Assembly (NCBI GenBank): GCA_949289935.1
Contig: CASEQD010000003.1
Location: 8,816-72,815 of the forward strand
Source of the DNA: an uncultured Pseudomonadota bacterium
GTDB taxonomy: Bacteria; Pseudomonadota; Alphaproteobacteria; RF32; CAG-239
Length of the DNA: 64,000 bases
Direction: 5' to 3'
Part shown: piece by piece, positions 1 to 64,000 of the stretch
Layout of the letters: every line of letters starts with the position of its first letter
How positions within the stretch are numbered: the first letter of the stretch is position 1
Translations under genes and position numbers: made by a program
Notes under the pieces: generated by a model
Seen by the model: only the letters and a program-made list of their open reading frames with translations
What the model was told of the DNA's origin: nothing
Database searches by the model: none

Positions 1-191
1 ATGACGGCTGCTGTATTTATGCACTGGATTTGAAAGAAAAAGACGTTTGGGGATTTTATCCCGAGCAATACGGCGCCGCCGAATGATTTCAACAACATCC
101 TTCCCCTGTTTTTGCACGAAGAAGGATGTTGTTTTTTTCTAAAAAACTGTTTGACATTTTATTTCTGTTTATTTATAGTTCTTCTGTTGCT

Positions 192-267
<76 letters not shown>

Positions 268-395
268 GTTTCAGGCATTGCTTCGGCAATGCCTTTTTTT
301 GTTATTGTTTTGTCTCTTGTTTCATGTTATGCTGAAAAAGCATAAGGAGATGACAATGACGGTTTCAGAACAAATCATTGAAAAATTAAAAAAAA

Positions 396-1388
396 ATGAA
401 TGAAGCCGGGTTTCTTCCTTTTTCTTTTGATAATGAAAAAATTAAAATTATCCGGGAAGGCGGGCAGACTTTACCGCTTAAGGCCGGAAGCAAAATTATT
501 CGTGTTTCCAAGAATCGGGAACAGCAGTCCTGGGAAGACATGAAAAGAGAAAGCCTTATTTCCGATGTTTTAAGAAAACAAAATTTACAAACAACCGTTT
601 CCGATGTTAAAATTTTTTCCAATGATGATATTTCCCTTGCTTATCATGAAATTGTTCCCGGGGATATTCTGGAAGGTTCAAAAGGCGAAAAATTATACAA
701 ACGGCTTTCAGAAAAACAAAAAGACTTTTTGGCTGAAGATCTGGCCGTATTTTTTGCCGAACTGCATAAAATTCCACTGAAAGACGTTAAAAATCTTCCG
801 CCCTATGCCGGTAAAACAATTAATTACGATTATGAAAAGAATCCGGATTTTGATTATGGCGCCAATAAAAAACGTTTGCAAAAATTCGGAATTGATTTGG
901 ATGAGTTCCGAACATCTCTGACTGAAGACAAAGTTTTTTGCCACAATGATTTGCATGGCGGGAATCTGGCTGTTGACTCATCCCGGGAACATATATTGAA
1001 CGGTGTTTTTGATTTTGGAAATGCCGATATCAATAATCGCAGCGCCGATTTTATAAAACTTTGCGCCATGGACAGGAATCTGGCCCGGCGGACGATAAAA
1101 AAATATAATAAACTTACAAATGCCGGCATCAGTATGAAAGAAGTTGATTATCAGTATTTAAACTGGATGGCCGAAAGTATTAAAATGTTTGAAAATATGT
1201 CATTAAATGAAGAACAACAAGCCGCCGTAACACATAAATTCAAACGGGATTTGGGAATGTTTCGTTCAGATGTTCTTAAAGAAAGAATTTCAGAAAAAGA
1301 AAAACTTTCTTCGCTATCTTTACCTCAAGCTCAAAAAAAGAATCCGGTTGCTCTGCAGGCTTTTTATCAAAAAGACATTACGCGCTAA
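396..1388 (+). CDS. Phosphotransferase-family kinase (APH/choline-kinase-like fold)
   Basis: 330 aa ORF with catalytic-loop motif HNDLHGGNLAV followed by DFGNA, the Brenner and DFG-type motifs of aminoglycoside/small-molecule phosphotransferases. Confidence 0.65.
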   Translation: MNEAGFLPFSFDNEKIKIIREGGQTLPLKAGSKIIRVSKNREQQSWEDMKRESLISDVLRKQNLQTTVSDVKIFSNDDISLAYHEIVPGDILEGSKGEKLYKRLSEKQKDFLAEDLAVFFAELHKIPLKDVKNLPPYAGKTINYDYEKNPDFDYGANKKRLQKFGIDLDEFRTSLTEDKVFCHNDLHGGNLAVDSSREHILNGVFDFGNADINNRSADFIKLCAMDRNLARRTIKKYNKLTNAGISMKEVDYQYLNWMAESIKMFENMSLNEEQQAAVTHKFKRDLGMFRSDVLKERISEKEKLSSLSLPQAQKKNPVALQAFYQKDITR

Positions 1389-1390
1389 AA

Positions 1391-1428
1391 AAAGCCTTCT
1401 TTTTGAAGGCTTTTTACTTGTTTTTTAT
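1391..1428. terminator. Bidirectional rho-independent terminator between convergent genes
   Basis: Hairpin AAAGCCTTC-TTTTTG-GAAGGCTTT followed by a T-run, with an A-run on the opposite side. Confidence 0.6.
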
Positions 1429-2537
1429 TTTACGTAAATGCGAATTTCCGGCGATGTTACATCTCCGCCTGTTTTTGAAGAAAGGGAAATTTTATTGGCA
1501 GAAACACCCATTTCGATCATTTCTTCAAAGATTGCCGCCGCATTTTTCTGCAAATTTGTCTTAGACAATTGAGCCGCTCCGGATGGTGATACTGCTACTA
1601 TTTCAAATTTCACTCCCGGTTTGGCAGAAACCGCATTGCCGACAGCCTGTTTTAATGCCTCCTGGTAATTTACATCTGCCTTGTTAAACTTTGCAACAAA
1701 TAACGGTTTTGACATTGAAACAGACGAATTTCCTATTAAAATCGGCATGTTGTTTGATGTTCCTCTTTCTGATTTGCCGATCATAGGAAGATTATTTACC
1801 CCGTAACTGCCGACTTTGATGGAAGCGTTTAAATCCACAATATAATTCCTTGCACTTTCAATATATTGCTGTTGGCGGGAAATATCGGCGTTTACTTCAG
1901 ACAATAAGCTATTGATGAGGATTGACGTCTGGTTGGTTTCGTTTTCCAAAATACGCAGTTGGCGGTGGTCTTCATCTATGGCTCCTGATACACCGTATGC
2001 CGCGCGGATGGAATCCAGAAGATATGTCGTCATGGCGGCATCTGAAGCAACACGCGCAGAAAGCTGATTTAAAGCATCCGTATTGATATTCATAACCTGA
2101 ACATTGTTCTGCGCTTTTTGCAGCAATGTGTACATATTCGGATTGCCCGGCGTCGTTCCTACCTGCAGTTTGGCTTCTATTGTACCGATGGTTTTGTGGT
2201 ACTGCATGGCATTGCTTATGACTGAAGCCCTGACTTTTTGCAATTCTTCATTATGTTTTTTGATTGAATTCTGCAACTGGGTCAGCTCATTGCGAAAAGA
2301 TATAACCTTTTGTCCGACAAAAGTTCCCGTCCGGGTTCCTTCTTCAATTTCAATCGGTTCAAAGTTAGTCGTCCCCAGCGCCGGAAGGACTCCGGTATTT
2401 TGATAGCTTTCGGCAGCCTCTTCCTGCCCGTCATCACCTATCAGCGACGGAAAGAGCGCATCCCGGCTGAAAGTGCAGCCGCTTATTATCAGCATTGAGA
2501 CAGAGACTAAAGACAATTTTATGGCTATTTTCTTCAT
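1425..2537 (-). CDS. Lipoprotein, coiled-coil rich, function unknown
   Basis: 370 aa with signal peptide and lipobox LIISG-C. Long Q/N-rich helical middle region; C-terminal region weakly resembles a periplasmic anchoring domain. Confidence 0.5.
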   Translation of the reverse strand: MKKIAIKLSLVSVSMLIISGCTFSRDALFPSLIGDDGQEEAAESYQNTGVLPALGTTNFEPIEIEEGTRTGTFVGQKVISFRNELTQLQNSIKKHNEELQKVRASVISNAMQYHKTIGTIEAKLQVGTTPGNPNMYTLLQKAQNNVQVMNINTDALNQLSARVASDAAMTTYLLDSIRAAYGVSGAIDEDHRQLRILENETNQTSILINSLLSEVNADISRQQQYIESARNYIVDLNASIKVGSYGVNNLPMIGKSERGTSNNMPILIGNSSVSMSKPLFVAKFNKADVNYQEALKQAVGNAVSAKPGVKFEIVAVSPSGAAQLSKTNLQKNAAAIFEEMIEMGVSANKISLSSKTGGDVTSPEIRIYVK

Positions 2538-2765
2538 AAGCGTACCTTTAAAAAAAACCTGTTATATAACTTCTTTTTGTTTTACACTTTTATCTTCTTT
2601 TGTAAAGGGATTTTTGTAAAAAAACAAGAGTTAATACACTTTTTTAGCAAGAAAGCATCCTGCTTTGCAAAGTACTTTAGAGTTAAATTTTTAAAATTCT
2701 TTTAAATTATCAGAAAAAATTGCTTGCAAAATAAAATAAATCGCTGTATTAAAAGTACGTTATGT

Positions 2766-2842
2766 GCACTCGTAGCTCAATTGGATAGAGCATCTGACTA
2801 CGGATCAGAAGGTTGTGAGTTCGAACCCCGCCGAGTGCGCCA
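2766..2842 (+). tRNA. tRNA-Arg (anticodon ACG), includes CCA
   Basis: Acceptor GCACTCG/CGAGTGC, anticodon stem TCTGA/TCAGA, loop CTACGGA giving anticodon ACG, T-arm GGTTCGAACC. Confidence 0.85.
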
Positions 2843-2848
2843 TTTTAT

Positions 2849-2882
2849 AAAGACGTTCTGATTACAGACGTCTTTTTTTGTA
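2849..2882 (+). terminator. Rho-independent terminator after tRNA-Arg
   Basis: AGACGT...ACGTCT hairpin followed by TTTTTTTG. Confidence 0.55.
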
Positions 2883-2960
2883 TTTGAATATTCTGAGGCG
2901 CTGTTGTAATTTATGTTCATAAAAGTTTTATTGATATATTAAGTTTTTCCTCATAAACTC

Positions 2961-4115
2961 ATGTCAGTCCTTTTAAGAATGAGTTTATCAATGAAATTTC
3001 TCAGATATTTGTTTTTACTGTGTTTTTTTTCATTACCTGTTTCTGCCGGAGAAACAAGTTATTCCGTTTCCGGAAGGTCTGATTTGTTGTATGGCTATTC
3101 TGACGTATCATCACGGTATGAAAATTTTGATAAGAATAATAATTATGTCGGCAAATTTCAGCTGAACACAGCGGTTTTACATGAATTTAATGATGATTAC
3201 AGCGGCGGATTATATTTTAACCTGGCGGGAGGCAGCGGCATAGAGATTCAAAACTATACAAACGGCAACTGGGGAAAACAGATTTTCGGCGTTTTAAATA
3301 CACCGTTCGGACAAATTACCGGCGGTGAAACAGTTAATGCTGCCGCTCAACTCCAACAAGGAATTACGGCTCACGGCCCTTTAGGCATAAACAACTCGGG
3401 AATCGTCGATTTTATCAGCAATCCAAACTGGTATCGACGCACCCATAAATACAGCAGTTTTAAAACACTTAATTCGACATCAATGAACACAGACGGGCTG
3501 GCACCGAAAATTTCTTACTATACGCCGCAAATTGCCGGAATCATTGCCGGCTTTTCGTATGTTCCGGATACATACAGCCGTACCGGGCTGGTCAGCAATT
3601 ATGCCGATTATTCCCGTAAAGACGCTTATGTTGCCGCTTTGTATCAAGAAATTGATTTTGGCTTTGCTTCTGCCGCTGCTTCTATGGGATATGGCGTTTA
3701 TCATAAAACCGATAAGGATTTTACGGCCGGACTGACTCTTTACCACGGGAACTGGTCGTTTGGCGCCTCCTATCGAAAAACATATGTTGACGGAAACGAC
3801 AACCGGATTATGTCCGACAGCAAAAATCCCCGTACGCCGGACTGGTTTGACGCTTATCGCGAGGGACAAGCCTGGAGTGCGGGAATCGGTTATGCTTTCG
3901 GCCCGTATAAAGTCAGCCTTTCTTATTTTGAAGCAAAAGCGGATAATCTTCCCAACAAAGATGAAATCTTTTTGCTTTCCAACGATTTTCAAATTAATAA
4001 ACATTTTAATGTTTATGCCATTGCGGCACATACTAATTTCAGAGGAGAGAATCGGGATATCAGAAACAACAACCGCGGATATGCTTTTATTACGGGACTG
4101 GGAATCAATTTTTAG
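2961..4115 (+). CDS. Outer-membrane beta-barrel protein (porin-like); probable start at 2991 (MKFLRYL...)
   Basis: Signal peptide ending VSAGE; alternating aromatic/Gly-rich beta-strand pattern; C-terminal GLGINF with terminal Phe typical of outer-membrane beta-barrels. Confidence 0.55.
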   Translation: MSVLLRMSLSMKFLRYLFLLCFFSLPVSAGETSYSVSGRSDLLYGYSDVSSRYENFDKNNNYVGKFQLNTAVLHEFNDDYSGGLYFNLAGGSGIEIQNYTNGNWGKQIFGVLNTPFGQITGGETVNAAAQLQQGITAHGPLGINNSGIVDFISNPNWYRRTHKYSSFKTLNSTSMNTDGLAPKISYYTPQIAGIIAGFSYVPDTYSRTGLVSNYADYSRKDAYVAALYQEIDFGFASAAASMGYGVYHKTDKDFTAGLTLYHGNWSFGASYRKTYVDGNDNRIMSDSKNPRTPDWFDAYREGQAWSAGIGYAFGPYKVSLSYFEAKADNLPNKDEIFLLSNDFQINKHFNVYAIAAHTNFRGENRDIRNNNRGYAFITGLGINF

Positions 4116-4118
4116 AGG

Positions 4119-4739
4119 TTGAAAATGCCAAATATTTTATTGCTGACAGATGATGATTTTTTTGCCGAAGATTTATGTGAGCAAATTAAGTTGTACGCAC
4201 CGGAATTTGAGATTTTTCGGGAAGAACTTCCTCTGAAGACATATCATATTATTATCTTTGACGAGAAAACAGATAAGATTAAAACTTTTGCCGCCAAGGC
4301 TCCGGTCTTTTTTTTAACCAAGGATGAGAATCTTAATCCGGCCGGCGCCAGTCATGTCTTCATCAAACCTTTTAAACTTTTTAATTTTTTAGATATGCTG
4401 CGTGCGGGAATCAATCGTTTTGAAAACAGCTGCGACGGTTATTTATCGTTTAACCGTTATCAGCTCCGGCCGACAAAAAAAGAAATCGTTAATTTAAAAA
4501 ACGGAGAGCATATCAAGCTTACGGAAAAAGAAGTTGCAATGATTAAATATTTATATAATTCAAAAGGAAGAATTGTCGGTAAAAATGAGCTTTTACAGGA
4601 AGTTTGGGGATACAACCCCGATGTAACAACCCATACCATCGAAACCCATATTTATCGCTTGAGGCAAAAAGTTGAACACGACAACCCGGATGCTCAAATG
4701 ATTATGACCGAAGAGGGCGGATATTTATTGAAGTTTTAG
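4119..4739 (+). CDS. OmpR-type winged-helix transcriptional regulator with degenerate receiver-like N-terminus
   Basis: C-terminal trans_reg_C-like segment (LTEKEVAMIKYL...VWGY...THTIETHIYRLRQKV). The N-terminal region has an acidic DDD cluster and an FDE motif but is not a canonical receiver. Confidence 0.55.
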   Translation: MKMPNILLLTDDDFFAEDLCEQIKLYAPEFEIFREELPLKTYHIIIFDEKTDKIKTFAAKAPVFFLTKDENLNPAGASHVFIKPFKLFNFLDMLRAGINRFENSCDGYLSFNRYQLRPTKKEIVNLKNGEHIKLTEKEVAMIKYLYNSKGRIVGKNELLQEVWGYNPDVTTHTIETHIYRLRQKVEHDNPDAQMIMTEEGGYLLKF

Positions 4740-4760
4740 ATTTTAAGCCCTCTTCAGCTA

Positions 4761-5573
4761 TTAAAAAGCAAAATCCGCCAAAACTGGAACATGATCGGAA
4801 GGACGTTCCCATGCCCGGGCTTTTGTTAATATTTTGTAAGATTTGACATTGTTTCTTAACGGCTGTGTAACCCAAATATGGTCAAGACGGCGGCCTTTGT
4901 TGTTTATTTGCCAATTGGGATTGCGATAACTCCACCAAGTGTAAATTTTTTCCGGTTCAGGATGAAACTCGCGGGAAATGTCTATAAAATCCAACGATTT
5001 TTTCAAACGATTCAAACGTTCAACTTCTTCCGGCGTGTGAGAGACGATTTTAAGAAGTTGTTTGTGATTCCAAACATCGTTTTCATAAGGGGCAACATTA
5101 AAATCTCCGCAGATTATCATTTTTTTGCCACAATATTCATTTTTGTGTTGTTCCCAAAATTCAGCAATATCATCCATAAAAGTCAGCTTGTGGGCAAAGG
5201 AAAGATTAACAACCGGATCAGGAACATCCCCGCCAGCCGGTATATAAATATTATGCAGTTCAATATCTTCAAAAATATTAACTTTGATATGGCGGGCGTC
5301 ATTTTTTCCAACCCAGTTTAATTCTTCAATGCCGTTTAAGGTATATTTTGACAAGACAGCCACACCATTGTAACCGGCTTGACTGTATAGAGCAATGTGA
5401 GGATAACCCAGCGCGCGGATTTCATCAAAGGGAAAATCTTCCCGCCTGGCTTTAACTTCCTGAAGGCACAAAACATCGGGATTTTCTTCAGAAATAAATT
5501 TTTTTAACAGTTCAAGCCTGATGCGAACGGAATTGACATTCCATGTTGCTAAACGAAAGTCTTTGTCTTTCAT
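4761..5573 (-). CDS. xthA: Exodeoxyribonuclease III
   Basis: LATWNVNS...LCLQE N-terminus, and the C-terminal SDHVPV motif of the ExoIII/APE1 family. Confidence 0.9.
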   Translation of the reverse strand: MKDKDFRLATWNVNSVRIRLELLKKFISEENPDVLCLQEVKARREDFPFDEIRALGYPHIALYSQAGYNGVAVLSKYTLNGIEELNWVGKNDARHIKVNIFEDIELHNIYIPAGGDVPDPVVNLSFAHKLTFMDDIAEFWEQHKNEYCGKKMIICGDFNVAPYENDVWNHKQLLKIVSHTPEEVERLNRLKKSLDFIDISREFHPEPEKIYTWWSYRNPNWQINNKGRRLDHIWVTQPLRNNVKSYKILTKARAWERPSDHVPVLADFAF

Positions 5574-5577
5574 AATT

Positions 5578-6249
5578 CTATCTCATTTTATTAAAATCAA
5601 GCGGATTTTTTTGTTTTTTAAATTTAAATAAAGAGGCCGGCAATTCCGCATCTTTTTCGGAATTATACAAAGACACGACAACTTCAATTCCCTGAGAATC
5701 GACTATTTTCCATTGTTTCAGCTCGAACGGCCGGTTGCCGAAAACCAGTGTTATCGGTCCGATATCCTGATTTTTTTGATACTCTATAACAGCTTCTGTC
5801 GTGCCGGCATCTTTATAAAAATCAACAATTTTGAAATTTTTGCCATCAATTTTTACATCGTTTGACAGAATGAGACTGGCAGGAATATCGTCATAATCAA
5901 AATGAGTTACCTGATCAAGATCTTTGTCATTATAAACAATATCCCTGCCATCGCCGACTATCAGCACGTTTACCGGCGAATCATATTCCATACGGATTTT
6001 GTTCGGCTTTTCTATATAGAGTTTTCCTTCGGCGGTATTTCCGTTGCCGGCTGTCTGGACAAACGATGCTTTCAGGGTTTTTATTCCGTTCAGATATGTT
6101 TCTATTTTCCGGCTGTCTTCGGTTGTTTGAGCCAAGGATGGAAAAGAAGCGCAAAAGCAGAATATCCCTAAAAAGAAAACGGTTATTTTTTTCATGACAA
6201 ATCCCTTATTTTGTTTGTTGTCCGATCTTAGTATAGATATTTTCTCCAC
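5578..6249 (-). CDS. lolA: Outer-membrane lipoprotein carrier protein LolA-like; probable start 6195 (MKKITVFF...)
   Basis: About 205 aa periplasmic protein with signal peptide FPSLAQT and LolA-family size and beta-rich composition. Confidence 0.6.
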   Translation of the reverse strand: MEKISILRSDNKQNKGFVMKKITVFFLGIFCFCASFPSLAQTTEDSRKIETYLNGIKTLKASFVQTAGNGNTAEGKLYIEKPNKIRMEYDSPVNVLIVGDGRDIVYNDKDLDQVTHFDYDDIPASLILSNDVKIDGKNFKIVDFYKDAGTTEAVIEYQKNQDIGPITLVFGNRPFELKQWKIVDSQGIEVVVSLYNSEKDAELPASLFKFKKQKNPLDFNKMR

Positions 6250-6274
6250 AAAAGCAAAATAAAAAACCGATGTT

Positions 6275-6289
6275 TTTAAATACAGTGTT
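6275..6289 (+). repeat. Motif copy TTTAAATACAGTGTT (1 nt after the methyltransferase stop, upstream of lolA)
   Basis: Exact 15-mer; a variant copy TTTAAATACACCGTT follows at 6309-6323. Confidence 0.9.
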
Positions 6290-6290
6290 T

Positions 6291-7241
6291 TTAATCATAA
6301 TTTCTGGTTTTAAATACACCGTTTTCATACCCTTGTATCTCACGTTTTTTTTCAGCCAACTCCAAGCGTTTTTCAGCCAAAGCCACATATTCTTTTTCAC
6401 GTTCGATGCCGATGTAGCAACGTCCGAGTTTTTTGGCGACAACCGAAGTTGTACCTGATCCCAAGAAAGGATCAAGAACAACATCGCCGGGATTGCTGGA
6501 AGCCAAAATAAGCTTGGCCATTAGTTTTTCGGGCTTTTGCGTAGGATGAGGCGTGTTTTCGGGCATGGACCAGAAAGGAATGGATATATCCGTCCAAATA
6601 TTTGACGGATGAGTCAGCCGGCAGCATTTTTCTCCTTCACGACGCCAGTCTTTCGGCGCGCCACTGTCATCACGGTAAGGAGCAACCACCGGGCGAAGCA
6701 TTTTAACGCTGTCCAGATTAAACGTGTATTTTTTTGATTTCGTAAAAAACCATATGTCTTCAAGACAATTTTTCCAATTGTCCCTGGCTCCGCGCCCCTT
6801 TTCCCTTTCCCATGATATCCGGTTGCGTAAGATGAAATATTTTCCGGCAACTTCAGGAATGGAAATGGAGGTTTTCCAATCGGCGCAAATATAAAGACTG
6901 GCATTTTCCTTCATAAGACGGGGGAGTTTTTTGAGCCATCTGTTCAACCATTTTTTATATTCAGAAAAATCCCGCTCTTTAAATACACTGTTTCCAAAGT
7001 TTTTGGTCAGGTTATACGGCGGATCGGCAATAATCAAATCAGCACAGGCATCCGGCAGGCAATCCAAAGCTTTGAACACATCCTGGAGGATGGTTTTATT
7101 CAAAACATAATCCAACGACGCCTTAAAATTTAGCTTAAGCGCGCGGCGGGCATAAGCATTTGTTTCTTTCGGCGTTAATTCCAAGGTTTTATTGCGGGGT
7201 GCTTTTTCCGAAGTCATGAGAAAAAATTCAGTCTTCGCCAA
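6291..7241 (-). CDS. Beta-class N6-adenine (or N4-cytosine) DNA methyltransferase, CcrM/HinfI-like orphan
   Basis: Motif IV DPPYN (LIIADPPYNL) precedes the C-terminal motif I FLGSGTT, which is the beta-class order. No adjacent endonuclease. Shorter than canonical CcrM. Confidence 0.75.
   Translation of the reverse strand: MAKTEFFLMTSEKAPRNKTLELTPKETNAYARRALKLNFKASLDYVLNKTILQDVFKALDCLPDACADLIIADPPYNLTKNFGNSVFKERDFSEYKKWLNRWLKKLPRLMKENASLYICADWKTSISIPEVAGKYFILRNRISWEREKGRGARDNWKNCLEDIWFFTKSKKYTFNLDSVKMLRPVVAPYRDDSGAPKDWRREGEKCCRLTHPSNIWTDISIPFWSMPENTPHPTQKPEKLMAKLILASSNPGDVVLDPFLGSGTTSVVAKKLGRCYIGIEREKEYVALAEKRLELAEKKREIQGYENGVFKTRNYD
6978..6992 (+). repeat. Motif copy variant TTTAAATACACTGTT inside the methyltransferase CDS
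   Basis: 14/15 match; encodes NSVFKE in the protein. Confidence 0.8.
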
Positions 7242-7506
7242 ACTTGCTGTTAACCAGATTTGTCAAAGCATCCACAGCTTCCCGGGCTTCTTTTCCCGAG
7301 GCATTGATTTTTATGGTTGTTCCCTGAGACGCCGCCAGCATCATCAGTCCCATAATCGAACAGCCGCTGACAGTTTGTCCCAAACGTTCAACCGTTACTT
7401 CAACATCCAGATTTTCGATTGTTTTTACAAAGGCGGCAGCCGCCCGGGCATGCAACCCTTTTTTATTTTGAATTTTCAGCTCTGCGCTGAGAATCTCTCC
7501 GTTCAT
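7228..7506 (-). CDS. ptsH: HPr-family phosphocarrier protein (NPr/HPr)
   Basis: 92 aa with the GLHARAAA active-site His region and HPr-fold length. Confidence 0.8.
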   Translation of the reverse strand: MNGEILSAELKIQNKKGLHARAAAAFVKTIENLDVEVTVERLGQTVSGCSIMGLMMLAASQGTTIKINASGKEAREAVDALTNLVNSKFGED

Positions 7507-7511
7507 TGCCC

Positions 7512-7910
7512 TTACATTCCCAATAACTTAGAAGCAACATTGATATATTTTTTTCCGGCTTCCTGTGCGCCTTCCACTGCTTCTTTCAGAGATTTGTCTT
7601 TGCGGAGGGACGCTAATTTTATCAACATAGGCAGATTGATGCCGGCAATAATCTCAACCTTGGCTTTATCCATAATTGAAATAGCCAGATTGGACGGCGT
7701 GCCGCCGAACATATCTGTCAGCACAATGGCGCCGCTGCCTTTGTCTACTTCATCTACTTTATTTAAAATTTCACGGCGGCGGATTTCCATATCATCTTCA
7801 GGTCCGATGCATACTGCTTTTATCTGTTCTTGAGGACCGACAACATGCTGCATTGCAGAAATAAATTCTTCAGCCAGACGGCCGTGCGTTACCAAAACCA
7901 AACCTATCAT
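7512..7910 (-). CDS. PTS EIIA component, mannose family (the ORF track extends to 8045; probable start MIGLV)
   Basis: MIGLVLVTHGRLAEE... is an EIIA-Man fold with the catalytic His in the VTHG context. The 45 aa upstream extension has no similarity. Confidence 0.75.
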   Translation of the reverse strand: MIGLVLVTHGRLAEEFISAMQHVVGPQEQIKAVCIGPEDDMEIRRREILNKVDEVDKGSGAIVLTDMFGGTPSNLAISIMDKAKVEIIAGINLPMLIKLASLRKDKSLKEAVEGAQEAGKKYINVASKLLGM

Positions 7911-7938
7911 CTTCTCTGTTCTTCTTTCAAAAAAGTTA

Positions 7939-8358
7939 TTATGCCTTTTTGCCGCAACTCCAACAATGAACGGCGCCGAAACTTTTGATAAGTTCTTCCC
8001 GGCTCTTGGCTTTGACGATTTCATCGGCTCTTGTCCGCCGGCCATTTAAAACAATTTCTTCAACGTTTTCCACGGGGACGCCGTATGTACGGTTTACTAT
8101 TTTTCCCTCCAGCTCGACAATAAGGACAAATTCGGCCTCAGCCAAAGGTTCGCGGGTTTCTTCATGAATATCATCCAGCAAAACGGACAAACGGTCGTCT
8201 CTTTTCAGCAAAGCCCTGCTTTTTCCGTCAAACTCCAATACCGGATTTACGGGAGCATTGTCGCGGGCATCAATAAAAATAGCCAGTTCTCCGTATTTAT
8301 TTTCGATGATTTCGTAAAAATCCTGTTTTTCAATCAGTGTGTAATATTGATTTTCCAT
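7939..8358 (-). CDS. Hypothetical protein with C-terminal CxxC (HCWSCGKK)
   Basis: 139 aa acidic ORF occupying the position where hprK sits in Rhizobiales, but it lacks a P-loop. Confidence 0.4.
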   Translation of the reverse strand: MENQYYTLIEKQDFYEIIENKYGELAIFIDARDNAPVNPVLEFDGKSRALLKRDDRLSVLLDDIHEETREPLAEAEFVLIVELEGKIVNRTYGVPVENVEEIVLNGRRTRADEIVKAKSREELIKSFGAVHCWSCGKKA

Positions 8359-8377
8359 TTGTTTCAGCCTTTAGTGA

Positions 8378-10204
8378 TTGCACATATTTTTGAAATATGG
8401 TATATCATTACACAAAATAAGTCAATTCAGAGTTAATAAAATGGAAAAATCTGCAATAAAATTTCTGCGGCATTATATGCGACAATTTAAATGGTTTTTT
8501 ATTTTTACGCTTATTTGTCTGATTGTTTCGGCGACGGCGGGGCAGATTTATCCTTATTTTCCGGCAAAAATTTATGATATTGCCGCCGGACAGGGCAGCC
8601 ATTCCCCGACATATTGGAGCGACATGCTGTTTCTGGCTCTGAGCGGTTTTTTTATTGCGCTGATAAAAACCGGCGGGTATGAATGTTCTTTTTTTATTAT
8701 GGCCAAATTTTTACCGCCGATGAGAACTATTATAATTTCTGACATTTTCAGCCATGTCAATAAACTTTCCGCCGCTTATTTTAATGATGAAATGTCGGGA
8801 AGAATTGCCACAAAATTTTCGCAGCTGGAAAAAAGCGTCAACGAATTTTTTATGACTTTTTGGAATGCCGCCGACGGCCTTTTGTGGATATTGGTTACCT
8901 TTTGTATTCTCAGCTTTATCAGCCTTTATTTTCTGCCACCTCTGCTGCTGTGGCTGTTTTTTATTTGTCTGACAGCAAAACACCTCGGTAAAAAACGTTT
9001 GGAACTCGGAAAGGAAACCGGCAAGAAAGAAAGCCTGGTCAACGGAATCGTCGTAGACAGCATTACCAACTACAATGAAGTCAGAAGTTTTGCCAATTTT
9101 CGTTTTGAGCAGATTAATCTGCTGAAACATTTAAAGGCATTGCGCCGGGCGGACGGCCATGAACAAAAAATGAAAGCTTATATTCATTTGACGCAAAATC
9201 TGCTGACCGTATTTTCCATGTTATTGTTCTTTTTGCTGTCTCTGACGATTTTTAAGAGCGGCCGTATTACTACCGCCGAATTTATTTATGCCACAACCCT
9301 GCTTGCCAATCTTTCTTTCATCGTATTCGGCATGACATGGACTTATAACAATGTGTCGCGGCTTTTGGGAACAATGCAGTCTGCTCTTGATACTCTGGCG
9401 GCCGAACCGGAAATTTCAGACAAACCCGGCGCAAAAAAATTTGCTGCAAACAAGATTTCTATTGTTTTTGACAATGCAGGATTTAAATATAAAGGCAAAA
9501 GAAGAATTTTCAAAAATTTGAACATAAGCATCAAAGCCGGCGAAAAAATAGGATTGGTCGGACATTCCGGCGCCGGAAAATCGACTCTCATCAGACTGCT
9601 TGATCGTTGTTACGACGTTGACAGCGGCGCCATTAAAATAAACGGGACGGATATCCGGGATATTACGCAGGAATCCCTGCACAGGCATATTGCCGTTATT
9701 CCTCAGGATATCAGTTTGTTCAACCGCTCACTGAAAGAAAATATCCGTTACGGAAAAACAAATGCAACCGAGGAAGATATTGTAAAAGCAGCCAAACAGG
9801 CATCGGCAGACAAATTTATTGAGCTTCTGCCAAAAAAATATGATACAATCGTCGGAGAACGGGGTGTTATTCTTTCCGGCGGAGAAAGGCAAAGAATCGC
9901 CATCGCCCGGGCAATTTTGAAAAATGCACCGATTTTGATTTTTGATGAAGCAACTTCTGCTTTGGACAGCGACAGTGAAAAAAATATTCAACGTTCTCTC
10001 AGCCGGCTGATGAAAAATAAAACCGTTTTGGCCATTGCCCACCGTTTGTCGACCTTACGTGAAATGGATCGGATTTTAGTGCTTGAAAAAGGAAAAATTA
10101 TTGAAGAAGGTTCTCATGCCTCATTGCTGCGCAAAAAAGGCGCTTATTATAAACTTTACAAAATGCAGTCCGACGGTTTTATTTCCACTTCAAACCTGAG
10201 TTGA
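8378..10204 (+). CDS. ABC exporter, fused permease plus ATPase (MsbA-like fold); probable start 8441
   Basis: Six-TM N-terminal half; Walker A GHSGAGKST; signature LSGGERQR; Walker B ILIFDEATSALD. Confidence 0.85.
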   Translation: MHIFLKYGISLHKISQFRVNKMEKSAIKFLRHYMRQFKWFFIFTLICLIVSATAGQIYPYFPAKIYDIAAGQGSHSPTYWSDMLFLALSGFFIALIKTGGYECSFFIMAKFLPPMRTIIISDIFSHVNKLSAAYFNDEMSGRIATKFSQLEKSVNEFFMTFWNAADGLLWILVTFCILSFISLYFLPPLLLWLFFICLTAKHLGKKRLELGKETGKKESLVNGIVVDSITNYNEVRSFANFRFEQINLLKHLKALRRADGHEQKMKAYIHLTQNLLTVFSMLLFFLLSLTIFKSGRITTAEFIYATTLLANLSFIVFGMTWTYNNVSRLLGTMQSALDTLAAEPEISDKPGAKKFAANKISIVFDNAGFKYKGKRRIFKNLNISIKAGEKIGLVGHSGAGKSTLIRLLDRCYDVDSGAIKINGTDIRDITQESLHRHIAVIPQDISLFNRSLKENIRYGKTNATEEDIVKAAKQASADKFIELLPKKYDTIVGERGVILSGGERQRIAIARAILKNAPILIFDEATSALDSDSEKNIQRSLSRLMKNKTVLAIAHRLSTLREMDRILVLEKGKIIEEGSHASLLRKKGAYYKLYKMQSDGFISTSNLS

Positions 10205-10281
10205 ATCAATATCTTATTATTAACTAATAATCAAACAAATTCGGTTATTGTCATAAAAACAAAATTAAAGGAATTTTTTAA

Positions 10282-11781
10282 ATGCTGACGCTCAAACATC
10301 TGCCCATATTATCTTTTAATGAAAATCTCGCTTACCTTCACCGTGATTGTACAGCATATAAAGTGGATGACATTAATCAGCTGACAAAAATAGAAATTCA
10401 CGGCGGTTTAAAGACTGTTTATGCTTTTTTGCAGATTGTTGATGATGCCCGCCTGGTCAAGCCTAATGAAATTGCTCTGAATACGGAAGCTTTCAAAATG
10501 ACAAATCTGCCGGAAGGCGCAAAGGTTTCCATTACGCTTTCGGCTCCGCCGCCGAGCCTGAATTCCATTAAACGAAAAATAGCCGGTAATGTTCTGAGTT
10601 CGGGAGAATACAGCGCCATTGTCAATGATATTGCTTCCAAACGTTATTCTAATATGGATATTGTTTCTTTTCTGGTGGCTTCCGGTTCTTTTATGTCGGC
10701 GCCGGAAGTCCTTTCCCTGACCGAAGCACTTATCGGAGACAGAGTAATTTCATGGGATAAAGAATCGATTGTTGCAGATCACCACTGTCTGGGAGGCGTT
10801 CCGGGAAACAAAACAGATTTGATTGTTACGCCCATTGTTGCAGCTTACGGGCTTTCCATTCCCAAAACGGCATCTTATTCGCTGACTTCCTGCGCCGGCG
10901 TGGCCGATACGATGAGTGTTCTGGCCAATGTTGATTTTGACGAGGAAAACCTGAAAGAACTCATTGAACAAAACCGGGGCGCCATTGTCAGTTACAATGC
11001 CCTGGACATTGCCCGGGCAAACAAAATCGTCGGCAATGTCGAACGGCAAATAAGCATTACTCAGCCGGAACATATCACGGCATCTATTTTGGCCATAAAA
11101 ATGGCAGCGGGTATTACGCATCTGCTGATTGATATTCCCGTCGGTCCCAAATCCCGCATAAAAAATACAAACGAAGCCATGCGGCTGCGAAAACTTATGG
11201 AATATGTCGGCGATATGCTTTCCATTGAAATCGATGCCGTTATTACCGACGGAAGCGAACCCATCGGTAACGGCGTCGGCGCTGTTTTGGAAGCCCGCGA
11301 TGTGATGAAAGTTTTAAGCAATAAAAAAGATGCGCCTCAGGATTTAAGAGAAAAGTCATTGTTTTTGGCCGGAAGGATGCTTGAATTTGATCCAAAGCTG
11401 CGCGGCGGGCAGGGATATGCCGCTGCTCAGGAAATTCTTGATTCGGGACAGGCTTTGGAAATGATGAACCGCATTATCAAAGCTCAGGGGCAAAAAGATC
11501 CTCAGCAGCCCGGCAAACTGACTCGCGATGTTGTGGCTAATGTTAACGGCGTGGTTGATGCCATTGATAATTCACGCATTAATAAAATCGGCGTTTTAGC
11601 CGGTGCAACACAATATCCCGGCGCCGGAATTGATTTGTTGAAAAAAGTCGGAGATTCCGTTTATCAGGGTGAAACCCTTTTCAGAATTCATTCCTGCAAT
11701 TCTACCGATTTTGCTTTTGCAAACTCTGTTGTCGACGGCTATAACGGTTATGAAATTACGCCGCAGGACGATGAGGATTAA
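10282..11781 (+). CDS. Thymidine/AMP phosphorylase family protein (long form with N-terminal extension)
   Basis: Glycosyl-transferase family 3 / pyrimidine-nucleoside phosphorylase core (…CLGGVPGNKTDL…, …SGRGLGHTGGT-like region); about 500 aa. Confidence 0.65.
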   Translation: MLTLKHLPILSFNENLAYLHRDCTAYKVDDINQLTKIEIHGGLKTVYAFLQIVDDARLVKPNEIALNTEAFKMTNLPEGAKVSITLSAPPPSLNSIKRKIAGNVLSSGEYSAIVNDIASKRYSNMDIVSFLVASGSFMSAPEVLSLTEALIGDRVISWDKESIVADHHCLGGVPGNKTDLIVTPIVAAYGLSIPKTASYSLTSCAGVADTMSVLANVDFDEENLKELIEQNRGAIVSYNALDIARANKIVGNVERQISITQPEHITASILAIKMAAGITHLLIDIPVGPKSRIKNTNEAMRLRKLMEYVGDMLSIEIDAVITDGSEPIGNGVGAVLEARDVMKVLSNKKDAPQDLREKSLFLAGRMLEFDPKLRGGQGYAAAQEILDSGQALEMMNRIIKAQGQKDPQQPGKLTRDVVANVNGVVDAIDNSRINKIGVLAGATQYPGAGIDLLKKVGDSVYQGETLFRIHSCNSTDFAFANSVVDGYNGYEITPQDDED

Positions 11782-12738
11782 ATGAACAAATTACGAATTG
11801 CCGTTATCGGCGCCGGGCGGATGGGAACAAAACACATCGGCAACCTTTCCGCTTATTTTAAAGATAATGCCGAAATTGCCGGTATTCTTTGTTCTTCACC
11901 GGAAACATCCGAAGAGAAAGCAAAAAAATTTCACCTTCCTTTTTTTAACAGTATTGATGATATCAGCAAAGAAAACGTTGACGGCGTTATTATTGCCGCA
12001 CCGGCTCAAAAACATACTTTTCTCGGACGGCAGATTTTGAAGAAGGGCATCCCCTGCCTGATTGAAAAACCGTTGACAACAAATGTTTCAGAAGCAAAAG
12101 ATTTGTTTCAGACCGCCGAAGAAAACAACACGTTTGTTCTGCCCGGCTATATTGAACATTACAACCCGACATATCAGGCTCTTAAAAGAGCCATCGCCCT
12201 TCCCTTCCGTACAGTTAAAGCTTATCGCGTCGATAATTTTGAAAAGCGCAAATATGATGCCGACATTATTTTGGAACTGATGATTCATGATATCAGCATT
12301 ATTCTTGATTTGATGCCGCGGCGGCATTCCGTTCTCAGCGCCCAAATGATGAAAAAAAATCATTGGGAAAACGATGCCAAAGTTAAAATAGCCTATTCCA
12401 GCTCCTGTTTTGCAGAGCTGGTGGCCAGTCGTCTGTCTCCCGTCAGAGACAGACGTATGCTGATTAAGGATCATAATTATGATTTTTGGGAAATTGACTT
12501 TTTAAACGGTACAATTATCCGCAACAATATTAAAGTACATGAACATAAGACTTCCGAAACATCTCTGCAAAAAGAACTGCGTAATTTTCTTAATGCCATC
12601 CGGGGAACGGAAAAACCTCTCGTTTCTCCTTTTCTGGCCATCAATACTTTGCGGACAGCCCTTAATTTGCAACGCTGCTGCAGAGAAGAAGAAATAAAAC
12701 AAAAACAAACCCACCGCTCTCTGGTCGAAAATTTATAA
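11782..12738 (+). CDS. Gfo/Idh/MocA-family NAD(P)-dependent oxidoreductase
   Basis: N-terminal Rossmann IAVIGAGRMG and a GFO_IDH_MocA-like layout. Its start codon directly follows the stop of the upstream gene, suggesting translational coupling. Confidence 0.7.
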   Translation: MNKLRIAVIGAGRMGTKHIGNLSAYFKDNAEIAGILCSSPETSEEKAKKFHLPFFNSIDDISKENVDGVIIAAPAQKHTFLGRQILKKGIPCLIEKPLTTNVSEAKDLFQTAEENNTFVLPGYIEHYNPTYQALKRAIALPFRTVKAYRVDNFEKRKYDADIILELMIHDISIILDLMPRRHSVLSAQMMKKNHWENDAKVKIAYSSSCFAELVASRLSPVRDRRMLIKDHNYDFWEIDFLNGTIIRNNIKVHEHKTSETSLQKELRNFLNAIRGTEKPLVSPFLAINTLRTALNLQRCCREEEIKQKQTHRSLVENL

Positions 12739-12754
12739 AAAAATTTGTTTTGCC

Positions 12755-12790
12755 TCTTGCTTCGGGCTTTGTTGCCTCTTATATAAAGTT
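12755..12790 (+). promoter_or_regulatory. Probable RpoH (sigma-32) type heat-shock promoter of dnaK
   Basis: CTTG at 12756-12759, an 18 nt spacer, then CTTATAT at 12778-12784. This matches the alphaproteobacterial RpoH consensus CTTG-N17/18-CYTATNT, about 45 nt upstream of dnaK. Confidence 0.45.
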
Positions 12791-12831
12791 GTAGACAGAG
12801 AAAATTGTTTAATTAACAAAGGATATGAAAC

Positions 12832-14745
12832 ATGAGCAACAAAGTTCTTGGTATTGATCTGGGTACGACAAACTCCTGCTTTGCCGTGATGGACGGCAAA
12901 GATCCCAAGGTTTTGGAAAACAGCGAGGGCGCAAGAACAACGCCTTCCATGGTTGCCTTTACGGATACGGAAAGACTGGTCGGCGCAGCCGCAAAACGTC
13001 AGGCCGTAACCAACCCCGAAAACACCCTGTTTGCCATCAAACGTTTAATCGGACGCCGTTATAATTCTCCGGAAGTCGAAAAGGATAAAAAACTTGTTCC
13101 TTTTAAGATTATTGAAGGGGACAACGGCGACGCCTGGGTAGAGGTTAAAGGACAGAAATATGCCCCATCCCAGATTTCAGCCATCGTTTTACAAAAAATC
13201 AAAGAATATGCCGAAAGCTATTTGGGCGAGAAAATAGAGAAGGCCGTCATTACCGTTCCTGCTTATTTTAATGATTCCCAACGTCAGGCGACAAAAGACG
13301 CCGGAAAAATCGCAGGGCTTGATGTTTTGCGCATCATTAACGAACCGACGGCGGCCGCATTGGCTTACGGTATGGACAAGAAAGCTTCCGGTACGATTGC
13401 CGTTTACGATCTCGGCGGCGGTACGTTTGATATTTCCATTCTGGAAATCGGCGACGGCGTCTTTGAAGTTAAATCCACCAACGGCGATACTTTCCTCGGC
13501 GGCGAAGACTTTGACCAGAGGCTGGTTAACTATCTGAATGATGAGTTCAAAAAAGAAAGCGGCATTGATTTGAAAAATGACCGTTTGGCTTTGCAACGTT
13601 TGAAAGAAGCTGCCGAAAAAGCAAAAATCGAATTGTCTTCGGCAACCCAGACGGAAATTAACCTGCCGTTCATTACTGCCGATGCAACAGGTCCGAAGCA
13701 TCTGAATATCAAATTGACAAGGGCAAAATTGGAATCCCTGGTTGAAGATTTGATTGACCGGACGGTTGAACCCTGCCGCAAGGCTTTGGCCGATGCCGGT
13801 TTGAAAGCCAGCGAAATCAGCGAAGTCATTCTGGTCGGCGGTATGACCCGTATGCCGAAGGTTCAGGAAAAAGTTAAAGAAATTTTCGGAAAAGAACCGC
13901 ATAAAGGCGTTAACCCGGATGAAGTCGTCGCCATGGGCGCCGCTATTCAGGGCGGTGTTTTGGTCGGCGACGTCAAAGATGTTTTGTTGCTGGACGTTAC
14001 CCCGTTGTCTTTGGGTATTGAAACGCTGGGCGGCGTGTTTACCCGGCTGATTGACCGCAACACAACTATTCCGACGCGCAAATCACAGGTCTTTTCAACG
14101 GCCGAAGACGGACAGACTGCCGTTACCATCCGCGTCTTTCAGGGTGAACGTGAAATGGCGGCGGACAACAAGCTGCTCGGACAGTTTGATTTGGTCGGTA
14201 TTCCGCCGGCACCGCGCGGCATGCCCCAGATTGAAGTTACTTTCGATATTGATGCAAACGGTATTGTCAATGTTTCGGCAAAAGATAAAGCCACCAACAA
14301 AGAGCAGGCCATCCGCATTCAGGCCAGCGGCGGTTTGTCTGATGCCGACATCGAAAAAATGGTAAAAGATGCCGAAGCCAATGCCGAAGCCGACAAACGT
14401 AAAAAAGAGCTGGTTGAAGCCAAAAACCAGGCTGAGGGTTTGATTAACTCGACGGAAAAAACGCTGAAAGAACACGGCGATAAAATCAGCCCGGCAGAGA
14501 AATCAGCTATAGAAACAGCCGTCGGCGAGCTGAAAACCGCAATTGAAGCCGAAGACATGACTGTTATCAAAGAAAAAACCGAAGCTTTGATGCAGGCTTC
14601 AATGAAACTTGGTGAAGCCATGTATAAAGCTCAACAGTCTCAAACTCAGCAAGGTGCTGCCCAAGGGCCTGATGCCGGAGCTTCCGGCGCCGAGCAGCCG
14701 AAAGACGAAAAGGTCGTTGACGCTGATTTTGAAGAAGTCAAATAA
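12832..14745 (+). CDS. dnaK: Molecular chaperone DnaK (Hsp70)
   Basis: [18 protein letters not shown], and a full-length 637 aa Hsp70. Confidence 0.97.
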
Positions 14746-14762
14746 TTTCCGGTTTGAAAAAA

Positions 14763-14798
14763 ATACCGTCCGTATAAAACGGGCGGTATTTTTGTTTG
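14763..14798 (+). terminator. Rho-independent terminator after dnaK
   Basis: ATACCGTCCG...CGGGCGGTAT hairpin plus TTTTGTTTG. Confidence 0.65.
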
Positions 14799-14893
14799 CA
14801 GCAGTTTTTCTTTACAAAAAAGCTTGCGTTTTGATACAAAACTTCCTAAATAAGGGTTAAAGATTAATCTGATGAATTTAATGAAGTGAAAAC

Positions 14894-16042
14894 ATGACTA
14901 CCGAAAAAGATTATTACGAACTTCTGGAAGTGGCAAAAACAGCCAGCGGCGACGAAATCAAAAAATCTTATCATCGGCTGGCGATGAAATATCATCCGGA
15001 CAGAAATCCCGGAGATAAAGACGCCGAGGCAAAGTTCAAAGAAATTAACGAAGCTTATGATGTTTTGAAAGACGAGCAAAAGCGCGCCGCTTATGATCGT
15101 TACGGACATCAGGCCTTTGCCAACGGAGGAATGGGCGGCGGAAATCCGTTCAACGGATTTGATTTTAATTTCGGCGGTGGTTTTTCCGATATTTTTTCCG
15201 ATGTTTTTTCGGAATTTATGGGCGGCGGGCGGCAAAATTCCAAAAAGGCCGCTTATGCCCAGGACGGCGCCGATATTCGTTATAATCTGGAAATTACACT
15301 GGAAGAAGCTTTTACCGGTGTTGAAAAGGAAATCAAAATTCCGTCAACGAAAGAATGCGAAACCTGTCACGGACACGGAACCGCCGACGGCAAAGAAGCC
15401 CCGGCCTGTCCTTATTGCCACGGCAGCGGAAAAATCCGCACCCAGCACGGTTTTATGCTGGTGGAAACTTATTGCCCGCACTGTCACGGCGAAGGCCGTC
15501 TGGTAAAAGATGTTTGCAAAACCTGCCATGGCGAAGGGATTATTCATAATGAAAAAGTTTTGAAAATCAAAATTCCGGCCGGGGTGGAAGACAATACCCG
15601 GATGAGGGTTCCAAATGAAGGGCAAAGCGGCATCCGCGGCGGTGAAAACGGCGATTTGTATGTGTTTATATCGGTTAAAGAACATAAGCTTTTTATCCGC
15701 GACGGCGCCAGTTTGTTTGTGCGGGTACCCATTTCCATGACCTGTGCCGCATTGGGCGGAAAAATAGAAATTCCGGGAATCGATGGTGAAAAAATCGAGA
15801 TTGACGTTGCGTCCGGCACTCAAAATGACCAGCAGAAAAAAGTAAACGGCAAAGGCATGAGTGTTATCCGCTCGTCACGGCGCGGGGATTTGTTTGTTAA
15901 ATTCAGGGTAGAAACGCCGACGAATCTGACAGTCCGCCAGAAAGAACTGCTGGAAGAATTTCGCGAAATCAGCAAAGACGAAAACTGCCAGCCGGAAGCC
16001 AAAAGCTTTTTTGACAAGATAAAAGATTTGTTTGTGGCCTGA
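14894..16042 (+). CDS. dnaJ: Molecular chaperone DnaJ
   Basis: J-domain with HPD (YHPDRN), a G/F-rich region, and four CxxCxGxG zinc-finger repeats. Confidence 0.97.
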   Translation: MTTEKDYYELLEVAKTASGDEIKKSYHRLAMKYHPDRNPGDKDAEAKFKEINEAYDVLKDEQKRAAYDRYGHQAFANGGMGGGNPFNGFDFNFGGGFSDIFSDVFSEFMGGGRQNSKKAAYAQDGADIRYNLEITLEEAFTGVEKEIKIPSTKECETCHGHGTADGKEAPACPYCHGSGKIRTQHGFMLVETYCPHCHGEGRLVKDVCKTCHGEGIIHNEKVLKIKIPAGVEDNTRMRVPNEGQSGIRGGENGDLYVFISVKEHKLFIRDGASLFVRVPISMTCAALGGKIEIPGIDGEKIEIDVASGTQNDQQKKVNGKGMSVIRSSRRGDLFVKFRVETPTNLTVRQKELLEEFREISKDENCQPEAKSFFDKIKDLFVA

Positions 16043-16055
16043 AATTAGAGACAAG

Positions 16056-16087
16056 AAAGCCTGCCCTGAAAAGCAGGCTTTTAATTT
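16056..16087. terminator. Bidirectional terminator hairpin between dnaJ and the convergent gene
   Basis: AAAGCCTGC-CCTGAAAA-GCAGGCTTT followed by T-rich sequence. Confidence 0.55.
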
Positions 16088-16103
16088 GAGGTAATTTAAG
16101 ACA

Positions 16104-16886
16104 TTAAAATTCGATGACAGGATAAACATAACGGGAAAAATCCGCAGGGTCATTGCTCAACCCTCCTTGAACAGTTCCTCCATCAATTGACATAAAAAAC
16201 CAAACTTCACTGGTACCTTTATAGCCTATCGTTGATGACCAACTGTTAGGACTTTCTGAAAATTTTTTGCTTCCGCCAAGTTTGGATATGGTATTGTCTA
16301 TAACAGCCATATTGGTGTAAACACTGTTCCAAACTCCCGCAGCCGGCAGGCACCATTTACCTTTTGTCTTTGAAGCGGCGGATGGCGAATAGTTTTTTGC
16401 CGCCCAGGCTGCCGGATATTCATATGATGAACCTTCCTGCGTTATTTTTTGGGTGTTTCCGCAGCTGTCATAGTCTTTTATTGCCGATGTATAATTATCA
16501 TATCCCGGTAAATCAACCGAAATATAGCTGTCGTCACTTTTCCATTCATATGAACCTATCGAATTTGCAGTTATTGCCTGGCCGCAGTTGTCAGAACCGA
16601 TATATACCACAACGGCAAGCGGTTTTTTTCCGGAAACGATATCGGCGGAACAGGTTCCGTCTGAATTCAGAATATCTCCGATTTTGCAGTTTTTGGCGTA
16701 ACCGGTGCACTGACCGAGAACGGCGGCTTTCGGTTCTTCGGGCTGGCAGGCACCGTCTTTCCATTCGTATCCGTCTTCACAGTCTTTCGGGCAATAATAA
16801 TATTCTCCGAACGGGCATTTTAATCCCGGCGTTTTGCAGGAAGTTTTATTATAGCCCAAACTCACACAACACATTTCATTCTCCAC
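16104..16886 (-). CDS. Cys-rich protein, paralogue of the secreted protein at 26734-27642; N-terminally truncated (no signal peptide, GTG/ATG start immediately after a stop), possible pseudogene
   Basis: Shares LGY..TSC..G.KCPFG, GYEWKDG.CQ, GYAK.C..G..LNSDGTC, KKP...V.YI, CGQAI, DSCGNTQKI.Q.G, YPAAWAA, KG.WCLPAAGV and the C-terminal IEF with the paralogue. Confidence 0.55.
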   Translation of the reverse strand: MENEMCCVSLGYNKTSCKTPGLKCPFGEYYYCPKDCEDGYEWKDGACQPEEPKAAVLGQCTGYAKNCKIGDILNSDGTCSADIVSGKKPLAVVVYIGSDNCGQAITANSIGSYEWKSDDSYISVDLPGYDNYTSAIKDYDSCGNTQKITQEGSSYEYPAAWAAKNYSPSAASKTKGKWCLPAAGVWNSVYTNMAVIDNTISKLGGSKKFSESPNSWSSTIGYKGTSEVWFFMSIDGGTVQGGLSNDPADFSRYVYPVIEF

Positions 16887-17076
16887 ACTTTATTACTCTG
16901 GTTTTAGTGTAGCATGGATTTTGCTATTGTTCAATTACTAATTTTATGTGGAAGTGAAAAAAATAAAGAAGATTTTTCAGGATGCCGAAATCTATTTCAG
17001 AAAGAGAATTTGAAAAATATCTCTATTTATGGAGAAAAAAGAAATTTATTTGAGAAAAAAACAGGGGAATAACAAA

Positions 17077-18147
17077 TTATTTTGGTTCTTCTTTTTTGGA
17101 TTTGAGCTGGCCGCAGGCGGCAAGGATATCTTGTCCGCGGGCAACGCGAATCGGCGCAGCAAAGCGGTTCTTTTGCAATTCTTTGGAAAAAGCAATGATT
17201 TTGCTGCGGGAACTTGGCTCATAATCACAGCCCGGCCAGGGATTAAAAGCTATCAGATTAAATTTGGCATTAATCCTGAAACGGCGCATCAAATCCATCA
17301 GTTTGTGCGCATCTTCAAGAGAATCGTTAAAATCTTTCAGCATCAGATATTCAAAAGTTACAAAATGACTGCCGTCAAGCTGCTGATAGTCATGGCAGGC
17401 CTGCAAGACTTCCTCCAGCGGATATTTTTTGTTAATCGGCATAATCCGCGAACGTTTTTCGTTATCCGGCGCATGAAGACTGATTGCCAATTTGACGCCG
17501 GTTGTCTGGACAAGCGGAATGATATTCGGGGCAATTCCGGATGTGGACAAGGTTATCCGGCGGCGGGAAATGGAAATTCCTTCCCCATCCGTTAAAATTT
17601 TAAGGGCTTTAATGACATTGTCCAAATTTTGCAGCGGTTCACCCATACCCATAACTACAATATTTGACAAATAGCGTGTTTCGTCTTTAGGCGTCGGCCA
17701 TTCTTTGTAAACATCACGGGCAACCATAAACTGTCCGACAATTTCTCCGGCCGTCAGGTTGCGGGTGAGTTTCTGGCTGCCGGTGTGGCAGAATCTACAC
17801 CCCATTGCACAACCGACCTGCGTGGATATGCAAACAGCGCCACGGTCTTCTTCGGGAATATAAACCGTTTCAATGCGTTGTCCGTCCGAAAATTCCAACA
17901 GCCATTTATGGGTTTTGTCGACGGAAATCTGTTCTGCAACAATTTTCGGACGGGTAATGGTAAAATTTTCTGCCAGTTTTTCCCTTAATTCTTTTGAAAA
18001 ACTGGTCATAAGAGAAAAATCGGTTTCTCCATGGAAATACAGCCACTGCCAAAGCTGTTTGGCTCGAAAAGGCTTTTCACCGAGAGCAACTACGGCTTGC
18101 GTCAGTTCTTCCTTACTCAGTTCGGTCAGTTCTGTTTTTCCGGGCAT
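17077..18147 (-). CDS. rlmN: 23S rRNA/tRNA m2A methyltransferase RlmN (radical SAM)
   Basis: CxxxCxxC cluster CAMGCRFCHTG; MGMGEPL motif; about 356 aa. Confidence 0.92.
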   Translation of the reverse strand: MPGKTELTELSKEELTQAVVALGEKPFRAKQLWQWLYFHGETDFSLMTSFSKELREKLAENFTITRPKIVAEQISVDKTHKWLLEFSDGQRIETVYIPEEDRGAVCISTQVGCAMGCRFCHTGSQKLTRNLTAGEIVGQFMVARDVYKEWPTPKDETRYLSNIVVMGMGEPLQNLDNVIKALKILTDGEGISISRRRITLSTSGIAPNIIPLVQTTGVKLAISLHAPDNEKRSRIMPINKKYPLEEVLQACHDYQQLDGSHFVTFEYLMLKDFNDSLEDAHKLMDLMRRFRINAKFNLIAFNPWPGCDYEPSSRSKIIAFSKELQKNRFAAPIRVARGQDILAACGQLKSKKEEPK

Positions 18148-18148
18148 T

Positions 18149-18673
18149 TTATTTTCCGCATTTTAAACTGATGGCCTTATAGGCACCGGTAAATCCGTTT
18201 AACGAATAAGTATCCTTGGTTTCGGTTCCCCGAGACGAAGTTCCGCGGACAATCATTCTCTGCCCTTTTTTCATGGCATTGACAAGTTCTTTGTCGGCGG
18301 CGGCATTGACCGTCCAAGCTTTGTCTCCTTCCGTAAACAAATCATCAATGGTCGTGTTGCCGATTTTTACAACGACTTTGGCACCGGGTTTGTAGGTATA
18401 TCCGGCCACGAAATTAACAACATCAAAACTTTTTTCATAAGGACGGTGTGTTACAACAACATAGATATCTCCGCGCGCGGTATATTTTCCCTCGTCTTTT
18501 TTCGGGGCTGAGGCCATATAACAGATTTTTCCCTGCGGACTGTCGTAATAATAAGCAACCCAGTCTTTATATTCGCCAATCAACTGCGGTTTCTGCGCTG
18601 CGGCAAAAGTTTGTCCGGCTGTCAGCAAACATGTTGAAAAAATCATAAAATACTTTAATTTCATTTTAATCAT
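18149..18673 (-). CDS. Secreted protein, invasion-associated-locus-B (IalB)-like family
   Basis: 174 aa with signal peptide and WxxxC / conserved Cys pattern. Size and composition resemble IalB-family proteins of Rhizobiales; assignment is tentative. Confidence 0.4.
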   Translation of the reverse strand: MIKMKLKYFMIFSTCLLTAGQTFAAAQKPQLIGEYKDWVAYYYDSPQGKICYMASAPKKDEGKYTARGDIYVVVTHRPYEKSFDVVNFVAGYTYKPGAKVVVKIGNTTIDDLFTEGDKAWTVNAAADKELVNAMKKGQRMIVRGTSSRGTETKDTYSLNGFTGAYKAISLKCGK

Positions 18674-18769
18674 ACCAATATACTCACAAATCTTTTTTGA
18701 TTTCTTTACATAATAATTGAAAAATATATAAAAAATGTTAATTTCTTTTCAGCTTTCAGGATTTTCGGA

Positions 18770-20020
18770 ATGATCAGAGACAATTACATTGATATCAGCA
18801 AACTTGTTAAAAACAAGGGAATTTTTAAACTTTTCAGAACCGTTGAAAACCATGGCGGCGTTTTGCGCTTTGTGGGCGGCGCCGTAAGAGACACCCTTGC
18901 CGGCATAAGCAATTTTGACATTGACCTGGCAACAGATCTTTCTCCGGAAGAGCTTGTGGAAGCATGCGAAGAAAACGGATTGAAAACCGTTCCTATCGGC
19001 ATAAAATTCGGTACTGTCGGCGTTCTTATAAACAAGCAGCTGTTTGAAGTGACCTCCCTGCGCAAAGATGTTCAGACCGACGGAAGGCACGCCGAAGTGG
19101 AGTTTACCTCGGATTGGAATGCTGATGCTTCACGCCGCGATTTAACCATTAATGCCATTTATGCCGATGAAAAAGGAACCGTTTTTGACTATTATAACGG
19201 AATTGACGATTTGGAAAAAGGAATCGTCCGTTTTATCGGCAATGCCGGACAGCGTATTAAAGAAGATTATTTACGCATTTTGCGCTTTTTTCGTTTTTAT
19301 TCCATTTTCGGAAAAGGCAAAATCGACGATAAGGCTCTTAAAGCCTGCATTGAAAACAAAGACGGGCTGAGAAGCCTTTCAATTGAGAGAATCCGCAGCG
19401 AACTTGAGAAAATCATGCTGACTTCCAATGCCGTCAAAACTCTCAGGATTATGTTTGAAAATGAAATTCTTATTCATTTTCTGCCGACAGGAAAAAATCC
19501 GGAACAGCTGCAGTTTTTGATTAATCTGGTTGACAAGCACCATATTCCGCATGAATTTTTGCGGCGCTTTTTTATTTTATACGAACCAGATGAAAAACTG
19601 GCGGAAAATCTGGCCAACCGGCTGAAATTCAGCAACAAAGAAAAAGAACTTTTTGTCAGCTGGGCCGTTTATAACGATATTGTTTTGGAGGATTTCTTTT
19701 CTGCCGAATCCGTTAAAAAGCTTTTATATCAATACGGAAGAGAGTTTTGTTTCAACAAGTTTTTGATTCTTGCTTCTCTTGGAAAAAAAGAACCCGAAAA
19801 TTTTGATGAAATCGTTAATCAGATAAAGAATCTTGAAATTCCCGTTTTTTCTTTCAAAGGAAAAGACGTTATTGCCGCAGGGATTTCAGACCATCGCCAT
19901 ATCCGACAAATATTAAACCAGTTGGAAAAAATATGGATTGAAAGCGGTTTTACGCTCTCTTACAATGATTTGTCCGAACAAGCCGGCGTTTTGATTGCAA
20001 CCCTGGAAAAAGCAGGTTAA
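18770..20020 (+). CDS. CCA-adding tRNA nucleotidyltransferase / poly(A) polymerase family
   Basis: FVGGAVRD nucleotidyltransferase motif, a DxD region, and a C-terminal HD-like helical domain. Confidence 0.85.
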   Translation: MIRDNYIDISKLVKNKGIFKLFRTVENHGGVLRFVGGAVRDTLAGISNFDIDLATDLSPEELVEACEENGLKTVPIGIKFGTVGVLINKQLFEVTSLRKDVQTDGRHAEVEFTSDWNADASRRDLTINAIYADEKGTVFDYYNGIDDLEKGIVRFIGNAGQRIKEDYLRILRFFRFYSIFGKGKIDDKALKACIENKDGLRSLSIERIRSELEKIMLTSNAVKTLRIMFENEILIHFLPTGKNPEQLQFLINLVDKHHIPHEFLRRFFILYEPDEKLAENLANRLKFSNKEKELFVSWAVYNDIVLEDFFSAESVKKLLYQYGREFCFNKFLILASLGKKEPENFDEIVNQIKNLEIPVFSFKGKDVIAAGISDHRHIRQILNQLEKIWIESGFTLSYNDLSEQAGVLIATLEKAG

Positions 20021-20367
20021 AATGCATTTTTGATGTGTTTTATCTGAAAAGGAAAACAGATTAAAACAACGTCAAACCGGATATCACAGCCTTGAAAGCG
20101 GCTTTGTCCGGCCAAAAAGTTTTCCGCAGCACGACGAATGCGTTTTATTTGTTTCGGCTTAAGCGCTTCAGCGGCCGTTTCCATATCCCGGCGTTTTTTT
20201 ACTTCGACAAAAACGATTGTTTTTCCCCGCCGGGCAATAAAGTCTATTTCCCCTGCTCCCGTTCTTCTGCCGGTGACATAGTTTTTGGCAATAATACCGT
20301 ATCCCTGAACTCGAAAAAACTGACGCGCCATAAACTCGGCCAAATGTCCGGAAAAATTATTTTTCAT
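20017..20367 (-). CDS. yraN: YraN (UPF0102) family endonuclease-like protein
   Basis: About 116 aa with GE.D..A motif (GEIDFIAR). Conserved synteny next to rsmI. Confidence 0.75.
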   Translation of the reverse strand: MKNNFSGHLAEFMARQFFRVQGYGIIAKNYVTGRRTGAGEIDFIARRGKTIVFVEVKKRRDMETAAEALKPKQIKRIRRAAENFLAGQSRFQGCDIRFDVVLICFPFQIKHIKNAF

Positions 20368-21199
20368 TTTTTATGCCCAACGCCATTTCGTAAATTTCAT
20401 TTTTATTAGCGCCATATTCTTCGACAATTTCCTTTACGGCGCTTTTCAAGCTTGCGGTTTGCAGCTTCTGCCTCAGCTGATTTTGCATTTCCGCCCGGGA
20501 AATTTCCGTCGTTTCTTCCTCTGCCGGCGCAATCATAAGAACCATTTCCCCTTTTGCTCCCCGTTCCGAAAAATGCCTGATGAGTTCTTCAGCCGTTCCG
20601 GTGATGCATTCTTCATAAATTTTTGAAATTTCCCGGGCAACGGCCATTTCTCTTCCGCCCAAAACTTCCTGCGCCGTTTCAAGCGTTTTGACAATCCGAC
20701 CGGCTGTTTCGTAAAAAACAACCGTCGCTTTAAGGTTTTTTATTTCGAGAAAAGCATCCTGCCGCGCTTTGTCTTTAACAGGAAGAAAACCGGCAAACAA
20801 AAAACGATTGGTGGGCAGGCCGGAAAGCTGTAAGGCACAAATCAGCGCGCAGCATCCCGGAATCGTTGTTATAAAAATGTTTTCGTCCCGACAGGCCCGA
20901 ATCAGTTTATATCCCGGATCGGAAATCAGCGGCGATCCGGCATCACTTATCAGAGCAACGCTTTTGTTTTCGTCTTTAATGACCGAGATTATTTTTTTGA
21001 GATGCCGGTCTTCATTATGATCATGAAGCGTTATAAATGTTTTGTTCAGACTTATTCCCAAAAGAGACAAAAGTTTTTTGCTTATTCTTGTATCTTCGCA
21101 GGCAATAACATCCGCATTGTGCAGTGTTTCCACCGCACGGGGAGAAATGTCCCCCATGTTTCCTATCGGCGTGGCGACAATGTATAATCCGCTTTTCAT
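20357..21199 (-). CDS. rsmI: 16S rRNA (cytidine1402-2'-O)-methyltransferase RsmI
   Basis: LYIVATPIGN N-terminus and a tetrapyrrole-methylase fold; 280 aa. Confidence 0.9.
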   Translation of the reverse strand: MKSGLYIVATPIGNMGDISPRAVETLHNADVIACEDTRISKKLLSLLGISLNKTFITLHDHNEDRHLKKIISVIKDENKSVALISDAGSPLISDPGYKLIRACRDENIFITTIPGCCALICALQLSGLPTNRFLFAGFLPVKDKARQDAFLEIKNLKATVVFYETAGRIVKTLETAQEVLGGREMAVAREISKIYEECITGTAEELIRHFSERGAKGEMVLMIAPAEEETTEISRAEMQNQLRQKLQTASLKSAVKEIVEEYGANKNEIYEMALGIKNEK

Positions 21200-21274
21200 G
21201 TTTTGTTCTTTACAATCCGTTTTTTTTATTCTAAATCTGTATTATAGGTTTAGAATGGTGTTTTTCGGGGTAAA

Positions 21275-22786
21275 ATGCAAGTGTTAAAAAAATATGCTTT
21301 TGTTTTTTTGGGCATGATGGCGGCAGGATGCAGCTCAACGCAACAGGAGGCGCCTGCCATTACAGGGTATGTTCCGTCGGCAGAATACAGCCAAGACGCT
21401 CTTTCCGGCAGTATTGACCTGGTTAACAGAAATCTTGTTCAGGACGGAAATTTCCGGGTGGGAATGTTGCTGCCGCTGACCGGAAAAGCTTCAAAATACG
21501 GACAAGGTTTGAAAAACGCCGCTTTGATGGCGCTGGATGATGTACAGAATGACCGTCTTATTTTGCAATTTTATGACACACAAAGTACTCCCAGCGGTGC
21601 AAGAGTGGCTGTCGAAAATGCCATCGCCCAAAATGCCGGGTTGATTATCGGGCCGTTGATGAGTTCTTCCGTCAGCGCCATCAAAGATGAAACAACTTAT
21701 AAAGATATTCCCGTTATTGCTTTTTCAACAGACAAAAATATTTTGGAACCCGAAGTTTATACGCTCGGCCTGCTTATTGATGAACAAGTCAACAGAATTA
21801 TCAGTTATGCCGCCGCCCAAAAACGTTCGCGTTTTGCCTTACTGCTGCCAGACAACCAAACAGGATTGTCCATTGCACGCGCCGCGGTCAAGGCCGCCAT
21901 GGAAAACAATGTAGAAATCACACGTATTTCTTTTTATACTCCGGAAACGACAAATTTTTCCGAACCGGTTAAGGCTTTGACTGATTTTGATGTCAGAAGC
22001 CAGCGGTTGAAAAAAATCAGAAATCAGCTGACGCTTCAGGCAAATTCCGGAAGCGTAAATGCCAAACAGGCATTGAAAAGAATGGAGAGAATTCAGGCTT
22101 TGGGCGATGTGGATTTTGATGCGGTGCTTATTCCGGAATCCGGCGCCCGTTTGAGATCGGCATTTTCGATGTTCGGATATTATGACGTTTATGCCCCAAA
22201 AGTTAAGTTTCTGGGAACCACGGTATGGGAAAATACCAGCTTAAACCGGGAAACAATGGCTTCGGGGGCATGGTATCCGGCTTTATCCCGAACCCACGGC
22301 GATTATTTTTCAAGAAAATATAAAGAACTTTTCGGTGAAAATCCGCAAAGTCTGTATTCTCTGGCTTATGACGCCGTTGCTTTAGCTGCTTCCCTGTCAG
22401 CAAAAGAGGCCGGGGAATTGAATACTTTTATTGCCGCACCTGAAGGATATATCGGCATAAACGGTTTGTTCAGGCTCTTTCCCGACGGAACCAACGAGCA
22501 CAGTCTTGATATTGTAGAAATTACCGAAAACGGCGATAAGGTTATTCAGTCCGCCCCGCAAAAATTTTCGTCCCTCAATTTTCAGACTCAAGGCGACAAT
22601 ACGCTTTTGATAACGCCGGATTATAAAGCACCCAAGATTTTCGGAAAGAATGCCGACGCGGTTCAAACCTTTATTTTCGGAAAAGTTTTGGAAGAAGACA
22701 ACCAACCGGAAGAAGAAACGGATCCTGCCGAAGAAATGGAAATTATCCGTAAATCTCTTAAAGAACTGAATGTGGTCGTTCCTTAA
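21275..22786 (+). CDS. Lipoprotein with periplasmic ligand-binding fold, LpoA-like penicillin-binding-protein activator
   Basis: Lipobox AAGCSS and Peripla_BP type-1 pattern. Divergent from rsmI, as lpoA is in enterics. Confidence 0.5.
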   Translation: MQVLKKYAFVFLGMMAAGCSSTQQEAPAITGYVPSAEYSQDALSGSIDLVNRNLVQDGNFRVGMLLPLTGKASKYGQGLKNAALMALDDVQNDRLILQFYDTQSTPSGARVAVENAIAQNAGLIIGPLMSSSVSAIKDETTYKDIPVIAFSTDKNILEPEVYTLGLLIDEQVNRIISYAAAQKRSRFALLLPDNQTGLSIARAAVKAAMENNVEITRISFYTPETTNFSEPVKALTDFDVRSQRLKKIRNQLTLQANSGSVNAKQALKRMERIQALGDVDFDAVLIPESGARLRSAFSMFGYYDVYAPKVKFLGTTVWENTSLNRETMASGAWYPALSRTHGDYFSRKYKELFGENPQSLYSLAYDAVALAASLSAKEAGELNTFIAAPEGYIGINGLFRLFPDGTNEHSLDIVEITENGDKVIQSAPQKFSSLNFQTQGDNTLLITPDYKAPKIFGKNADAVQTFIFGKVLEEDNQPEEETDPAEEMEIIRKSLKELNVVVP

Positions 22787-22837
22787 AAAATAATTGATTT
22801 TTTCTTCGGAAAATAATAGTATTTCGGGGAAAAGTCC

Positions 22838-22932
22838 GATGGAGGGCAGTGGGTTAATTATTCGCCAATCCGGTCAGGTTCGGAAGAAAGCAGCCGTAAC
22901 GAACCAATTAAGGTCAGTGTCCCTCCGCCTTA
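22838..22932 (+). ncRNA. ffs: Signal recognition particle RNA (4.5S, ffs)
   Basis: Conserved domain IV sequence CCGGUCAGGUUCGGAAGAAAGCAGCC, closed by the GGAGGGCAGUG...CAGUGUCCCUCC helix. Sits in the classical position immediately upstream of dnaX. Confidence 0.75.
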
Positions 22933-22953
22933 GTAATTTTTGTAAAGATTTTT

Positions 22954-24699
22954 TTGATGGCTGAAGACGAAAACAAAGACAACCAGTATGTTATTCTGGC
23001 GCGAAAGTACCGCCCGCAGACGTTTGAAGATTTGCTCGGGCAGGATGCTCTGGTGCAAACATTGACTAACGCCATTAAAAACAACCGGCTTCATCACGCT
23101 TATATTTTGACAGGAATCCGCGGGGTTGGAAAAACATCAACCGCCAGAATTATTGCCAAGGCATTAAATTGTACGGGAATCGACGGTAAGGGAGGACCGA
23201 CGGTTCATCCCTGCGGGGTATGCGAAAACTGCAAAGCAATTACGGCCGGACGGCATATTGATGTTTTGGAGCTTGACGCCGCATCCCGTACCGGTGTTGA
23301 CGACATCAGAGAAATATTGGACGGTGTTCGCTATAAACCGACGAATGCCCGTTATAAAATATATATTATCGATGAAGTTCATATGCTGTCGAAAAATGCT
23401 TTTAATGCTTTGTTGAAAACGTTGGAAGAGCCTCCTTCTCACGTAAAGTTTATTTTTGCCACGACAGAAATCAGAAAAGTTCCCGTTACCATTCTTTCAC
23501 GCTGTCAACGATTTGATTTGCAGCGTCTGAGAATCGACGAGCTGATGAAAATGTTTCATAAAATTATTGCCGCAGAAGGCTTGAAGGCTGATGAAGAAGC
23601 TTTGCAGCTTCTGGCCAGAGCCGCCGACGGTTCGGCGCGCGATGCGACTTCTTTGCTAGATCAGGCCATATCTCTCGGTGTGGGAAATGTTAAGCTTGAT
23701 GTGGTAAAAAATATGATCGGCTTAGCCGATAAAACCCAAAATTTCGAATTATTTGAACATTTGGTTGCCGGAAACACAGATAAGGTTTTGGCGCTTTTGG
23801 ACAGTCAGTACAAAAACGGCGCCAATCCGATTACCATTTTACAGGATCTGATAAATATCACGCATTTGGCGGCAAAAACCAGAATCATTCCTTCATCTGT
23901 CGATGATCCGGCGGTTTCGGAAGAAGAGAAAGAATTTGCCAAGAGGATGGCCGGCAGTGTATCAATTGCCATTTTATCAAAAATCTGGCAAATGATGATT
24001 AAGGGGATTAGCGAGCTTCAAATTGCTCCGCAGCAAATTGACGCATTGGAGATGATTTTAATCAGAATCGCCTATGCCGCTCATCTTCCCACGCCGTATG
24101 AAATTTTAAACGACGTAAAAAAAAACTCTAATTTAAGCCCGCTGAAAGCCAATTTTGTTTTGCCGCCACAAACGGCCGCGGCAAGGGAAATTTCTTCTCC
24201 TGCCCCGAAAAAGCCGGCTTTGTTCGAACAAAACAGTCCGGAATCGTTTAAAAATATCAAAACCATTGAAGATTTTATCCGTTATTTGGAAGAAACAAAA
24301 AAACTGCTTGTTCTTTATTCTTTCAAAAACGATCTTTCCGTTGAACGTTTTGAAGACGGTTTTATTGAGATGACCGTTTCGGAAAAAATAAATCAGGATT
24401 ATGTTTTGTCCCTGCATAAAATTCTGGAAAAAGCTACCGGAAAGAAGTGGAAGATTGACATTCGCCGGGGAAATCCCGGGCAGACTCTGGCTCAAAAAGA
24501 AAATGCCAAAACGGAAGAAGAAAAAAGAAATATTATGGAATATCCTTTGGTGAAAGCTATTATGGCGGAATTTAAAGGAGCAAAAATTGAAACTCTCACC
24601 CGTAAATTTACCGAAGAAACCGAAGAAGAAGACAGTTCTTCTTTTGTGACGGAAGAAAACGACTTTAATTATACAGACAACAACGAAGACGAGGATTAA
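22954..24699 (+). CDS. dnaX: DNA polymerase III subunits gamma/tau
   Basis: Walker A GIRGVGKTST, DEVHML, the SRC sensor motif, and a Zn-module of Cys residues. Confidence 0.95.
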   Translation: MMAEDENKDNQYVILARKYRPQTFEDLLGQDALVQTLTNAIKNNRLHHAYILTGIRGVGKTSTARIIAKALNCTGIDGKGGPTVHPCGVCENCKAITAGRHIDVLELDAASRTGVDDIREILDGVRYKPTNARYKIYIIDEVHMLSKNAFNALLKTLEEPPSHVKFIFATTEIRKVPVTILSRCQRFDLQRLRIDELMKMFHKIIAAEGLKADEEALQLLARAADGSARDATSLLDQAISLGVGNVKLDVVKNMIGLADKTQNFELFEHLVAGNTDKVLALLDSQYKNGANPITILQDLINITHLAAKTRIIPSSVDDPAVSEEEKEFAKRMAGSVSIAILSKIWQMMIKGISELQIAPQQIDALEMILIRIAYAAHLPTPYEILNDVKKNSNLSPLKANFVLPPQTAAAREISSPAPKKPALFEQNSPESFKNIKTIEDFIRYLEETKKLLVLYSFKNDLSVERFEDGFIEMTVSEKINQDYVLSLHKILEKATGKKWKIDIRRGNPGQTLAQKENAKTEEEKRNIMEYPLVKAIMAEFKGAKIETLTRKFTEETEEEDSSSFVTEENDFNYTDNNEDED

Positions 24700-24705
24700 A
24701 AAAAC

Positions 24706-25026
24706 ATGCTTAATATTCAGGGAATTATGAAACAAGCACAAGCCATGCAGAAAAAAATGGAAGAAATGCAAAACAAGCTTGCCCAGGAAGAAGTTTCCGG
24801 CGTCAGCGGCGGCGGATTGGTTAAGGTAACGATGAATGGAAAATTTGAAATAAAAAAGGTTGAAATTGACAAGTCGTTGATGGTTGCCGACGAAGTTGAC
24901 ATTCTGGAGGATTTAATCGCCGCAGCCGGAAACGATGCCAAAAACAAAGTCGAATCGATGATGGGCGAAAGTATGAAAGACGCTACCGGCGGACTGAATA
25001 TTCCCGGATTGAAACTTCCGTTTTAG
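24706..25026 (+). CDS. ybaB: Nucleoid-associated protein YbaB/EbfC
   Basis: 106 aa with MKQAQAMQ...GGGLVKVTMNG. Confidence 0.9.
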   Translation: MLNIQGIMKQAQAMQKKMEEMQNKLAQEEVSGVSGGGLVKVTMNGKFEIKKVEIDKSLMVADEVDILEDLIAAAGNDAKNKVESMMGESMKDATGGLNIPGLKLPF

Positions 25027-25036
25027 CGAGGGAATC

Positions 25037-25633
25037 GTGGCCGGAAAAGACATAGAAAAACTAATCAAGCTGGTAGCCAAACTGCCGGCGCTGGGAACCA
25101 GATCTTCCCGCAGAATTGTTTTGCAGCTGCTGAAAAAAAAGGAATCGCTTTTTCTGCCTTTGATTGATGCAATGCAAAATGTTGCCGATAATATCAAAGT
25201 CTGTGATATCTGTGGTAATTATGACACGGAATCGCCCTGCTCCATTTGTGCTTCAACAACCCGGGACGCTCATCAGCTTTGCGTTGTTCAGGACGTGGCC
25301 GATTTATGGGCAATGGAGCGTGTTTCAATGTTTAAGGGAAAATATCATGTGCTGGGCGGAATTTTATCCGCTTTAGACGGTGTATCACCGGAAGATTTGA
25401 ATATTGAAAAACTTTTTTTGAGAATCGAAGAAGAAAATATCAGTGAAATTATTCTGGCTCTGCCGGCTACGATTGACGGGCAGATTACTTCAAACTATCT
25501 GCTTCAGCAGCTGAAAGATTCCGGCGTTAAAGTTACAACGCTTGCACAGGGAATTCCCATGGGAGCCGAGCTTGATTATATGGATGAAGGAACCATTCAG
25601 CTGGCGTTGAATTCACGAAAGGTTTTATCATGA
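25037..25633 (+). CDS. recR: Recombination protein RecR
   Basis: C4 zinc finger CDICGN...CSIC, plus Toprim and Walker-B-like regions. Confidence 0.95.
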   Translation: MAGKDIEKLIKLVAKLPALGTRSSRRIVLQLLKKKESLFLPLIDAMQNVADNIKVCDICGNYDTESPCSICASTTRDAHQLCVVQDVADLWAMERVSMFKGKYHVLGGILSALDGVSPEDLNIEKLFLRIEEENISEIILALPATIDGQITSNYLLQQLKDSGVKVTTLAQGIPMGAELDYMDEGTIQLALNSRKVLS

Positions 25634-26403
25634 AAAAATATGACGCGGCCATTCCTCTCGGAAATTTCTGTTCAGCCTCTTTTCATTTGAGGCATAATGG
25701 TTTGCAGGTTGAATCTTATCCGTTTGACTGGGTGGGATTTGACAGCGTGGTTATTCCGGCAACGCTGATTGCCAATGGTTTTAAAGATTTTTTTGTTCCG
25801 GAACGTTTGGAACGGGTTGAGGGAGAAAACGGCAACCATCTGCCTTATATTCAATATCCGGAACATTATCTGTTTTATCATTGCGTAGAAAAGGATTTGC
25901 CTTTTGAAGAGGCTTGTCAAAAGGCCAAAGCTATGTTTGAGCGTCGGATTGCCCGTTTATATGAGCATCTTGAAAAGGCTCGCAACATTTTATTTTTGAA
26001 TGCCAGCAATGATTCCGTCAGGGAAGAAGAAGCCATTGAAGCTCTGGAAATTTTGCAAAAAAAATTTCCCGGCAAGAATATAGACCTTATTGTTGTGGAT
26101 ATGAAGCCGGATTATCACAATTTGGAAATTAAGGAACTCAATGAGCATATTACTTTTGCCAAGCTGAATTTTCATAACAAAAAAAATGAATATTCCGACA
26201 GAAAAGAAGAATTTCAGATTTTGTTAAAAAACCGGAAATTAGCCTCGCAAAAAGAAGTTATCAGGCTTCGTCTGCATCGGAAATTTTTTGCGCTTAAGAG
26301 AGTTCTGGTCAATGCGCTTTGCTGCCTTATTCCGATAAAAAAAGCGAGAAAAGCCATTCGCAAAAAAATGCAGATTTCAACACAGGATTTTAATCATAAT
26401 TAA
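25630..26403 (+). CDS. Hypothetical protein with conserved N-terminal LGNFCSAS motif and a basic C-terminal tail (LCCLIPIKKARKAIRKK)
   Basis: 257 aa, no transmembrane segment. Shares the terminal basic motif with three sugar-modification proteins at 33.3-36.1 kb. Possibly DUF1796-like (from memory only). Confidence 0.4.
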   Translation: MKKYDAAIPLGNFCSASFHLRHNGLQVESYPFDWVGFDSVVIPATLIANGFKDFFVPERLERVEGENGNHLPYIQYPEHYLFYHCVEKDLPFEEACQKAKAMFERRIARLYEHLEKARNILFLNASNDSVREEEAIEALEILQKKFPGKNIDLIVVDMKPDYHNLEIKELNEHITFAKLNFHNKKNEYSDRKEEFQILLKNRKLASQKEVIRLRLHRKFFALKRVLVNALCCLIPIKKARKAIRKKMQISTQDFNHN

Positions 26404-26499
26404 AAATATGGGCGGAATATAAAAATTCCGCTCTTTTTATGTTTCCGATGCGGTTCTATAAAAATATTCTTTATTTTTTAACTTGTTTCCGCTATACTG

Positions 26500-26733
26500 T
26501 TTTTATGCGGTTGAATTGGCCGCTGAGGGCGTGACAACCCTTTATTCACATAGTCGTCGGCATAAACGACTTAAAATAAGAGTATGCTGATATCTGCTAT
26601 TTATGGGCGGATGTCAGCGTTATAAGGCTTTGCACGAAGACGCTGAGCCATTTATGTGAATATGGTTGTCAACATCCGTCCTCCTTTCCGGGAGGATTTT
26701 TTTGTTTTAACTAAAAAACAAGGATGTTGTAAC
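26500..26733 (+). promoter_or_regulatory. Structured 5' leader with intrinsic terminator and alternative antiterminator pairing (riboswitch/attenuator-like)
   Basis: Long-range helix TTATTCACATA (26538-26548) with TATGTGAATA (26655-26664). Internal hairpins GTCGT...ACGAC and GCTGATATC...GGATGTCAGC. Terminator UCCUCC-UUUCCG-GGAGGA plus U7 at about 26679-26705. The GGUUGUCAACAUCC strand can alternatively pair with GGAUGUUGUAAC overlapping the start codon region. Confidence 0.45.
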
Positions 26734-27642
26734 ATGAATACGAATTTCAAATTTTTATTTTCAGGGGCGGGATTGTTTTTAATTCCGCTGGCGGCTTCTG
26801 CACAATGCATAGCAACAACTGATTGTGCCACGTTAGGTTATACTGAAACATCTTGCCCAAACGGCAAAGGTATTAAATGTCCCTTTGGCGATACTTGGGC
26901 TTGTCCGACAACAGAAACAGAATTTTGCGAAAAATATGGTTTCAAATATGACTGTTCCGGTTCCGGATATAAAGGCGGCGGGGAGAGCTCCTGTAATGGG
27001 AAATATGCTTTTTGCAACTGCCAGAACGGATATGAATGGAAAGATGGAAAATGCCAGAGAAAAAGCATGATAGAAACTTCTTTGGGATATTGTTCCGGTT
27101 ATGCCAAGTTTTGCCGACTAGGTCAGTTGTTGAACAGCGACGGAACATGTACAGATAAAGAAGAACCCAATAAAAAACCAATCGGAACCGTAGCTTATAT
27201 TAGTGTTGAAGGCTGCGGACAAGCCATTGCTCCCGTAACATCAGCAGCATGGTCGACCGTAGATAACGAAACGGGCGCTTTTTCAACTATTTCTGCCGAA
27301 GAGGCCTGGAATGATTTTGACAGTTGCGGCAATACACAAAAAATTATTCAAAATGGAGATAAAAGTAAATATCCGGCGGCTTGGGCTGCTGTTGACTATG
27401 CTCCGGAAAATGCTCCGGAAACAAAAGGATTATGGTGTCTTCCCGCTGCCGGAGTATTTCATCATATGTATGAAAACAGAAATGTTTTTACAGATGACTG
27501 GTATTCCCGATGGTCGTCAACAGAATCTTCAGCATGGAATGCCTGGGAACTGGAATTTGATGATAAATACGGAACAGGAGGGATTGTCAGCTCTCGAAAA
27601 GATAATGGCAACCGTGAGGTTTGGGCCGTTATTGAATTTTAA
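26734..27642 (+). CDS. Secreted Cys-rich protein (the ORF track starts at 26656; real start MNTNFKF with AAGGA RBS)
   Basis: Signal peptide LFLIPLAASA; more than 25 Cys; repeated GYEWKDGKCQ-type modules; C-terminal VIEF. Paralogue of 16104-16886. Confidence 0.6.
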   Translation: MNTNFKFLFSGAGLFLIPLAASAQCIATTDCATLGYTETSCPNGKGIKCPFGDTWACPTTETEFCEKYGFKYDCSGSGYKGGGESSCNGKYAFCNCQNGYEWKDGKCQRKSMIETSLGYCSGYAKFCRLGQLLNSDGTCTDKEEPNKKPIGTVAYISVEGCGQAIAPVTSAAWSTVDNETGAFSTISAEEAWNDFDSCGNTQKIIQNGDKSKYPAAWAAVDYAPENAPETKGLWCLPAAGVFHHMYENRNVFTDDWYSRWSSTESSAWNAWELEFDDKYGTGGIVSSRKDNGNREVWAVIEF

Positions 27643-27694
27643 CTTTAATGATTTTAAGGCAGGTTTTACAACCTGCCTTGTTTTTTCTTTTGCC

Positions 27695-28426
27695 TTATTC
27701 AATATTGTCAATCAGACGATCGAGGTCTGCCCGTTCGGCACTGTTATAGCCGTCAAATTCTTCTTTGACTTTTTCTTTTGCTTTCTTTTTGACATTTTCT
27801 ATTTTCGGCTTGGCCAATTTTTCAAAAAGTTCATCACCTTCTTTGGCGCCGTCTTTTCTTTCTTCAATTTTTATTTTTTCTATATCTTCGGGCTTATCTT
27901 CTTTCAAAAACTCGGAATTTTGCGCTTTACTCTTGATATTTTCCAAAGTTGTTTCGGGAATAAGATCTTCAATCGGTTTGGCAAAATTTCCCGCCAAGTT
28001 AAAATAGCGCGATTCACGGAAAAAAGGAGACTGTTTTTCTTTGGGAACAATCCAGCTGATGAGAATATTTAATAAAATTACAAGCAGGCAGGCTCTGACA
28101 ATGCCGAAGAATAATCCCAGCATCCGGTCCAGATTGCTCAGTTTGCTGGAACGTACTTTGCCGACAAGTTTTGCCGTTAAGAGAATCCAAAAAACAAGAA
28201 AAACTATCAGAATAACAACAGATGTTAAAATTCCGGCCATGGTGCCGTTTTTGACATAGTTTTCCGTAATGGGGTTAAGAATCGGCAGAAGATAGATTAT
28301 TGCCATACAGGCCAGCACCCAGCCGACAATAGACAGAACTTCTTTAAGCAATCCCCTGCTTAATGCAATTAATGCCGAAATACCAACAATAATTAAAATC
28401 ACGACATCCAGATTATTCAGCTGCAT
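27695..28426 (-). CDS. cvpA: CvpA-family membrane protein
   Basis: N-terminal four-TM CvpA-like region with a charged C-terminal tail. Confidence 0.7.
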   Translation of the reverse strand: MQLNNLDVVILIIVGISALIALSRGLLKEVLSIVGWVLACMAIIYLLPILNPITENYVKNGTMAGILTSVVILIVFLVFWILLTAKLVGKVRSSKLSNLDRMLGLFFGIVRACLLVILLNILISWIVPKEKQSPFFRESRYFNLAGNFAKPIEDLIPETTLENIKSKAQNSEFLKEDKPEDIEKIKIEERKDGAKEGDELFEKLAKPKIENVKKKAKEKVKEEFDGYNSAERADLDRLIDNIE

Positions 28427-28436
28427 GGTAAATTCC

Positions 28437-29810
28437 TCAGTTAAACCAGTTTATGAGACGTTGAACATTGCCAATCTCATGGATGGACATTTCAACACGA
28501 TTGTTTTTTTTCTCCCGGGCGGCAAAATTAGCCGGAATAATGGCGCTTTTAAACCCCAGTTTATAAGCTTCCTTCAAACGGGATGACGGCTGACTGACAG
28601 CCCGGATTTCACCCGATAACCCAATTTCGCCGAAAATAACCGCATCTGCCGGTAAAGGCTTATTGGTCATTGATGAAATGACAGCCATCGCTACGGCCAA
28701 ATCTGCCGCCGGTTCGGATATTTTCAACCCGCCGGCTATGTTCAGATAAATATCCTGTGAACTCAAATTCATCCCGCAGCGGGCTTCCAATACGGCCAAA
28801 ACCATTGACAAACGATTAGAATCCCAGCCGACAACCGCTCTTTTGGGACTGGCATAACTGGTCGGGCAAACCAAAGCCTGTATTTCAACCAAAACCGGGC
28901 GGGATCCTTCTATGCCGGCAAAAACACACGAGCCTGAGATGTTGCCCTGTCTTTCCGCCAGAAAGAGCGCCGAAGGGTTTTCCACTTCTATCAATCCCTG
29001 ATCCTGCATTTCAAAAACACCGATTTCATCCGTGGCTCCATAGCGGTTTTTGACCGCCCTTAAAATGCGAAAATGATGTCCTCTTTCACCTTCAAAATAG
29101 AGAACCGTGTCGACCATATGCTCTAAAACGCGCGGACCGGCTATGGCTCCCTGTTTGGTTACGTGTCCTACCAGGAACAAAACAAAACCTTTCCGTTTGG
29201 CCAGCTTTATCAATTCATAAGCACATGCCCGAACCTGAGCAACGCTTCCCGGCGTGGACTCCACCTCTTCCAGATACATCGTTTGGATAGAATCGATGAT
29301 AACCACCGCTGCCCGGGATTTTTCCAAAGTGGTTATAATATCTTTTACTTCCGTCGCACTGGCAAGATTAACCGGAGATTGTTCCAGATGCAGCCGTTTG
29401 GCGCGGATGCGCACCTGATCAATAGCTTCTTCTCCGGAAATATAATAACATTCTCGACGTTCCGGCGCAGAAGCAATGCTGGCTGAAACCTGAAGCAGCA
29501 AAGTTGATTTTCCAATTCCGGGATCGCCGCCAACAAGGATAACCGATCCCGGCACCAATCCGCCGCCGCAAACCCGGTCAAGCTCTTTAATACCGGTTTT
29601 GATTCTGTCCAAAACTTTTTCTTCACCGTAAAGAGGAACGAAATCTATTATTTTTCCCTTCTTTTTGGGGGCAATGTTTGAAAAACCTTCTCCTCCGGAT
29701 TTTTCTTCCGCAATTGTATTCCATTCCCCGCAGGCATCGCACTTTCCCTGCCATTTGGGATAAACAGCCCCGCAGTTTTGACAGACGAATTCGCTCCCTT
29801 TTTTAGACAA
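28437..29810 (-). CDS. radA: DNA repair protein RadA/Sms
   Basis: C4 zinc finger CQNCGAVYPKWQGKCDACGEW, RecA-like Walker A GDPGIGKST, KNRYG, and a Lon-like C-terminal domain. Confidence 0.95.
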   Translation of the reverse strand: MSKKGSEFVCQNCGAVYPKWQGKCDACGEWNTIAEEKSGGEGFSNIAPKKKGKIIDFVPLYGEEKVLDRIKTGIKELDRVCGGGLVPGSVILVGGDPGIGKSTLLLQVSASIASAPERRECYYISGEEAIDQVRIRAKRLHLEQSPVNLASATEVKDIITTLEKSRAAVVIIDSIQTMYLEEVESTPGSVAQVRACAYELIKLAKRKGFVLFLVGHVTKQGAIAGPRVLEHMVDTVLYFEGERGHHFRILRAVKNRYGATDEIGVFEMQDQGLIEVENPSALFLAERQGNISGSCVFAGIEGSRPVLVEIQALVCPTSYASPKRAVVGWDSNRLSMVLAVLEARCGMNLSSQDIYLNIAGGLKISEPAADLAVAMAVISSMTNKPLPADAVIFGEIGLSGEIRAVSQPSSRLKEAYKLGFKSAIIPANFAAREKKNNRVEMSIHEIGNVQRLINWFN

Positions 29811-29812
29811 GG

Positions 29813-30592
29813 TTAAATCTCCACTTTTATCGGTCCCTGAGAACTGCCGTTGATGAACTGGCGGACATATTCGTTTTCGGTTTTATCCAGCTCTTTGACC
29901 GTTCCCTGCCAGATGATTTTTCCCTGATATAACATGGCAATTCTATCGGCTATTTTACGCGCCGATGCCATATCGTGCGTGATTGTCAGCGCCGTTGCCC
30001 CCAACCCCTTGACAGATTCGATAATCAAATCATTAATAACATCGGCCATAATCGGATCAAGCCCGGTTGTCGGCTCGTCAAAAAAGATTATTTCAGGTTT
30101 GGTTGCTATTGCCCGCGCCAGACTTACCCTTTTTTGCATGCCGCCGGAAAGTTCGCTCGGGTATAAATCCGCAACATCCGGCGCCAAACCAACCTGGCGT
30201 AAAACCCGGACGGCTTCGGTGCGGGCTTCTTTTCGGGGCATTTTCTGATTTTCAATCAGGCCGAAAGCAACATTTTCCCAAACCCGAAGACTGTCAAACA
30301 AAGCACCGCCCTGGAAAAGCATTCCCATTTTGGAATGGAGGCGGTTTTGTTCGCGCTCGTTGACACCGACCGTTTCTTCTCCGTCGATTTGTATAGATCC
30401 GCCATCCGGCTGCAACAATCCCTGAATGCATTTGATTAAAACGGATTTTCCCGTTCCCGAACCGCCGATAACAACCAGAGATTCGCCTTTTTCAACATCC
30501 AAATCAACGCCGTTTAAGACAACCTTTTTGCCAAAAGCTTTGCGAAGGCCGGTAATTTTTATTTTTGTTTCGCTCATCTTAACCTTCTCCAA
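29813..30592 (-). CDS. mlaF: Mla-type ABC transporter ATP-binding protein
   Basis: GGSGTGKS, LSGGMQKRVSLAR, IIFFDEPTTGLD. Confidence 0.88.
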   Translation of the reverse strand: MEKVKMSETKIKITGLRKAFGKKVVLNGVDLDVEKGESLVVIGGSGTGKSVLIKCIQGLLQPDGGSIQIDGEETVGVNEREQNRLHSKMGMLFQGGALFDSLRVWENVAFGLIENQKMPRKEARTEAVRVLRQVGLAPDVADLYPSELSGGMQKRVSLARAIATKPEIIFFDEPTTGLDPIMADVINDLIIESVKGLGATALTITHDMASARKIADRIAMLYQGKIIWQGTVKELDKTENEYVRQFINGSSQGPIKVEI

Positions 30593-31381
30593 TCAGTTTG
30601 CAAAAAACAGTTCGGTGATAATATAATTGAATATTAAAATCAGAATGGAAGCCGATACAACGGCATTAGTCGTTGCCTCGCCCACGCCCTGAGCTCCGCC
30701 GCGGGAACGGTAGCCGTTGTAGCATCCCATTAATGTGATGATAAAACCAAAAACCGCCGCTTTTACCAGACCGGACACAATATCCAACGTTTCCATGTTT
30801 TGCAGGGTCGAATTAATGTAGTTAGCCGGGTTAAAGCCCAGTTTATAGACGCCGATGACATAACCGCCGAAAATGCCGATAACATCGCCGATAAAAACCA
30901 ACAGCGGCAAAACAATTATTCCGGCAATAATGCGCGGGGCAACCAGATATTTAAACGGATTTGTAGATAAGGTGCGCAGCGCATCAATCTGTTCCGTTAC
31001 GCGCATGGTTCCGATTTCGGCAGCCATGGCCGCCCCTATGCGTCCGGCAACCATTAATCCGGATAAAACGGGCGCCAGCTCCCGCGTTACGGAAATCAGA
31101 ACAACAGAAGCAACCGCGCTTTCAGCGCCAAAACGGGCAAACCCCGTATAACTCTGCAAAGCAATAACCATACCGGCAAAAACCGTTGTTAAACCAACAA
31201 CCGGCAAAGAATAAAAACCAATATCCAAAAACTGGCGTCCCAGCAATTTAAAATAAAAAGGCGGGGTGATGCAGTGATACAGCGACTGGCCGATAAACAT
31301 TGTCAAATTTCCCAGACGCATAAAAAAGACAACAAGCGGTTTACCCAATGCCTGCAAAAAACTCTGAATCTTGTTTTCCAT
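30593..31381 (-). CDS. mlaE: Mla-type ABC transporter permease (MlaE/YrbE family)
   Basis: 262 aa, 5-6 TM, MlaE-like conserved region (…GAESAVA…RELAPV…). Confidence 0.85.
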   Translation of the reverse strand: MENKIQSFLQALGKPLVVFFMRLGNLTMFIGQSLYHCITPPFYFKLLGRQFLDIGFYSLPVVGLTTVFAGMVIALQSYTGFARFGAESAVASVVLISVTRELAPVLSGLMVAGRIGAAMAAEIGTMRVTEQIDALRTLSTNPFKYLVAPRIIAGIIVLPLLVFIGDVIGIFGGYVIGVYKLGFNPANYINSTLQNMETLDIVSGLVKAAVFGFIITLMGCYNGYRSRGGAQGVGEATTNAVVSASILILIFNYIITELFFAN

Positions 31382-31438
31382 TGAAATTTTCCCTTTTTTC
31401 AGGTGGATTTTTTATTGATATTACGGCAACGGCAGAAA

Positions 31439-31861
31439 TTAATCAATAAGACTCTCTAACTTTATAACAAGCTTATCCGGGGCAGAATTTTCAAACGGAT
31501 ATAATTTTAACAACGGGATTTTTATACCGCAGACATCATAAAAACAATCTTTCGGCAGGCGCTCTATGTCTTGAAAACTTTTAGCCAGTTCCACCGCCAT
31601 TTTTACTTCGCAAAAATCTAAAGAATGAACTTTTTGTACGCCGACGCCGCGCACTTCAAGCCGGCCTTTTATCGCTGCGGGACATGAGGCTATTATGCGC
31701 TTTTCCCTAATATCTATATTGGTACGGTCATCCGCAACGAGAACCGCGTTTTTGTGAGCAATGCAACGCAAGGCCAAATCGGACTTTCCGGAACCGGGAG
31801 CTCCGAAAATCAAAACCCCCTGCCCGTTAAAAGCAATACATGTTGTATGGATATTCATCAT
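31439..31861 (-). CDS. hprK: HPr kinase/phosphorylase, short alphaproteobacterial form (C-terminal domain only)
   Basis: P-loop GAPGSGKSDLAL and downstream LVADD. Confidence 0.75.
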   Translation of the reverse strand: MMNIHTTCIAFNGQGVLIFGAPGSGKSDLALRCIAHKNAVLVADDRTNIDIREKRIIASCPAAIKGRLEVRGVGVQKVHSLDFCEVKMAVELAKSFQDIERLPKDCFYDVCGIKIPLLKLYPFENSAPDKLVIKLESLID

Positions 31862-32322
31862 TGTCCGAAATATTCCCTTAAACGGCGGTTGTTTTCTTCA
31901 TTTTCTGAAAAAATTTCTATTCTGCGGCTTGAAGCATCCGGAAATATTTCCACCCGAAAACATTTTTTTGGCAGATACAAGCCCATTTTTTCCGGCCATT
32001 CTATCAGGCTTACCCCTTCATAAAGAGCTTCTTCCATTCCCAATTCAAAAATTTCATCCGGCATCTTGAGCCTATACAAATCAAAATGATAAATTGTAAA
32101 ATTGTCCGTATCATATAATTGTACCAGGGTAAATGTCGGACTCGGCACTTCTTCCCGGCCGGCAAGCTCCTGAATGAAGCCCCGCGCCAAAACGCTTTTT
32201 CCCATACCCAATGTTCCGAAAAGCGCAAAACAATCTCCTCTTCCGGCAAAATGTGCCAGTTTCTTACCGATATCAGTTGTTTTATCTTCCGAAGCAGAAT
32301 AAAAAATTATCTTATCAGACAT
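31858..32322 (-). CDS. tsaE: tRNA threonylcarbamoyladenosine biosynthesis protein TsaE (the ORF track extends to 32460; probable start MSDKII)
   Basis: GTLGMGKSVLARG P-loop and SPTFTLVQ motif. Confidence 0.85.
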   Translation of the reverse strand: MSDKIIFYSASEDKTTDIGKKLAHFAGRGDCFALFGTLGMGKSVLARGFIQELAGREEVPSPTFTLVQLYDTDNFTIYHFDLYRLKMPDEIFELGMEEALYEGVSLIEWPEKMGLYLPKKCFRVEIFPDASSRRIEIFSENEENNRRLREYFGQ

Positions 32323-33274
32323 CCAACAACCTCTTTTTGCGGGTTTTTTGTTTGATGATTTTAATTTTTGGCTTTTGCGCCTGCAATACTCTCCAATCCC
32401 AAGGCATATAAAATTCTCCCTGCCACAATCCGTTCCGGTTTGTCCGGGCATTTTCTTCATAAGGATAATAAATATCCGTATATTTCAGGTAAGCAACAGC
32501 CCAACCGGCATTAACAATCGCCGCTCCCAGATCGTATTGTCCCAAAGAACAGGTTCCGACCATGTTGCCGTTGTCATCCTGCTGCATTACCCGGCATTCG
32601 AGCACATTATCCTGAAGCCAGCTGCGTAGCCAGTTTCCAGCTTCTTCACCACAGCGGTATGCCCGGCCGTGCGCTCCGGCGCAAGTTTGATTGGTTTCAG
32701 GCGCATCTATGCCATATAAACGAAAATAAGCTCCGTTGATTTTTAAAGTGTCGCCATTAATAACTTTTGCGCTGCCATAAATTGCAGGAAAATCTTCCGG
32801 ATTGAAAATTTCTTCGTTTTCCTTACCCATCAGGGAATCGACAAATTGTTGAACGGTTCCCGGTTCGGAGACAGATTGTTCCGCATTGTCGGAAATGTCT
32901 GAAAAATTTTCAGAAGGCAACGCAGCCGGATTTTCCGCCAATTGTAATTTTCCGGAAACTTCCGTTCCGGATGTTTGCGCGCCTTGTCCCATAAAAGTGC
33001 GGATGTTGCGTCCGATGTTGGTAAAACCGTTGTTAAAACCGCCAATAGCGTAAATAATGAAACAAACTATTCCGCTGAAAATAAGAAACGACGGAAGACA
33101 TCCCATTGCCCGCCAAGCCATTTTGGTAAAAATATATAAAATTACCAAACCGATGATAAGGCCTATAAAACCACCACCCTGAAGCAAAAGGCTGTTGCTC
33201 TGGGTTCCGGCTCCGCCCCAAAGGATAAAAACAAAAGCGGCTATACCCAACAATACTTTTTTCAAAAAAAACAT
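32315..33274 (-). CDS. Membrane-anchored thermonuclease (SNase-like) family protein
   Basis: N-terminal TM helices; C-terminal staphylococcal-nuclease fold motifs YGIDAPE and GLWQG. Confidence 0.7.
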   Translation of the reverse strand: MFFLKKVLLGIAAFVFILWGGAGTQSNSLLLQGGGFIGLIIGLVILYIFTKMAWRAMGCLPSFLIFSGIVCFIIYAIGGFNNGFTNIGRNIRTFMGQGAQTSGTEVSGKLQLAENPAALPSENFSDISDNAEQSVSEPGTVQQFVDSLMGKENEEIFNPEDFPAIYGSAKVINGDTLKINGAYFRLYGIDAPETNQTCAGAHGRAYRCGEEAGNWLRSWLQDNVLECRVMQQDDNGNMVGTCSLGQYDLGAAIVNAGWAVAYLKYTDIYYPYEENARTNRNGLWQGEFYMPWDWRVLQAQKPKIKIIKQKTRKKRLLDV

Positions 33275-33336
33275 AAAAGTTCCTTTATCTGGTTCTTTCC
33301 CTGCAATATATAAAATTATGGTAAAAATAAAGTTAC

Positions 33337-33933
33337 TTATTTTTCCATATATTTTTTATAACCGCTAACCCGTTCCCATTCTATGCCGTCGCATTGAAAA
33401 TATTTTTGTTCTCTTTCAAGCCGGTCATATTCTTTTATATTTCTCCATCCGATTATTTTTGCCGGATTTCCTCCGATGACAGCACATTTCGGAACAGATT
33501 TCGTTACAACTGAACCTGCAGCCACAACAGCTCCTTCCTCAATCTTAACGCCCGCTAAAATCAGGCTGTTTGAGCCGATCCAGACGTTTTTTTCCAGATA
33601 TACTTCCTGAAGAAAACCTTTTTTATCAAAAGGAAGCGCCGAAGCCTGTTTAAAATTATGGGCCGTGGTAAGAATTGTTACGTTTGCGGCAAGCGTGGCA
33701 TTATCTTCCAGAACAAGCCCGCCTTCCGCATAAATGTTGACATTTTTGCCTATATAAACATTTTTGCCCATTTTTATATTTTCAGGATTATGCAGATTTG
33801 CTTCGCGGCTGACATGGCTTTCCGGATATTCCGGGCAAAACAAAAAATAATGACGGTTTTTCAATCGCAGTTTTTTGCGAATTTTTTTCAGCGGAATCAA
33901 ATTAATCAGAAATTTTTTTAATCTTACAGGCAT
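33337..33933 (-). CDS. Hexapeptide-repeat (LbH) sugar O-acetyltransferase
   Basis: Left-handed beta-helix repeats (IGKNVNIY..., IGSNSLILAGVKIEEGAVVAAGSVV). N-terminal basic LIPLKKIRKKLR motif. Confidence 0.75.
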   Translation of the reverse strand: MPVRLKKFLINLIPLKKIRKKLRLKNRHYFLFCPEYPESHVSREANLHNPENIKMGKNVYIGKNVNIYAEGGLVLEDNATLAANVTILTTAHNFKQASALPFDKKGFLQEVYLEKNVWIGSNSLILAGVKIEEGAVVAAGSVVTKSVPKCAVIGGNPAKIIGWRNIKEYDRLEREQKYFQCDGIEWERVSGYKKYMEK

Positions 33934-33942
33934 TTTTATTCC

Positions 33943-34908
33943 TCAAAAATTTCCCCGCAGAATATTGCGGAATTTCTTTCTGTATGCCTTAACCGGCGTT
34001 ATCCGGCTAAGCAGGTACCATAACGGATTAAACAGGCTTAAAAAGATTTTTTTCTTTCTTGATTTTTGATATTCGAAAAAATAAGGCGACTGCCGGATAT
34101 AGTCGTAATAATCCGGAGCCGGCTTGATTTTTTTCCACATTTTTACAATAGCGCCGGCATAGTGGACGATTACCGGACTTTCTATGGCCGCATCAATTTC
34201 AGCATCAGAATAAACATTGCGCAAAAATTTGTATTCTGCCGTTGCCTGATATTTTCCATAATAAACATTTTCCAAAACACAATATTCAAATCCCAGCGGC
34301 TTAATTTTATCACAGGACAAATTCATAACTTCAAGATCAAACATTTTCAGGCGGTTTTTATGCTTATGCATATTGGCAAAAAATTTATTGACAATATTAT
34401 CTTCCCGACATTTTTTATTGTTAAAAACAATCAACCCCGAAAAGAAAATGAAATCGCCGGTATATTCTTCATAATGCTGGTGAATGCCGTTTAATTCGTC
34501 CGTTCGTTCCGCCGCAACGGCACCTATTTGATAATTGGAATAATCCTGATTGAATAAATGGCTTAAATCGCCTTTAAACATGACATCAACATCAGAATAA
34601 ACGACTTTGTCATATTGAGAAAGCACTTCCGGAATAATCAGCCGGTAATAAACCTCATACGGCCAAGCTGGAGATTTCGGCGCCTGATTAAACCTGTTGT
34701 TGTCGATTTTGATAAAAGTTATTTTTGCCCGGTCGGTTTGCAAATCTGCAAACAGTTTTTGATTTTCTTCACTCAGCCGTGAATATAAAATAAAGATATG
34801 ATAAAAAGTTACACGTTCCGCACAGGCTATCAACGACTTTACGGCAATCCACGCCGGAAGTCTGAAATTATCATCAAAGCAAAAAACAACGGGGATTTCG
34901 TTTTTCAT
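33943..34908 (-). CDS. Glycosyltransferase family 8 (LPS/LOS alpha-1,3-hexosyltransferase-like)
   Basis: IPVVFCFDDNF N-terminus and DxD VYSDVDVMF, as in RfaJ/Lgt-type GT8 enzymes. C-terminal basic tail ITPVKAYRKKFR. Confidence 0.8.
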   Translation of the reverse strand: MKNEIPVVFCFDDNFRLPAWIAVKSLIACAERVTFYHIFILYSRLSEENQKLFADLQTDRAKITFIKIDNNRFNQAPKSPAWPYEVYYRLIIPEVLSQYDKVVYSDVDVMFKGDLSHLFNQDYSNYQIGAVAAERTDELNGIHQHYEEYTGDFIFFSGLIVFNNKKCREDNIVNKFFANMHKHKNRLKMFDLEVMNLSCDKIKPLGFEYCVLENVYYGKYQATAEYKFLRNVYSDAEIDAAIESPVIVHYAGAIVKMWKKIKPAPDYYDYIRQSPYFFEYQKSRKKKIFLSLFNPLWYLLSRITPVKAYRKKFRNILRGNF

Positions 34909-36122
34909 TATTTTTTCCTTTGTATTGCATCAATGGTCTGCCGCAAATTTTTTTCGGATTTTGTTGCGACGGAAACAGCATGCCGCTCCAAAGCCCGGCA
35001 AACGGAAGCATATTCCTTTTCTTTCATATTAATGGCTTTTTTCATGGCTTCATATAATTCATCTCCTTGATAAAGAACAGCATCTTTTGCAGAAAACCCA
35101 TAAACATCGGCAAAAGTTTGTTCTATCAGCATTGGTTTGTTCAACCCCAAAGACAGCTGTTTTGAACCGGTGGTTGTGCCGTTTTTATAGCTTTTTTGCT
35201 GCGGACTGTCCGGATCAAGCAAGGCCAAAAGAAAATCGCTTTTCATGCAGTTATGGTACATATCGTTAAAATTCAGACGTCCCAGCTTTTTTATGTGCCT
35301 TTTTAAGGCTTCGGGGACAGCCATTCCACCGGAACCAATGACCAGAACTTTAAAGTTTTTGATATTTTCATTTATTAACTTTTCAACCGCCGCCAACAAT
35401 TGAGAACAATTTCTGGTGTTGGGGGACAAACGTCCGATCATAACAAAACAGGTTTTGGCATTTTTTTTATGCACCGGAATTTTTCCGAAATATATCGGAC
35501 AGAGAAGCTTTGCTTTGTCTTTTGCCAAAGGAAAATCATTCAGAACAAAAAGGCGTTTTCCCAAATATTTTTCGTTTTCATCATAAGGTTCGATATTTTG
35601 GCAATTGTGATAAACGCACAGAGCCCCAAAACGACTTTGAGGTTCGCTTCCCAAGTAGTCAAAATAACGCTCTTTGGTTTCCTGATAATCAAACGAAGAG
35701 ACAAAAACAAAGTCATAATTTTTGATGATTTTGTTTTTCAGAATTTGGGAAACCCTCCATTTTTGCAAGGGATAGACTGCCGGAAGTTCGTTTTTCTTAA
35801 ATAAAGCAAACGGATTTTCTTCATAATTGGAAATCCGCAGAACAACATCAACATTATATCCCAAATTCTGCCAGTATTTTACAAAACCGGGAACAATTTC
35901 TCCGTGATAATTATTTGGTTCAACGAGCAAAACTGTTTTTGGTTTAACGGCATGATTTAGAAAATCTGTATAAAAATGGTTATATTTTTGATAATTGCAC
36001 AGAATTTTTTCCGCATTAAATTCCTTAAGAGAAGCTATGGCTTTTTTTCTGTATTTTTTGACAGGAATCCAGCAGCAAAGCATTTGAGCCAGTTGTTTCT
36101 TCATGTGAAACCTCATTGTCAA
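34908..36122 (-). CDS. Putative GT-B-like glycosyl/phosphotransferase, uncharacterised family
   Basis: 404 aa with two Rossmann-like halves (…VLLVEP…, …FVMIGRL…VLVIGSGG…). N-terminal LCCWIPVKKYRKK motif. Stop/start overlap with the GT8 gene. Confidence 0.45.
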   Translation of the reverse strand: MTMRFHMKKQLAQMLCCWIPVKKYRKKAIASLKEFNAEKILCNYQKYNHFYTDFLNHAVKPKTVLLVEPNNYHGEIVPGFVKYWQNLGYNVDVVLRISNYEENPFALFKKNELPAVYPLQKWRVSQILKNKIIKNYDFVFVSSFDYQETKERYFDYLGSEPQSRFGALCVYHNCQNIEPYDENEKYLGKRLFVLNDFPLAKDKAKLLCPIYFGKIPVHKKNAKTCFVMIGRLSPNTRNCSQLLAAVEKLINENIKNFKVLVIGSGGMAVPEALKRHIKKLGRLNFNDMYHNCMKSDFLLALLDPDSPQQKSYKNGTTTGSKQLSLGLNKPMLIEQTFADVYGFSAKDAVLYQGDELYEAMKKAINMKEKEYASVCRALERHAVSVATKSEKNLRQTIDAIQRKK

Positions 36123-36226
36123 TTAAGAATAATATTCTTTTTAGCAAAGTTTGCGCCTGAGGTCAATCAATTATCTTTATTTGTTTTGTTTCAAAAAAAA
36201 TACCGGAGATTTTTCTCCGGTATTTT

Positions 36227-37216
36227 TCAGTCGACAATTTTCATGGTAAATTTTTCTTCCGGTTCCGGAACAGAATCAGAAACAGGTGAGGATGAAACCA
36301 TATTTCCGACATTTTTCCGATTTTGTTCCAACAAATCTATGATTTTATCCAGTTCGGCTATTGAAGAATATTCCAAAACAACTTTTCCATTTCCCTGTTT
36401 TCCCTGACTGATTTTTATTTTCAATCCCAGAGATTTGTTCAGAGATTTTTCGATATCCATCAAATCCTGATTAACTTCTTTTTTGTTTTTCTCCCGGGGA
36501 GCGGCGTTTTTGAGTTTGTTAACCAACTCTTCAACCTGACGGACGTTTAAGTCTTTTTTGATGATTAGTTGCGCCAGTTCTTCGGCATTTTCCAAACCGA
36601 CAAGGCTGCGGGCATGTCCGGCAGAAAGTTTTCCTTCCTTAATCAGGTTTTGTACACTTTCGGGCAAAGTTAAAAGACGCAGAGTATTGGCAATATGGCT
36701 GCGGGATTTTCCGACAATTTTGGACAAGGCTTCCTGAGTGTGGGAAAATTCATTTATCAGACGCTGCAGCCCTTCTGCTTCTTCTATGGCAGAAAGGTTT
36801 TCCCGCAACAGATTTTCGATTAAGGCAACTTCCAAAACTTCCTGATCGCTCATTTCTTTGATAATAACCGGAACTTCTTTCAGTCCTGCAATTTTTGACG
36901 CACGAAGACGCCTTTCTCCGGCAATCAGTTCATATCCGTTTTCACTGCGGCGGACAAGAAGCGGCTGTAAAACACCTTTTTCTTTTACAGAATCGGCAAG
37001 CGCCTGAAGAGCTTCTTCGTCAAACTCGGTTCTGGGCTGGAAAGGACTGGCTTTAATTGAAGAAATATCAACATAATTTGCCTTGTTGTCTGAAACTTTT
37101 TTTTCTTCTGCCGAAAATTCATCCAAATCAAAATCTATTTCATCATCTCCCAACAAAGCGCCCAAACCGCGCCCGAGGCTTTTTCTTTTTCCATGATTTT
37201 CATTTTCTGCCGACAT
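36227..37216 (-). CDS. parB: Chromosome partitioning protein ParB
   Basis: ParB box GERRLRA and the HTH region. Confidence 0.95.
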   Translation of the reverse strand: MSAENENHGKRKSLGRGLGALLGDDEIDFDLDEFSAEEKKVSDNKANYVDISSIKASPFQPRTEFDEEALQALADSVKEKGVLQPLLVRRSENGYELIAGERRLRASKIAGLKEVPVIIKEMSDQEVLEVALIENLLRENLSAIEEAEGLQRLINEFSHTQEALSKIVGKSRSHIANTLRLLTLPESVQNLIKEGKLSAGHARSLVGLENAEELAQLIIKKDLNVRQVEELVNKLKNAAPREKNKKEVNQDLMDIEKSLNKSLGLKIKISQGKQGNGKVVLEYSSIAELDKIIDLLEQNRKNVGNMVSSSPVSDSVPEPEEKFTMKIVD

Positions 37217-37234
37217 TGTTGTTTCCTTTCTTGT

Positions 37235-38014
37235 TTAGCAGGCGATTAATTCTTTTTCTCTTTTTAAGACTTCTCCCGTCAGACTGATGTAAGCCTGAGA
37301 ACCGGAACATTTGAAATCGTATAAAAGAACCGGTTTGCCATGCGACGGAGCTTCCGATATGCGTACGTTTCGGGGAATAACAGTCTGATAAACTTTTTTA
37401 CCGAAAAAACTTCTGACATCATCTTCAACCATTTGACTCAGGTTGTTGCGCTTGTCATACATGGTGAGCACAACTCCCTGAAGTTCCAGTCCCGGATTGA
37501 ACTTCTTTTTGATGATATTGATATTGCGAATCAGATCGGTAATTCCCTCCAAGGCCAAAAATTCACATTGCAGCGGAACAATAACGGCATTGGCGGCAAC
37601 CAAAGCATTAATTGTGACTAAACTCAGCGAGGGAGGACAATCAATTAAAATATAGTCATAATTTACAGCCCCCTTCTCTATTGCCTGTTTTAAGGCAAAC
37701 TCACGATGAGGCTGATCAACCAGCTCAACCTCGGCTCCTGCCAGATCTGCCGATGAAGGAACTATTGAGAAATTTGGAATTTCAGTCCAAACAATCGCTT
37801 CGGAAATATTTCTTTCTCCCAGCAAAACTTCATAAGATGAAGCCATCCGGCCTTTTTTATCTATTCCCATTGAAGTGGTGGCATTTCCCTGCGGGTCCAA
37901 ATCTATAACCAAAACTTTTTTACCGGCGGCGGCCATGGCTGTGGCAACATTCACCGTTGTGGTTGTTTTTCCGACCCCGCCTTTACGATTGGCTACGGCT
38001 ATAATTCTCGGCAT
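37235..38014 (-). CDS. parA: Chromosome partitioning ATPase ParA
   Basis: Deviant Walker A KGGVGKTTT. Confidence 0.95.
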   Translation of the reverse strand: MPRIIAVANRKGGVGKTTTTVNVATAMAAAGKKVLVIDLDPQGNATTSMGIDKKGRMASSYEVLLGERNISEAIVWTEIPNFSIVPSSADLAGAEVELVDQPHREFALKQAIEKGAVNYDYILIDCPPSLSLVTINALVAANAVIVPLQCEFLALEGITDLIRNINIIKKKFNPGLELQGVVLTMYDKRNNLSQMVEDDVRSFFGKKVYQTVIPRNVRISEAPSHGKPVLLYDFKCSGSQAYISLTGEVLKREKELIAC

Positions 38015-38016
38015 AA

Positions 38017-38667
38017 TTATCTCCTTTTTTCAGACAAGTTCGTTATAACAATTATCATTCCTTCATCGCTGGAAAGACTTCTAACCAGACGATAATCAAA
38101 ATTCCAGAATTTTTCTGCTTCGGAAATTTCTTCGGCATATTTTTTTCCTTTGGGAAAAATACATTTTGTTTCCGGCCGGCAAAAACGAAAAGAATATTTT
38201 AGCAGCTCATTTAACCGGCACAACGCCCGGGATGTTATGACGTCGGCTTTTTCGGTTTTGACGTTTTCAATTCGATCATTAATAATTTTAATATTATTTA
38301 GCCCGCATTTTTCAGAAACAAAGTTTAAATACAGCGTTTTCTTTTTTATGCTTTCTATCAGATTAATTTTTAAATACGGTGTTTTTTCTTGCAACACAAC
38401 AGCCAGAACCATCCCTGGAAAACCGGCTCCAGAACCAAAATCATACATAACTTTCGCATCTTTTGGAACAAGCGGTAGAAGCTGTAAAGAATCCAAAAAA
38501 TGACGATTCCATGCATCCGGCAAAGAAGCTTTACTAACTAAGTTAAATTTTTTCTGCCACTCATTTAAGCTTGCTTCATAAAGCTTCAGTTTAGAAAGTG
38601 TTTCACGTGAAACATTGTATTTTTCAATTAAATTTTCCATAAAAATATTTATATAAACTTTCAACAA
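38017..38667 (-). CDS. rsmG: 16S rRNA m7G527 methyltransferase RsmG (GidB); probable start 38637
   Basis: SAM motif DFGSGAGFPG. Confidence 0.92.
   Translation of the reverse strand: MLKVYINIFMENLIEKYNVSRETLSKLKLYEASLNEWQKKFNLVSKASLPDAWNRHFLDSLQLLPLVPKDAKVMYDFGSGAGFPGMVLAVVLQEKTPYLKINLIESIKKKTLYLNFVSEKCGLNNIKIINDRIENVKTEKADVITSRALCRLNELLKYSFRFCRPETKCIFPKGKKYAEEISEAEKFWNFDYRLVRSLSSDEGMIIVITNLSEKRR
38369..38383 (+). repeat. Motif copy variant TTTAAATACGGTGTT inside rsmG
   Basis: 14/15 match. Confidence 0.8.
38599..38614. promoter_or_regulatory. parS centromere site (perfect palindrome TGTTTCACGTGAAACA) inside rsmG
   Basis: Exact match to the universal ParB binding consensus. Confidence 0.85.
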
Positions 38668-38768
38668 AGTTTAAAACACATTTAATCAAGTTATAAACAC
38701 AAAAAGGAAAGCATATTTAAAATAATTTTAAATTCAACAACTTAAACGATGTTTACTTATTTATAACT

Positions 38769-39590
38769 TTAAAACTTTAGTCGATTTACATAGTTAATTT
38801 CTGAAAGAAAAACCTCGGCTTTATCAAAATTTTCTCCCAATTGAGCAACAGAATGCGCATCATCGCTGATAACGACAGGAACCTTGCGTTTGTTTAGCTC
38901 TTCAACAATCCAATTCTCTGGAAAAAAATGATTTGTTTTCCGAAGCCCTTTTGTGCTTAATTCGAATCCTGTGCGACTTTCGGCCAAAGCTTCTATTACA
39001 GACCATTTGGCAGCATCCCATTCTGATGTCTGGCAAAAACCTTTTGATGTTATCTGATCTATATGCGCCATAAAAGAAAACCATCCGTTCTTAATGGCGG
39101 CAACAAGATTTTTCCAATGATTTTCAAGGCCTTTTTTGATAATTTCATCATCTAACAAGTCCGGACGTCGTTTCAAATAGGAAATTTTTAATATCTTACT
39201 AAAATTATTATTGTAAATAAAGTGGCTGGCTCCGATATAATAATCAACATCCAAAGATTTTCGCATTCTATCAAAAAAATCCAGCCATTCTTTGTTATCA
39301 AAATAATCGACCTCGAATCCGACATAAACTTTTATTTTATGCCTTAGAGCCGTTTTGCGAATTTCATCAATGACTTGTTTATAAATTTGTTCGGCCTGAG
39401 CATAATTACGAAAATACATTGACTGCATTTTATCTATTTCGCAAATTCCCGGATTACAAATTAAATGATTGGAAATTCCGATTTCTTGAAAGCCCAGTTC
39501 TTCAGCACGGGAAATCATTTCATCGGCAGTATTTATTCCGTCAAAAATTCCCAAACTATTGGTATGCGTATGGTAAGAAAAAAGCTGCAT
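38769..39590 (-). CDS. PHP-family phosphoesterase (HisJ-type histidinol-phosphatase-like)
   Basis: N-terminal HTHT motif (SYHTHTN), further His/Asp metal ligands, 273 aa. Confidence 0.7.
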   Translation of the reverse strand: MQLFSYHTHTNSLGIFDGINTADEMISRAEELGFQEIGISNHLICNPGICEIDKMQSMYFRNYAQAEQIYKQVIDEIRKTALRHKIKVYVGFEVDYFDNKEWLDFFDRMRKSLDVDYYIGASHFIYNNNFSKILKISYLKRRPDLLDDEIIKKGLENHWKNLVAAIKNGWFSFMAHIDQITSKGFCQTSEWDAAKWSVIEALAESRTGFELSTKGLRKTNHFFPENWIVEELNKRKVPVVISDDAHSVAQLGENFDKAEVFLSEINYVNRLKF

Positions 39591-39614
39591 ATTTCCTCCT
39601 TGCGGAGAAAAATA

Positions 39615-40235
39615 TCATTTAATCGCTAAAAAATTATAAATATCATTTTGACATTTCTCATCAAAGAAAGATTTAATTTCGTATAAATCTTTCTTTATAT
39701 TATTTAACTGTTTCAAAGGGATTTGATACTCTGCAGAGACGGACTGAATCCGACTGTCAATTGAACAAATTTTTCCCGCGTTGTTCATCATATTGCACAA
39801 AGAGATGAGCTTGTCATAATCATCAAAAGAAAAATTTTCCATTATTTTACGGCATTCAGGAATGAAATCCTGCAAATGAGGATAATCTTCGTCACGGAAA
39901 TTTTCCGTATAAAAACTATGAGTCAGGCAAACTTTGGCAACCTCATCATATCCTAAAGACATCATATAATGATAGCCAACCACTCCGTGAAAAATATGTT
40001 CTTTCTTTTCATCAAGGATATATCCACAATCATGCAGCAGTCCCAAGACATAAGCTTTTTCATGATTTAAATATTTTGTTTTTTTAGCAAATATTTCGGC
40101 AACCATACCGACATCCCGGCTATGAGCCCGAAAAGCTATTTCAGCTTTTTCAGAAAAAGGATATTGTGTGGCATTTCTTACATCTATTATTTTATTCAAA
40201 ATGTTTTCGGCTTCTTTTTTGCTTGGACAGCTCAT
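39615..40235 (-). CDS. HD-domain phosphohydrolase (paralogue 1)
   Basis: H...HD (GLLHDCGY)...H..H...D signature; about 40% identical to the neighbouring paralogue. Confidence 0.7.
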   Translation of the reverse strand: MSCPSKKEAENILNKIIDVRNATQYPFSEKAEIAFRAHSRDVGMVAEIFAKKTKYLNHEKAYVLGLLHDCGYILDEKKEHIFHGVVGYHYMMSLGYDEVAKVCLTHSFYTENFRDEDYPHLQDFIPECRKIMENFSFDDYDKLISLCNMMNNAGKICSIDSRIQSVSAEYQIPLKQLNNIKKDLYEIKSFFDEKCQNDIYNFLAIK

Positions 40236-40244
40236 TTGTTTCCC

Positions 40245-40259
40245 TTTAAATACAGTGTT
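40245..40259 (+). repeat. Motif copy TTTAAATACAGTGTT at the HD2/HD1 junction (supplies the HD2 stop codon)
   Basis: Exact match. Confidence 0.9.
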
Positions 40260-40884
40260 AAAATTCGTCTTTTATCTCTAACAACTTGTAAATATCACAA
40301 CCGCATTTCTCATCAAAATATTTTTTGTTTTTTACAGCATTGTCATAAAAATTTTTTGTATCTGTTTCTTTTAAATTGTAGCGAAAGGAGATGCCTTTTA
40401 TTCGTTTTTTTATACAGACTTTTTCCAAACCTTCAAAAAACAAATCACATAATTGGACTAGACGGTCGTAATCGTTAAAGATTAAAGAACTCATTTTTTC
40501 TTTTGCCCAAAGAAGCCATTCTTTTTTATAAGACGGATAGTCATTATCTTTGAAATCCGGAGCATAAAAGCTATGAGTCAGGCAAACTCTGGCAACATCA
40601 TCATACCCCATAGCCATCATAATTTCATAACCTTCCCGCCCGTGAAAACGTCCCGTAATTTTTTCGGAAATTCGTTTTCCATAATCGTGAAGTAATCCGA
40701 GAGCATAAGCTTTTTCAACATTCAGCTCAGAGCAATTTTCGGCAATAATGCGACAGCAGCGCCCTACTCCCCGGGAATGAAAAATATATTCATCTTTCTC
40801 AGGAAAAGGATAATGTGTTTCTCTGTATAAAACACCTTCTTTCCATATTTTTTCAGCATTTCTGATACTCGGATATTTTTTCAT
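40258..40884 (-). CDS. HD-domain phosphohydrolase (paralogue 2)
   Basis: GLLHDYGK and the same layout as 39615-40235, including the shared CLTHSFY and FDEKC..DIY motifs. Confidence 0.7.
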   Translation of the reverse strand: MKKYPSIRNAEKIWKEGVLYRETHYPFPEKDEYIFHSRGVGRCCRIIAENCSELNVEKAYALGLLHDYGKRISEKITGRFHGREGYEIMMAMGYDDVARVCLTHSFYAPDFKDNDYPSYKKEWLLWAKEKMSSLIFNDYDRLVQLCDLFFEGLEKVCIKKRIKGISFRYNLKETDTKNFYDNAVKNKKYFDEKCGCDIYKLLEIKDEF

Positions 40885-40885
40885 G

Positions 40886-40900
40886 TTTAAATACAGTGTT
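40886..40900 (+). repeat. Motif copy TTTAAATACAGTGTT forming the whole mnmG/HD2 intergenic spacer
   Basis: Exact match; 1 nt from the HD2 start codon, and it overlaps the mnmG stop. Confidence 0.9.
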
Positions 40901-42753
40901 TATTTTTTTATATATCCCAGAATTGCCGTAACGGCGGCAGGGGTTACCCCCGGAATGCGGGAAGCTTCTCCAATGGTTGCCGGTTTGACTTTGGTTAACT
41001 TTTGTACCATTTCACGGGATAAACCTCCTATTTTTTTATAATCAATATCTTCTCTTATTTTTAAGTTTTCATCTTTTTTGAAAACTTCAATATCTGCTTT
41101 CTGGCGTTTAATATATCCGGCATAGCGGGCTTCTATTTCTATTTGTTCATAAATTTCATCTGGAACAGAAAATAAATCAGGCCAAAGATCATTGATTGTT
41201 TCACGTGAAACATTATCATAAGACATTATATTATATGCAGTCCGTTTGGTACCGTCCTGCTTGACTTTTATTCCTCTTTTTTCAAGTTCAGACGGTTTGG
41301 TTATCAGTTTTTCACAAAGAGTGCGACATTGGTTTAATTTTTCCTGTTTTGCTTTAAATACAGTGTATCGTTTTTCAGAAACACATCCTGTCTGCCAACC
41401 TTTTTCAGTCAGACGCAAATCAGCATTGTCAGCTCTGAGTAATAAACGATATTCAGAACGAGAAGTAAACATTCTGTATGGTTCATCAACGCCTTTGGTG
41501 ATAAGATCGTCAATCATAACACCTATATATCCTTCGCTACGGTCAACAGTAAATTCCCGCCCTTCTTTTCTTGCCATTAAAGCCGCATTAATTCCGGTAA
41601 CAATTCCCTGAGCGGCAGCTTCTTCATAGCCGGTTGTTCCGTTAATTTGTCCTGCTAAAAAAAGTCCCGGGACTTTTTTACATTCCAACCTGTGATTTAA
41701 TTCCTGCGGATCAACATAATCATATTCTATGGCATAGGCATAGCGCAGAATTTTGACATTTTTCAAACCATCCATGGTGTGAATAAAATCTTCCTGCACA
41801 TCAGCCGGAAGAGATGTTGATATTCCGTTTGGATAAACAACTTTGGAATTATAGCCTTCAGGTTCAAGAAAAATCTGATGACTGTTACGATCCGGAAATT
41901 TTACCAGTTTATCTTCAATACTTGGGCAATAACGCGGGCCAACCCCTTTTATCAATCCGGAAAACAACGCACATTTTTCAAAATTATCCCGAATAATCTG
42001 ATGTGTCTTTTCATTAGTATGAGTAATTGCGCATTGTATTTGTGGTTGAAGAATATCTTTTGTTAAAAAAGAAAAAGGAACAGGTTTTTCGTCTCCGTTT
42101 TGTTTGGGTAGTGATTCCCAATCTATGGAATCAAAATCCAACCGGGCAGGGGTTCCTGTTTTTAATCTTCCTGTTTTTAGTCCAAAAGCGTTTAAATACG
42201 GTGTTATTCCCATACAAGAAACATCATTTACCCGTCCTCCAACCGTTGTCTGATGACCGGTGAACATTATTCCGTTTAAAAAAGTTCCTGATGTGAGAAT
42301 GACCGTTTCTGATTTTATTTCGGTTCCGTCTGCCAGAATAACACCACATATTTTTTCTTTATCAGACAATAAACCTTCGACAGATGCTTCAATAAGTGTT
42401 AAATTTTTTTGTTTTTGCAAAGCTTCAAGCATATATTTTTTATACAAATCTCTGTCTGCCTGCGCACGCGGTCCACGAACCGCCGGCCCTTTTGATGCAT
42501 TCAGCATGCGAAACTGTATGCCTGCTTTATCAATAACCTGAGCCATTAATCCGTCAAGAGCATCTATTTCCCTGACAAGATGTCCTTTTCCCAAACCACC
42601 GACGGCCGGATTGCAGGACATTTCTCCTATTGAGGAAATTTTATGCGTAATCAAAGCCGTTTTTGCACCTATACGAGCTGACGCGGCACAAGCTTCACAT
42701 CCGGCATGTCCTCCGCCAACAACTATTACATCAAATTTCTGATTATTGTTCAT
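40900..42753 (-). CDS. mnmG: tRNA uridine 5-carboxymethylaminomethyl modification enzyme MnmG (GidA)
   Basis: FAD-binding [13 protein letters not shown]; 617 aa. Confidence 0.97.
41197..41212. promoter_or_regulatory. parS site (TGTTTCACGTGAAACA) inside mnmG
   Basis: Exact palindromic consensus. Confidence 0.85.
41353..41367 (+). repeat. Motif copy TTTAAATACAGTGTA inside mnmG
   Basis: 14/15 match. Confidence 0.8.
42191..42205 (+). repeat. Motif copy variant TTTAAATACGGTGTT inside mnmG
   Basis: 14/15 match. Confidence 0.8.
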
Positions 42754-42868
42754 TTATTCAAATGTCCAAAAATAAATATTGTTTTAAGGGTTTACAACAG
42801 GTTATATAATTTAGCAAGAGATTAATTTGTTAAAAAAAGCTTTTTTTAAACAAATTACGGACATAAAG

Positions 42869-42883
42869 TTTAAATACAGTGTT
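42869..42883 (+). repeat. Motif copy GTTTAAATACAGTGTTATTTT at the mnmE 3' end (supplies the mnmE stop codon)
   Basis: Exact match with extended flanks. Confidence 0.9.
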
Positions 42884-44225
42884 ATTTTCCAATACAAAAA
42901 CTACCGAATATCTTATCAAGAATTTCATCTATCTCTATTTGTCCGGTAATTTTTCCTATTTCCCGCGCAGCTAAACGAATATCTTCAGCCGACAACTCTA
43001 TTTCTTTATTCAGATTAAACAAACTAAGCGATTGTAAAGCTTCTCTTAAAGCTTCACGGTAGCGTGTGCGGGTTATGAGAAGACTTGAGTTTGAGGTAAA
43101 TTTATCATTGATAACCGAACTTATTTTATTAAGAATAATATCAATTCCTTTCTGTTGTTTAACAGAGATCAGAGGAATTCCCTGCTTTTGAATTTCGGAA
43201 CACTGTTCTTTTGTTAAAGCATCACATTTGTTGGCAAAAAAGAACATTTTGTTTTTAAATGATTTTTCAATATTTTCAAAGACCTGAACAGTGTCTTGAG
43301 ATGCATCAAACAAACAAAGAAGAAAATCAGCATCTTTTATTTTTTGATAAGCAATTTCAACGCCCTGGCGTTCAATAGCTTCTTCAGTTTCTCTGATGCC
43401 TGCCGTATCCGTGATAATTACGGGATAACCGTTTAAGTCTAAATGAATATCAACAGCATCGCGGGTTGTACCGGCAACATCGGAAACAATGACGACGTCT
43501 CTTTTAGCTATGGTATTCAGCAAACTCGATTTTCCAGCATTCGGACGTCCAACGATGACAACACGAAAACCTTCCCGCAAGCGTTCACCTATATTATCTT
43601 CTTCCAAATGCCCTTTTATTTCTTCCCGCAGTTTAAATACAGTGTTATTTATATTAGAAACAATATCTTCGGGAATTTCTTCATCGGGAAAATCAATATA
43701 GGCCTCAAGGTATGCCATAATATTAAGTAGCCGGGCTCGCCAGTCTTCATATAAATTTTTCAGGCTGCCTTCCATTTGCCGCAAAGCATATTGCTGCTGC
43801 GCTTTTGTTTCGGCATCTATTAAATCAGCGAGGCCTTCAGCCTCGGTTAAATCCATTTTTTGATTATAAAAAGCCCGTTTTGAATATTCACCGGGTTCAG
43901 CCAGACGAAATCCGGGGATGAGGCTGAGATTTTCAAGAACTGTTGCAATAACAGCCCGGGAACCGTGTGTCTGTAATTCAACAATATCTTCTCCGGTAAA
44001 AGAATTTGGCGCTCTAAAGTAAAGCAACAAACATTTATCAAGAGTTTGTCCGGTTTTTATATCTTTCAGATTAGTAAAATAGGCATAACGCGGTTTAATA
44101 TCAGCAAGGCTTATGTTTGTCATTAATCTGACTACCTGCAAAGCTTCGCTGCCTGAAATGCGAATAACGGCAACACCCGATTTTCCCAATACGGTAGATA
44201 AAGCATAAATTGTTTTATTGTCCAT
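42882..44225 (-). CDS. mnmE: tRNA modification GTPase MnmE (TrmE)
   Basis: G1 GRPNAGKSSL, G3 DTAG, C-terminal CIGK. Confidence 0.97.
   Translation of the reverse strand: MDNKTIYALSTVLGKSGVAVIRISGSEALQVVRLMTNISLADIKPRYAYFTNLKDIKTGQTLDKCLLLYFRAPNSFTGEDIVELQTHGSRAVIATVLENLSLIPGFRLAEPGEYSKRAFYNQKMDLTEAEGLADLIDAETKAQQQYALRQMEGSLKNLYEDWRARLLNIMAYLEAYIDFPDEEIPEDIVSNINNTVFKLREEIKGHLEEDNIGERLREGFRVVIVGRPNAGKSSLLNTIAKRDVVIVSDVAGTTRDAVDIHLDLNGYPVIITDTAGIRETEEAIERQGVEIAYQKIKDADFLLCLFDASQDTVQVFENIEKSFKNKMFFFANKCDALTKEQCSEIQKQGIPLISVKQQKGIDIILNKISSVINDKFTSNSSLLITRTRYREALREALQSLSLFNLNKEIELSAEDIRLAAREIGKITGQIEIDEILDKIFGSFCIGK
43631..43645 (+). repeat. Motif copy GTTTAAATACAGTGTTATTTA inside mnmE
   Basis: Exact match with extended flanks; encodes NNTVFKL. 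Confidence 0.9.
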
Positions 44226-44420
44226 AACAAATTCCTGATAAAAATTTTGTTTATTATCGGTATATTAAAATTCAAAAATTTATGCAAGTTTTTAAAAATC
44301 CGTTTTTAAGGACTCCTCAGCGTTTTTTTAAGTTTATTTAACCAAAGTATCATAGAGTATTTAAAATTCTTTTGTACGGGCTTTATACGGACTCGTTTTT
44401 TTCACTTAAAGGTTTTTGAT

Positions 44421-45098
44421 ATGAAAAACAAACTACAATTAATTATTTGGGATTTTGACGGCGTTATTGCCGATTCCGAAAAAATATGGCTGGAAAACCG
44501 TAGAGTTTTTTTTAAAGAGCGTTTAGGCGTTGATTGGAATTTTGAAACAATCAACAAATATTTCGGCGGAACAAGCGATAAAACAAAAAAACAAATTTTA
44601 AGCCGTCTGGGATATGAAACCGATGAACAATTCTGGAAAGATGTTTTGGACAGAGATGTTGCTTTTATGAAAAAACACGGAATTGAAAAAATGCCCGGCG
44701 TTGAAAAGATATTGGTAGACAAAAGATTTAAGCATTGTGTGGCAACCGGTGGAACAAAAGCAAAAACAAAGTTGAAAACAGACATTATCGGTTTGGAAAA
44801 GTTCATTCCCGAACATCATGTTTTTACGGTCGACAATGTTGAAAAAGGAAAACCAGAGCCTGATTTGTTTTTATTTGCAGCGGAAAAAATGGGAGAAAAA
44901 CCGGAAAACTGTCTGGTTATCGAAGATTCAATAGCCGGAATGACCGCGGCGCAAAGGGCGGGAATGAAAGTTGTTGCCTTTTTGGGAAGCAGTATTTATC
45001 AAAATGAAGACTATTTACAAAAAGTCAAAAAATTAGGAATTAAAGATATCTTTTATAATATGAAAGATTTATATGAGTTTATAAAAATTAATGTTTGA
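44421..45098 (+). CDS. HAD-superfamily hydrolase (beta-phosphoglucomutase/phosphatase-like)
   Basis: Motif I DFDGVIADSE, with a later K and a DD-containing motif. Confidence 0.75.
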   Translation: MKNKLQLIIWDFDGVIADSEKIWLENRRVFFKERLGVDWNFETINKYFGGTSDKTKKQILSRLGYETDEQFWKDVLDRDVAFMKKHGIEKMPGVEKILVDKRFKHCVATGGTKAKTKLKTDIIGLEKFIPEHHVFTVDNVEKGKPEPDLFLFAAEKMGEKPENCLVIEDSIAGMTAAQRAGMKVVAFLGSSIYQNEDYLQKVKKLGIKDIFYNMKDLYEFIKINV

Positions 45099-45805
45099 CA
45101 AAAAATGTGCGAAAGATTAGATTGAGGGCGTTAAATTTATTACTAAATTTTATAATTATGGATAAAAAAGTTTTTGAATGGTACAGAAACGGCCTCAGCG
45201 CCCAAAAGAAAGCCGAAGAAGAACTTGAACTTCTGACTTCTGCTGAAAAAAATCTAAAAACAGAGAAAGAGATTATAGCCTCTTTTAAGGATTGCTATCT
45301 TAAGATAAAGGAATCCGGCAAACAAATGGCTGAAGCTGCTTTGCTATTGTTTCAACAATCTTTCCCCAAAAACGTCAAAGATTTTGAGGATGGCGGCATG
45401 CATCAATTTTTCAGCAATATCCGCATGCATCCTGAAATGTTGAAAGGATGTGAAAACAAACTTTTTCTTTTAATCAAAAAGGCAGCCGAACCAGGTAATG
45501 CAAATTCCTTTTCTTGGTGTTGGAGTCCGGTTTATGCCGTTTTAACCGAAAAAGAGATTAAGGATTTTGTTTTGAACAATTATTCAGAAGATTTTGCTGC
45601 TATGGTTTCTTCTTTATCTTTACACTTGGATCCGATTGGCGGTGATGATGAGGAGAGGGCGGTTGCTTTCTTTACATCATTAGGACAGTTTGAAGAAAAG
45701 AATCCGGGAATTGTGCAAAAAAGTCTGGATAATCTTCTTAAAGATGTAAATTTTTACAGAAGCAGCTGGGTAGCAAAGGTGGTTGATTTTTATCATCAAA
45801 ATTAA
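45095..45805 (+). CDS. Hypothetical protein (probable start 45158, MDKKVF)
   Basis: Helical, no recognisable motif; coupled to the upstream HAD gene by a 4-nt overlap. Confidence 0.4.
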   Translation: MTKNVRKIRLRALNLLLNFIIMDKKVFEWYRNGLSAQKKAEEELELLTSAEKNLKTEKEIIASFKDCYLKIKESGKQMAEAALLLFQQSFPKNVKDFEDGGMHQFFSNIRMHPEMLKGCENKLFLLIKKAAEPGNANSFSWCWSPVYAVLTEKEIKDFVLNNYSEDFAAMVSSLSLHLDPIGGDDEERAVAFFTSLGQFEEKNPGIVQKSLDNLLKDVNFYRSSWVAKVVDFYHQN

Positions 45806-45810
45806 TAAAA

Positions 45811-45849
45811 AAAGAGAGGTGTTTTAGCAAACATCCTCTCTTTTTTTTA
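45811..45849. terminator. Bidirectional rho-independent terminator between the hypothetical gene and rho
   Basis: AAAGAGAGG-loop-CCTCTCTTT followed by T8. Confidence 0.65.
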
Positions 45850-47100
45850 ACTATTCATATTATTGAAAAAATCCTGGTTGTTTTTGGATATTTTTAATTT
45901 ATCCAGCAAAAATTCCATTCCGTCCGTCATTCCCATCTGCATCAAAACGCGACGGAGAACCCACATTTTAGCCAAGGTCTGACGATCAACCAAAAGTTCT
46001 TCTTTGCGTGTTCCCGAACGAGTAATATCAATGGTCGGAAACAAACGTTTGTCAACAAGTTTCCGGTCAAGAATAATTTCGGAATTGCCCGTTCCCTTGA
46101 ATTCTTCAAATATAACCTCATCCATACGCGAACCTGTATCAATCAAAGCCGTAGCAATAATAGTCAGAGATCCGCCTTCTTCAACATTTCTCGCAGCTCC
46201 CAGTAGGCGTTTCGGACGTTGCAGGGCATTGGCATCCACACCGCCGGTCAGCACTTTTCCGGAAGAAGGGATAACCGCGTTATAGGCTCGTCCCAAACGG
46301 GTTATAGAATCCAAAAGAATGACAACATCTTTTTTGGTTTCAACCAATCTTTTGGCTTTTTCAACCACCATTTCGGCAACCTGAACGTGACGTGTTGCCG
46401 GTTCGTCAAAAGTTGAAGATATAACTTCACCTTTGACGGAGCGCGTCATATCCGTTACCTCTTCCGGGCGCTCATCTATAAGTAAGACCATCAGATAGAC
46501 TTCAGGGTGGTTTTCGGCAATGGCATGGGCTATATTTTGCAGCATAACCGTTTTACCTGTCCGGGGCGGGGCGACAATCAATCCGCGTTGTCCTTTTCCC
46601 TGAGGGGCAACCAAATCAATAACCCGGGTGGTATAATCTTTTTCACCGCAGATAATATCAAAATTCAGTTTTTCCGTAGGATAAAGCGGTGTCAGATTGT
46701 CAAAATTAACACGAAGTTTTGATTTTTCCGGATCTTCAAAATTTATTTTATTAATTTTTGTCAGAGCAAAATAACGTTCATTTTCTTTCGGAGCTCTGAT
46801 TTCACAATCGACCGTATCACCTGTTCTTAATCCGAACTTTTTTACCTGAGCCGGTGAAACATAAATATCATCAGGACTGGCCAGATAATTGGATTCAACC
46901 GAACGCAAAAATCCAAAGCCATCGGGTAAAACTTCAATTGTACCGTTTCCGTATATAATTTCATCATCGGAAGCTACTTTTTTCAGAATTGCAAAGATAA
47001 GATCCTGAACACGCATTGAAGATGCATCTTCAATGCCCAGCTCTTCAGCCTGGGTTAAAAGCTCTTTCGGAGACTTTTGTTTTAATTCTTGTAAGTGCAT
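45847..47100 (-). CDS. rho: Transcription termination factor Rho (the ORF track extends to 47187; start MHLQELK)
   Basis: N-terminal [15 protein letters not shown], the RNA-binding OB domain, Walker A PPRTGKT, 418 aa. Confidence 0.97.
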
Positions 47101-47598
47101 TATAAACCTTAAATGTCTGAGTGGAAATTTAAGCAGGAAATTGCTTAAGATTGATTTGTTTATATGATTTAAATGTTCAAGAGTCAAATGTTTGTTTTGA
47201 AAAAAGGTTATGCACAGTCTGCCTGCCCAAACATATTTATTTAAATTTATGTGGTTATTTGTATATACCTGTGAGTTGTGTGGATAAGTTTTTCAGAGGA
47301 TTTTTTATAAGTTTGTTAATAATGTGTTAACGAATCTGACATGACGAAAAAACTAAAAGTTAATAGAATCTTAATATTTTTACCGAGTCAGTTTTTGTAA
47401 AGCAATTTTATGTTGCAACAGGTAAAATTTTTATTTCAGGAGCAAAACGAATCCAGACGGGCGCTGTGGGTAAATATGTAGAATAAATTTTACATTATGA
47501 GGATTAATTTGTATAAATAAGAAAAAGAGCTGAGTTATGCACAGACAAGTTCAAAATTGTGTATAACAAAACAACATATTGTTTTTTTAGGACTTTTT

Positions 47599-48198
47599 AT
47601 GAAACTTGTTGCTATTACAGGATCTATCGGTTGTGGTAAGACAACTTTGGCCAGACAGGTAAAATCGCTTGGTTATGTTGTTTATGATGTTGACGGGTGG
47701 GTCAGACGTTTATATAACAAAAAAGCTTTTGTAAAAGTTGTTGCCGGGCAGTTTCCCGAGGTAGCCGAAGCCGGCGGGATAAATAAGAAAAAGTTAAGGA
47801 AAATTGTTTTTGACAATAATGAAAAGTTGAAAAAACTGGAAAATCTCATACATCCTTTTTTGAAACAAATGCTGAAGGAAGTTATTCGCAATAATTGTCA
47901 GAGAGATGTTTTGGTTTTTCTTGATGTTGCTTTATTGTTTGAGATGAAATGGGATTGTTATTGCGATTATGTTATTGTTGCCGATGCTGCTTATGAACTT
48001 CAGAAGAAAAGAGTTATGGAAAGAGATCATATTACGGCGGATGATTTTGAAAAAATAAACAGTGTGCAGATGAATAATTCAGCTAAAAAGTTATTGGCTG
48101 ATTTTGTTGTTGATACGGACAAGCCGGTGAATGTGTTGAGAGCAGCGGCGGCTTGTATTGCGGATAGGACGAAATATGTTAAGAGAAATTGTTTTTGA
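47599..48198 (+). CDS. coaE: Dephospho-CoA kinase
   Basis: MKLVAITGSIGCGKTT P-loop; about 200 aa. Confidence 0.9.
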   Translation: MKLVAITGSIGCGKTTLARQVKSLGYVVYDVDGWVRRLYNKKAFVKVVAGQFPEVAEAGGINKKKLRKIVFDNNEKLKKLENLIHPFLKQMLKEVIRNNCQRDVLVFLDVALLFEMKWDCYCDYVIVADAAYELQKKRVMERDHITADDFEKINSVQMNNSAKKLLADFVVDTDKPVNVLRAAAACIADRTKYVKRNCF

Positions 48199-48862
48199 TA
48201 CGGAAACAACGGGATTTCATCCGGAAGAGGGTGATAAACTGGTTGAAATAGGCGCTGTGGAATTGTTGAATCATGTTCCGACAGGTGTTCAGTTTCATCA
48301 ATATATTAATCCGGAAAGAGATATGCCGGAGGATGCTTTTAAAGTGCACGGTCTCAGTACCGAATTTTTGAAAGATTTTCCGACTTTTAAAGATGTAGCC
48401 AAAGATTGGCTGGATTTTGTCGGCGATGCCAAGCTGGTGGCTCATAATGCTTCTTTTGATATGAAGTTTGTTAATTTTGAGCTGAAAGGACTGGGGTATG
48501 AAGAGCTTTCCTGGGACAGAGTGGTTGATACACTGGAAATTGCCCGTAAGCTTTTCCCCGGAGCCAGAGTTAATCTGGATGCTTTGTGTCGTCGTTATGG
48601 CGTTGACAATACCAGCCGTACACTTCACGGCGCTTTACTTGATGCCCAGCTTTTGGCTGAAGTTTATCTTGAAATGCTGGGCGGACAAGAACCTTCCATG
48701 TTAATGGAAGAGAAAAAAATTTCAAAACATTCGGATGCCGATTTTATTCGACAGAAACGTGTTTTCAGAGAACCTCGTCCTTTTCCTTTGAGCGAGGAAG
48801 AAATTAAGGCTCATGAAGATTTTATTGCGTCCAAGCTTTCTAACGCCGTATGGTTGGCTTAG
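48176..48862 (+). CDS. dnaQ: DNA polymerase III epsilon subunit (3'-5' exonuclease)
   Basis: Exo I FDTETTG and the DEDDh motifs. Confidence 0.9.
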   Translation: MLREIVFDTETTGFHPEEGDKLVEIGAVELLNHVPTGVQFHQYINPERDMPEDAFKVHGLSTEFLKDFPTFKDVAKDWLDFVGDAKLVAHNASFDMKFVNFELKGLGYEELSWDRVVDTLEIARKLFPGARVNLDALCRRYGVDNTSRTLHGALLDAQLLAEVYLEMLGGQEPSMLMEEKKISKHSDADFIRQKRVFREPRPFPLSEEEIKAHEDFIASKLSNAVWLA

Positions 48863-49421
48863 TGTTTCTGCGGCGCCGCAGTAAAATATATAAAGCGCCG
48901 TTTCCGCCCCGGGCTTCCGAAGGATGACGGTATGATAAAATCAACGGGCGGAGTTCGGGAGTGTTGAGCCAGTTTGGAACACTGTTTTTTAGTATGCCCC
49001 GGACAGCGAAGATATCTTCTTCCTGTTCTTTGTGATAATTTCCTTTGCCTGTGATAATCATGATGCAGCGTTTGTTCTGCATGTAAGCATTTGTTATGAA
49101 ATTTCGAACGAGTTCAAAGGCATTTTTTTCGGTTTTTCCGTGTAAGTCAAGAACGGCTTCAACGGGAAATTCTTCTTTTGAGAATTTTTTTAAGGTGCTG
49201 CGGTCTATACCGGCATTAAATCCTTCTTCCAAATCGGATAATTTTTCTCCGTGGTAGGCGTCAAAAATATTTACGACCGGTCGAATATCAATTGTTAAAA
49301 CGGAATCATCTTCTATTTTATCAGAATCCGGAAGTTTTTTTATGTTTTGGACAAGTTCTTCCCAAGCTCGGGTGTCTTCTTTGTCCGGTTCAGGCTGAAA
49401 GTTTTGTTTCTGTTTCGTCAT
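48840..49421 (-). CDS. Smr-domain protein
   Basis: C-terminal LDLHG...IITGKG Smr motif. Confidence 0.8.
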   Translation of the reverse strand: MTKQKQNFQPEPDKEDTRAWEELVQNIKKLPDSDKIEDDSVLTIDIRPVVNIFDAYHGEKLSDLEEGFNAGIDRSTLKKFSKEEFPVEAVLDLHGKTEKNAFELVRNFITNAYMQNKRCIMIITGKGNYHKEQEEDIFAVRGILKNSVPNWLNTPELRPLILSYRHPSEARGGNGALYILLRRRRNTKPTIRR

Positions 49422-49908
49422 TTTTTACTGTTTCATCTTTTTGAGAATCGATCATGTAATCGGCGAAATTTTGAACGATGAATTCTTTCCAGTCGCCATT
49501 GGGGGAGATGCAGCCGGATTTTTTGTTTTTGGTATTTACCAAAACTATTCCGCCGAAGTTCCATAAATTTTGGCAACAATCGTAGCTTTGAGTTATGTAT
49601 TTTTTTGTTCTTTCTATAATGCGATGATATATTTTTTTCTTGAAATAGTTCATGTATATCAGAATTGCGGCTGTGATGAACAATAGTCCGGATATGATAT
49701 AATCGAAGATTATCAGCAGCATGCCGATAAGAACGGGGGTTAAAACAGGCAGGAGTTTTTCCCAGGGATCATATACGGGGGATCCGGGACGGTTTATTTT
49801 TCCATAATCAAGGTACAGGCGAAGTTTGTCTTCTTCCAAGGCTTTATTCAGGGCTTTATATATCAAGAGTTCGGCCTTGTTGGGCTTTTTTGTTTTTTTA
49901 TTATTCAT
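49390..49908 (-). CDS. Hypothetical membrane protein
   Basis: Two TM helices and a Cys-containing periplasmic tail; no known motif. Confidence 0.4.
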   Translation of the reverse strand: MNNKKTKKPNKAELLIYKALNKALEEDKLRLYLDYGKINRPGSPVYDPWEKLLPVLTPVLIGMLLIIFDYIISGLLFITAAILIYMNYFKKKIYHRIIERTKKYITQSYDCCQNLWNFGGIVLVNTKNKKSGCISPNGDWKEFIVQNFADYMIDSQKDETVKNDETETKLSA

Positions 49909-51097
49909 AAAGTTTCTCCATTTCTTTGGGAATAAAAATGAAATATCTTCCCGTGGAATTCATTCTTCCGGCTTTATCCAAAACATCATCGGCACCTGAT
50001 CCCCAAAAATAATCGCCGCGCACTATTCCTTTTATGGCGCTTCCTATATCCTGAGCAACAACCAGTTTTTCTATTTTTTCTTTATCAGGTCCGGTGGTTT
50101 CCAGCCAGAGCAGTGCTCCCAAAGGTATGTATTTTCGGTCTACGGCCAAACTGCGTCCTGCTTGAAGAGCAACGCCGTGAGCACCGATGGGGCCGTCGCT
50201 GTTTGTTAGACGGTGGAATATATAACGATTGTTTTCATGAAGATTTTCTTCAGCTTTTCCAGGATTGTTTTTTAACCATTTTTTTATGTGAGACATAGAT
50301 GCTTCTCCCGGTTTTACCAAACCTTTTTCAAGAAGAACGGAGCCTATACCCTTAAAAGGCAGGCCGTTGTTTTCGGCATAACCGATGCGTACTTTTTCTC
50401 CGGTGTTTAGTTTTGCTACGGCAGAGCCTTGTATTTGCATGATATGTATATCAATAAGGCTGTCTCCCCATAAAAGTACGGGAGCATTTATTTTGTTTTT
50501 TTCTATTTCCCGGCGAGTGTAATAGGGAACAAATTTCTGGTTTTCTATTCTACCGACCAGACGGCGGTTCGGAAGCTCAGAATCGAAGTCTTTCAAGTTT
50601 ATTTCGACCAAATCGAAAGGTTTTCCGTATATGGGATATTTGTAAGTTTTATCAGGTATGCGGGAAGCATTGACGGATGCTTCAAAATAAGAGGTGAATT
50701 TTCCTTTTTCTTTTCCGTTTTCGGTTACAAGAAAAGGCGTGAAGTTTTCTTCAATGAATTTTTTGAAAGAAGGTGTATCTATGGGTTGTTTTTTCAGAAA
50801 TTTTTGACAGATTTTTTTGTAAGAATCCGTTGGCAGGCGTAATTCGGCATCAGACATAAATTTTTTGTTTTCGTTGATTATTTTTTTGCAGGAACGGCGA
50901 AAGCTTTCCGCTGCGTCTATTTGCGAATCCAGATTCCAATTTTTCAGTTCGCCGAAGGATGTTTTTATTAATTTTAATCCGGAAGCGTTTGCTGTTGTTT
51001 CTTTTTCGGCAGGTGCAAACATAAACATCTGTTCTTTTTTTAACAGAATGAACAAACAAACGGCAGCCAGCCCGGAGAATATTAAAAACTTTTTCAT
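49901..51097 (-). CDS. mltA: Membrane-bound lytic murein transglycosylase A
   Basis: MltA domain plus a C-terminal 3D domain; conserved synteny with the Tim44-like gene. Confidence 0.85.
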   Translation of the reverse strand: MKKFLIFSGLAAVCLFILLKKEQMFMFAPAEKETTANASGLKLIKTSFGELKNWNLDSQIDAAESFRRSCKKIINENKKFMSDAELRLPTDSYKKICQKFLKKQPIDTPSFKKFIEENFTPFLVTENGKEKGKFTSYFEASVNASRIPDKTYKYPIYGKPFDLVEINLKDFDSELPNRRLVGRIENQKFVPYYTRREIEKNKINAPVLLWGDSLIDIHIMQIQGSAVAKLNTGEKVRIGYAENNGLPFKGIGSVLLEKGLVKPGEASMSHIKKWLKNNPGKAEENLHENNRYIFHRLTNSDGPIGAHGVALQAGRSLAVDRKYIPLGALLWLETTGPDKEKIEKLVVAQDIGSAIKGIVRGDYFWGSGADDVLDKAGRMNSTGRYFIFIPKEMEKLYE

Positions 51098-51756
51098 GAT
51101 TTTTTTGTGGAAGCAAGAAGCCAGTTGGGGCTGGTTGAGGTCAGATTTCTTTCAAAAGTCCAGATATCGGTGATGTTCTGTATGTATTGATCGTCTCCTT
51201 CAATTACTTCTCCCTCTTTGTTTTTGAGCAGGTTTACCTGTTCGGAAATAAATTTTACGGTGATTTTGACCAAATCGTTTTTGGTTATCTGCGCATTGGT
51301 TATTTCGGCAGAATCAAAACCGATGAAATCTGTTTCGGCTGTTATGCCTTCTGCCTGACGCTGGTTTAATATTTCCTGAAATTTACGGGAAACATTTTTT
51401 GAAACGAGTTTTTCAAGAGTTTCGGTATCGCCTTTGCTGAAAGAAATTAAAATTAACTCAAAAGCTTTTTTGGCACCGGTAAGGAATTTTTCTTTATTAA
51501 ATCCGGGAATTTTTTGAAGTGTTTGTTCCGTTTCATTCTGTTCGGGCGTTGATGTTTCCGCTTCTGTATTTTCAGTTTGTTCGGCCGGTTCTTTTTTTTC
51601 AGTTTCCCGGGTAACAAAGGTTAAAATACGAGCTGTTTTTTCTTCAATGATATTTTGTTTTTGGTTTTTGGCATCGTTGTTTATGATGCTGATGTATTTG
51701 ATAATGATGTAGGTTACGGCTGCCAAGAGCAATAAAATTTCAACAACGGGTTCCAT
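51094..51756 (-). CDS. Tim44-like domain membrane protein
   Basis: N-terminal TM helix; C-terminal Tim44-like region (…WTFERN…W). Confidence 0.8.
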   Translation of the reverse strand: MEPVVEILLLLAAVTYIIIKYISIINNDAKNQKQNIIEEKTARILTFVTRETEKKEPAEQTENTEAETSTPEQNETEQTLQKIPGFNKEKFLTGAKKAFELILISFSKGDTETLEKLVSKNVSRKFQEILNQRQAEGITAETDFIGFDSAEITNAQITKNDLVKITVKFISEQVNLLKNKEGEVIEGDDQYIQNITDIWTFERNLTSTSPNWLLASTKKS

Positions 51757-51865
51757 CTTTTCCTCAAATTTTTATGGGTTTATGTTTAATATATAGCGTT
51801 TTTTGCTTTGATTATCAACAGAATTGAATTATATTCCTATACATTGTTAATAAGGAGGTTTTTTT

Positions 51866-52357
51866 ATGAGTGAAGAAAATAAAGAACAGTCAACCGCCAA
51901 TGATAATGCCGGCCGGGAAAAAGAAAATCAGCATCCGATGCCGCCTATTGTCATAAACAGCCAGTATATTAAGGATTTTTCTCTGGAAATTCCTCATGCC
52001 CCGGAAATTTTTAAGGAAATTACCCAGACTCCCGATATGAAGATAAATGTTGATGTTAACGCCAGACATTTGGAAGGCAATTTTTTTAATGTGGAACTGA
52101 GTATTGAAATGGACGGGAATGTTCAAAATAAAAAGTTGTTTATTCTGGAATTGAAATATGCAGCCGTTGCGGCTTTGAATGTTCCCGAAGAACATGTTGA
52201 GCCGGTATTGTTGATTGAAATTCCGCGAATGATTTTTCCTTTTGCCAGAAGTATTATCACTAACAGTCTGGTTGAAGGCGGACTGCCGCCGTTTATGCTT
52301 AATCCGATAGATTTTGTTATGATGTATCAAAAACGCAAGCAGGCAGAGAAAAAATAA
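51866..52357 (+). CDS. secB: Protein-export chaperone SecB
   Basis: SecB-family size and conserved FILEL.Y..A core. Confidence 0.88.
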   Translation: MSEENKEQSTANDNAGREKENQHPMPPIVINSQYIKDFSLEIPHAPEIFKEITQTPDMKINVDVNARHLEGNFFNVELSIEMDGNVQNKKLFILELKYAAVAALNVPEEHVEPVLLIEIPRMIFPFARSIITNSLVEGGLPPFMLNPIDFVMMYQKRKQAEKK

Positions 52358-52376
52358 AAAAAACAGCGGAGAAAGT

Positions 52377-53018
52377 TTATTTCTCCGCTGTTTTGTCTTT
52401 TGAACGGCAAAATTGTTTTACCGGACAAATCTTGCAATCCGGCTTTTGGGCTTTGCAGGTATATCTTCCGAACAAAACAAGCCAATGGTTAGCTTTTTTT
52501 ATGTATTCTTCGGGAAGGTTTTTCAGCAGATCTTTTTCTACGGCCAGGGGGTTTTTTCCGTCACTGAATCCGAGCCGGTGTGAAATTCTCATAACATGAG
52601 TGTCAACAGCGAGGGCAGCTTCGTTGAACCAGACATTTAATACAACGTTAGCCGTTTTTCTGCCGACTCCGGCAAGACTTTCCAAAGCTTCGCGGTTGTG
52701 AGGAACTTCTCCTTTATATTTTGCAAGCAGTTCCTGACTGAGCAACATGATATTTTTGGCTTTGTTGTTGTACAAGCCTATGCTTTTGATGTGTTTTTTT
52801 AGCTCGTCTATTCCCAGATTAAGCATTTTTTGCGGTGTATCCGCGATTTTGAATAGTTCGGCAGTGGCTTTGTTTACGCCTTTATCCGTGGTTTGCGCTG
52901 AAAGAACAACGGCGACCAGAAGCGTGTAAGCATTGTGAAAATTCAGTTCACATTTCGGGTCAGGATTGAGTTTGTTGAAAATCTCCATTATTTTTAATAT
53001 TTCTGATTTTTTGCGCAT
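52377..53018 (-). CDS. nth: Endonuclease III
   Basis: HhH-GPD motif and C-terminal 4Fe-4S cluster CKAQKPDCKICP. Confidence 0.93.
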   Translation of the reverse strand: MRKKSEILKIMEIFNKLNPDPKCELNFHNAYTLLVAVVLSAQTTDKGVNKATAELFKIADTPQKMLNLGIDELKKHIKSIGLYNNKAKNIMLLSQELLAKYKGEVPHNREALESLAGVGRKTANVVLNVWFNEAALAVDTHVMRISHRLGFSDGKNPLAVEKDLLKNLPEEYIKKANHWLVLFGRYTCKAQKPDCKICPVKQFCRSKDKTAEK

Positions 53019-53019
53019 G

Positions 53020-54108
53020 TCAGGCTTTTACTCCTCCTGCTCCGGCGGCTTTTGGGGCGTTTTCATCCAAAGGCCAGCGCGGCCGTGGTTTGAAATCCAG
53101 TTCATTGGTATATCCGTTTTGAAATCGTTCCAGTCCGGCCCAGGCTATCATAACGCCGTTGTCCGTGCAAAAACGCACCGGCGGAGCGGAAAATTCCAGA
53201 TGGTGCCGGGCGGCCAGGTTTTTGAGGGCGTTTCTTAAATATGTGTTGGCGGCAACACCTCCGGCAACAACCAGATCTTTGCCGTCAGGATAATGAGATT
53301 TAAAATAACGAACGGCTTTTTCCAATTTTCCCGTCAGGCATTCCGTTACTGTTTTTTGAAAACAGGCGCAAATGTCAGCAGTGTCTTTTTCTCCAATGAT
53401 GGCATGTTCTATTTTTCCGTCGGGAGAATATGCCTCGATGATTTTTCTTACGGCCGTTTTCAGTCCGGAAAAAGACAGATTCATATCGTTTGAGCCGGAG
53501 AGGGGATGCGGCAGGGTAAAACGATTTTCGTCGCCTGATGCGGCTTTTTTTTCTATCATCGGTCCTCCGGGGTAGCTGAGATTTAACATTTTTGCTACTT
53601 TATCAAAGGCTTCGCCGGCGGCATCGTCTATTGTGGTGCCGAGGCGTTCGTAATTTCCGACATTACGGACAACCAAAATCTGGCAGTGGCCTCCTGAGAC
53701 AAGCAAGAGCAGATACGGATAGCAGACGTCTGAGGTCAGGCGTGCCGTGAGAGCGTGTCCTTCAAGGTGGTTGACGGCGATAAAAGGTTTGTTCAAAGCC
53801 AGAGAAATGGCTTTCCCTGCCATGACGCCGATAACAACACCGCCAATCAGTCCCGGTCCGGAAGAGGCTGCGACAGCGTCTATATCAGATAGTTTTACGC
53901 CGGCGTTTTTTAGTGTTTTTTCAATTATTTCGTCAATATGTTCCAAATGGGCGCGCGCGGCTATTTCGGGAACAACGCCGCCGAAGGTTTTGTGTTCTTC
54001 CTGTGAGAGGACGCATTCACCCAGAATTTCTTTTTTGTCATTTACGATTGCTGCGGCGGTTTCATCGCAGCTGCTTTCTATTCCCAAGACAATCATTATT
54101 ATTTCCAA
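53020..54108 (-). CDS. tsaD: tRNA N6-adenosine threonylcarbamoyltransferase TsaD (Gcp)
   Basis: LGIESSCDET N-terminus and the HxxGH metal site (NHLEGH). Confidence 0.95.
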   Translation of the reverse strand: MEIIMIVLGIESSCDETAAAIVNDKKEILGECVLSQEEHKTFGGVVPEIAARAHLEHIDEIIEKTLKNAGVKLSDIDAVAASSGPGLIGGVVIGVMAGKAISLALNKPFIAVNHLEGHALTARLTSDVCYPYLLLLVSGGHCQILVVRNVGNYERLGTTIDDAAGEAFDKVAKMLNLSYPGGPMIEKKAASGDENRFTLPHPLSGSNDMNLSFSGLKTAVRKIIEAYSPDGKIEHAIIGEKDTADICACFQKTVTECLTGKLEKAVRYFKSHYPDGKDLVVAGGVAANTYLRNALKNLAARHHLEFSAPPVRFCTDNGVMIAWAGLERFQNGYTNELDFKPRPRWPLDENAPKAAGAGGVKA

Positions 54109-54192
54109 AGATGTTGTTTTTTTTATAATTATTTAAGATTATATACACTATAAAAATATTTATGCCAAGCAAATAACATAAAGGATTTTAAA

Positions 54193-55239
54193 ATGGTTAA
54201 ACGTAGCGCCGATGAAGTTTCCGAAGAGAAAAAAACAGTTGTTAAAGACCATCATCGGCATGTATCGCGCGGTTTTGTTTTTAAGGTTTTTGTTTTGTCG
54301 GCTGTTTTTCTGTTATTTGCCGGGGTATGGTTCAGGCCGGATTCTTTTTATAATCTGGCGGAAAAAGTTAAAAATATGTTTGTTTCAGAAGAACAGAAAA
54401 AGCCCGAGGTTGATTTTTTTCAGGTTCAAAAAGAACTTAATGATGTTAAAATCAGTCTTTTGAATTTGAATGCTTCTTTGCAGCGTTTGCGGGAAAAAGC
54501 CGTCAACAGAGAAGATTTGAAGCTGTTGGAGGACAGAATTGTCGCGGCAGAAACAAAAAATGATGAAATTTTAAATGCCAAAGCCGATTCATCGGTCGTT
54601 ATGGGATTGATTTCCCGTTTGGATAAACAGGAACACAGGCTGGATGAACAAGTTAAGCTTTCAGACAGAGGGGCTTTGATTTTGACAGCGGTAATGTTTG
54701 TGAAAGACAGCGCTGAAAGGGGAAATTCTTTTGTATATGAAGCTGAAATTTTGAAACAGATGGCTGAGGGAGAAGATGCTCTTAATGCTCCGGTAACGGT
54801 TATAGAAAACTGCGCCGGTCAGATTATTCCGTCGTCTTCCTCTTTAAAAGAGGCTTTTGAGCAAATTTATGTTAAAATATCAAAAGCCGAGAAAAACAGG
54901 AAACTTCAGGAAAAAAACTGGAAAGAAGTTTTGCGTCAGAAATTTGACGAGTATGTCCGGTTTAGTTATGCAAATGAGCCTGCTTCTTTGGAAATTAAAG
55001 AAAAAGATGTTTTGCAGGCCGTTTATGAAGCCGTAAGAGAAAATAGAATTGAGCAGGCTTTAAATATTTTGAAAAAGCCGGAAGGAGCGCTTTTGTTTAA
55101 TTTATATCCGGCTTTGAAAGAATGGAGCAGCAGGGCAGAACTCCATGTCAGGTTTTATGCCGCTGTTTCTGATATATCTTCCCAGGCGCTGGTTTTGATG
55201 AAAGTTAATTATCTTAAACAAACGGCGGCCGGAGAGTAA
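54193..55239 (+). CDS. Hypothetical membrane-anchored coiled-coil protein
   Basis: One N-terminal TM helix followed by about 300 aa of helical/coiled-coil sequence; no motif. Confidence 0.4.
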   Translation: MVKRSADEVSEEKKTVVKDHHRHVSRGFVFKVFVLSAVFLLFAGVWFRPDSFYNLAEKVKNMFVSEEQKKPEVDFFQVQKELNDVKISLLNLNASLQRLREKAVNREDLKLLEDRIVAAETKNDEILNAKADSSVVMGLISRLDKQEHRLDEQVKLSDRGALILTAVMFVKDSAERGNSFVYEAEILKQMAEGEDALNAPVTVIENCAGQIIPSSSSLKEAFEQIYVKISKAEKNRKLQEKNWKEVLRQKFDEYVRFSYANEPASLEIKEKDVLQAVYEAVRENRIEQALNILKKPEGALLFNLYPALKEWSSRAELHVRFYAAVSDISSQALVLMKVNYLKQTAAGE

Positions 55240-55284
55240 GAGATTTTTGTTTATGGTGAAATAAAAAACAGCAAAGAGGTCATA

Positions 55285-56682
55285 ATGATAAATGAAGAAT
55301 TAAAGAAAATCTGGTTGGAAAAATTTGAAACGGTTCCGCAGACATTGCAGAAAATGCAAAATGTAGAATCGGCGGCAACGGCTTTTAATGCAAATATTGA
55401 TGCCGTTTTGAAAATTAAAGGGAATCGGATTGCCGAACTGGCGGAGCAATTCGGGCTGACATTGTCCGAACTGGAGAATATTCATACTGCCAAGCTTAAT
55501 GAACCGGTGGATGTTTTGAAGGGGTTGTTTCGTTGTTTTAAACGAGGTATTGCCGAAGAATGGTTGACGGAAGATAAATTTGTTTATGACTGGATGGTGA
55601 AAAATCTCGGTTATGACCGTTTGCAAATGGGCGGGCAGGGCGGTATTGTTGCCAATGCTCTGGCCGTTGCCGGCGTCAGGAAAGTTTTTGTTCATACAAA
55701 TTCACTGCCGGAGCTGCAGGCAAAACAATTTTTGGCGCTGGATAATCTTTTGTCTTTTGATGCTGACGGAACGGAAAAACCGGCTTATCAGATAAACAGA
55801 GAGACGGATATTCCTCTTATTCACTGGATTTTGGAATTTGACAAAGGAGATGTTGTTGAAATCGGCGGCAAGAGTTTTGTCTGTCCAAAATCGAATCGTT
55901 TTATTGCGACGTATGATCCGTTGAATTTATATTTGGTTATGGATGAGCATTTTGTTGAAAAAATGTCAAAGGAAAAAGCGGATTATGTGATTTTGTCCGG
56001 TTTCCATGCTTTGACGGAGCATAACGGCGGTGTGAAGCGTCAAGATGATGTTTTGCCGATTATATTGTCCTGGAAAAAACAGGGAGATTTGATTCATTTG
56101 GAAATTGCTTCCACGCAGGATATTGCCGTGCGTAAAAGAATTATTGAAAAAATTGCGCCGGTTGTTGATTCTGTCGGCGTGAATGAACGTGAAACCATAG
56201 ACATTCTGGAAGTTACCGGATTTGAAAAACTGGCCGAACAATGCAATGAAGATACACACAGCGTTAATATGTTTAAGGCTCTGTTGAACATAAAAAAATA
56301 TATGAAAACACCGCGTATTCAGTTGCATATGTTTGGCTTGTACATGACTTTGCAAGACAAGGGATTTAAAATTACGCCTGAAGAAAATCTGCGGGGAATG
56401 ATGCTGGCTTCAACCGTTGCCGCCGGTAAAGCCGGTACGGGTACAATAGATATTCGGGAGAATTTGTTGTGGGCTCAGGGGCAGTCTGTTTCCGATGTCG
56501 GATTGAACGAACTTCGTAATCTGGCCGAATATTTGCAAAAAGGAGAACTTTTGGAAAAGGGAATGACCGAAACCGATGGATTTGATTTGATTGCCGTTCC
56601 GACAATTCTGGTGGAAAAACCGGTAACATTGGTTGGTATGGGAGATACTATTTCATCCATTTCTCTGGTGGGGGCGAGGTAA
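55285..56682 (+). CDS. ADP-dependent sugar kinase family protein (ADP-glucokinase/phosphofructokinase-like, ribokinase superfamily)
   Basis: N-terminal NANIDAV; the MGGQGGIVANALA motif (GGNAxxMA-type); C-terminal catalytic GxGD (LVGMGDTISSIS); 465 aa, matching ADP-GK/PFK architecture. Confidence 0.55.
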   Translation: MINEELKKIWLEKFETVPQTLQKMQNVESAATAFNANIDAVLKIKGNRIAELAEQFGLTLSELENIHTAKLNEPVDVLKGLFRCFKRGIAEEWLTEDKFVYDWMVKNLGYDRLQMGGQGGIVANALAVAGVRKVFVHTNSLPELQAKQFLALDNLLSFDADGTEKPAYQINRETDIPLIHWILEFDKGDVVEIGGKSFVCPKSNRFIATYDPLNLYLVMDEHFVEKMSKEKADYVILSGFHALTEHNGGVKRQDDVLPIILSWKKQGDLIHLEIASTQDIAVRKRIIEKIAPVVDSVGVNERETIDILEVTGFEKLAEQCNEDTHSVNMFKALLNIKKYMKTPRIQLHMFGLYMTLQDKGFKITPEENLRGMMLASTVAAGKAGTGTIDIRENLLWAQGQSVSDVGLNELRNLAEYLQKGELLEKGMTETDGFDLIAVPTILVEKPVTLVGMGDTISSISLVGAR

Positions 56683-56701
56683 TTTGAATAAAAACCGGAG
56701 T

Positions 56702-57256
56702 TTATACTCCGGTTTTTTGTTGCCTGTCGATGAATTTGCCAATGGCCTCTATTACCCGGTTGACGGTGTTGTCGACGATTTCTTCTTTGGTTTCGACAAC
56801 AATGTCGGCTTCGGAATAGTAAGGATATTCTTCTTTGATATAGGTTTCGAGCTTGTTTTTCAGGTGAGAATCGTTTCCTTCCAGAAATGGACGGTGTTTT
56901 CTTCCGGCCGTGCGGTTGTAAAGCGTATCAATGTCTGCTTTTAGCCAGACGGTGATGGCATGTTCTTTTGCCAGCCGCCGGGTTTGTTCGGCAACAAATG
57001 AGCCTCCGCCTGAAGCCAGAACGCAAGGAGTGCCCTGTAAAAGCCGTTTCATGACACGTTCTTCTCCCGCCCGGTATTCTTCAGCACCAAAGCATTTTAA
57101 AACATCTACCAGTGATAATCCGGCTGCTTTTTCGATTTCCTGGTCTCCGTCGACAAAGGGCAGGTTTAATTTTTTTGCCAAGCGTTTGCCGACGCTGGTT
57201 TTTCCGCTGCCCATCAGGCCGACAAGCAATATAATCTTATTTGTTTTTTTTATCAT
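56702..57256 (-). CDS. aroK: Shikimate kinase
   Basis: P-loop LVGLMGSGKTSVG. Confidence 0.92.
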   Translation of the reverse strand: MIKKTNKIILLVGLMGSGKTSVGKRLAKKLNLPFVDGDQEIEKAAGLSLVDVLKCFGAEEYRAGEERVMKRLLQGTPCVLASGGGSFVAEQTRRLAKEHAITVWLKADIDTLYNRTAGRKHRPFLEGNDSHLKNKLETYIKEEYPYYSEADIVVETKEEIVDNTVNRVIEAIGKFIDRQQKTGV

Positions 57257-57491
57257 GGTTATATTTGTTTTTTTAATGGTTCTTTCAAAATATTATGCTA
57301 AATATATAAACAGTTTGTATTTTTAGCAATATACTTTTTTGAGAGGAAAAAATGAAGCAGAAAAATTCAAATGCCTGGCTGTATATCGGTGTGCTTATTT
57401 TGCTTGGACTTGTATTGTTTGTTGCATCGCGGGAAGTGCCGTTAAAACAGGAACAAACAGAACAGGTATTGGATAATTCTTTTTTGGAAAA

Positions 57492-58394
57492 ATGATGTCT
57501 GCAGACAAATTGGTTGATGATTTTTTGGAAATGATGTCTGCCGAACGCGGCGCATCCGTTCATACGCTTGATGCTTACAGGCGGGATGTTGAGCAATTTT
57601 GGGCGTGTTGCAGTGAAAATACTCCGAAAGCCGTCAGCCGGGATGATATTTCCGATTTTGTGGTTTTTTTGAGCAGACAGGGTTTTTCTTCTAAAACCAT
57701 AGCCCGGAAGCTTTCGGCTGTCAGAGAGTATTTTAAGTTTTTGTATTCGGAAAAAGAAATTGAAGAGAATCCGGCAATTAATATTTTAACACCGAAACAA
57801 AGCAAGCCTTTGCCCAAGTTTTTGACAGTTGAAGAAATTGATATGCTTATTACAGCGGCACAGAATCACAAACAGCTTCGTTACAGACGGATGGCGGTTA
57901 TGCTGATTTTAATGTATGCCTGCGGGTTGAGGGTTTCCGAACTTGTGGAGCTGCCGGAAAATTGTATTAATTATGATAAAAAACAAATACTTGTCAGAGG
58001 AAAAGGAAATAAAGAAAGAATTATTCCGGTGGCAGAAAAGGCCATTCATGCCGTTTTGGATTATTTTAGTTACCGGGATTGTTTTTTGAAACAAGGTCGG
58101 AAGTCGGTATGGATGTTTCCTTCTTTTTCTGCTTCCGGACATATTACAAGGGATGCTTTTTTTAAAAATCTTAAAAGTTTGGCTTCTGAGGCCGGTATTT
58201 CCAGGGAAAAGGTTTCTCCGCATGTGCTGCGTCATTCGTTTGCCACGCATTTGCTTAATAATCATGCTGATTTACGTTCTGTTCAACAGATGCTCGGGCA
58301 TTCCAGCATTGCTACAACGGAAGTTTATACTCATATTATCGGGGATGAATTGATAAATACCGTGCAAAGGCTTCATCCGTTGAGTAAAAAATAA
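57492..58394 (+). CDS. xerD: Tyrosine site-specific recombinase XerD
   Basis: R...HxxR...Y catalytic tetrad (HVLRHSFATHLL…EVYTH) and an N-terminal core-binding domain. Confidence 0.93.
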   Translation: MMSADKLVDDFLEMMSAERGASVHTLDAYRRDVEQFWACCSENTPKAVSRDDISDFVVFLSRQGFSSKTIARKLSAVREYFKFLYSEKEIEENPAINILTPKQSKPLPKFLTVEEIDMLITAAQNHKQLRYRRMAVMLILMYACGLRVSELVELPENCINYDKKQILVRGKGNKERIIPVAEKAIHAVLDYFSYRDCFLKQGRKSVWMFPSFSASGHITRDAFFKNLKSLASEAGISREKVSPHVLRHSFATHLLNNHADLRSVQQMLGHSSIATTEVYTHIIGDELINTVQRLHPLSKK

Positions 58395-58426
58395 AAGAGG
58401 GTTTTTTTACCCTCTTTTATTTTTTA
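58394..58426. terminator. Bidirectional rho-independent terminator after xerD
   Basis: AAAGAGGGT-TTTTTT-ACCCTCTTT followed by a T-run. Confidence 0.65.
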
Positions 58427-58433
58427 CTTTGGC

Positions 58434-59120
58434 TTATTTTTCGGTGAAAAAGTCTATTAAATCGCCAATGGTTTTGTTTTCGATAAAGTTGTTGTTGACG
58501 GTTTTTTTGAAAGTATCTTCCAACCAAAGAATAACCAGATAGTAGCTCATTTCTCCGCATTTTTCGATTGACGGCGTGAGCGTTTTTATTGATGCTTTTT
58601 CATCAATATCTTCCGGTTCAATTCCGCAAGAATCAGCCAGGTAGCTTTTAATTGTCTGTCTGGAAGCCGCAGGTTTTTGAACAAGCAGCAAAATGTTGTC
58701 AAGCTTGCTGCACCGGTTGGTGAAGAAGTTGGCAAAATCTTCAATAGTAATCTGTTCTCCGTCGGGGCAGGCATCCTCCAAATATCTTAAAGGAGCATCG
58801 CTGTCTTCCCGGGAGATTTTTTTTCCGGTATAGTTTTCTAATGCGAAAACAATGCCGAGCAATGTCTCCCGTAAAATTCTTCCGCCGGAAATGTTGTCAG
58901 TTTTTTTGACATAAGCTTCTTTTTCAAACAAGCGCAGTATCTGGCTTTTTTTCAAAACAGGAAAAGCTTTGATGGTGTTTTCCAGTTCGCTGCACAGAAT
59001 GCCTTTTCTGACGCTGAAAATTTTTTTGCTGATCTCGTTGCTGCAGTTGTACTTGTTTTTAAGCAAGTTGAGCAATTCTTTTTTTGGAATAACGGCCAAA
59101 GTTTCTTTTAATTTTTCCAT
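58434..59120 (-). CDS. Hypothetical protein
   Basis: 228 aa, cytoplasmic, no recognisable motif. Confidence 0.4.
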   Translation of the reverse strand: MEKLKETLAVIPKKELLNLLKNKYNCSNEISKKIFSVRKGILCSELENTIKAFPVLKKSQILRLFEKEAYVKKTDNISGGRILRETLLGIVFALENYTGKKISREDSDAPLRYLEDACPDGEQITIEDFANFFTNRCSKLDNILLLVQKPAASRQTIKSYLADSCGIEPEDIDEKASIKTLTPSIEKCGEMSYYLVILWLEDTFKKTVNNNFIENKTIGDLIDFFTEK

Positions 59121-59220
59121 AATTATATAAGTTAATTAGTTAATAAAAATAAATTATCATGGTATACGATAGCATAAAATTTTTGTTTGACAAGTCTTTT
59201 TGTTAATTTTTTTGACAAAA

Positions 59221-60075
59221 TTACAATAAGCAGGCCAGAGTCAGATATTGTTCCGGGCTGATTTGTTCTGCCCGAAAAGTTTCGTCAATGTTCGCTTTTT
59301 GTAGTTTTTCTGAAAGATTCGTAATTTGTTTGAGGCTTTGACGAATCATTTTACGACGTTGGCTAAAAGCTAAATTTGTCAAAAATTCAATGTTTTTTAT
59401 TTGTTTCGGAGACGGTCGTTCCGCAAGCGTGCGAAACAGCAAAACAGCTGACCATATTTTGGGCGGCGGGGTAAAACATTCCGGATTTAAATCCATCAGC
59501 CAGTCTATTTTGCAACACAATTGAGCCAGAACGGAAATGCGTCCGTAGTTTTTCGATCCGGTCGGAGCCGTGATTCTTTCCGCGACTTCTTTTTGAAACA
59601 TTAGTGTCAGGCTTTGATATGCCTTGATTTGTTTTAGCCAATTTAGCAGCAGGGGAACGGAAATGTTGTAAGGCAGATTGCTGACAATGTGGCGGGGGCT
59701 GGAATCTTTTTCGGCGAAATTTTGCTGCAGTGCATCTCCGCTGATTATTTCAAGACGGCTGCCTATTTTTTCTTTGATGTCTTCCATAATGGAAATGCAA
59801 CGGCTGTCCATTTCCACAACGGTGAGTTTTTTCGGATTATGTGCCAGAACGGCTCTTGTTAAACCTCCGGGACCGGGCCCGACTTCGTAAACAAAATCTT
59901 CTGCATAATCTGTTTTGTTTTGTTTTTGAAGCGATAAGCGGATGATTTTGTCGGGGATATTGGCATCAAGCAAAAAGTTTTGTCCCAGAGATTTTTTTGC
60001 CATTAAACCATATGCGTCCACAATGGTGCGAAGCGAGGGAAAGGTTGATATTATTTCTGCCGGGGAAAGATTCAT
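59221..60075 (-). CDS. rsmA: 16S rRNA (adenine1518/1519-N6)-dimethyltransferase RsmA (KsgA)
   Basis: SAM motif VYEVGPGPGGLT and the NLPY catalytic motif. Confidence 0.93.
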   Translation of the reverse strand: MNLSPAEIISTFPSLRTIVDAYGLMAKKSLGQNFLLDANIPDKIIRLSLQKQNKTDYAEDFVYEVGPGPGGLTRAVLAHNPKKLTVVEMDSRCISIMEDIKEKIGSRLEIISGDALQQNFAEKDSSPRHIVSNLPYNISVPLLLNWLKQIKAYQSLTLMFQKEVAERITAPTGSKNYGRISVLAQLCCKIDWLMDLNPECFTPPPKIWSAVLLFRTLAERPSPKQIKNIEFLTNLAFSQRRKMIRQSLKQITNLSEKLQKANIDETFRAEQISPEQYLTLACLL

Positions 60076-60082
60076 TTTTGTT

Positions 60083-61138
60083 TTATCCCCGGAATTCTAT
60101 AACGGATTTTTGCCGCAGATCCTGAATGTATTGCGTCGCAAAAATATCTGTCCGCTGATTTTCGAGAAAGCGGCGGATATCTTCATCTGTCGGCGGTGTT
60201 ATTTTGTCTTTTTCCGGGTTGAACGTTTGTTCCATCCTGATGATGTAATAGTCTTCGCCAATTTGAATCGGTTGAGATATTTCTCCCGGTTTCATTTTTT
60301 CTACGGTTTTGGCAATCGGCGCCGGAAGGCTTTCTTTATTTATCCATCCCAGTTTGCCTCCGTTTGCCGCTGTCGGACTTTCCGAAAAACGAAAAGCATA
60401 TAATTCAAAACGTGGATCTTTTTTTAGTATTTCGACCAACGAATCGATATCTTTGGCATTTTGTTTTTTTATCATGATTTCTGAAATCATAACTTTGGGT
60501 GTTGAAAAGTCTTTTAAGGCGGTTTGTTTTTCTATGTCGATGTCTTTTTGGGTGATTTCTCCGTTCAAGCGGCTTTTTTGACGAATCAGACGCAGCCAGG
60601 CAAGGTCTGAAGCTATTTGTTCCCGGAAAGCCCGTTCGCTGATGCCGTTTTTGCGCAGAAGCTGCGGTAATTTGCCGAGAGGGATTTTATTCGTTTCGGC
60701 AAAACCGGCGATGGATGCATCTATATCTTCTTCAGATATGATGATGTTGTTGCGTTTTGCTTCCTGCATTTTCAGCTTTTCATCTATGGTTGCCGTCAGG
60801 ACTTTTTGATAGATCATGCTTTTGGTTTCGTTATTCATGGGAATTTGCGATGTCATGATGAAAGCATTTATCCGGTTGTCAAGATCTTCTGTTGAAATGA
60901 TGTCGCCGTTAACGACGGCAACAATTTTAACGCTGCTGCTGCGCAAAGGAACGAGTTTTTGTGTTTGTTTTGGTTGAGAAACGTTTTTTTTGAAAACGGA
61001 AGATTCTTTTTTTCCGGTTGTGTCGGAATCTTTTTCCTGAGAAGCTATTCTGGGGTCAAGGATGGAAAAATCAAAGGCTTTTGCCGGTAAAGTCAGAGCC
61101 AGATTCAGCAAGCATATGATTAAAAATGATTTTTTCAT
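60083..61138 (-). CDS. surA: SurA-family periplasmic chaperone / parvulin-like PPIase
   Basis: Signal peptide, SurA N-terminal domain, and synteny with lptD. Confidence 0.7.
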   Translation of the reverse strand: MKKSFLIICLLNLALTLPAKAFDFSILDPRIASQEKDSDTTGKKESSVFKKNVSQPKQTQKLVPLRSSSVKIVAVVNGDIISTEDLDNRINAFIMTSQIPMNNETKSMIYQKVLTATIDEKLKMQEAKRNNIIISEEDIDASIAGFAETNKIPLGKLPQLLRKNGISERAFREQIASDLAWLRLIRQKSRLNGEITQKDIDIEKQTALKDFSTPKVMISEIMIKKQNAKDIDSLVEILKKDPRFELYAFRFSESPTAANGGKLGWINKESLPAPIAKTVEKMKPGEISQPIQIGEDYYIIRMEQTFNPEKDKITPPTDEDIRRFLENQRTDIFATQYIQDLRQKSVIEFRG

Positions 61139-61153
61139 AATTTTCTCCTTTTT

Positions 61154-63451
61154 TTATTCCGAACCGATTGTTCCCAGAGTTTTGAGAAGAATTGTCGCGG
61201 TAAATTCAAAATCACCATTATAATCCGAGGATGCATAGTTGTAACGGCGGATGTCAAGAATGAAGCGCAGGCATTCATTGTCGTAGGTTATGGAACCGCC
61301 GTGTTCCAGAGAGCGGTCTATGTTAGCCAAATCCTGGCGGTTGTAAATGGAGGCTGACCAGTCGCGGCTTAATTTCATTTTTACCGAAGTGTACAGTTCT
61401 TTGCGTTCGTTGTAACCCTGGATAACCGAGTTCGGGCTGCTTTGCAGGTAGATGTATGAAATGTGAGTTTTTAACATATCCGGACCAAAAGTAGCGGATA
61501 ATTCGCTGTAGCTGAAATCAAGCGTATCTTTGTCCAGGGAGAAACGGTAATTTAAATCAAGATATTCGTTCGGTTTGGCGTTGATGCGTCCGACATAGTC
61601 GCTGAAATAGCTGTCCTGATTGAGATTTTGATTAAAGCCTTCTCCTTTTTTGAAACTGTAGCTTTGAGCTATGAATGCAGATGTATGTCCAAAAGCGTCG
61701 CCGTATGAGCTCCAGTTTAATCCATAGCTGACACGGCTTCCCGTATCGTTCCTGTCGTATCCGGCATATCTGTCCAGACTTAAGATGTTGGTATCGTCAA
61801 GCTCAATATCCTGGCTGTCTTCGTTGGGAATTTTGTCGTTTTTATCACCGCCGTCCGGAGCCGCAACGGCAACAATTACAGGTTCAATAATCTGCCGGCT
61901 GGTTTCACTTGCCCGGATAAAAGGCATGCGCCATTCCAAACCAACTTGTGGAAAGATACGTGCCACTGTTCCTGAAAAAGTTTCGTTATCGCTGTTGGTA
62001 TAATGGTCGACATAGTATAAATCTGATTTTAAAGATGCCGAAAGTTTGTATTTTTCACCATAAGGGCTGGTATAAGGCAGAATCCATGAATTTATCATGG
62101 TCAGGCGCTGAGAGCTCGCTTCGTCATCCCGGATGACGGAGGCAAAGTCGAAGTTTGTTTTGGTATAGGCGCCGTAACGGTTCGGATCGCCGATATTTTC
62201 ATAAGTAAACATCGGCAAAACCAGAGGCTTTTCCGTGGCTCGCGGCAAGTCGTAATAAGTAATCAGTTTATAATAGTAAGCTTCTATGCTGGCATAGTTG
62301 CGATTGTCAAACCCCTGGGCGCTTACAGAAGAAGTCAGCCAGGTATAATCTTTTTCCGGCAGGGAAATGTCTTTCAGATAATAGCGGTCGGAAACATATT
62401 TGATATCGGCGTTGCCTACCCAATAATCGTTAAATTCATAACGCCCCCGCAAAAACAGATTGCCGCGGTTTTTATCTCCGCTGTTGTATTCCGGGTCTTC
62501 ATAGTCCGGTTTAGTTTCTCTGGGGCCGTTGATGTATGTTCCGGTAGCAAATAATTCTCCTCTGTTGAAATATTTGTTGTAGGATGCTCCCCATAAAATT
62601 CCCCGGTCGGAAGTAATCATCGGTGAAAAGGTTAAATCTTCGTTATCGGATATTGCCCAGAAATAGTTTGTTTTAAGAGAAGAGCCCAAATATTTTGTGC
62701 TGGTTATGCTTGGCGGAAGGAAACCCGAGCGTCTTTTGACGGTTGGGTCCGGATGGGAAAAATACGGCGTGTAAAATACGGGAATTCCCAGAAATTCGAG
62801 GAAAGCGTGATTGTAAACAACGTTTTTTTCTTCAGCATAGTGTTTGACGGTTTGAGCTTTCAGCTGCCACAGAGGATTTTCGTTTTTGCAGACGCTGCAG
62901 GGGGAATAAACGGCTTTATCCATAATTTTGTTATCTTTATCCAAACGCCGGAAACGTTTGGCTGCAACGCGGCTTTCGTCAGCCATAACGACTTTTACTT
63001 CATCCATTGAACCTTTGGACATTTTATCTGTCAGCCGTACATAGTCTGAGAAGATGACATTGCCGTCTTTTTCAACCATAATGACATTGCCGATAGCGGT
63101 TACGACATCGTCTTTTTGATTATAGACAACTTTGTCGGCGACGACAGTGGTGTCATTACGGATGATGTTGACATTGCCGATGGCTGTGACTGTTTGCAGC
63201 TGGTCGTTGTTTATCATTTCATCGGCGCTGAAATAAATATCTGTTGTTTCTTTTTCAGATTCCGAAGGGCCGGAGTAGATGTCGGTGATGTTGGATTGTT
63301 CCAGTTTTGCGCCGGGGATGATGCTTTTTTCCCGGCTGAGTTCTTCAGAATCGACAACTTGTCCGGCAATGTATTCTTCTTCCGCTGCCGCCGGATAACT
63401 GAGCAACAGGCTGATACAAAAGAGCGGCAGGAAACGTTTATTGTTCATCAA
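61154..63451 (-). CDS. lptD: LPS-assembly outer-membrane protein LptD
   Basis: 765 aa with signal peptide, an N-terminal OstA domain and a C-terminal beta-barrel. Confidence 0.93.
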   Translation of the reverse strand: MMNNKRFLPLFCISLLLSYPAAAEEEYIAGQVVDSEELSREKSIIPGAKLEQSNITDIYSGPSESEKETTDIYFSADEMINNDQLQTVTAIGNVNIIRNDTTVVADKVVYNQKDDVVTAIGNVIMVEKDGNVIFSDYVRLTDKMSKGSMDEVKVVMADESRVAAKRFRRLDKDNKIMDKAVYSPCSVCKNENPLWQLKAQTVKHYAEEKNVVYNHAFLEFLGIPVFYTPYFSHPDPTVKRRSGFLPPSITSTKYLGSSLKTNYFWAISDNEDLTFSPMITSDRGILWGASYNKYFNRGELFATGTYINGPRETKPDYEDPEYNSGDKNRGNLFLRGRYEFNDYWVGNADIKYVSDRYYLKDISLPEKDYTWLTSSVSAQGFDNRNYASIEAYYYKLITYYDLPRATEKPLVLPMFTYENIGDPNRYGAYTKTNFDFASVIRDDEASSQRLTMINSWILPYTSPYGEKYKLSASLKSDLYYVDHYTNSDNETFSGTVARIFPQVGLEWRMPFIRASETSRQIIEPVIVAVAAPDGGDKNDKIPNEDSQDIELDDTNILSLDRYAGYDRNDTGSRVSYGLNWSSYGDAFGHTSAFIAQSYSFKKGEGFNQNLNQDSYFSDYVGRINAKPNEYLDLNYRFSLDKDTLDFSYSELSATFGPDMLKTHISYIYLQSSPNSVIQGYNERKELYTSVKMKLSRDWSASIYNRQDLANIDRSLEHGGSITYDNECLRFILDIRRYNYASSDYNGDFEFTATILLKTLGTIGSE

Positions 63452-64000
63452 AAACGTCTCCCCGTTTGCGGCGTTGGAAAAAGGCCGGATTGTAAAACAA
63501 CAACAAATAAACGCAGACAGCCAGAGGCAGCAACAGATTTATGTAGAGAAGAAACAACAGGCCAATGTGTTTTGCCGCCAGATTTTCAAATACAAGTTCC
63601 AGAGATTGGATAATAACCATTCCCAAAATGGACAGACAGATGATTTTGCTTTGTCCCCGACGGTTAAAGTTGCCGATAATCAGTCCTACACAGCCTAAAA
63701 GGGCGAAAAGAAGGTTATAAAACGGGTTTATTAGACGTTTGTGTCCTTCAACCAGATAGCGGTTTGCATCTTGTTCATCCAAGGTTTTGTCTTCCCGGGC
63801 ATTGAGCAGTTCGAAAAGACTTTTTTCTCTGACGCCTTCTTCTTTTTCCTGCTGGTAATTGTTGTTTCCAAAGTCTACGGAATAGCGGTTGAATGCAAGG
63901 GAAGAAAATTGTTTGCTTTTTTTATCTATTTCCTGACGGACTCCGTTTATCAGAATGATGCGCGGACCGTCAGGCGTGTAGACAACGCGTCCTTTTTCGG
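63438..64000 (-). CDS. lptG: LPS export permease LptG/LptF family (C-terminal part; the gene runs off the window)
   Basis: YjgP/YjgQ-family C-terminal TM helices. The frame stays open with no in-frame stop up to position 64000. Confidence 0.75.
   Translation of the reverse strand, partial: EKGRVVYTPDGPRIILINGVRQEIDKKSKQFSSLAFNRYSVDFGNNNYQQEKEEGVREKSLFELLNAREDKTLDEQDANRYLVEGHKRLINPFYNLLFALLGCVGLIIGNFNRRGQSKIICLSILGMVIIQSLELVFENLAAKHIGLLFLLYINLLLPLAVCVYLLLFYNPAFFQRRKRGDVFDEQ

What the first reader, a model, noticed from the sequence alone, without database searches (positions are those of the whole stretch)
38369..43645. Oriented 15-20 nt motif GTTTAAATACAGTGTTATTT: ten same-strand copies, three inside conserved coding sequence, and at three gene junctions it supplies the stop codon
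Copy positions, all as TTTAAATAC[A/G]GTGTT on the + strand:
- 6275, 6309 and 6978;
- 38369 in rsmG;
- 40245 and 40886;
- 41353 and 42191, both in mnmG;
- 42869;
- 43631 in mnmE.

Expectation and strand bias:
- A random 15-mer is expected about 0 times in 64 kb.
- All copies are in one orientation and all lie in or beside minus-strand genes, so they read AACACTGTATTTAAA in the mRNA sense.

Junction copies:
- At the mnmE, mnmG and HD2 gene ends, the motif's terminal TTA is the TAA stop codon (mRNA TAA-CAC-TGT-ATT-TAA, giving tandem in-frame stops).
- The mnmG/HD2 spacer is exactly the motif.
- Another copy sits 1 nt after the methyltransferase stop.

Coding copies:
- Copies inside three of the most conserved bacterial genes (rsmG, mnmG, mnmE), where they occupy different reading frames (TVFK, TPYLN, TPYLK), argue for selection at the nucleic-acid level.

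Possible roles:
- an uptake-signal or other architecture-imparting sequence;
- a protein or RNA binding site;
- an operon-internal processing or termination/reinitiation signal;
- footprints of recombination that delivered the HD-HD-PHP insertion.
Basis: seen in the sequence. Interest (0 to 1): 0.85.

Follow-up and report, generated by a model that had tools for sequence, protein, structure and literature searches.

The report
Conserved one-way DNA motif beside parS
A 15-base, one-directional DNA word (AAC-RNY-GTATTTAAA) is kept at the same spots within and between the mnmE-mnmG-rsmG genes next to the replication origin, and in polA, across dozens of uncultured gut Alphaproteobacteria; it is kept as strictly as the neighbouring parS sites, so it is very likely the docking site of an unidentified factor, not chance or a DNA-uptake signal.

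Summary
The window holds 12 copies of TTTAAATAC-RNY-GTT, all on the + strand (0.2 expected by chance). Eight lie in mnmE-mnmG-HD-HD-PHP-rsmG. Four lie around a DNA methyltransferase and a porin gene.

The motif is conserved at orthologous positions in 34 species-level genomes of gut and rumen Alphaproteobacteria, including at synonymous sites, as strongly as the two intragenic parS sites. Distant MnmE orthologues (≤52% identity) carry unrelated peptides at the slot, so protein constraint is excluded.

It is not genome-wide: 1 hit in about 361 kb of lineage DNA outside the clusters. That rules out an uptake signal. polA carries a second conserved slot.

One species with identical locus architecture and intact parS has lost every copy, which points to one dispensable system with a trans-acting factor.

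Neighbouring copies sit at multiples of 10.5 bp. The variable triplet is symmetric (R-N-Y).

Best reading (about 0.5): a head-to-tail array of sites for an unknown double-stranded-DNA-binding protein in the origin-proximal and centromere region. Main rival (about 0.3): an mRNA or co-transcriptional element, because almost every copy is on the sense strand.

The stop-codon overlap is a by-product: in one reading frame the motif contains TAA.

I found no known family, Rfam model or paper that matches.

The parts
43632..43646 (-). Motif copy inside mnmE (codons 194-198, N T V F K). This is the most conserved slot.
   Evidence: occupied in 29/29 species; all 120 unbiased MnmE homologues carry N/D-x-VFKL
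42869..42883 (-). Motif copy overlapping the mnmE stop codon (TAA at 42882-42884), with an in-frame second TAA.
   Evidence: the same arrangement (offset -1) occurs in 17 junction copies of relatives
42191..42205 (-). Motif copy inside mnmG (I T P Y L N, codons 183-188).
   Evidence: occupied in 28/28 species; third-position information 1.96 against a gene mean of 0.69
41353..41367 (-). Motif copy inside mnmG (Y T V F K, codons 463-467). The first base is the variant T (TAC...).
   Evidence: occupied in 22/28 species
40886..40900 (-). Motif copy that fills the mnmG-stop/HD2-start spacer (stop at 40900-40902, ATG at 40882-40884).
   Evidence: a copy at the mnmG stop recurs in relatives
40245..40259 (-). 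Motif copy overlapping the HD2 stop (40258-40260), 9 nt upstream of the HD1 start codon.
38369..38383 (-). Motif copy inside rsmG (T P Y L K, codons 96-100).
   Evidence: occupied in 14/15 species
38324..38338 (-). Motif copy inside rsmG (T L Y L N, codons 111-115), 45 nt from the previous copy.
   Evidence: occupied in 15/15 species
6978..6992 (-). Species-specific copy inside the N6 DNA methyltransferase gene (N S V F K). Relatives have KSTFK or QSVFK here.
   Evidence: absent from 80 homologous loci
6309..6323 (-). Copy inside the methyltransferase gene (N G V F K). The peptide is conserved in the family, so this copy may owe its existence partly to protein constraint plus codon choice.
6275..6289 (-). 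Perfect copy 1 nt after the methyltransferase stop and 25 nt before the lolA start codon. Species-specific.
3293..3307 (-). Copy inside the porin gene but antisense to it. It has the same absolute orientation as all other copies and shares the 17-mer AACGGTGTATTTAAAAC with copy 6309.
   Evidence: also present in sister contig L200
41197..41212 (.). Context: perfect parS (TGTTTCACGTGAAACA) inside mnmG, interleaved with the motif copies.
   Evidence: conserved in 28/28 species
38599..38614 (.). Context: perfect parS inside rsmG.
   Evidence: conserved in 15/15 species
47188..47556 (.). Context: putative oriC in the rho/coaE spacer. It holds 4 perfect DnaA boxes, 2 TTAA-N7-TTAA boxes and several GANTC sites. 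The motif array starts about 3.5 kb to its left and points away from it.
   Evidence: the same spacer holds 4 CtrA-type boxes in L289 and DnaA boxes in L302

Best explanation
Claim: the motif is the recognition site of an unidentified sequence-specific protein that binds double-stranded DNA.

Anatomy:
- Seven to ten sites are embedded head-to-tail in the first 3-11 kb to the left of oriC, through the mnmE-mnmG-(HD/PHP)-rsmG-parA-parB operon.
- They are interleaved with the two intragenic parS sites.
- One or two further sites lie in polA, about 40 kb from the origin on the same arm.

Proposed mechanism:
- Where sites are adjacent they lie on the same face of the helix, so the protein probably binds cooperatively and builds a directional nucleoprotein array.
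- The most likely role is to organise or mark the origin-proximal/centromere region, acting in segregation, replication control or replication-coupled control of this operon and polA. Known parallels are parS, the RefZ binding motifs and the DnaA-box clusters next to mnmE (thdF) in Bacillus.

Shown:
- nucleotide-level conservation;
- restriction to a few loci;
- a single orientation;
- 10.5-bp phasing;
- coordinated loss of all copies in one species.

Inferred:
- that the target is double-stranded DNA rather than RNA;
- the identity of the protein;
- the cellular role.
For: Sharp definition:
- Twelve positions are invariant and two are restricted to R or Y in 201 instances, even though any 2 mismatches were allowed.

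Conservation equal to parS:
- The top third-codon-position windows in mnmE, mnmG and rsmG are parS and the motif slots.
- Slot occupancy is 22/28 to 29/29.
- Loci fetched by protein rather than by motif, L286 and L289, each carry 7 copies. All lie in mnmE..parB, all in one orientation, with none in the flanks.

Not protein constraint:
- polA slot 1 keeps N-x-V-F-K in 107 of 120 homologues, inside a linker full of insertions and deletions.

Locus restriction:
- 1 hit in about 361 kb of lineage DNA outside the clusters, against 7 in 6.3 kb and 11 in 17.9 kb inside them.

One system with a trans factor:
- The L302 species keeps the locus architecture, both perfect parS sites and the oriC boxes, but has no copy with 1 mismatch or fewer. 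Only decayed remnants are left.
- The L303 species keeps only 3 copies.

Double-stranded DNA rather than RNA:
- Neighbouring copies are spaced 21-23, 30-33, 42, 63 and 73-74 bp apart. Ten of 12 clade-level spacings lie within 1.5 bp of a multiple of 10.5. The signal peaks at 10.5 (binomial 5e-4, Rayleigh 0.002).
- The degenerate triplet is symmetric, giving AC-R-N-Y-GT followed by A and the palindrome TTTAAA.
- The one copy that separates gene strand from chromosome orientation (3293, antisense to the porin gene) keeps the chromosomal orientation.
- RNA around the mnmE junction copy shows no stable structure (z = -0.16), and no Rfam family matches.

All known loci are on the origin-proximal left arm:
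- On contig SRR16554650_578, polA is 40 kb from oriC, on the same strand as mnmE.
Against: - Every conserved copy lies in transcribed DNA on the sense strand. About 20 independent slots do so, which is what an RNA or non-template-strand element predicts.
- Only one species-specific copy (3293) argues the other way, and its chance probability is about 0.03.
- Junction copies hug stop codons (offsets -1 or -2 in 24 of about 35). Three sit directly before intrinsic-terminator hairpins (L133, L139, L199), so they lie inside the transcript.
- The phasing test was conceived after seeing the data and rests on 12 events.
- No candidate binding protein was found. Every local gene is retained in the motif-less species.
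- A strictly one-way arrangement over kilobases is unusual for a simple DNA-binding protein and is itself unexplained.
- GC skew hints that polA may be head-on to replication in CAG:260-like genomes while its motif stays on the sense strand. The hint is weak.
Confidence: 0.5

Rival explanations
1. The motif works in the transcript, or on the non-template strand during transcription. It would be a 15-nt cis-element, AAC-RNY-GUAUUUAAA, in the mnmE-parB operon mRNA, the polA mRNA and, in this species, the methyltransferase mRNA. A sequence-specific RNA-binding protein, a nuclease or an elongation factor (ops/RfaH-like) would read it. The effect would be on processing, stability, termination/antitermination or intercistronic expression.
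For: - About 20 independent slots are all on the sense strand. With 1 mismatch or fewer, none of 38 loci has an opposite-strand copy.
- Copies are concentrated at cistron junctions and overlap stop codons.
- Some lie directly upstream of terminator hairpins.
- All copies lie inside transcription units.
- Coordinated loss in L302 fits a lost trans factor equally well.
Against: - The 10.5-bp phasing of adjacent copies has no meaning for RNA.
- Neither does the symmetric R-N-Y degeneracy.
- The porin copy is antisense to its gene.
- There is no conserved structure and no Rfam match.
- Zero variation in the 9-mer, including no G-U-compatible changes, argues against small-RNA pairing.
- ops-type elements act once, in a leader, not 8-10 times inside coding sequence (general knowledge).
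Confidence: 0.3
2. The copies are recombination (att-like) sites, or their footprints, marking the boundaries of gene cassettes (HD, PHP, HAD-like, aroA) inserted into the operon. This would resemble integron attC sites or the mnmE 3'-end attB used by SGI1-type islands.
For: - Gene content between mnmE and mnmG, and between mnmG and rsmG, varies between species. Inserted genes are usually followed by a copy.
- The 3' end of mnmE is a known integration hotspot (general knowledge; not tested here).
Against: - The best-conserved copies are internal to mnmE, mnmG, rsmG and polA, far from any cassette boundary.
- Several cassette junctions lack a copy, for example PHP/rsmG and HD1/PHP in the window and aroA/PHP in L289.
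- No integrase or recombinase gene lies nearby.
- The motif has no attC-like inverted-repeat structure.
- The motif-less L302 species keeps its HD and PHP cassettes.
Confidence: 0.05
3. The sites are diverged DnaA boxes (TTAAATACA against TTATNCACA). They would form an origin-proximal titration or regulatory cluster like datA or the Bacillus thdF-jag DnaA-box cluster.
For: - The 9-mer overlaps a DnaA box at 7 of 9 positions.
- DnaA-box clusters next to mnmE/gidA and regulation of gidAB-parAB by DnaA are documented (PMC3245932, read; PMC13438810, abstract seen).
- polA is DnaA-regulated in E. coli (general knowledge).
Against: - The organism's oriC uses canonical boxes: 4 perfect TTATNCACA in 47208-47566.
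- In 201 instances the two 'mismatch' positions never revert to consensus.
- Invariant bases extend beyond a 9-mer (T0, G12, T13), while box position 9 varies A/G.
Confidence: 0.05
4. The motif is a DNA-uptake, packaging (pac-like) or genome-wide polar architecture sequence, such as USS/DUS, KOPS or Chi.
For: - Copies occur in coding sequence at permissive positions.
- They occur in genome-maintenance genes (polA, a DNA methyltransferase).
- There is a single orientation on one replichore.
Against: - Density outside the clusters is about 1 per 360 kb.
- There is no inverted set on the right arm: 16.5 kb of the window plus the flanks of L286, L289, L302 and L303.
- Fifteen specified bases is far longer than KOPS or Chi.
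Confidence: 0.03
5. Protein-level constraint plus AT-rich codon usage produces the same codons by chance (N-x-V-F-K, T-x-Y-L-N).
For: The methyltransferase copy 6309 encodes NGVFK, which is conserved in the family. One relative (L215) also spells the motif at that point.
Against: - Two reading frames and non-coding copies all share the same 15-mer.
- Synonymous sites are frozen.
- The peptides are absent from MnmE at 52% identity or less.
- All slots decay together in L302.
Confidence: 0.01

Closest known systems
parS / ParB centromere sites
   Same: - Both are short, sequence-specific sites embedded in origin-proximal housekeeping genes; here they share the very same genes, mnmG and rsmG.
- Both are conserved at synonymous positions across species to the same degree.
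   Different: - parS is a 16-bp perfect palindrome with 2 copies here.
- The motif is asymmetric, strictly one-way, and present in 7-10 copies.
- It also occurs in polA.
- It can be lost while parS and parAB stay intact.
RefZ binding motifs (RBMs) of Bacillus
   Same: Both are lineage-specific DNA motifs around oriC whose chromosomal positions are conserved across a whole genus or order. That conservation implies a role in chromosome organisation (bioRxiv 10.1101/459685, read).
   Different: - RBMs are nearly palindromic.
- There are five single sites spread over both arms, bound by a known TetR-family protein.
- Here there is a dense one-arm array of direct repeats, and the binder is unknown.
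Origin-proximal DnaA-box clusters (the Bacillus thdF-jag cluster, E. coli datA)
   Same: Both are clusters of short asymmetric sites close to oriC and next to mnmE (thdF), thought to tune replication initiation (PMC3245932).
   Different: - The sequence is not a DnaA box.
- The sites are mostly inside coding sequence, not intergenic.
Iterons and ParR-parC-type direct-repeat arrays
   Same: Both are head-to-tail repeats with spacings of about 21-22 bp or other whole helical turns, which suggests cooperative binding on one face.
   Different: - Those arrays are compact intergenic tandem repeats beside their rep or par gene.
- Here most copies are 450-850 bp apart inside genes, and no cognate gene lies nearby.
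USS/DUS uptake sequences
   Same: Both are oligomers of at least 10 nt tolerated inside genes at variable protein positions in more than one reading frame. Both occur in genome-maintenance genes.
   Different: - USS/DUS occur about once per kb genome-wide, in both orientations.
- This motif is confined to a handful of loci and has one orientation.
ops / RfaH (operon polarity suppressor)
   Same: Both are short sequence elements read in one orientation relative to transcription of long operons.
   Different: - The sequences are unrelated.
- ops is a single leader element, not a multi-copy intragenic one.
- No NusG paralogue was seen in the window.

Membership tests
DNA uptake sequences (USS/DUS) | Hundreds to thousands of copies spread over the whole genome (about 1 per kb) | tested here: not met
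   0 copies in 53.3 kb of the window outside the two clusters. 1 in 207 kb of close relatives. 0 in 80 kb around polA.
DNA uptake sequences (USS/DUS) | No strand or orientation preference | tested here: not met
   All copies have one orientation in 38 loci.
parS (ParB binding site) | 16-bp palindrome close to TGTTNCACGTGAAACA | tested here: not met
   The motif is asymmetric and unrelated in sequence. True parS sites are present separately at 38599 and 41197.
KOPS/Chi-type polar architecture sequences | Genome-wide distribution, with orientation switching at oriC | tested here: not met
   No copies of either orientation to the right of oriC (window 47.6-64 kb; flanks of L286, L289, L302 and L303). 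None between the clusters.
DnaA box | Match to TTATNCACA | tested here: not met
   The best overlap, TTAAATACA, has 2 mismatches that are invariant in 201 copies. Canonical boxes cluster in the rho/coaE spacer.
CtrA box | TTAA-N7-TTAA | tested here: not met
   The motif reads TTAA-N7-GTTW, and its 'spacer' is invariant. Perfect CtrA-type boxes occur at 47316 and 47360.
Integron attC / cassette recombination site | Imperfect inverted repeats of 57-141 bp at the 3' end of each cassette, with an integrase nearby | tested here: not met
   The element is 15 nt with no inverted-repeat partner. No integrase gene is in the window. Conserved copies lie inside core genes.
Iterons | Compact tandem array next to a rep initiator gene at an origin | tested here: not met
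   Only some intergenic pairs are 21-33 bp apart; most copies are hundreds of bp apart. No rep gene is present.
Programmed -1 frameshift slippery site (U UUA AAC) | The heptamer must sit in the X XXY YYZ frame in every functional copy | tested here: not met
   Only the T-x-Y-L-N copies are in that frame. The N-x-V-F-K copies and the non-coding copies are not.
Any Rfam RNA family | Covariance-model match | tested here: not met
   No hit at any motif copy, at gathering score or at E of 1 or less.
Positionally conserved chromosomal protein-binding sites (parS, RBM, matS class) | Sequence-specific sites kept at orthologous chromosomal positions across species by nucleotide-level selection | tested here: met
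Positionally conserved chromosomal protein-binding sites (parS, RBM, matS class) | Bound by a dedicated DNA-binding protein | not testable with these tools
   No candidate was identified. Coordinated loss in L302 implies a trans factor.

The most novel reading that the evidence does not exclude
The motif defines a previously unknown directional cis-element system of a whole order of uncultured gut Alphaproteobacteria. An oriented, phased site array is laid through the centromere-proximal operon and polA and is read in a direction-dependent way. Alternatively it could be a new co-transcriptional factor that recognises the non-template strand repeatedly along long operons. In either case its dedicated trans factor is still to be found.
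Probability: 0.3. Interest if true: 0.8.

Novelty: new variant of a known kind. Interest (0 to 1): 0.62.

Why it matters
If this reading is right, it is a second, independent layer of cis-acting information written into the same origin-proximal genes that carry parS. It is conserved across a large, uncultured, human-associated bacterial lineage.

The case offers three things:
- a clean natural experiment: species with 10, 3 or 0 copies and otherwise identical loci, which can be used to find the cognate factor by phylogenetic profiling;
- a test case for how regulatory DNA words are accommodated inside essential coding sequences in two reading frames and at stop codons;
- a possible new player in chromosome segregation, replication control or operon expression in Alphaproteobacteria.

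It also gives a practical marker for the origin region in metagenome-assembled genomes of this lineage.

Tried and rejected
- **Viral contigs.** This showed that a longer pattern was needed for the genome scan.
- **Literature.** A search for the motif strings found nothing relevant. OpaA/GapR was checked as a possible origin/parS binder, but it is a non-specific nucleoid protein.
- **Apparent flipped copy.** A copy in the HAD gene of L126 turned out to be a 2-mismatch chance match that breaks the invariant 9-mer.
- **Local candidate binders.** I considered the atypical OmpR-like regulator at 4119-4739, the 236-aa ORF at 45095, the HD and PHP proteins, and YbaB. None has evidence linking it to the motif, and the HD, PHP, HAD and 45095-like genes persist in the motif-less species.
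- **RHH-like ORF.** A conserved 66-aa ORF upstream of polA is noted, but no link to the motif was shown.
- **Promoter and terminator scans.** They found nothing at the motif above shuffle expectation.
- **Sequence comparisons from memory.** sigma-54 promoters, extended -10 promoters, the T7/SP6 promoter, dif/XerD, IHF, LexA, NrdR, and mimicry of the 16S 530 loop or a tRNA anticodon loop were all rejected, because the conserved positions do not coincide.
- **Replication versus transcription polarity.**
  - Locating polA and mnmE on one contig worked for one species, where both are co-directional and so uninformative.
  - It failed for two others.
  - GC skew gave only a weak hint.
- **Cluster membership.** The look-up gave no accessions that could link the motif-less MnmE to the motif-less PolA variants.

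Full report
**1. Observation.**
- TTTAAATACRGTGTT occurs 7 times in the window, all on the + strand, against 0.01 expected.
- With up to 2 mismatches to TTTAAATACAGTGTT there are 12 copies, again all on the + strand, against 0.21 expected.
- The copies fall into two clusters: 3293-6992 (4 copies) and 38324-43646 (8 copies). The other 53 kb hold none.
- One search gives the coding context of each copy:
  - five lie inside mnmE, mnmG and rsmG, in two reading frames (N/Y-T-V-F-K and T-P/L-Y-L-N/K);
  - three overlap the stop codons of mnmE, mnmG and HD2;
  - one lies 1 nt after the stop of a DNA methyltransferase gene;
  - two lie inside that methyltransferase gene;
  - one lies inside a porin gene, antisense to it.
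The in-frame tandem stop holds for mnmE and HD2 but not for mnmG.

**2. Source and context.**
- The window is a human-gut-type metagenome contig (ENA ERZ17292903 k87_5686543).
- The gene order is secB-tim44-mltA-...-dnaQ-coaE | rho-HAD-mnmE-mnmG-HD-HD-PHP-rsmG-parA-parB. From general knowledge this is alphaproteobacterial.
- Two perfect parS sites lie inside rsmG and mnmG.
- The rho/coaE spacer (47188-47556) holds 4 of the window's 6 perfect DnaA boxes, two TTAA-N7-TTAA boxes and several GANTC sites. It sits where Caulobacter-type origins sit by synteny (general knowledge).
- The same spacer carries such boxes in relatives.
- The GC-skew minimum is at 43.9 kb, with a local minimum at 47.0 kb.
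- The motif array therefore starts about 3.5 kb left of oriC and reads away from it.

**3. Conservation across species.**
- An exact scan of 185,579 species genomes with GTTTAAATACRGTGTTAT returned 77 stretches.
- Thirty-seven of them, from 34 gut or rumen alphaproteobacterial MAGs, are the same locus: rho-HAD-mnmE-mnmG-...-rsmG-parAB. These MAGs are labelled uncultured Alphaproteobacteria or 'Azospirillum sp.'. Their MnmE is 57-85% identical to the window's.
- Each of those stretches carries 3-10 copies in a single orientation.
- The rest are singletons in unrelated taxa, consistent with chance.
- The 201 instances define the element:
  - TTTAAATAC, G12 and T13 never vary (with one spurious exception);
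  - the triplet is R-N-Y on the sense strand;
  - only the last base and the flanks are loose.

**4. Nucleotide-level selection.**
- In codon alignments of 29 mnmE, 28 mnmG and 15 rsmG genes, the windows with the highest third-codon-position conservation are the parS sites and the motif slots. Their information content is 1.35-2.0, against gene means of 0.7-0.9.
- Slot occupancy is 29/29, 28/28, 22/28, 14/15 and 15/15, against 28/28 and 15/15 for parS.
- These loci were ascertained through an 18-mer at three slots, so I repeated the test on material chosen without reference to the motif:
  - 120 MnmE homologues (≥69% identity) all carry N/D-x-V-F-K-L inside an otherwise variable stretch, and some have a tandem duplicate 21 nt away;
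  - of 95 further homologues from another clade, all but about five carry NTVFK;
  - two loci fetched by protein, L286 and L289, each have 7 copies, all in mnmE..parB and all in one orientation.
- Among 150 representatives of MnmE clusters at 50% identity, only the query's own cluster has the peptide. Everything at 52% identity or less is unrelated at that position.
- Protein constraint therefore does not explain the motif, and the motif is specific to this lineage.

**5. Distribution.**
- The motif is not genome-wide.
- Eighty methyltransferase loci from metagenomes (693 kb) contain a single hit. About 207 kb of this comes from close relatives.
- The four copies around the methyltransferase and porin genes are therefore specific to this species and its sister strain L200.
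- One of them (6309) encodes NGVFK, a peptide conserved across that enzyme family.
- Two of the 77 stretches pointed to other loci:
  - polA in L146, with two NTVFK copies;
  - a site after an addA-like gene in L199.
- In 120 PolA homologues, slot 1 keeps N-x-V-F-K in 107. The slot lies in the hypervariable linker between the 5'-nuclease and Klenow parts, surrounded by insertions and deletions. Slot 2 is present in about a third of them.
- In four polA loci of 22 kb, only polA carries the motif.
- polA is itself origin-proximal. On contig SRR16554650_578 it lies 40 kb from oriC, on the same strand as mnmE.

**6. One system, dispensable.**
- The species represented by L302 has the same locus, gene for gene. 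Both parS sites are perfect, and DnaA and CtrA-type boxes sit in the rho/coaE spacer.
- Yet it has no copy with 1 mismatch or fewer. Only remnants survive: AACACTGTTCTTAAA in rsmG, and TPFLA in MnmG.
- L303 retains three copies.
- Simultaneous decay of all slots argues for a single trans-acting factor that this species has lost. It also shows independence from ParB-parS.
- No local gene is missing in L302, so the factor is probably encoded elsewhere.

**7. DNA or RNA?**
- Evidence for double-stranded DNA:
  - neighbouring copies are spaced 21-23, 30-33, 42, 63 and 73-74 bp apart;
  - counted once per clade, 10 of 12 spacings lie within 1.5 bp of a multiple of 10.5, and the signal peaks at 10.5 (binomial 5e-4, Rayleigh 0.002);
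  - the degenerate triplet is symmetric (AC-R-N-Y-GT) in coding and non-coding copies alike;
  - the only copy that separates gene strand from chromosomal orientation keeps the chromosomal orientation (3293);
  - the junction RNA has no stable fold and no Rfam family matches.
- Evidence for RNA or co-transcriptional action:
  - every conserved slot is on the sense strand of a transcribed gene;
  - junction copies abut stop codons, and sometimes terminators.
- An apparent flipped copy in L126 is a chance near-match.
- I could not find a motif-bearing gene that is demonstrably head-on to replication. GC skew only hints at one, in CAG:260-like genomes.
- I therefore favour a double-stranded-DNA site array (about 0.5) over an RNA or non-template-strand element (about 0.3).

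**8. Stop codons.**
- On the sense strand the motif can be read in three frames:
  - AAC RNY GTA TTT AAA, which is open;
  - A ACR NYG TAT TTA AA, which is open;
  - AA CRN YGT ATT TAA A, which contains a stop.
- Of 170 strict instances, 123 are coding and use only the two open frames. About 35 lie at gene ends, 24 of them overlapping the stop by 1-2 nt.
- The overlap with TAA is thus what any copy in the third frame must produce in a tightly packed operon. It need not be a function in itself.

**9. Comparison with known systems.**
- The element behaves like the class of positionally conserved chromosomal binding sites. That class includes parS, the RefZ RBMs (whose positions relative to oriC are conserved across Bacillus) and the origin-proximal DnaA-box clusters, one of which lies next to thdF (mnmE).
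- It fails the defining sequence or distribution tests for each of the following (see the membership table):
  - parS;
  - DnaA boxes;
  - CtrA boxes;
  - USS/DUS;
  - KOPS/Chi;
  - attC sites;
  - iterons;
  - frameshift sites.
- It differs from all of them in being asymmetric, strictly one-way, mostly intragenic and multi-copy over 9 kb.
- No paper in the searchable library contains the motif string.

**10. Verdict.**
- This is a real, strongly selected, lineage-specific cis-element with an unknown reader.
- I class it as a new variant of a known kind: chromosomal site arrays near oriC.
- There is a substantial chance (about 0.3) that its directionality reflects a mechanism not yet described.
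- Interest: 0.62.

Noticed in passing
window 38599-38614 and 41197-41212: Two perfect parS sites (TGTTTCACGTGAAACA) lie inside the coding sequences of rsmG and mnmG, each encoding V-S-R-E-T. They are conserved in 15/15 and 28/28 species.
   Followed up: yes
window 47188-47566: Putative oriC in the rho/coaE spacer: DnaA boxes at 47208, 47279-47287, 47535 and 47558-47566; TTAA-N7-TTAA boxes at 47316 and 47360; a high density of GANTC sites. The equivalent spacer in L289 has four CtrA-type boxes.
   Followed up: partly
window 38671-38685 and 38717-38731: Two further TTAA-N7-TTAA (CtrA-type) boxes lie in the 100-bp PHP/rsmG spacer just upstream of the rsmG start codon. They may mark a cell-cycle-regulated promoter for rsmG-parAB.
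   Followed up: no
window 38769-40884; loci L129, L155, L286, L289, L292, L302: Gene content between mnmG and rsmG varies between species (0-3 HD-domain genes, 1-2 PHP genes, aroA in L289). So does the content between mnmE and mnmG (a HAD-like gene, a small ORF, or a convergent Methyltransf_4 gene).
   Followed up: partly
L287 9745-9945 (also L282 9709-9909, L284 9731-9931, L290 9772-9972): A conserved 66-aa ribbon-helix-helix-like ORF lies immediately upstream of polA in every polA locus examined, with a GANTC-containing conserved upstream region. I found no link to the motif.
   Followed up: partly
window 3291-3307 and 6307-6323: The porin-gene copy and the methyltransferase copy share an identical 17-mer (sense AACGGTGTATTTAAAAC), including the rare GGT triplet. 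One may have been copied from the other, 3 kb away.
   Followed up: no
L149 (Streptococcus sp. HF-1907) 925-1190: Four copies of the same 15-mer plus the ATTTT flank occur in a short tandem repeat in an unrelated Firmicute. This appears to be a coincidence and a separate repeat family.
   Followed up: no
window 4119-4739: An OmpR-type winged-helix protein, apparently with a degenerate receiver domain, is paired with the porin gene. The pair is conserved in relatives (L282, L284, L287, L290) but is inverted relative to polA and xthA in some.
   Followed up: partly
window 192-264, 2766-2839 and 22838-22932: Two tRNA genes and the small SRP RNA are the only Rfam gathering-score hits in the window.
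   Followed up: no
window 42820-42860 (minus strand): A long AT-rich inverted repeat (TAATTTGTTTAAAAAAAGCTTTTTTTAACAAATTA) lies in the mnmE-mnmG spacer, 20 nt downstream of the junction motif. Its fold is not more stable than shuffled sequence.
   Followed up: partly

What the first reader, a model, noticed from the sequence alone, without database searches (positions are those of the whole stretch)
38769..40900. HD-HD-PHP insertion inside the otherwise invariant mnmG-rsmG junction: two paralogous HD phosphohydrolases plus a PHP phosphoesterase, bounded by the repeat motif
In alphaproteobacteria rho-mnmE-mnmG-rsmG-parA-parB is normally contiguous. Here three phosphoesterase genes sit between mnmG and rsmG. 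They are two about-207 aa HD-domain paralogues (about 40% identity; shared CLTHSFY and FDEKC..DIY motifs) and a PHP/HisJ-like enzyme. Every junction of the insert carries the TTTAAATACAGTGTT motif. A second insertion (HAD hydrolase plus a hypothetical protein, 44421-45805) sits between mnmE and rho.

Three linked metal-dependent phosphohydrolases with no kinase, cyclase or transporter partner look like a nucleotide or second-messenger degrading module, or a small-molecule processing pathway. The paralogue pair suggests hetero-oligomerisation or sub-functionalisation.
Basis: partly seen in the sequence, partly recalled or inferred. Interest (0 to 1): 0.7.

Follow-up and report, generated by a model that had tools for sequence, protein, structure and literature searches.

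The report
Conserved HD/PHP phosphoesterase array between parS sites
Three intact metal-dependent phosphoesterase genes sit between mnmG and rsmG near the replication origin, but they are the local version of an old, copy-number-variable gene array shared by a clade of uncultured gut Alphaproteobacteria, not a private insertion bounded by repeats, and their substrate is still unknown.

Summary
Two HD genes (208 and 206 aa, 43% identical) and one PHP gene (273 aa) lie tightly packed between mnmG and rsmG.

The framing needs correction.
- In every one of about 38 related gut/rumen alphaproteobacterial genomes recovered through their HD genes, the same junction holds 1-3 HD domains and 0-4 PHP genes. 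The order is shuffled, and there are pseudogenes and two HD-HD fusions.
- The block is therefore ancestral to the clade and dynamic.
- The 15-mer is not a boundary of the insert. It lies at two of the four junctions, and also at fixed positions inside mnmE, mnmG, rsmG and parB across the clade, always in one orientation.
- Two perfect parS sites bracket the array, and a likely oriC lies about 7 kb away.

The HD proteins form an uncharacterised family with a dinuclear-type H..HD..H..H..D ligand set. The PHP proteins resemble HisJ/HisK but score below the family cut-offs. Every copy keeps its metal ligands.

Fusion partners of the wider HD family (NUDIX, MazG, NT5C, DHH-DHHA2) point to nucleotide phosphoester hydrolysis. 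No substrate is established, and no phage, defence or mobile-element signal was found.

The parts
40258..40884 (-). HD1: 208-aa HD-domain hydrolase of sub-clade A, the type found in 40 of 41 arrays. Proposed metal ligands are H36, H66, D67, H81, H104 and D140, plus invariant R161.
   Evidence: ORF; Pfam HD; invariant columns; AF2 model with pLDDT 96.7; sub-clade assignment.
39615..40235 (-). HD2: 206-aa HD-domain hydrolase of sub-clade B, 43% identical to HD1. It carries an Arg two residues before the first His (FRAH).
38769..39590 (-). PHP phosphoesterase of 273 aa, HisJ/HisK-like, with a full set of candidate trinuclear metal ligands (H7, H9, D17, H42, E93, H123, H176, D244, H246).
   Evidence: Pfam PHP; NCBIfam HisJ models all below cut-off; alignment; profile match to 2yxo at E=3.4e-17; Foldseek TM 0.77 to 2yxo; ligands invariant in 40 copies.
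40886..40900 (-). 15-mer AACACTGTATTTAAA that fills the whole mnmG-HD1 spacer and overlaps the mnmG stop codon.
40245..40259 (-). 15-mer AACACTGTATTTAAA in the HD1-HD2 spacer, overlapping the HD1 stop codon.
42869..42883 (-). The same 15-mer at the mnmE stop codon, in the mnmE-mnmG spacer and outside the insert.
38324..38383 (-). Two copies of the 15-mer inside the rsmG coding sequence (38324-38338 and 38369-38383). These positions are orthologous across the clade.
38599..38614 (.). Perfect canonical parS (TGTTTCACGTGAAACA) in the 5' end of rsmG, coding NVSRET. It forms the downstream bracket of the array.
41197..41212 (.). Perfect canonical parS in the 3' part of mnmG, also coding NVSRET. It forms the upstream bracket of the array.
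40900..42753 (-). mnmG (gidA), the upstream neighbour. It carries motif copies at 41353-41367 and 42191-42205.
38017..38667 (-). rsmG (gidB), the downstream neighbour. The likely ATG start is at 38640.
44421..45098 (+). HAD-IA hydrolase (beta-phosphoglucomutase/sugar-phosphatase-like) between rho and mnmE on the opposite strand. Present in most of the related loci.
45095..45805 (+). 236-aa ORF with no family match. It is found only in the nearest relatives, at 28-38% identity.

Best explanation
The block is this genome's version of an old array of soluble metal-dependent phosphoesterase genes. The array is specific to a clade of uncultured gut/rumen Alphaproteobacteria and varies in copy number. 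It lies inside the origin-proximal mnmE-mnmG-[array]-rsmG-parA-parB gene string, between two canonical parS sites.

Shown:
- The array always contains at least one member of an uncharacterised ~205-aa HD family with a dinuclear-type ligand set.
- It usually also contains one or more HisJ/HisK-like PHP enzymes.
- Copies have been duplicated, lost, shuffled, pseudogenised and occasionally fused, and the intact copies keep their metal ligands.

Inferred mechanism:
- The HD proteins work as dimers. In genomes with several types these may be heterodimers.
- They cleave a phosphoanhydride or phosphodiester bond in nucleotide-derived small molecules, as house-cleaning or salvage enzymes rather than in signalling.
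- The PHP enzyme, and perhaps the nearby HAD enzyme, removes the remaining phosphomonoester.
- The different paralogues cover different substrates.
- The tight spacing, with start/stop overlap on mnmG in several relatives, suggests co-expression with the constitutive operon close to oriC.

The position probably reflects a junction that tolerates insertions, not a functional tie to tRNA or rRNA modification. The lineage's divergent MurA, a Nudix gene and an azoreductase-like gene have also landed there in some species.

Clade-wide synteny with variable content:
- Independent assemblies show mnmG-HD-HD-PHP-rsmG, or the same without PHP.
- 35 species-representative genomes and further metagenome contigs show 1-3 HD domains and 0-4 PHP genes in varying order.
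- At least three old HD sub-clades and two PHP clades exist, with type A present in 40 of 41 arrays.

Catalytic competence:
- In the HD copies, H36, H66, D67, H81, H104, D140 and R161 are each kept in at least 77 of 79 sequences.
- The candidate PHP ligands are kept in 40 of 40 copies.
- The six-residue H..HD..H..H..D pattern is diagnostic of a dinuclear site (PMC8177086).

Dimer idea:
- HD-HD fusion ORFs occur in L028 (441 aa) and L041 (411 aa), and two more were found in the 1.84-billion-protein library.
- Small HD phosphatases are generally dimers (PMC8177086).

Nucleotide theme:
- Fusion partners in the wider HD family are NUDIX (three cases), MazG, NT5C, DHH-DHHA2 and AAA_33.
- A Nudix gene sits inside the array in L028 and L041.

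Insertion-tolerant junction:
- A MurA-like gene, Nudix and an azoreductase-like gene occur in the array in some species.
- The MurA-like gene sits beside obg, and in one of the two loci also beside Mur-ligase genes, in more distant relatives.

Not mobile or phage-derived:
- No PADLOC or PHROG match was found beyond weak domain-level hits, and no viral relatives.

Co-expression:
- There is a 4-nt mnmG/HD overlap in L004.
- No terminator-like site lies in the junctions.
Against: - No substrate evidence exists. The nucleotide inference rests on fusion partners of distant family members, which also include GNAT (five cases), SUKH, a peptidase, a lipase and a tyrosine-phosphatase-like domain.
- Homologues in Firmicutes have no conserved neighbourhood. 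One is translationally coupled to an ABC importer, which hints at an imported organophosphate instead.
- The best matches of the PHP protein are histidinol-phosphate phosphatases.
- Type-A HD proteins mostly lack the Arg before the first His that characterised HD phosphatases keep.
- Co-transcription is inferred from spacing only.
- The HD-HD fusions join two type-A copies, not types A and B.
Confidence: 0.5

Rival explanations
1. Turnover of signalling nucleotides. The dinuclear HD pair degrades an alarmone or second messenger such as Ap4A, c-di-AMP, c-di-GMP, cGAMP or (p)ppGpp/(p)ppApp, and the PHP enzyme finishes the linear product.
For: - The nearest solved folds include YqeK-type proteins (2o08, 8wmy), HD-GYP (4mcw, 9rc0), PgpH (4s1b) and small alarmone hydrolases (7qoe, 7smg).
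- There is a weak sequence match to YqeK 8jja.
- The ligand set is of the dinuclear type shared with YqeK, PgpH and HD-GYP.
Against: - No NCBIfam YqeK model is met and there is no GYP motif (sequence).
- No cyclase, synthetase or sensor gene lies nearby.
- Copy number of 1-3 HD domains and 0-4 PHP genes, with pseudogenes, is unusual for a dedicated signalling hydrolase.
Confidence: 0.2
2. The PHP gene is simply the clade's histidinol-phosphate phosphatase (HisJ/HisK type), a housekeeping biosynthetic enzyme. The HD genes are unrelated general nucleotidases that happen to be adjacent.
For: - The best sequence and structure matches are HolPases: 2yxo at E=3.4e-17 over the full length with TM 0.77, plus 3dcp and 4gyf.
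- The top NCBIfam hits are histidinol-phosphatase models.
- One metagenome source names a homologue 'hisJ family'.
Against: - All HisJ models score below their cut-offs: TIGR01856 77.1 against 90.2, PRK07328 97 against 202, PRK08123 62 against 133.
- Identity to solved HolPases is only 16-20%.
- Eight of 38 arrays have no PHP gene, one has four, four have two, and one carries a pseudogene.
- No his genes are adjacent.
Confidence: 0.15
3. RNA-end chemistry tied to the neighbouring genes. The HD and PHP enzymes process tRNA or rRNA ends (2',3'-cyclic phosphate, 3'-phosphate or 5' trimming) together with MnmE/MnmG and RsmG.
For: - HD type A always follows mnmG directly, with start/stop overlap in several species.
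- The operon is otherwise devoted to RNA modification.
- Both the HD and PHP superfamilies include RNA-end enzymes. The PHP-fold RNase P component 6k0a/6k0b is a weak hit.
Against: - Relatives in Firmicutes show no mnmG, rsmG or RNA-gene context.
- No RNA-binding domain is present.
- The PHP protein falls in the HisJ/HisK branch.
- Unrelated genes (MurA-like, Nudix, azoreductase-like) also sit at this junction.
Confidence: 0.08
4. A mobile gene cassette delimited by the repeated 15-mer (integron-like or transposon-like), as the first reader's 'bounded by the repeat motif' implies.
For: - The motif lies at two junctions of the insert and overlaps the upstream stop codons.
- Array content varies between species.
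- GC content of the insert (33-35%) is slightly below that of its neighbours.
Against: - The motif is absent from the HD2|PHP junction. It sits at fixed orthologous positions inside mnmE, mnmG, rsmG and parB in 25-38 of 39 loci.
- No integrase or transposase is present.
- There are no viral relatives and no meaningful PHROG or PADLOC hits.
- The paralogue trees show old sub-clades, not recent transfer.
Confidence: 0.03

Closest known systems
YqeK (COG1713) symmetrical Ap4A hydrolase, a dinuclear HD phosphatase (PDB 2O08, 8JJA, 8WMY)
   Same: - Similar size, about 190-215 aa.
- All-helical HD fold.
- Six-ligand H..HD..H..H..D set with similar spacing: H21/H50/D51/H83/H109/D127 in YqeK against H36/H66/D67/H81/H104/D140 here.
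- Dimeric enzyme.
   Different: - No NCBIfam YqeK-family hit; only sub-threshold partial hits to NadD-HD fusion models.
- No nadD neighbour.
- A family-specific C-terminal part (YDDYD...R161...FDEKCGxDIY) lies outside the aligned core.
HisJ/HisK PHP-type histidinol-phosphate phosphatases (T. thermophilus 2YXO, Listeria 3DCP/6NLR, L. lactis 4GYF)
   Same: - Same length and the same distorted-barrel PHP fold (TM 0.64-0.77).
- All candidate trinuclear metal ligands are present.
- Alignable from end to end.
   Different: - 16-20% identity.
- Below every curated HisJ/HolPase cut-off.
- Occurs as 0-4 diverged tandem paralogues next to HD genes, not in a his context.
HD-GYP and PgpH cyclic-dinucleotide phosphodiesterases
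   Same: Multinuclear HD core, and among the top structural neighbours (4mcw, 9rc0, 4s1b).
   Different: - No GYP motif.
- No receiver, 7TM or sensor domain.
- The PDE-type 'HH' is replaced by H104-S.
Small HD nucleotidases and pyrophosphohydrolases (YfbR, YpgQ, OxsA)
   Same: - Stand-alone ~200-aa dimeric HD enzymes that act on nucleotides.
- The Nudix, MazG and NT5C fusion partners of the wider family match this theme.
   Different: - YfbR and YpgQ are mononuclear (H..HD..D), and HD phosphatases in general keep an Arg before the first His (PMC8177086).
- Here the site is six-ligand, and type A usually has Ile or Val at that position.

Membership tests
HD-domain superfamily (PF01966) | Pfam HD model above the gathering score, and an H..HD..D metal motif | tested here: met
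   HD1 scores 32.9 bits and HD2 31.5 bits against a cut-off of 22. The motif residues are invariant.
Dinuclear HD enzymes | Extended six-residue H..HD..H..H..D ligand set (PMC8177086) | tested here: met
   H36, H66, D67, H81, H104 and D140 are each kept in 77-79 of 79 array copies and in both window paralogues. Metal content itself was not measured.
YqeK / COG1713 Ap4A hydrolase | Match to a curated YqeK family model at or above its cut-off; nadD-yqeK neighbourhood | tested here: not met
   No YqeK model was reported. There are only partial hits to NadD-HD fusion models at 19-28 bits against cut-offs of 315. No nadD gene is adjacent.
HD-GYP phosphodiesterases | GYP motif after the HD core, usually with a receiver or sensor domain | tested here: not met
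   There is no GYP in the alignment and the proteins have a single domain. Structural similarity is generic.
HDOD (PF08668) | Full-length HDOD domain of about 196 positions | tested here: inconclusive
   [not shown]
Characterised HD phosphatases (mono-, di- and triphosphatases) | Strictly conserved Arg shortly before the first metal-binding His (PMC8177086) | tested here: inconclusive
   HD2 and type B carry Arg or Lys two residues before the His in 15 of 16 copies. HD1 has Ile there, and type A has Arg in only 12 of 47 copies.
PHP superfamily (PF02811) | Pfam PHP model above the gathering score; HxH, Glu, His and DxH metal ligands | tested here: met
   59.3 bits against a cut-off of 26.4. H7, H9, D17, H42, E93, H123, H176, D244 and H246 are invariant in 40 of 40 copies.
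HisJ/HisK histidinol-phosphate phosphatase | Curated family model at or above its cut-off | tested here: not met
   TIGR01856 scores 77.1 against 90.2, PRK07328 97.2 against 202, and PRK08123 62 against 133.
HisJ/HisK histidinol-phosphate phosphatase | Substrate-binding residues for histidinol phosphate, and need for the enzyme in a his pathway | not testable with these tools
   The published residue fingerprint for PHP-type HolPases was not found in the held papers. Whole genomes of the clade could not be surveyed for his genes.
Mobile cassette / integron-like array | Recombination sites at every cassette boundary, an integrase, and occurrence at other loci or on mobile elements | tested here: not met
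   The motif is missing at HD2|PHP and is present inside core coding sequences. No integrase is present. There are no viral relatives.
Known anti-phage defence systems (PADLOC) | Match to a defence-system protein model | tested here: not met
   There is only a 14.9-bit Cas3 HD-core hit for HD2 and nothing for HD1 or PHP.

The most novel reading that the evidence does not exclude
The origin-proximal block is more than a convenient landing site, in two respects.

First, the one-orientation 15-mer (consensus AAC-NNN-GTATTTAAA) is held at fixed sites inside mnmE, mnmG, rsmG, parB and the HD genes, against synonymous drift. It could be an undescribed cis-acting element of the centromere/ori-proximal operon, for example a polar recognition site for a DNA- or RNA-binding factor.

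Second, the parS-bracketed HD/PHP paralogue array could be a diversifying battery of hydrolases, either against toxic or signalling nucleotides or coupled to the nucleotide economy of the partition complex.
Probability: 0.12. Interest if true: 0.8.

Novelty: new variant of a known kind. Interest (0 to 1): 0.5.

Why it matters
If the reading is right, a whole clade of uncultured gut and rumen Alphaproteobacteria carries an expandable set of two uncharacterised phosphoesterase families in one of the most conserved gene strings of bacterial chromosomes, between the two parS sites next to oriC.

- **Two enzyme families to assay.** There are many natural paralogues and natural HD-HD fusions to compare. 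Both window proteins have high-confidence predicted models.
- **A conserved operon that accepts genes.** The array shows that a strongly conserved operon can take in and diversify inserted genes without losing its order.
- **A testable cis-element.** The conserved one-orientation 15-mer inside coding sequences is a concrete target for work on centromere or operon control in a lineage with no cultured model.

It does not open a long-standing question, and the enzymes may turn out to be ordinary nucleotidases.

Tried and rejected
- **Mobile cassette bounded by repeats: rejected.** The motif lies inside core genes at orthologous positions and is missing at one junction.
- **The motif as parS: rejected.** Canonical parS sites are present separately.
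- **The motif as a genome-wide uptake-signal-like sequence: unlikely.** There is no exact copy in about 110 kb of non-operon loci from the same clade. None lies in 55 kb of the window outside two clusters. None lies around the CcrM-like gene in relatives.
- **Phage or defence origin: no support**.
- **Conserved neighbourhood for the Firmicutes HD homologues: none found**.
- **A pathway linking the MurA-like gene in some arrays to HD and PHP: rejected.** In more distant relatives the same divergent MurA sits next to obg, and in one of the two loci also next to Mur-ligase genes, so it looks like the lineage's housekeeping MurA.
- **A published residue fingerprint for PHP-type HolPases: not found.** The paper retrieved deals with HAD-type enzymes.
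- **Known RNA families: none in the region**.
- **Promoter and terminator scan: uninformative.** Counts were at or below shuffle expectation.
Full report
**1. What is in the sequence**

On the minus strand the window encodes, in transcription order:
- rho (45847-47187)
- mnmE (42882-44225)
- mnmG (40900-42753)
- a 208-aa ORF, HD1 (40258-40884)
- a 206-aa ORF, HD2 (39615-40235)
- a 273-aa ORF, PHP (38769-39590)
- rsmG (38017-38640/38667)
- parA (37235-38014)
- parB (36227-37216)

A HAD hydrolase (44421-45098) and a 236-aa ORF (45095-45805) lie on the plus strand between rho and mnmE.

Pfam confirms GIDA, GidB, HD (both small ORFs), PHP and HAD_2. HD1 and HD2 are 43% identical. Spacers inside the block are 15, 22 and 24 nt, and about 100 nt lie before rsmG. 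No terminator-like site falls in these junctions. GC content of the block is 33-35%, against 37-43% in its neighbours.

**2. The block is not private to this genome**

The HD1 protein has only 78 relatives in the word-indexed search of 5.8 billion proteins. Look-ups of four of them gave these results:
- The same mnmG-HD-HD-PHP-rsmG order appears in independent assemblies at 63% and 52% identity.
- An HD-HD version without PHP appears at 47% identity.

A scan of one genome per GTDB species returned 35 alphaproteobacterial species representatives. All are uncultured gut or rumen MAGs. The closest is 'uncultured Azospirillum sp. UMGS63'. In all of them HD genes lie between mnmG and rsmG.

Content varies between genomes, for example:
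- HD-PHP
- HD-HD
- HD-HD-PHP
- HD-HD-HD-PHP
- HD-PHP-PHP
- PHP-HD-HD-HD
- HD-MurA-like-PHP-PHP-PHP-PHP

Over 38 non-redundant arrays I count 1, 2 or 3 HD domains in 12, 18 and 8 arrays. I count 0, 1, 2 or 4 PHP genes in 8, 25, 4 and 1 arrays. L036 carries a fragmented PHP gene and L043 a split HD gene. The HAD gene between rho and mnmE is also present in most of these loci.

Neighbour-joining trees show at least three old HD sub-clades:
- Type A includes HD1 and is present in 40 of 41 arrays.
- Type B includes HD2.
- Type C is absent from the window.

The trees also show two old PHP clades, and the order within the array is not fixed. The junction was therefore occupied in the common ancestor of these genomes and has been remodelled since.

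**3. The repeat motif**

The 15-mer is real: 12 matches with up to 2 mismatches, against 0.21 expected, all on the plus strand. It was also recovered independently as repeat families. It does not delimit the insert.
- It fills the mnmG|HD1 spacer and lies in the HD1|HD2 spacer.
- It is absent from HD2|PHP.
- It also sits at the mnmE stop codon and inside rsmG (two copies), mnmG (two copies) and mnmE.

In 39 non-redundant related loci (532 kb) there are 239 matches on the operon sense strand and 2 on the other strand. They fall at orthologous positions:
- mnmG codon ~180 in 38 loci
- mnmE codon ~195 in 37 loci
- rsmG codons ~96 and ~111 in about 30 loci each
- mnmG codon ~462 in 27 loci
- the parB C-terminus
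- HD codon ~50
- several junctions

Two reading frames are used. Within the motif, third-codon positions are 90-100% conserved, while flanking codons are 40-60% conserved. The consensus is AAC-R-N-Y-GTATTTAAA.

It is not parS (see section 4). It is not genome-wide either:
- There is no exact copy in about 110 kb of other loci from the same clade.
- Nothing lies in 55 kb of the window outside two clusters.
- The second window cluster (3293-6992: porin, lolA|methylase spacer, CcrM-like gene) is not conserved around the CcrM-like gene in relatives.

Its function is unexplained. It is a sequence element under selection at the nucleotide level, local to this operon.

**4. Setting: centromere and origin**

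Two perfect canonical parS sites (TGTTTCACGTGAAACA) lie at 41197-41212, in the 3' part of mnmG, and at 38599-38614, in the 5' end of rsmG. Both code NVSRET. Both are conserved in nearly all related loci. The HD/PHP array therefore sits exactly between the two parS sites.

Five DnaA-box-like sites, one of them perfect, cluster at 47208-47566 between rho and the next gene. The cumulative GC skew reaches its minimum at about 44-47 kb. A likely oriC is therefore about 7 kb from the array.

**5. What the proteins are**

*HD family.* H36, H66, D67, H81, H104, D140 and R161 are invariant. They are kept in at least 77 of 79 array copies. This is the extended H..HD..H..H..D pattern that diagnoses a dinuclear site (PMC8177086).

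- an unannotated HD hydrolase (2pq7)
- an HDOD protein (3hc1)
- HD-GYP domains
- the YqeK-type 2o08
- PgpH

PDB sequence search gives only marginal hits. NCBIfam gives only sub-threshold partial hits.

A profile search of 1.84 billion representatives finds 244 clusters at E<=1e-30 and 2625 at E<=1e-3. Most are ~200-aa stand-alone proteins. The next-closest members, at 33-40% identity, are single genes in Lachnospiraceae, Ruminococcus and other Clostridia. They have no conserved neighbourhood. One is translationally coupled to an ABC importer.

Longer members of the family carry these fused domains:
- NUDIX (three cases), MazG, NT5C, DHH-DHHA2 and AAA_33
- GNAT (five cases), Y_phosphatase3, SUKH, Peptidase_S51, GDSL and DUF429

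Two relatives encode HD-HD fusion proteins. Their halves are 51-52% identical, both of type A, and the fusions arose independently. Type B copies carry Arg or Lys two residues before the first His, as characterised HD phosphatases do. Type A copies mostly carry Ile or Val there.

*PHP family.* All candidate trinuclear ligands are invariant. The family profile matches T. thermophilus histidinol phosphatase 2yxo over its full length (E=3.4e-17). The AF2 model (pLDDT 94.6) superposes best on HolPases: 2yxo at TM 0.77, then 3dcp and 4gyf, at 16-20% identity. Every curated HisJ/HolPase model scores below its cut-off. The three family members whose contexts were looked up lie in this same array.

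There are no defence-system, phage-family or viral-contig relatives beyond weak domain-level hits. There are no Rfam hits in the region.

**6. Interpretation**

Shown:
- The block consists of three intact genes whose products keep complete metal-ligand sets, so they are probably active metallo-phosphoesterases.
- The array is ancestral to the clade, remodelled repeatedly, and bracketed by parS next to oriC.

Inferred:
- The HD proteins act as dimers, based on the fusions and on the general behaviour of small HD phosphatases.
- They act on nucleotide-derived substrates, based on the Nudix, MazG, NT5C and DHH-DHHA2 partners and on the Nudix gene inside some arrays.
- PHP removes a phosphomonoester.
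- The genes ride on the operon's expression.

The junction seems to tolerate insertions. Some species also carry there a divergent MurA, scoring 253 bits against the murA cut-off of 392.7. Elsewhere in the lineage this MurA sits next to obg, and in one of the two loci examined also next to Mur-ligase genes, so it looks like the lineage's housekeeping MurA. A Nudix gene and an azoreductase-like gene are also found at the junction in some species.

I put about 0.5 on the nucleotide house-cleaning or salvage reading. The rivals are:
- signalling-nucleotide turnover, 0.2
- PHP as the true HolPase, 0.15
- RNA-end processing linked to MnmEG and RsmG, 0.08
- a repeat-bounded mobile cassette, 0.03

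**7. Comparison and novelty**

The closest known enzymes are YqeK-type dinuclear HD hydrolases and HisJ/HisK HolPases. Neither membership test is met at the family level, although superfamily membership is clear. I found no description of this array or of the 15-mer, but no search of the held literature was aimed at either.

I rate it a new variant of a known kind: two uncharacterised sub-families of well-known phosphoesterase superfamilies, in an unusual, conserved yet plastic arrangement.

Interest is moderate (0.5). The enzymes may prove ordinary. The array's position between the parS sites, its paralogue dynamics, and above all the one-orientation 15-mer maintained inside coding sequences are unexpected and directly testable.

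Noticed in passing
window 38324-43646 (eight copies) and the related loci L002-L047, L091, L093: A 15-mer (AAC-R-N-Y-GTATTTAAA) occurs in a single orientation at orthologous positions inside mnmE, mnmG, rsmG, parB and the HD genes, and at several junctions, across about 39 species. Third-codon positions inside it are 90-100% conserved against 40-60% in the flanks. Counts are 239 sense against 2 antisense hits. It is not parS, and its function is unknown.
   Followed up: yes
window 38599-38614 and 41197-41212: Two perfect canonical parS sites, each coding NVSRET, lie in the 5' end of rsmG and the 3' part of mnmG. They are conserved in nearly all related loci and bracket the HD/PHP array.
   Followed up: yes
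window 47188-47566: Five DnaA-box-like sites (one perfect, at 47279-47287) cluster in and just past the rho-coaE-like spacer. The cumulative GC-skew minimum lies at about 44-47 kb. This is a likely oriC.
   Followed up: partly
window 3293-6992: A second cluster of four copies of the same 15-mer in the same orientation lies in a porin gene (antisense to it), in the lolA|methylase spacer and twice in a CcrM-like methylase gene. It is not present around the CcrM-like gene in 64-75% identical relatives (L099-L111).
   Followed up: partly
L028 6305-7630; L041 6374-7609: These are single ORFs of 441 and 411 aa, each made of two complete HD domains of this family that are 51-52% identical. The fusions arose independently in the two genomes. 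Two further two-domain proteins (P0243, P0244) are in the representative library.
   Followed up: yes
L014 7682-9106; L028 4841-6292; L041 3513-4940; L091 2893-4320: A divergent 474-483-aa MurA-like enolpyruvyl transferase, below the murA model cut-off, sits inside the mnmG-rsmG array in some species. In more distant relatives (L097, L098) it lies next to obg, and in L098 also next to Mur-ligase genes, so it is probably the lineage's housekeeping MurA.
   Followed up: partly
L028 4229-4798 and 8113-8691; L041 2819-3385 and 8501-9079: A 188-189-aa protein with a Nudix-box-like motif (read by eye; weak PHROG MutT/NUDIX hit) and, on the opposite strand, a 192-aa azoreductase-like protein also lie inside the array in two species.
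   Followed up: partly
L036 7700-8527; L043 7621-8234: A PHP gene is broken into three ORF fragments in L036, and an HD gene is split in two in L043. These are decaying copies within the array.
   Followed up: partly
L010 2172-6597: In a Lachnospira MAG the single HD homologue (35% identical) overlaps the stop codon of a fused 558-aa ABC permease. It lies in an ATPase - binding protein - permease operon, which hints at an imported organophosphate substrate.
   Followed up: partly
L012 4514-4915; L016 4042-4413; L034 3321-3740; L020 4442-5026; L034 1262-1888: The mnmE-mnmG spacer, and in L034 the HAD-mnmE spacer, also hold variable small genes in relatives. These are 123-139-aa ORFs with no recognised family (only the L012 ORF was scanned) and a 194-208-aa class-I methyltransferase on the opposite strand. 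The window has only a 128-nt mnmE-mnmG spacer.
   Followed up: no
L041 (JAISVX010000001.1): The record is titled 'Lactobacillaceae bacterium', but the locus carries the alphaproteobacterial mnmG-array-rsmG-parAB string with mnmG 73% identical to the window's. The bin is probably mislabelled or contaminated.
   Followed up: no
window 192-264, 2766-2839, 22838-22932: Two tRNA genes and the small SRP RNA were detected by Rfam at gathering thresholds.
   Followed up: no
window 33943-36122: A 404-aa protein with no family match and a Glyco_transf_8 gene directly follow parB. The same pair follows parB in the nearest relatives (L001, L002, L007).
   Followed up: no

Follow-up and report, generated by a model that had tools for sequence, protein, structure and literature searches.

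A predicted ADP-dependent glucokinase encoded beside tsaD in an alphaproteobacterium

The locus

The window discussed here is the whole 64-kb stretch of alphaproteobacterial DNA that was analysed, and all positions are counted from its first letter. At 55285..56682 on the forward strand, the ORF listing gives exactly one open reading frame (ORF), which starts with ATG and encodes 465 amino acids (aa). An earlier note on this DNA drew attention to the ORF, and both its length and the three motifs quoted for it, NANIDAV (residues 35-41), GGQGGIVANALA (116-127) and VGMGDTIS (450-457), are found where they were placed. The neighbours it named (tsaD, a coiled-coil membrane protein and aroK) are also correct, and the setting is one of bacterial housekeeping genes. 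The main features are these:

53020-54108, minus strand: TsaD (PF00814, by Pfam)
54102..54129, plus strand: best sigma-70-like site upstream of the two-gene unit, 10/12 matches (a consensus match only)
54193..55239, plus strand: membrane-anchored coiled-coil protein, 348 aa; upstream neighbour and conserved partner of the kinase
55273..55279, plus strand: Shine-Dalgarno-like AAAGAGG, 5 nt 5' of the kinase ATG, read off the sequence
55285..56682, plus strand: coding sequence of an ADP-dependent sugar kinase family protein, predicted ADP-dependent glucokinase (from the ORF, PF04587, PDB matches, and AF2 model with Foldseek)
56702-57256, minus strand: shikimate kinase (PF01202, by Pfam)

The gene for the 348-aa protein is separated from the kinase gene by 45 bp, with no terminator-like site in between, and the two are probably co-transcribed. 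Homologues of this protein are encoded directly 5' of the kinase in L001 (41% identity) and L007 (20% identity, E = 1e-18). Searches for a family or fold gave no Pfam or NCBIfam match and, from an AF2 model (pLDDT 72), PDB matches of E = 0.2 at best; the homologues form just 20 clusters, unnamed and domain-less. The proximity of tsaD prompted us to consider alphaproteobacterial Mic60, an identification that is not supported, there being no Mitofilin match.

No glycolysis partner genes were found within the 64-kb window, whose remaining genes are housekeeping. Among eight sampled contexts of related bacterial kinases, five are uninformative on function, and the neighbourhood described here is likewise silent. 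In a relative from Myxococcota, the gene for a GH31 alpha-glucosidase ends 4 bp upstream of the kinase gene, on the same strand, and in another (L006) the genes for phosphoglucomutase (PGM) and glucose-6-phosphate isomerase (PGI) lie <3 kb from it.

Far from the kinase, at 10282-11781, the window encodes a 499-aa ‘putative thymidine phosphorylase’ of archaeal type, which is related to AMP phosphorylase and passes TIGR02645. We considered a functional link between the two proteins and set it aside as a lead only: the phosphorylase fails the AMP-phosphorylase equivalog (375 versus 535), and the genes are 45 kb apart.

Family and fold

The kinase belongs to the ADP-dependent glucokinase (GK)/phosphofructokinase (PFK) family. 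It matches Pfam PF04587 at E = 9.9e-72 (242.4 bits, where the gathering cutoff is 27), with residues 30-462 aligned to profile positions 3-429 of 430, and no PfkB/ribokinase Pfam family (PF00294 included) matches the 465-aa sequence even at E <= 1. All 14 significant matches in a sequence search of the PDB are ADP-dependent kinases, the top-scoring of which is AncMsPFK (6C8Z; E = 2.9e-58), a PFK-type ancestor. An AF2 model (pLDDT 90.8, pTM 0.91) has the expected two-domain architecture, a large Rossmann-like domain and a small alpha/beta lid. In Foldseek comparisons, this model matches ADP-dependent kinases at E = 1e-38 to 1e-21, with TM-scores of 0.83-0.89 for the closed forms; the best are to PhGK (5O0J; 0.87/0.89), followed by PfuGK (1UA4; 0.86/0.88). 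ATP-dependent ribokinases and adenosine kinases rank next, a clear gap below, at E ~1e-6 and TM-scores of 0.31-0.42 when normalised to the query and <= 0.54 when normalised to the target. The earlier note had assigned the protein to the ADP-dependent GK/PFK family and not to PfkB/ribokinase, and had suggested a PF04587 search and a structure search as the check. Both return the ADP-dependent family, and the full-length PF04587 match, the PDB matches and the fold agree. The developments it had named as contrary to its assignment did not occur: the top profile match is to no PfkB/ribokinase family, and the sugar-loop and GXGD motifs are kept on alignment.

The kinase falls below the NCBIfam equivalog cutoffs for ADP-GK (196.8 versus 387 for NF010642, and 192 versus 554 for NF010641), and also below that of its best NCBIfam model, TIGR02045 for ADP-PFK (219.8 versus 408.1). 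We infer that the ADP-GK models are tuned to their archaeal source enzymes, and that the bacterial proteins, being divergent, score low because of this. By its sequence, the kinase is a GK-type relative that stands outside the NF010642 and NF010641 equivalog groups.

The active site

Residue conservation was judged in two sets, 121 alphaproteobacterial relatives (61-100% identity) and 120 other bacterial relatives (38-56% identity). The positions of interest, all on the plus strand, are these:

55387..55407, plus strand: NANIDAV, the NxNxD sugar-binding motif (N35, N37, D39); aligns to AncMsPFK N32/N34/D36 (PMC7948494); invariant in the 121 + 120 relatives
55558..55560, plus strand: E92, glucose-binding Glu; aligns to AncMsPFK E90, the ancMT E72A site and the PfuGK Glu; invariant
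55630..55665, plus strand: GGQGGIVANALA, the GG(Q) sugar-binding loop, residues 116-127; aligns to AncMsPFK G114/G115/Q116; invariant
55816..55824, plus strand: L178-I179-H180, specificity positions; K-x-N in PFK and bifunctional enzymes, x-x-H in glucokinases; H180 invariant
55894..55899, plus strand: N204-R205, the Arg contacting the ADP beta-phosphate; aligns to AncMsPFK R206 (PMC7948494); invariant
55915..55917, plus strand: D211, at the R212 position of PFK-type enzymes; Asp as in PfuGK; invariant
56005..56007, plus strand: H241 (SGFHAL), sugar-site position; aligns to AncMsPFK Q244; Gln in all crystallised enzymes
56095..56103, plus strand: H271-L-E273, the HXE Mg-ADP motif; aligns to AncMsPFK E282; invariant
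56182..56193, plus strand: N300-E-R-E303, the NXXE Mg/phosphate motif; aligns to AncMsPFK D310/E313 and PfuGK NEVE; invariant
56632..56655, plus strand: VGMGDTIS (450-457), the GXGD motif with the catalytic base D454; aligns to AncMsPFK D471; invariant

Across both sets, the residues for catalysis, Mg-ADP, adenine and ribose contacts and sugar binding either do not vary or change only conservatively. The ADP contacts of AncMsPFK align to conserved H348, F350, L442/V443, R205, E273 and N300/E303. Throughout the bacterial clade, position 178 is Leu or Met, and H180 and D211 do not vary.

Sugar substrate and phosphoryl donor

Glucokinases and phosphofructokinases of this family differ at a handful of positions. 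K179, N181 and R212 of AncMsPFK, which contact the 6-phosphate of fructose-6-phosphate (F6P), are kept only in PFK and bifunctional enzymes, and conservation of E90 is confined to GK and bifunctional enzymes; the K179A substitution raises the Km for F6P ~1000-fold, and N181A and R212A ~200-fold; position 181 is His in TlGK (PMC7948494). In the kinase, the three phosphate contacts are replaced by L178, H180 and D211, and E92 is retained, the same pattern as in PfuGK (C/H/D plus E). Alignments place K.N at the 178/180 positions in 6C8Z, 5K27 and 1U2X, C.H in 1UA4, and Ala at the E92 position in PhPFK. The K-N-R and x-H-D signatures almost exclude one another in a set of 127 family representatives, and the kinase's entire clade is x-H-D. 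These residues mark the protein, by sequence, as a glucokinase and not a phosphofructokinase or a bifunctional enzyme. The choice between GK and PFK that the earlier note had left ambiguous can thus be settled in favour of the glucokinase signature, its family call standing; its suggestion of a nucleoside substrate finds no support, because the glucose-contacting residues are conserved. Representatives with the pattern ‘HVDQ...H’ were considered as possible eukaryotic ADPGK and rejected, one of them (P0163) having no mouse ADPGK match at the 1e-20 cutoff and matching archaeal sequences best.

At position 241 of the sugar site, the kinase has His where all crystallised enzymes have Gln. We considered H241 as a sign of changed sugar specificity and rejected it: most GK-type representatives have His, and the bacterial clade contains both residues (97 Gln, 22 His), an interchange inside one tight orthologous group that argues against a specificity switch. 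The same variation might suit an enzyme of this family and chemistry that in the cell acts on some other unphosphorylated hexose or on an analogue (mannose, glucosamine, 2-deoxyglucose and 1,5-anhydroglucitol are examples), and the clade is just 26-32% identical to characterised enzymes and under the equivalog cutoffs. No biochemical study of a bacterial PF04587 member, and hence no assay, was found in the literature, our coverage of which is thin for subscription journals, so that this is not proof of absence. Such a substrate is nonetheless unlikely in our judgement: the remaining glucose contacts known from PfuGK and MjPFK/GK (N35, D39, E92, G116-Q118, H180 and D454) are invariant, and the context links that are known are to enzymes that release glucose or use glucose-6-phosphate (GH31, PGM and PGI).

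Sequence is no reliable guide to donor preference, and some archaeal family members make limited use of CDP, UDP, GDP, ATP and GTP (PMC12965863). A kinase that had kept the fold and sugar site and preferred ATP, GDP, CDP, UDP or PPi to ADP would nevertheless have to be squared with the conservation of every class of AncMsPFK contact to ADP (ribose, adenine, beta-phosphate and Mg2+), and with the structural remoteness of the ATP-dependent superfamily members (TM ~0.35-0.4). To our knowledge, all characterised PF04587 members prefer ADP. With that preference (see also PMC7948494) likewise against it, a different donor seems to us quite improbable.

An ADP-dependent phosphofructokinase, or a bifunctional PFK/GK, would account for the rank of TIGR02045 as top NCBIfam model (220 bits) and of the Methanosarcinales PFK ancestor 6C8Z as top PDB sequence match. 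The TIGR02045 score is, however, far under its 408-bit cutoff, the best structural TM-scores go to glucokinases, and in the family tree the kinase clusters with H180/D211-type sequences and with none of the K/N/R type. Given also the cost of single Ala substitutions at the three positions replaced here (200- to 1000-fold in Km), we consider phosphofructokinase activity of this kind very improbable.

Phylogeny and inheritance

In a neighbour-joining (NJ) tree, the kinase falls in a monophyletic bacterial clade with 100% bootstrap support. Counted as 90%-identity clusters, this clade holds >1000 alphaproteobacterial members and about 900 from other phyla, at least six phyla being represented (Alphaproteobacteria, Myxococcota, Bacteroidota, Planctomycetota, Verrucomicrobiota and Fibrobacterota). 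Cultured members include Ancylomarina and Labilibaculum, and NCBI already names relatives "ADP-dependent glucokinase/phosphofructokinase". To call the family rare in bacteria, as the earlier note had, is thus an overstatement for this lineage. Of the two groups to which it ascribed the family, archaea and metazoa, the archaeal enzymes (1e-38 to 1e-58) are much closer to the kinase than metazoan ADPGK. The clade is placed among Asgard and other archaeal glucokinase-type lineages, and the nearest labelled non-bacterial groups are Asgard homologues at ~29-32% identity; its two commonest bootstrap sisters receive 22% and 20%, and the deep GK-type backbone 44-58%.

The kinase gene is inherited vertically beside tsaD. 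Its composition is host-typical (GC z = 0.01, GC3 z = 0.19, codon usage rank 19/35), and the ratio of kinase to TsaD divergence is constant at ~2.1 across two related lineages; on both grounds, recent horizontal transfer was rejected. That an archaeal-type gene in a bacterium, with pathway genes not adjacent, should be a decaying or non-catalytic relic of horizontal transfer deserves almost no credence and is effectively refuted by the conservation pattern. The catalytic residues are invariant across 240 relatives; the ORF, undisrupted and of full length, follows a good ribosome-binding site and has a typical composition; and the place beside tsaD is kept across lineages in which TsaD is just 73% identical.

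Proposed reaction and significance

We think it likely that the product of this gene is an ADP-dependent glucokinase (EC 2.7.1.147 type) that belongs to the ribokinase superfamily, is cytosolic and catalytically intact, and would convert glucose and MgADP to glucose-6-phosphate and AMP. The mechanism is derived by homology with crystallised relatives. Glucose would occupy the cleft that separates the large Rossmann-like domain from the small lid, in contact with N35, N37, D39, E92, G116-Q118, H180 and H241. MgADP would bind on the large domain through H348, F350, L442 and V443; R205 would contact the beta-phosphate, and E273 (HXE) and N300/E303 (NXXE) would hold the hydrated Mg2+. Once the lid has closed, D454 (GXGD) would take the proton from the 6-OH, which would then attack the beta-phosphate in line. 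Efficient phosphorylation of fructose-6-phosphate is not expected, because all three contacts to its phosphate are replaced. In the cell, such an enzyme would feed free glucose into glucose-6-phosphate metabolism and could be used at a low ATP/ADP ratio, its AMP product being recycled by adenylate kinase.

Textbooks and reviews place ribokinase-type ADP-dependent glucokinases in archaea and animals only (PMC12965863, PMC12696579). The locus shows a conserved glucokinase-type branch, clearly functional-looking by its sequence, to be a core gene throughout an alphaproteobacterial lineage, with members in five or more further bacterial phyla. The earlier note was correct in picking out the kinase; the gene is no oddity. 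Current understanding is not overturned, and annotation pipelines already give the family name. What the bacterial branch offers is a test, outside archaea, of the sequence rules that separate glucose from fructose-6-phosphate use and that were derived from archaeal enzymes; and as its nearest labelled relatives are Asgard, the clade is useful for reconstructing the enzyme's moves between domains. A bolder and rather doubtful proposal is that the clade consists of mesophilic ADP-glucokinases specific for glucose, that they go back to a single acquisition from an Asgard-like archaeon followed by spread across phyla, and that in this lineage the gene became a core, vertically inherited one and the main or only hexokinase, perhaps acting together with the conserved membrane protein encoded upstream. 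If true, Bacteria would for the first time have a documented ADP-driven route into glycolysis.

Comparison with known systems

Close counterparts of the kinase are the ADP-glucokinases of Thermococcales (Pyrococcus furiosus, 1UA4; P. horikoshii, 1L2L/5O0J; Thermococcus litoralis, 4B8S/1GC5; EC 2.7.1.147). They have in common with the kinase the two-domain fold (TM 0.86-0.89, rmsd 2.5-2.9 Å), the NxNxD, GGQ, NR, HXE, NXXE and GXGD motifs, and the same signature of Glu 92, His 180 and Asp 211 with neither Lys nor Arg to bind a sugar phosphate. The kinase differs in being only ~28-29% identical to them, in having His and not Gln at 241, in its mesophilic bacterial host, and in its position in a separate, 100%-supported bacterial clade under the NCBIfam equivalog cutoffs. 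AncMsPFK (6C8Z/6XIO), the reconstructed ancestor of Methanosarcinales ADP-PFK/GK, is ~30% identical, and its nucleotide, Mg2+ and catalytic residues are conserved in the kinase one for one; it differs in having K179/N181/R212 and a strong preference for F6P, where the kinase has L/H/D. The Asgard homologues (from Heimdall-, Prometheo-, Frey- and Odinarchaeota MAGs) carry the full N-N-D-E-GGQ-x-H-R-D-H signature of the kinase but are archaeal and uncharacterised.

Metazoan ADPGK (mouse, 5CCF/5CK7) has the family and fold in common with the kinase (Foldseek E = 1e-21) but is distant from it (19% identity, TM 0.61, and phmmer E = 8e-11 over residues 179-307 only). Eukaryotic ADPGK has an extra N-terminal helical insertion (PMC6028617); the kinase is without an N-terminal extension. 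The ATP-dependent PfkB, ribokinase and adenosine kinase enzymes, finally, have the ribokinase-superfamily core and the GXGD/NXXE logic in common with the kinase, but at ~10% identity, and have no enlarged lid domain like that of the ADP-dependent family.

Family and fold

The open reading frame proposed earlier for the kinase is present in the ORF listing with an ATG start, preceded by a Shine-Dalgarno-like AAAGAGG that is separated from the start codon by 5 nt. Its neighbours are also those that had been named:

53020-54108, minus: TsaD
54193-55239, plus: X, 348 aa, with an N-terminal hydrophobic helix and a coiled coil
55285-56682, plus: the kinase, 465 aa
56702-57256, minus: shikimate kinase, convergent to the kinase gene

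Three motifs had been read in the protein, and all are there: NANIDAV (residues 35-41), GGQGGIVANALA (residues 116-127) and VGMGDTIS (residues 450-457). PF04587 (ADP_PFK_GK) is the sole significant Pfam match (242 bits, E = 9.9e-72, approximately the whole profile), and no PfkB or ribokinase Pfam model matches even at E <= 1. All 14 significant matches in a PDB sequence search are ADP-dependent kinases. AncMsPFK, the reconstructed Methanosarcinales ancestor (6C8Z, E = 2.9e-58), comes first, followed by ancMT, PfuGK, PhPFK, PhGK, TlGK and MjPFK/GK; mouse ADPGK is a far weaker match (8e-11, partial alignment). AlphaFold2, given 42 clade sequences, predicts the structure with confidence (pLDDT 90.8, pTM 0.91), and when the model is compared with the PDB by Foldseek, the range from E = 1e-38 to 1e-21 holds ADP-dependent kinases only. 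The best superpositions are with ligand-bound glucokinases (GKs): PhGK (5O0J; TM 0.87/0.89, rmsd 2.5 Å) and PfuGK (1UA4; TM 0.86/0.88). The next structural class, ATP-dependent guanosine/adenosine kinases and ribokinases, follows at E ~1e-6 and TM ~0.35-0.4. Since Pfam, PDB sequence and Foldseek results all point to ADP-dependent kinases, the earlier note was correct in its choice of family and in setting the protein apart from PfkB and ribokinases; the top HMM is of neither kind, and the motifs persist on alignment. Among NCBIfam models, ADP-dependent phosphofructokinase (ADP-PFK) ranks first and every model falls below its cutoff. The kinase is a PF04587 member outside all curated equivalog groups.

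Sugar and nucleotide sites

Munoz et al. combined a structure of AncMsPFK with F6P and alanine scans (PMC7948494). K179, N181 and R212 are conserved in PFKs and bifunctional enzymes only; the Km for F6P rises about 1000-fold in K179A and about 200-fold in N181A and R212A. E90, in turn, is conserved in glucokinases and bifunctional enzymes only, and position 181 is His in the glucose-specific TlGK (PMC7948494). We mapped these residues by HMMER alignments and a MAFFT alignment of 127 sequences.

Sugar-site residues, by AncMsPFK position
E90: kinase E92; PfuGK E; PhPFK A; ancMT and AncMsPFK E
K179: kinase L178; PfuGK C; PhPFK, ancMT and AncMsPFK K
N181: kinase H180; PfuGK H; PhPFK, ancMT and AncMsPFK N
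R212: kinase D211; PfuGK D; PhPFK, ancMT and AncMsPFK R

In the 127-sequence alignment the K-N-R and x-H-D signatures are nearly mutually exclusive family-wide, and x-H-D occurs throughout the kinase's whole clade. Because of this, and of the residues at the four mapped positions, the kinase has the glucokinase signature; the NCBIfam ranking and the PFK-type top PDB match follow from similarity over the whole protein rather than from the active site. H241 deviates, being Gln in the crystallised enzymes (Q244 of AncMsPFK). We read it as neutral, since His is commoner than Gln here among GK-type representatives of the same alignment, and both occur within the bacterial clade (Gln in 97 of 120, His in 22), where all else is fixed.

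Every AncMsPFK residue that contacts ADP or Mg2+ aligns to a conserved residue of the kinase.

Nucleotide, metal and catalytic residues (AncMsPFK; kinase)
Ribose contact: H360; H348
Adenine pocket: L362, V459/V460; F350, L442/V443
Beta-phosphate contact: R206; R205
Hydrated Mg2+: E282 (HXE), D310/E313 (DXXE); E273, N300/E303
Catalytic base: D471; D454

Across 121 alphaproteobacterial relatives (61-100% identity) and 120 other bacterial relatives (38-56%), each of these residues is either unchanged or replaced conservatively; from this we infer the standard mechanism of the PF04587 family. Glucose, the predicted acceptor, and MgADP, the predicted donor, would occupy the cleft between the domains; after lid closure, D454 would activate the 6-OH of glucose, and transfer of the beta-phosphate would yield G6P and AMP.

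Gene context and inheritance

The rest of the window is housekeeping (rho, mnmE, mnmG, rsmG, parAB, dnaK/J, dnaX, recR, rlmN, lolA, lptD/F/G and others). No other glycolytic gene occurs within the 64 kb, so the local context is uninformative on function. Two contexts elsewhere in the clade are suggestive. In Myxococcota, the kinase is preceded on its own strand, at a distance of 4 bp, by a GH31 alpha-glucosidase gene, which places a glucose producer beside a glucose kinase; and in one relative's locus (L006), phosphoglucomutase and glucose-6-phosphate isomerase lie <=3 kb away. Five further contexts held nothing informative. Physiologically, the kinase may serve ADP-driven phosphorylation of free glucose, workable at low energy charge, with adenylate kinase returning the AMP; the proposal follows the reasoning offered for the enzymes of archaea and animals (PMC12696579).

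The kinase gene has no compositional sign of recent arrival in GC (0.419, equal to the mean over genes; z = 0.01), GC3 (z = 0.19) or codon usage (distance rank 19 of 35). One relative's locus, L001, is syntenic over MltA-Tim44-SecB-Nth-TsaD-X-kinase-AroK-XerD-...-RsmA-SurA-LptD, and another, from the GC-poor L007, keeps the core Nth-TsaD-X-kinase.

Identities to the window
L001: TsaD 89%; kinase 76%; X (6855-7973) 41%
L007: TsaD 73%; kinase 44%; X (6003-6998) 20%

These identities put the kinase:TsaD divergence ratio at about 2.1-2.2 for L001 and L007 alike, which is consistent with vertical descent of the block as a whole.

In three lineages X immediately precedes the kinase, and it evolves far faster than the kinase. 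Its C-terminal domain is helical and confidently predicted, and its homologue clusters number only 20. Neither Pfam nor NCBIfam assigns it to a family, no PDB fold matches it, and a Mic60-like identity, which we tested, is unsupported.

Other features of the window

1425-2537, minus: 370-aa protein, no Pfam family; weak NCBIfam match to MakB alpha-pore-forming cytotoxin subunit (E = 3.8e-4, far below cutoff)
10282-11781, plus: archaeal-type 'putative thymidine phosphorylase', 499 aa (TIGR02645, 471 against a cutoff of 434.6)
~31439-31861, minus: 140-aa protein, immediately following tsaE and made up of the HPr kinase C-terminal domain (PF07475) alone; placed from L003 15356-15778
58434-59120, minus: 228-aa protein between xerD and rsmA; borderline CoiA_C (21.2 bits against a cutoff of 21, E = 2.8e-4)

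The thymidine phosphorylase-type gene lies 45 kb from the kinase. Its product is closely related to archaeal AMP phosphorylase but scores under the cutoff for that equivalog (375 against 535); the archaeal enzyme recycles AMP produced by ADP-dependent kinases. Truncated HprK genes encoding the C-terminal domain only are typical of Alphaproteobacteria. The 228-aa protein has no confident family, and L001 has a similarly sized ORF at the corresponding position. A probable replication-origin region of the chromosome lies at ~42000-44500, where cumulative GC skew is lowest and the strand preference of the genes switches; mnmE-mnmG-rsmG-parA-parB and rho are adjacent.

Distribution and relation to known enzymes

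At E <= 1e-5 the kinase has >1000 homologue clusters. Each of the 120 best is about 465 aa long, with 61-80% identity, and their named sources are uncultured Alphaproteobacteria. One relative (P0004, 594 aa, 79% identical, from an ENA contig of 5.7 kb outside the window) joins a response-regulator receiver domain (PF00072) to PF04587; this may be a genuine fusion or an error of gene calling. Across 1.84 billion 50%-identity representatives, scanned exhaustively with HMMER, only 667 clusters match at E <= 1e-3, and the PF04587-type family is therefore small as a whole. The kinase's own group has one representative there (62% identity); about ten follow at 44-50%, then others at ~30-35%. The 44-50% tier is bacterial, with named members from Myxococcota, Opitutales, Fibrobacteraceae, Planctomycetota and Bacteroidota (including cultured Ancylomarina longa, Labilibaculum sp. 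and Flavobacteriaceae). A Myxococcota-seeded search gave 894 clusters at E <= 1e-20. Many bacterial relatives carry the NCBI/JGI label 'ADP-dependent glucokinase/phosphofructokinase'.

Distance-based neighbour-joining trees (200 bootstraps) support the alphaproteobacterial group at 96-100% and the entire bacterial clade at 100%. The labelled GK-type groups adjoining it are archaeal: mostly Asgard (Heimdall-, Prometheo-, Frey- and Odinarchaeota), with Methanolobus ADP-GK and Thermococcales GKs. The deep GK-type backbone reaches 44-58% only, and the two commonest alternatives for the sister group (22% and 20%) both include Heimdall sequences. Most simply, this would reflect a single old transfer from archaea to bacteria, with later spread among bacterial phyla.

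Reviews place ribokinase-type ADP-GK under archaea and animals only (PMC12965863; PMC12696579), and the searchable literature, whose coverage is incomplete, yielded no biochemical study of any bacterial member. The bacterial clade is annotated but, within that coverage, unstudied. The kinase is here refined to a predicted glucokinase type and placed in this broad clade. The kinase is not of the metazoan ADPGK type; functionally, it looks like an archaeal ADP-GK.
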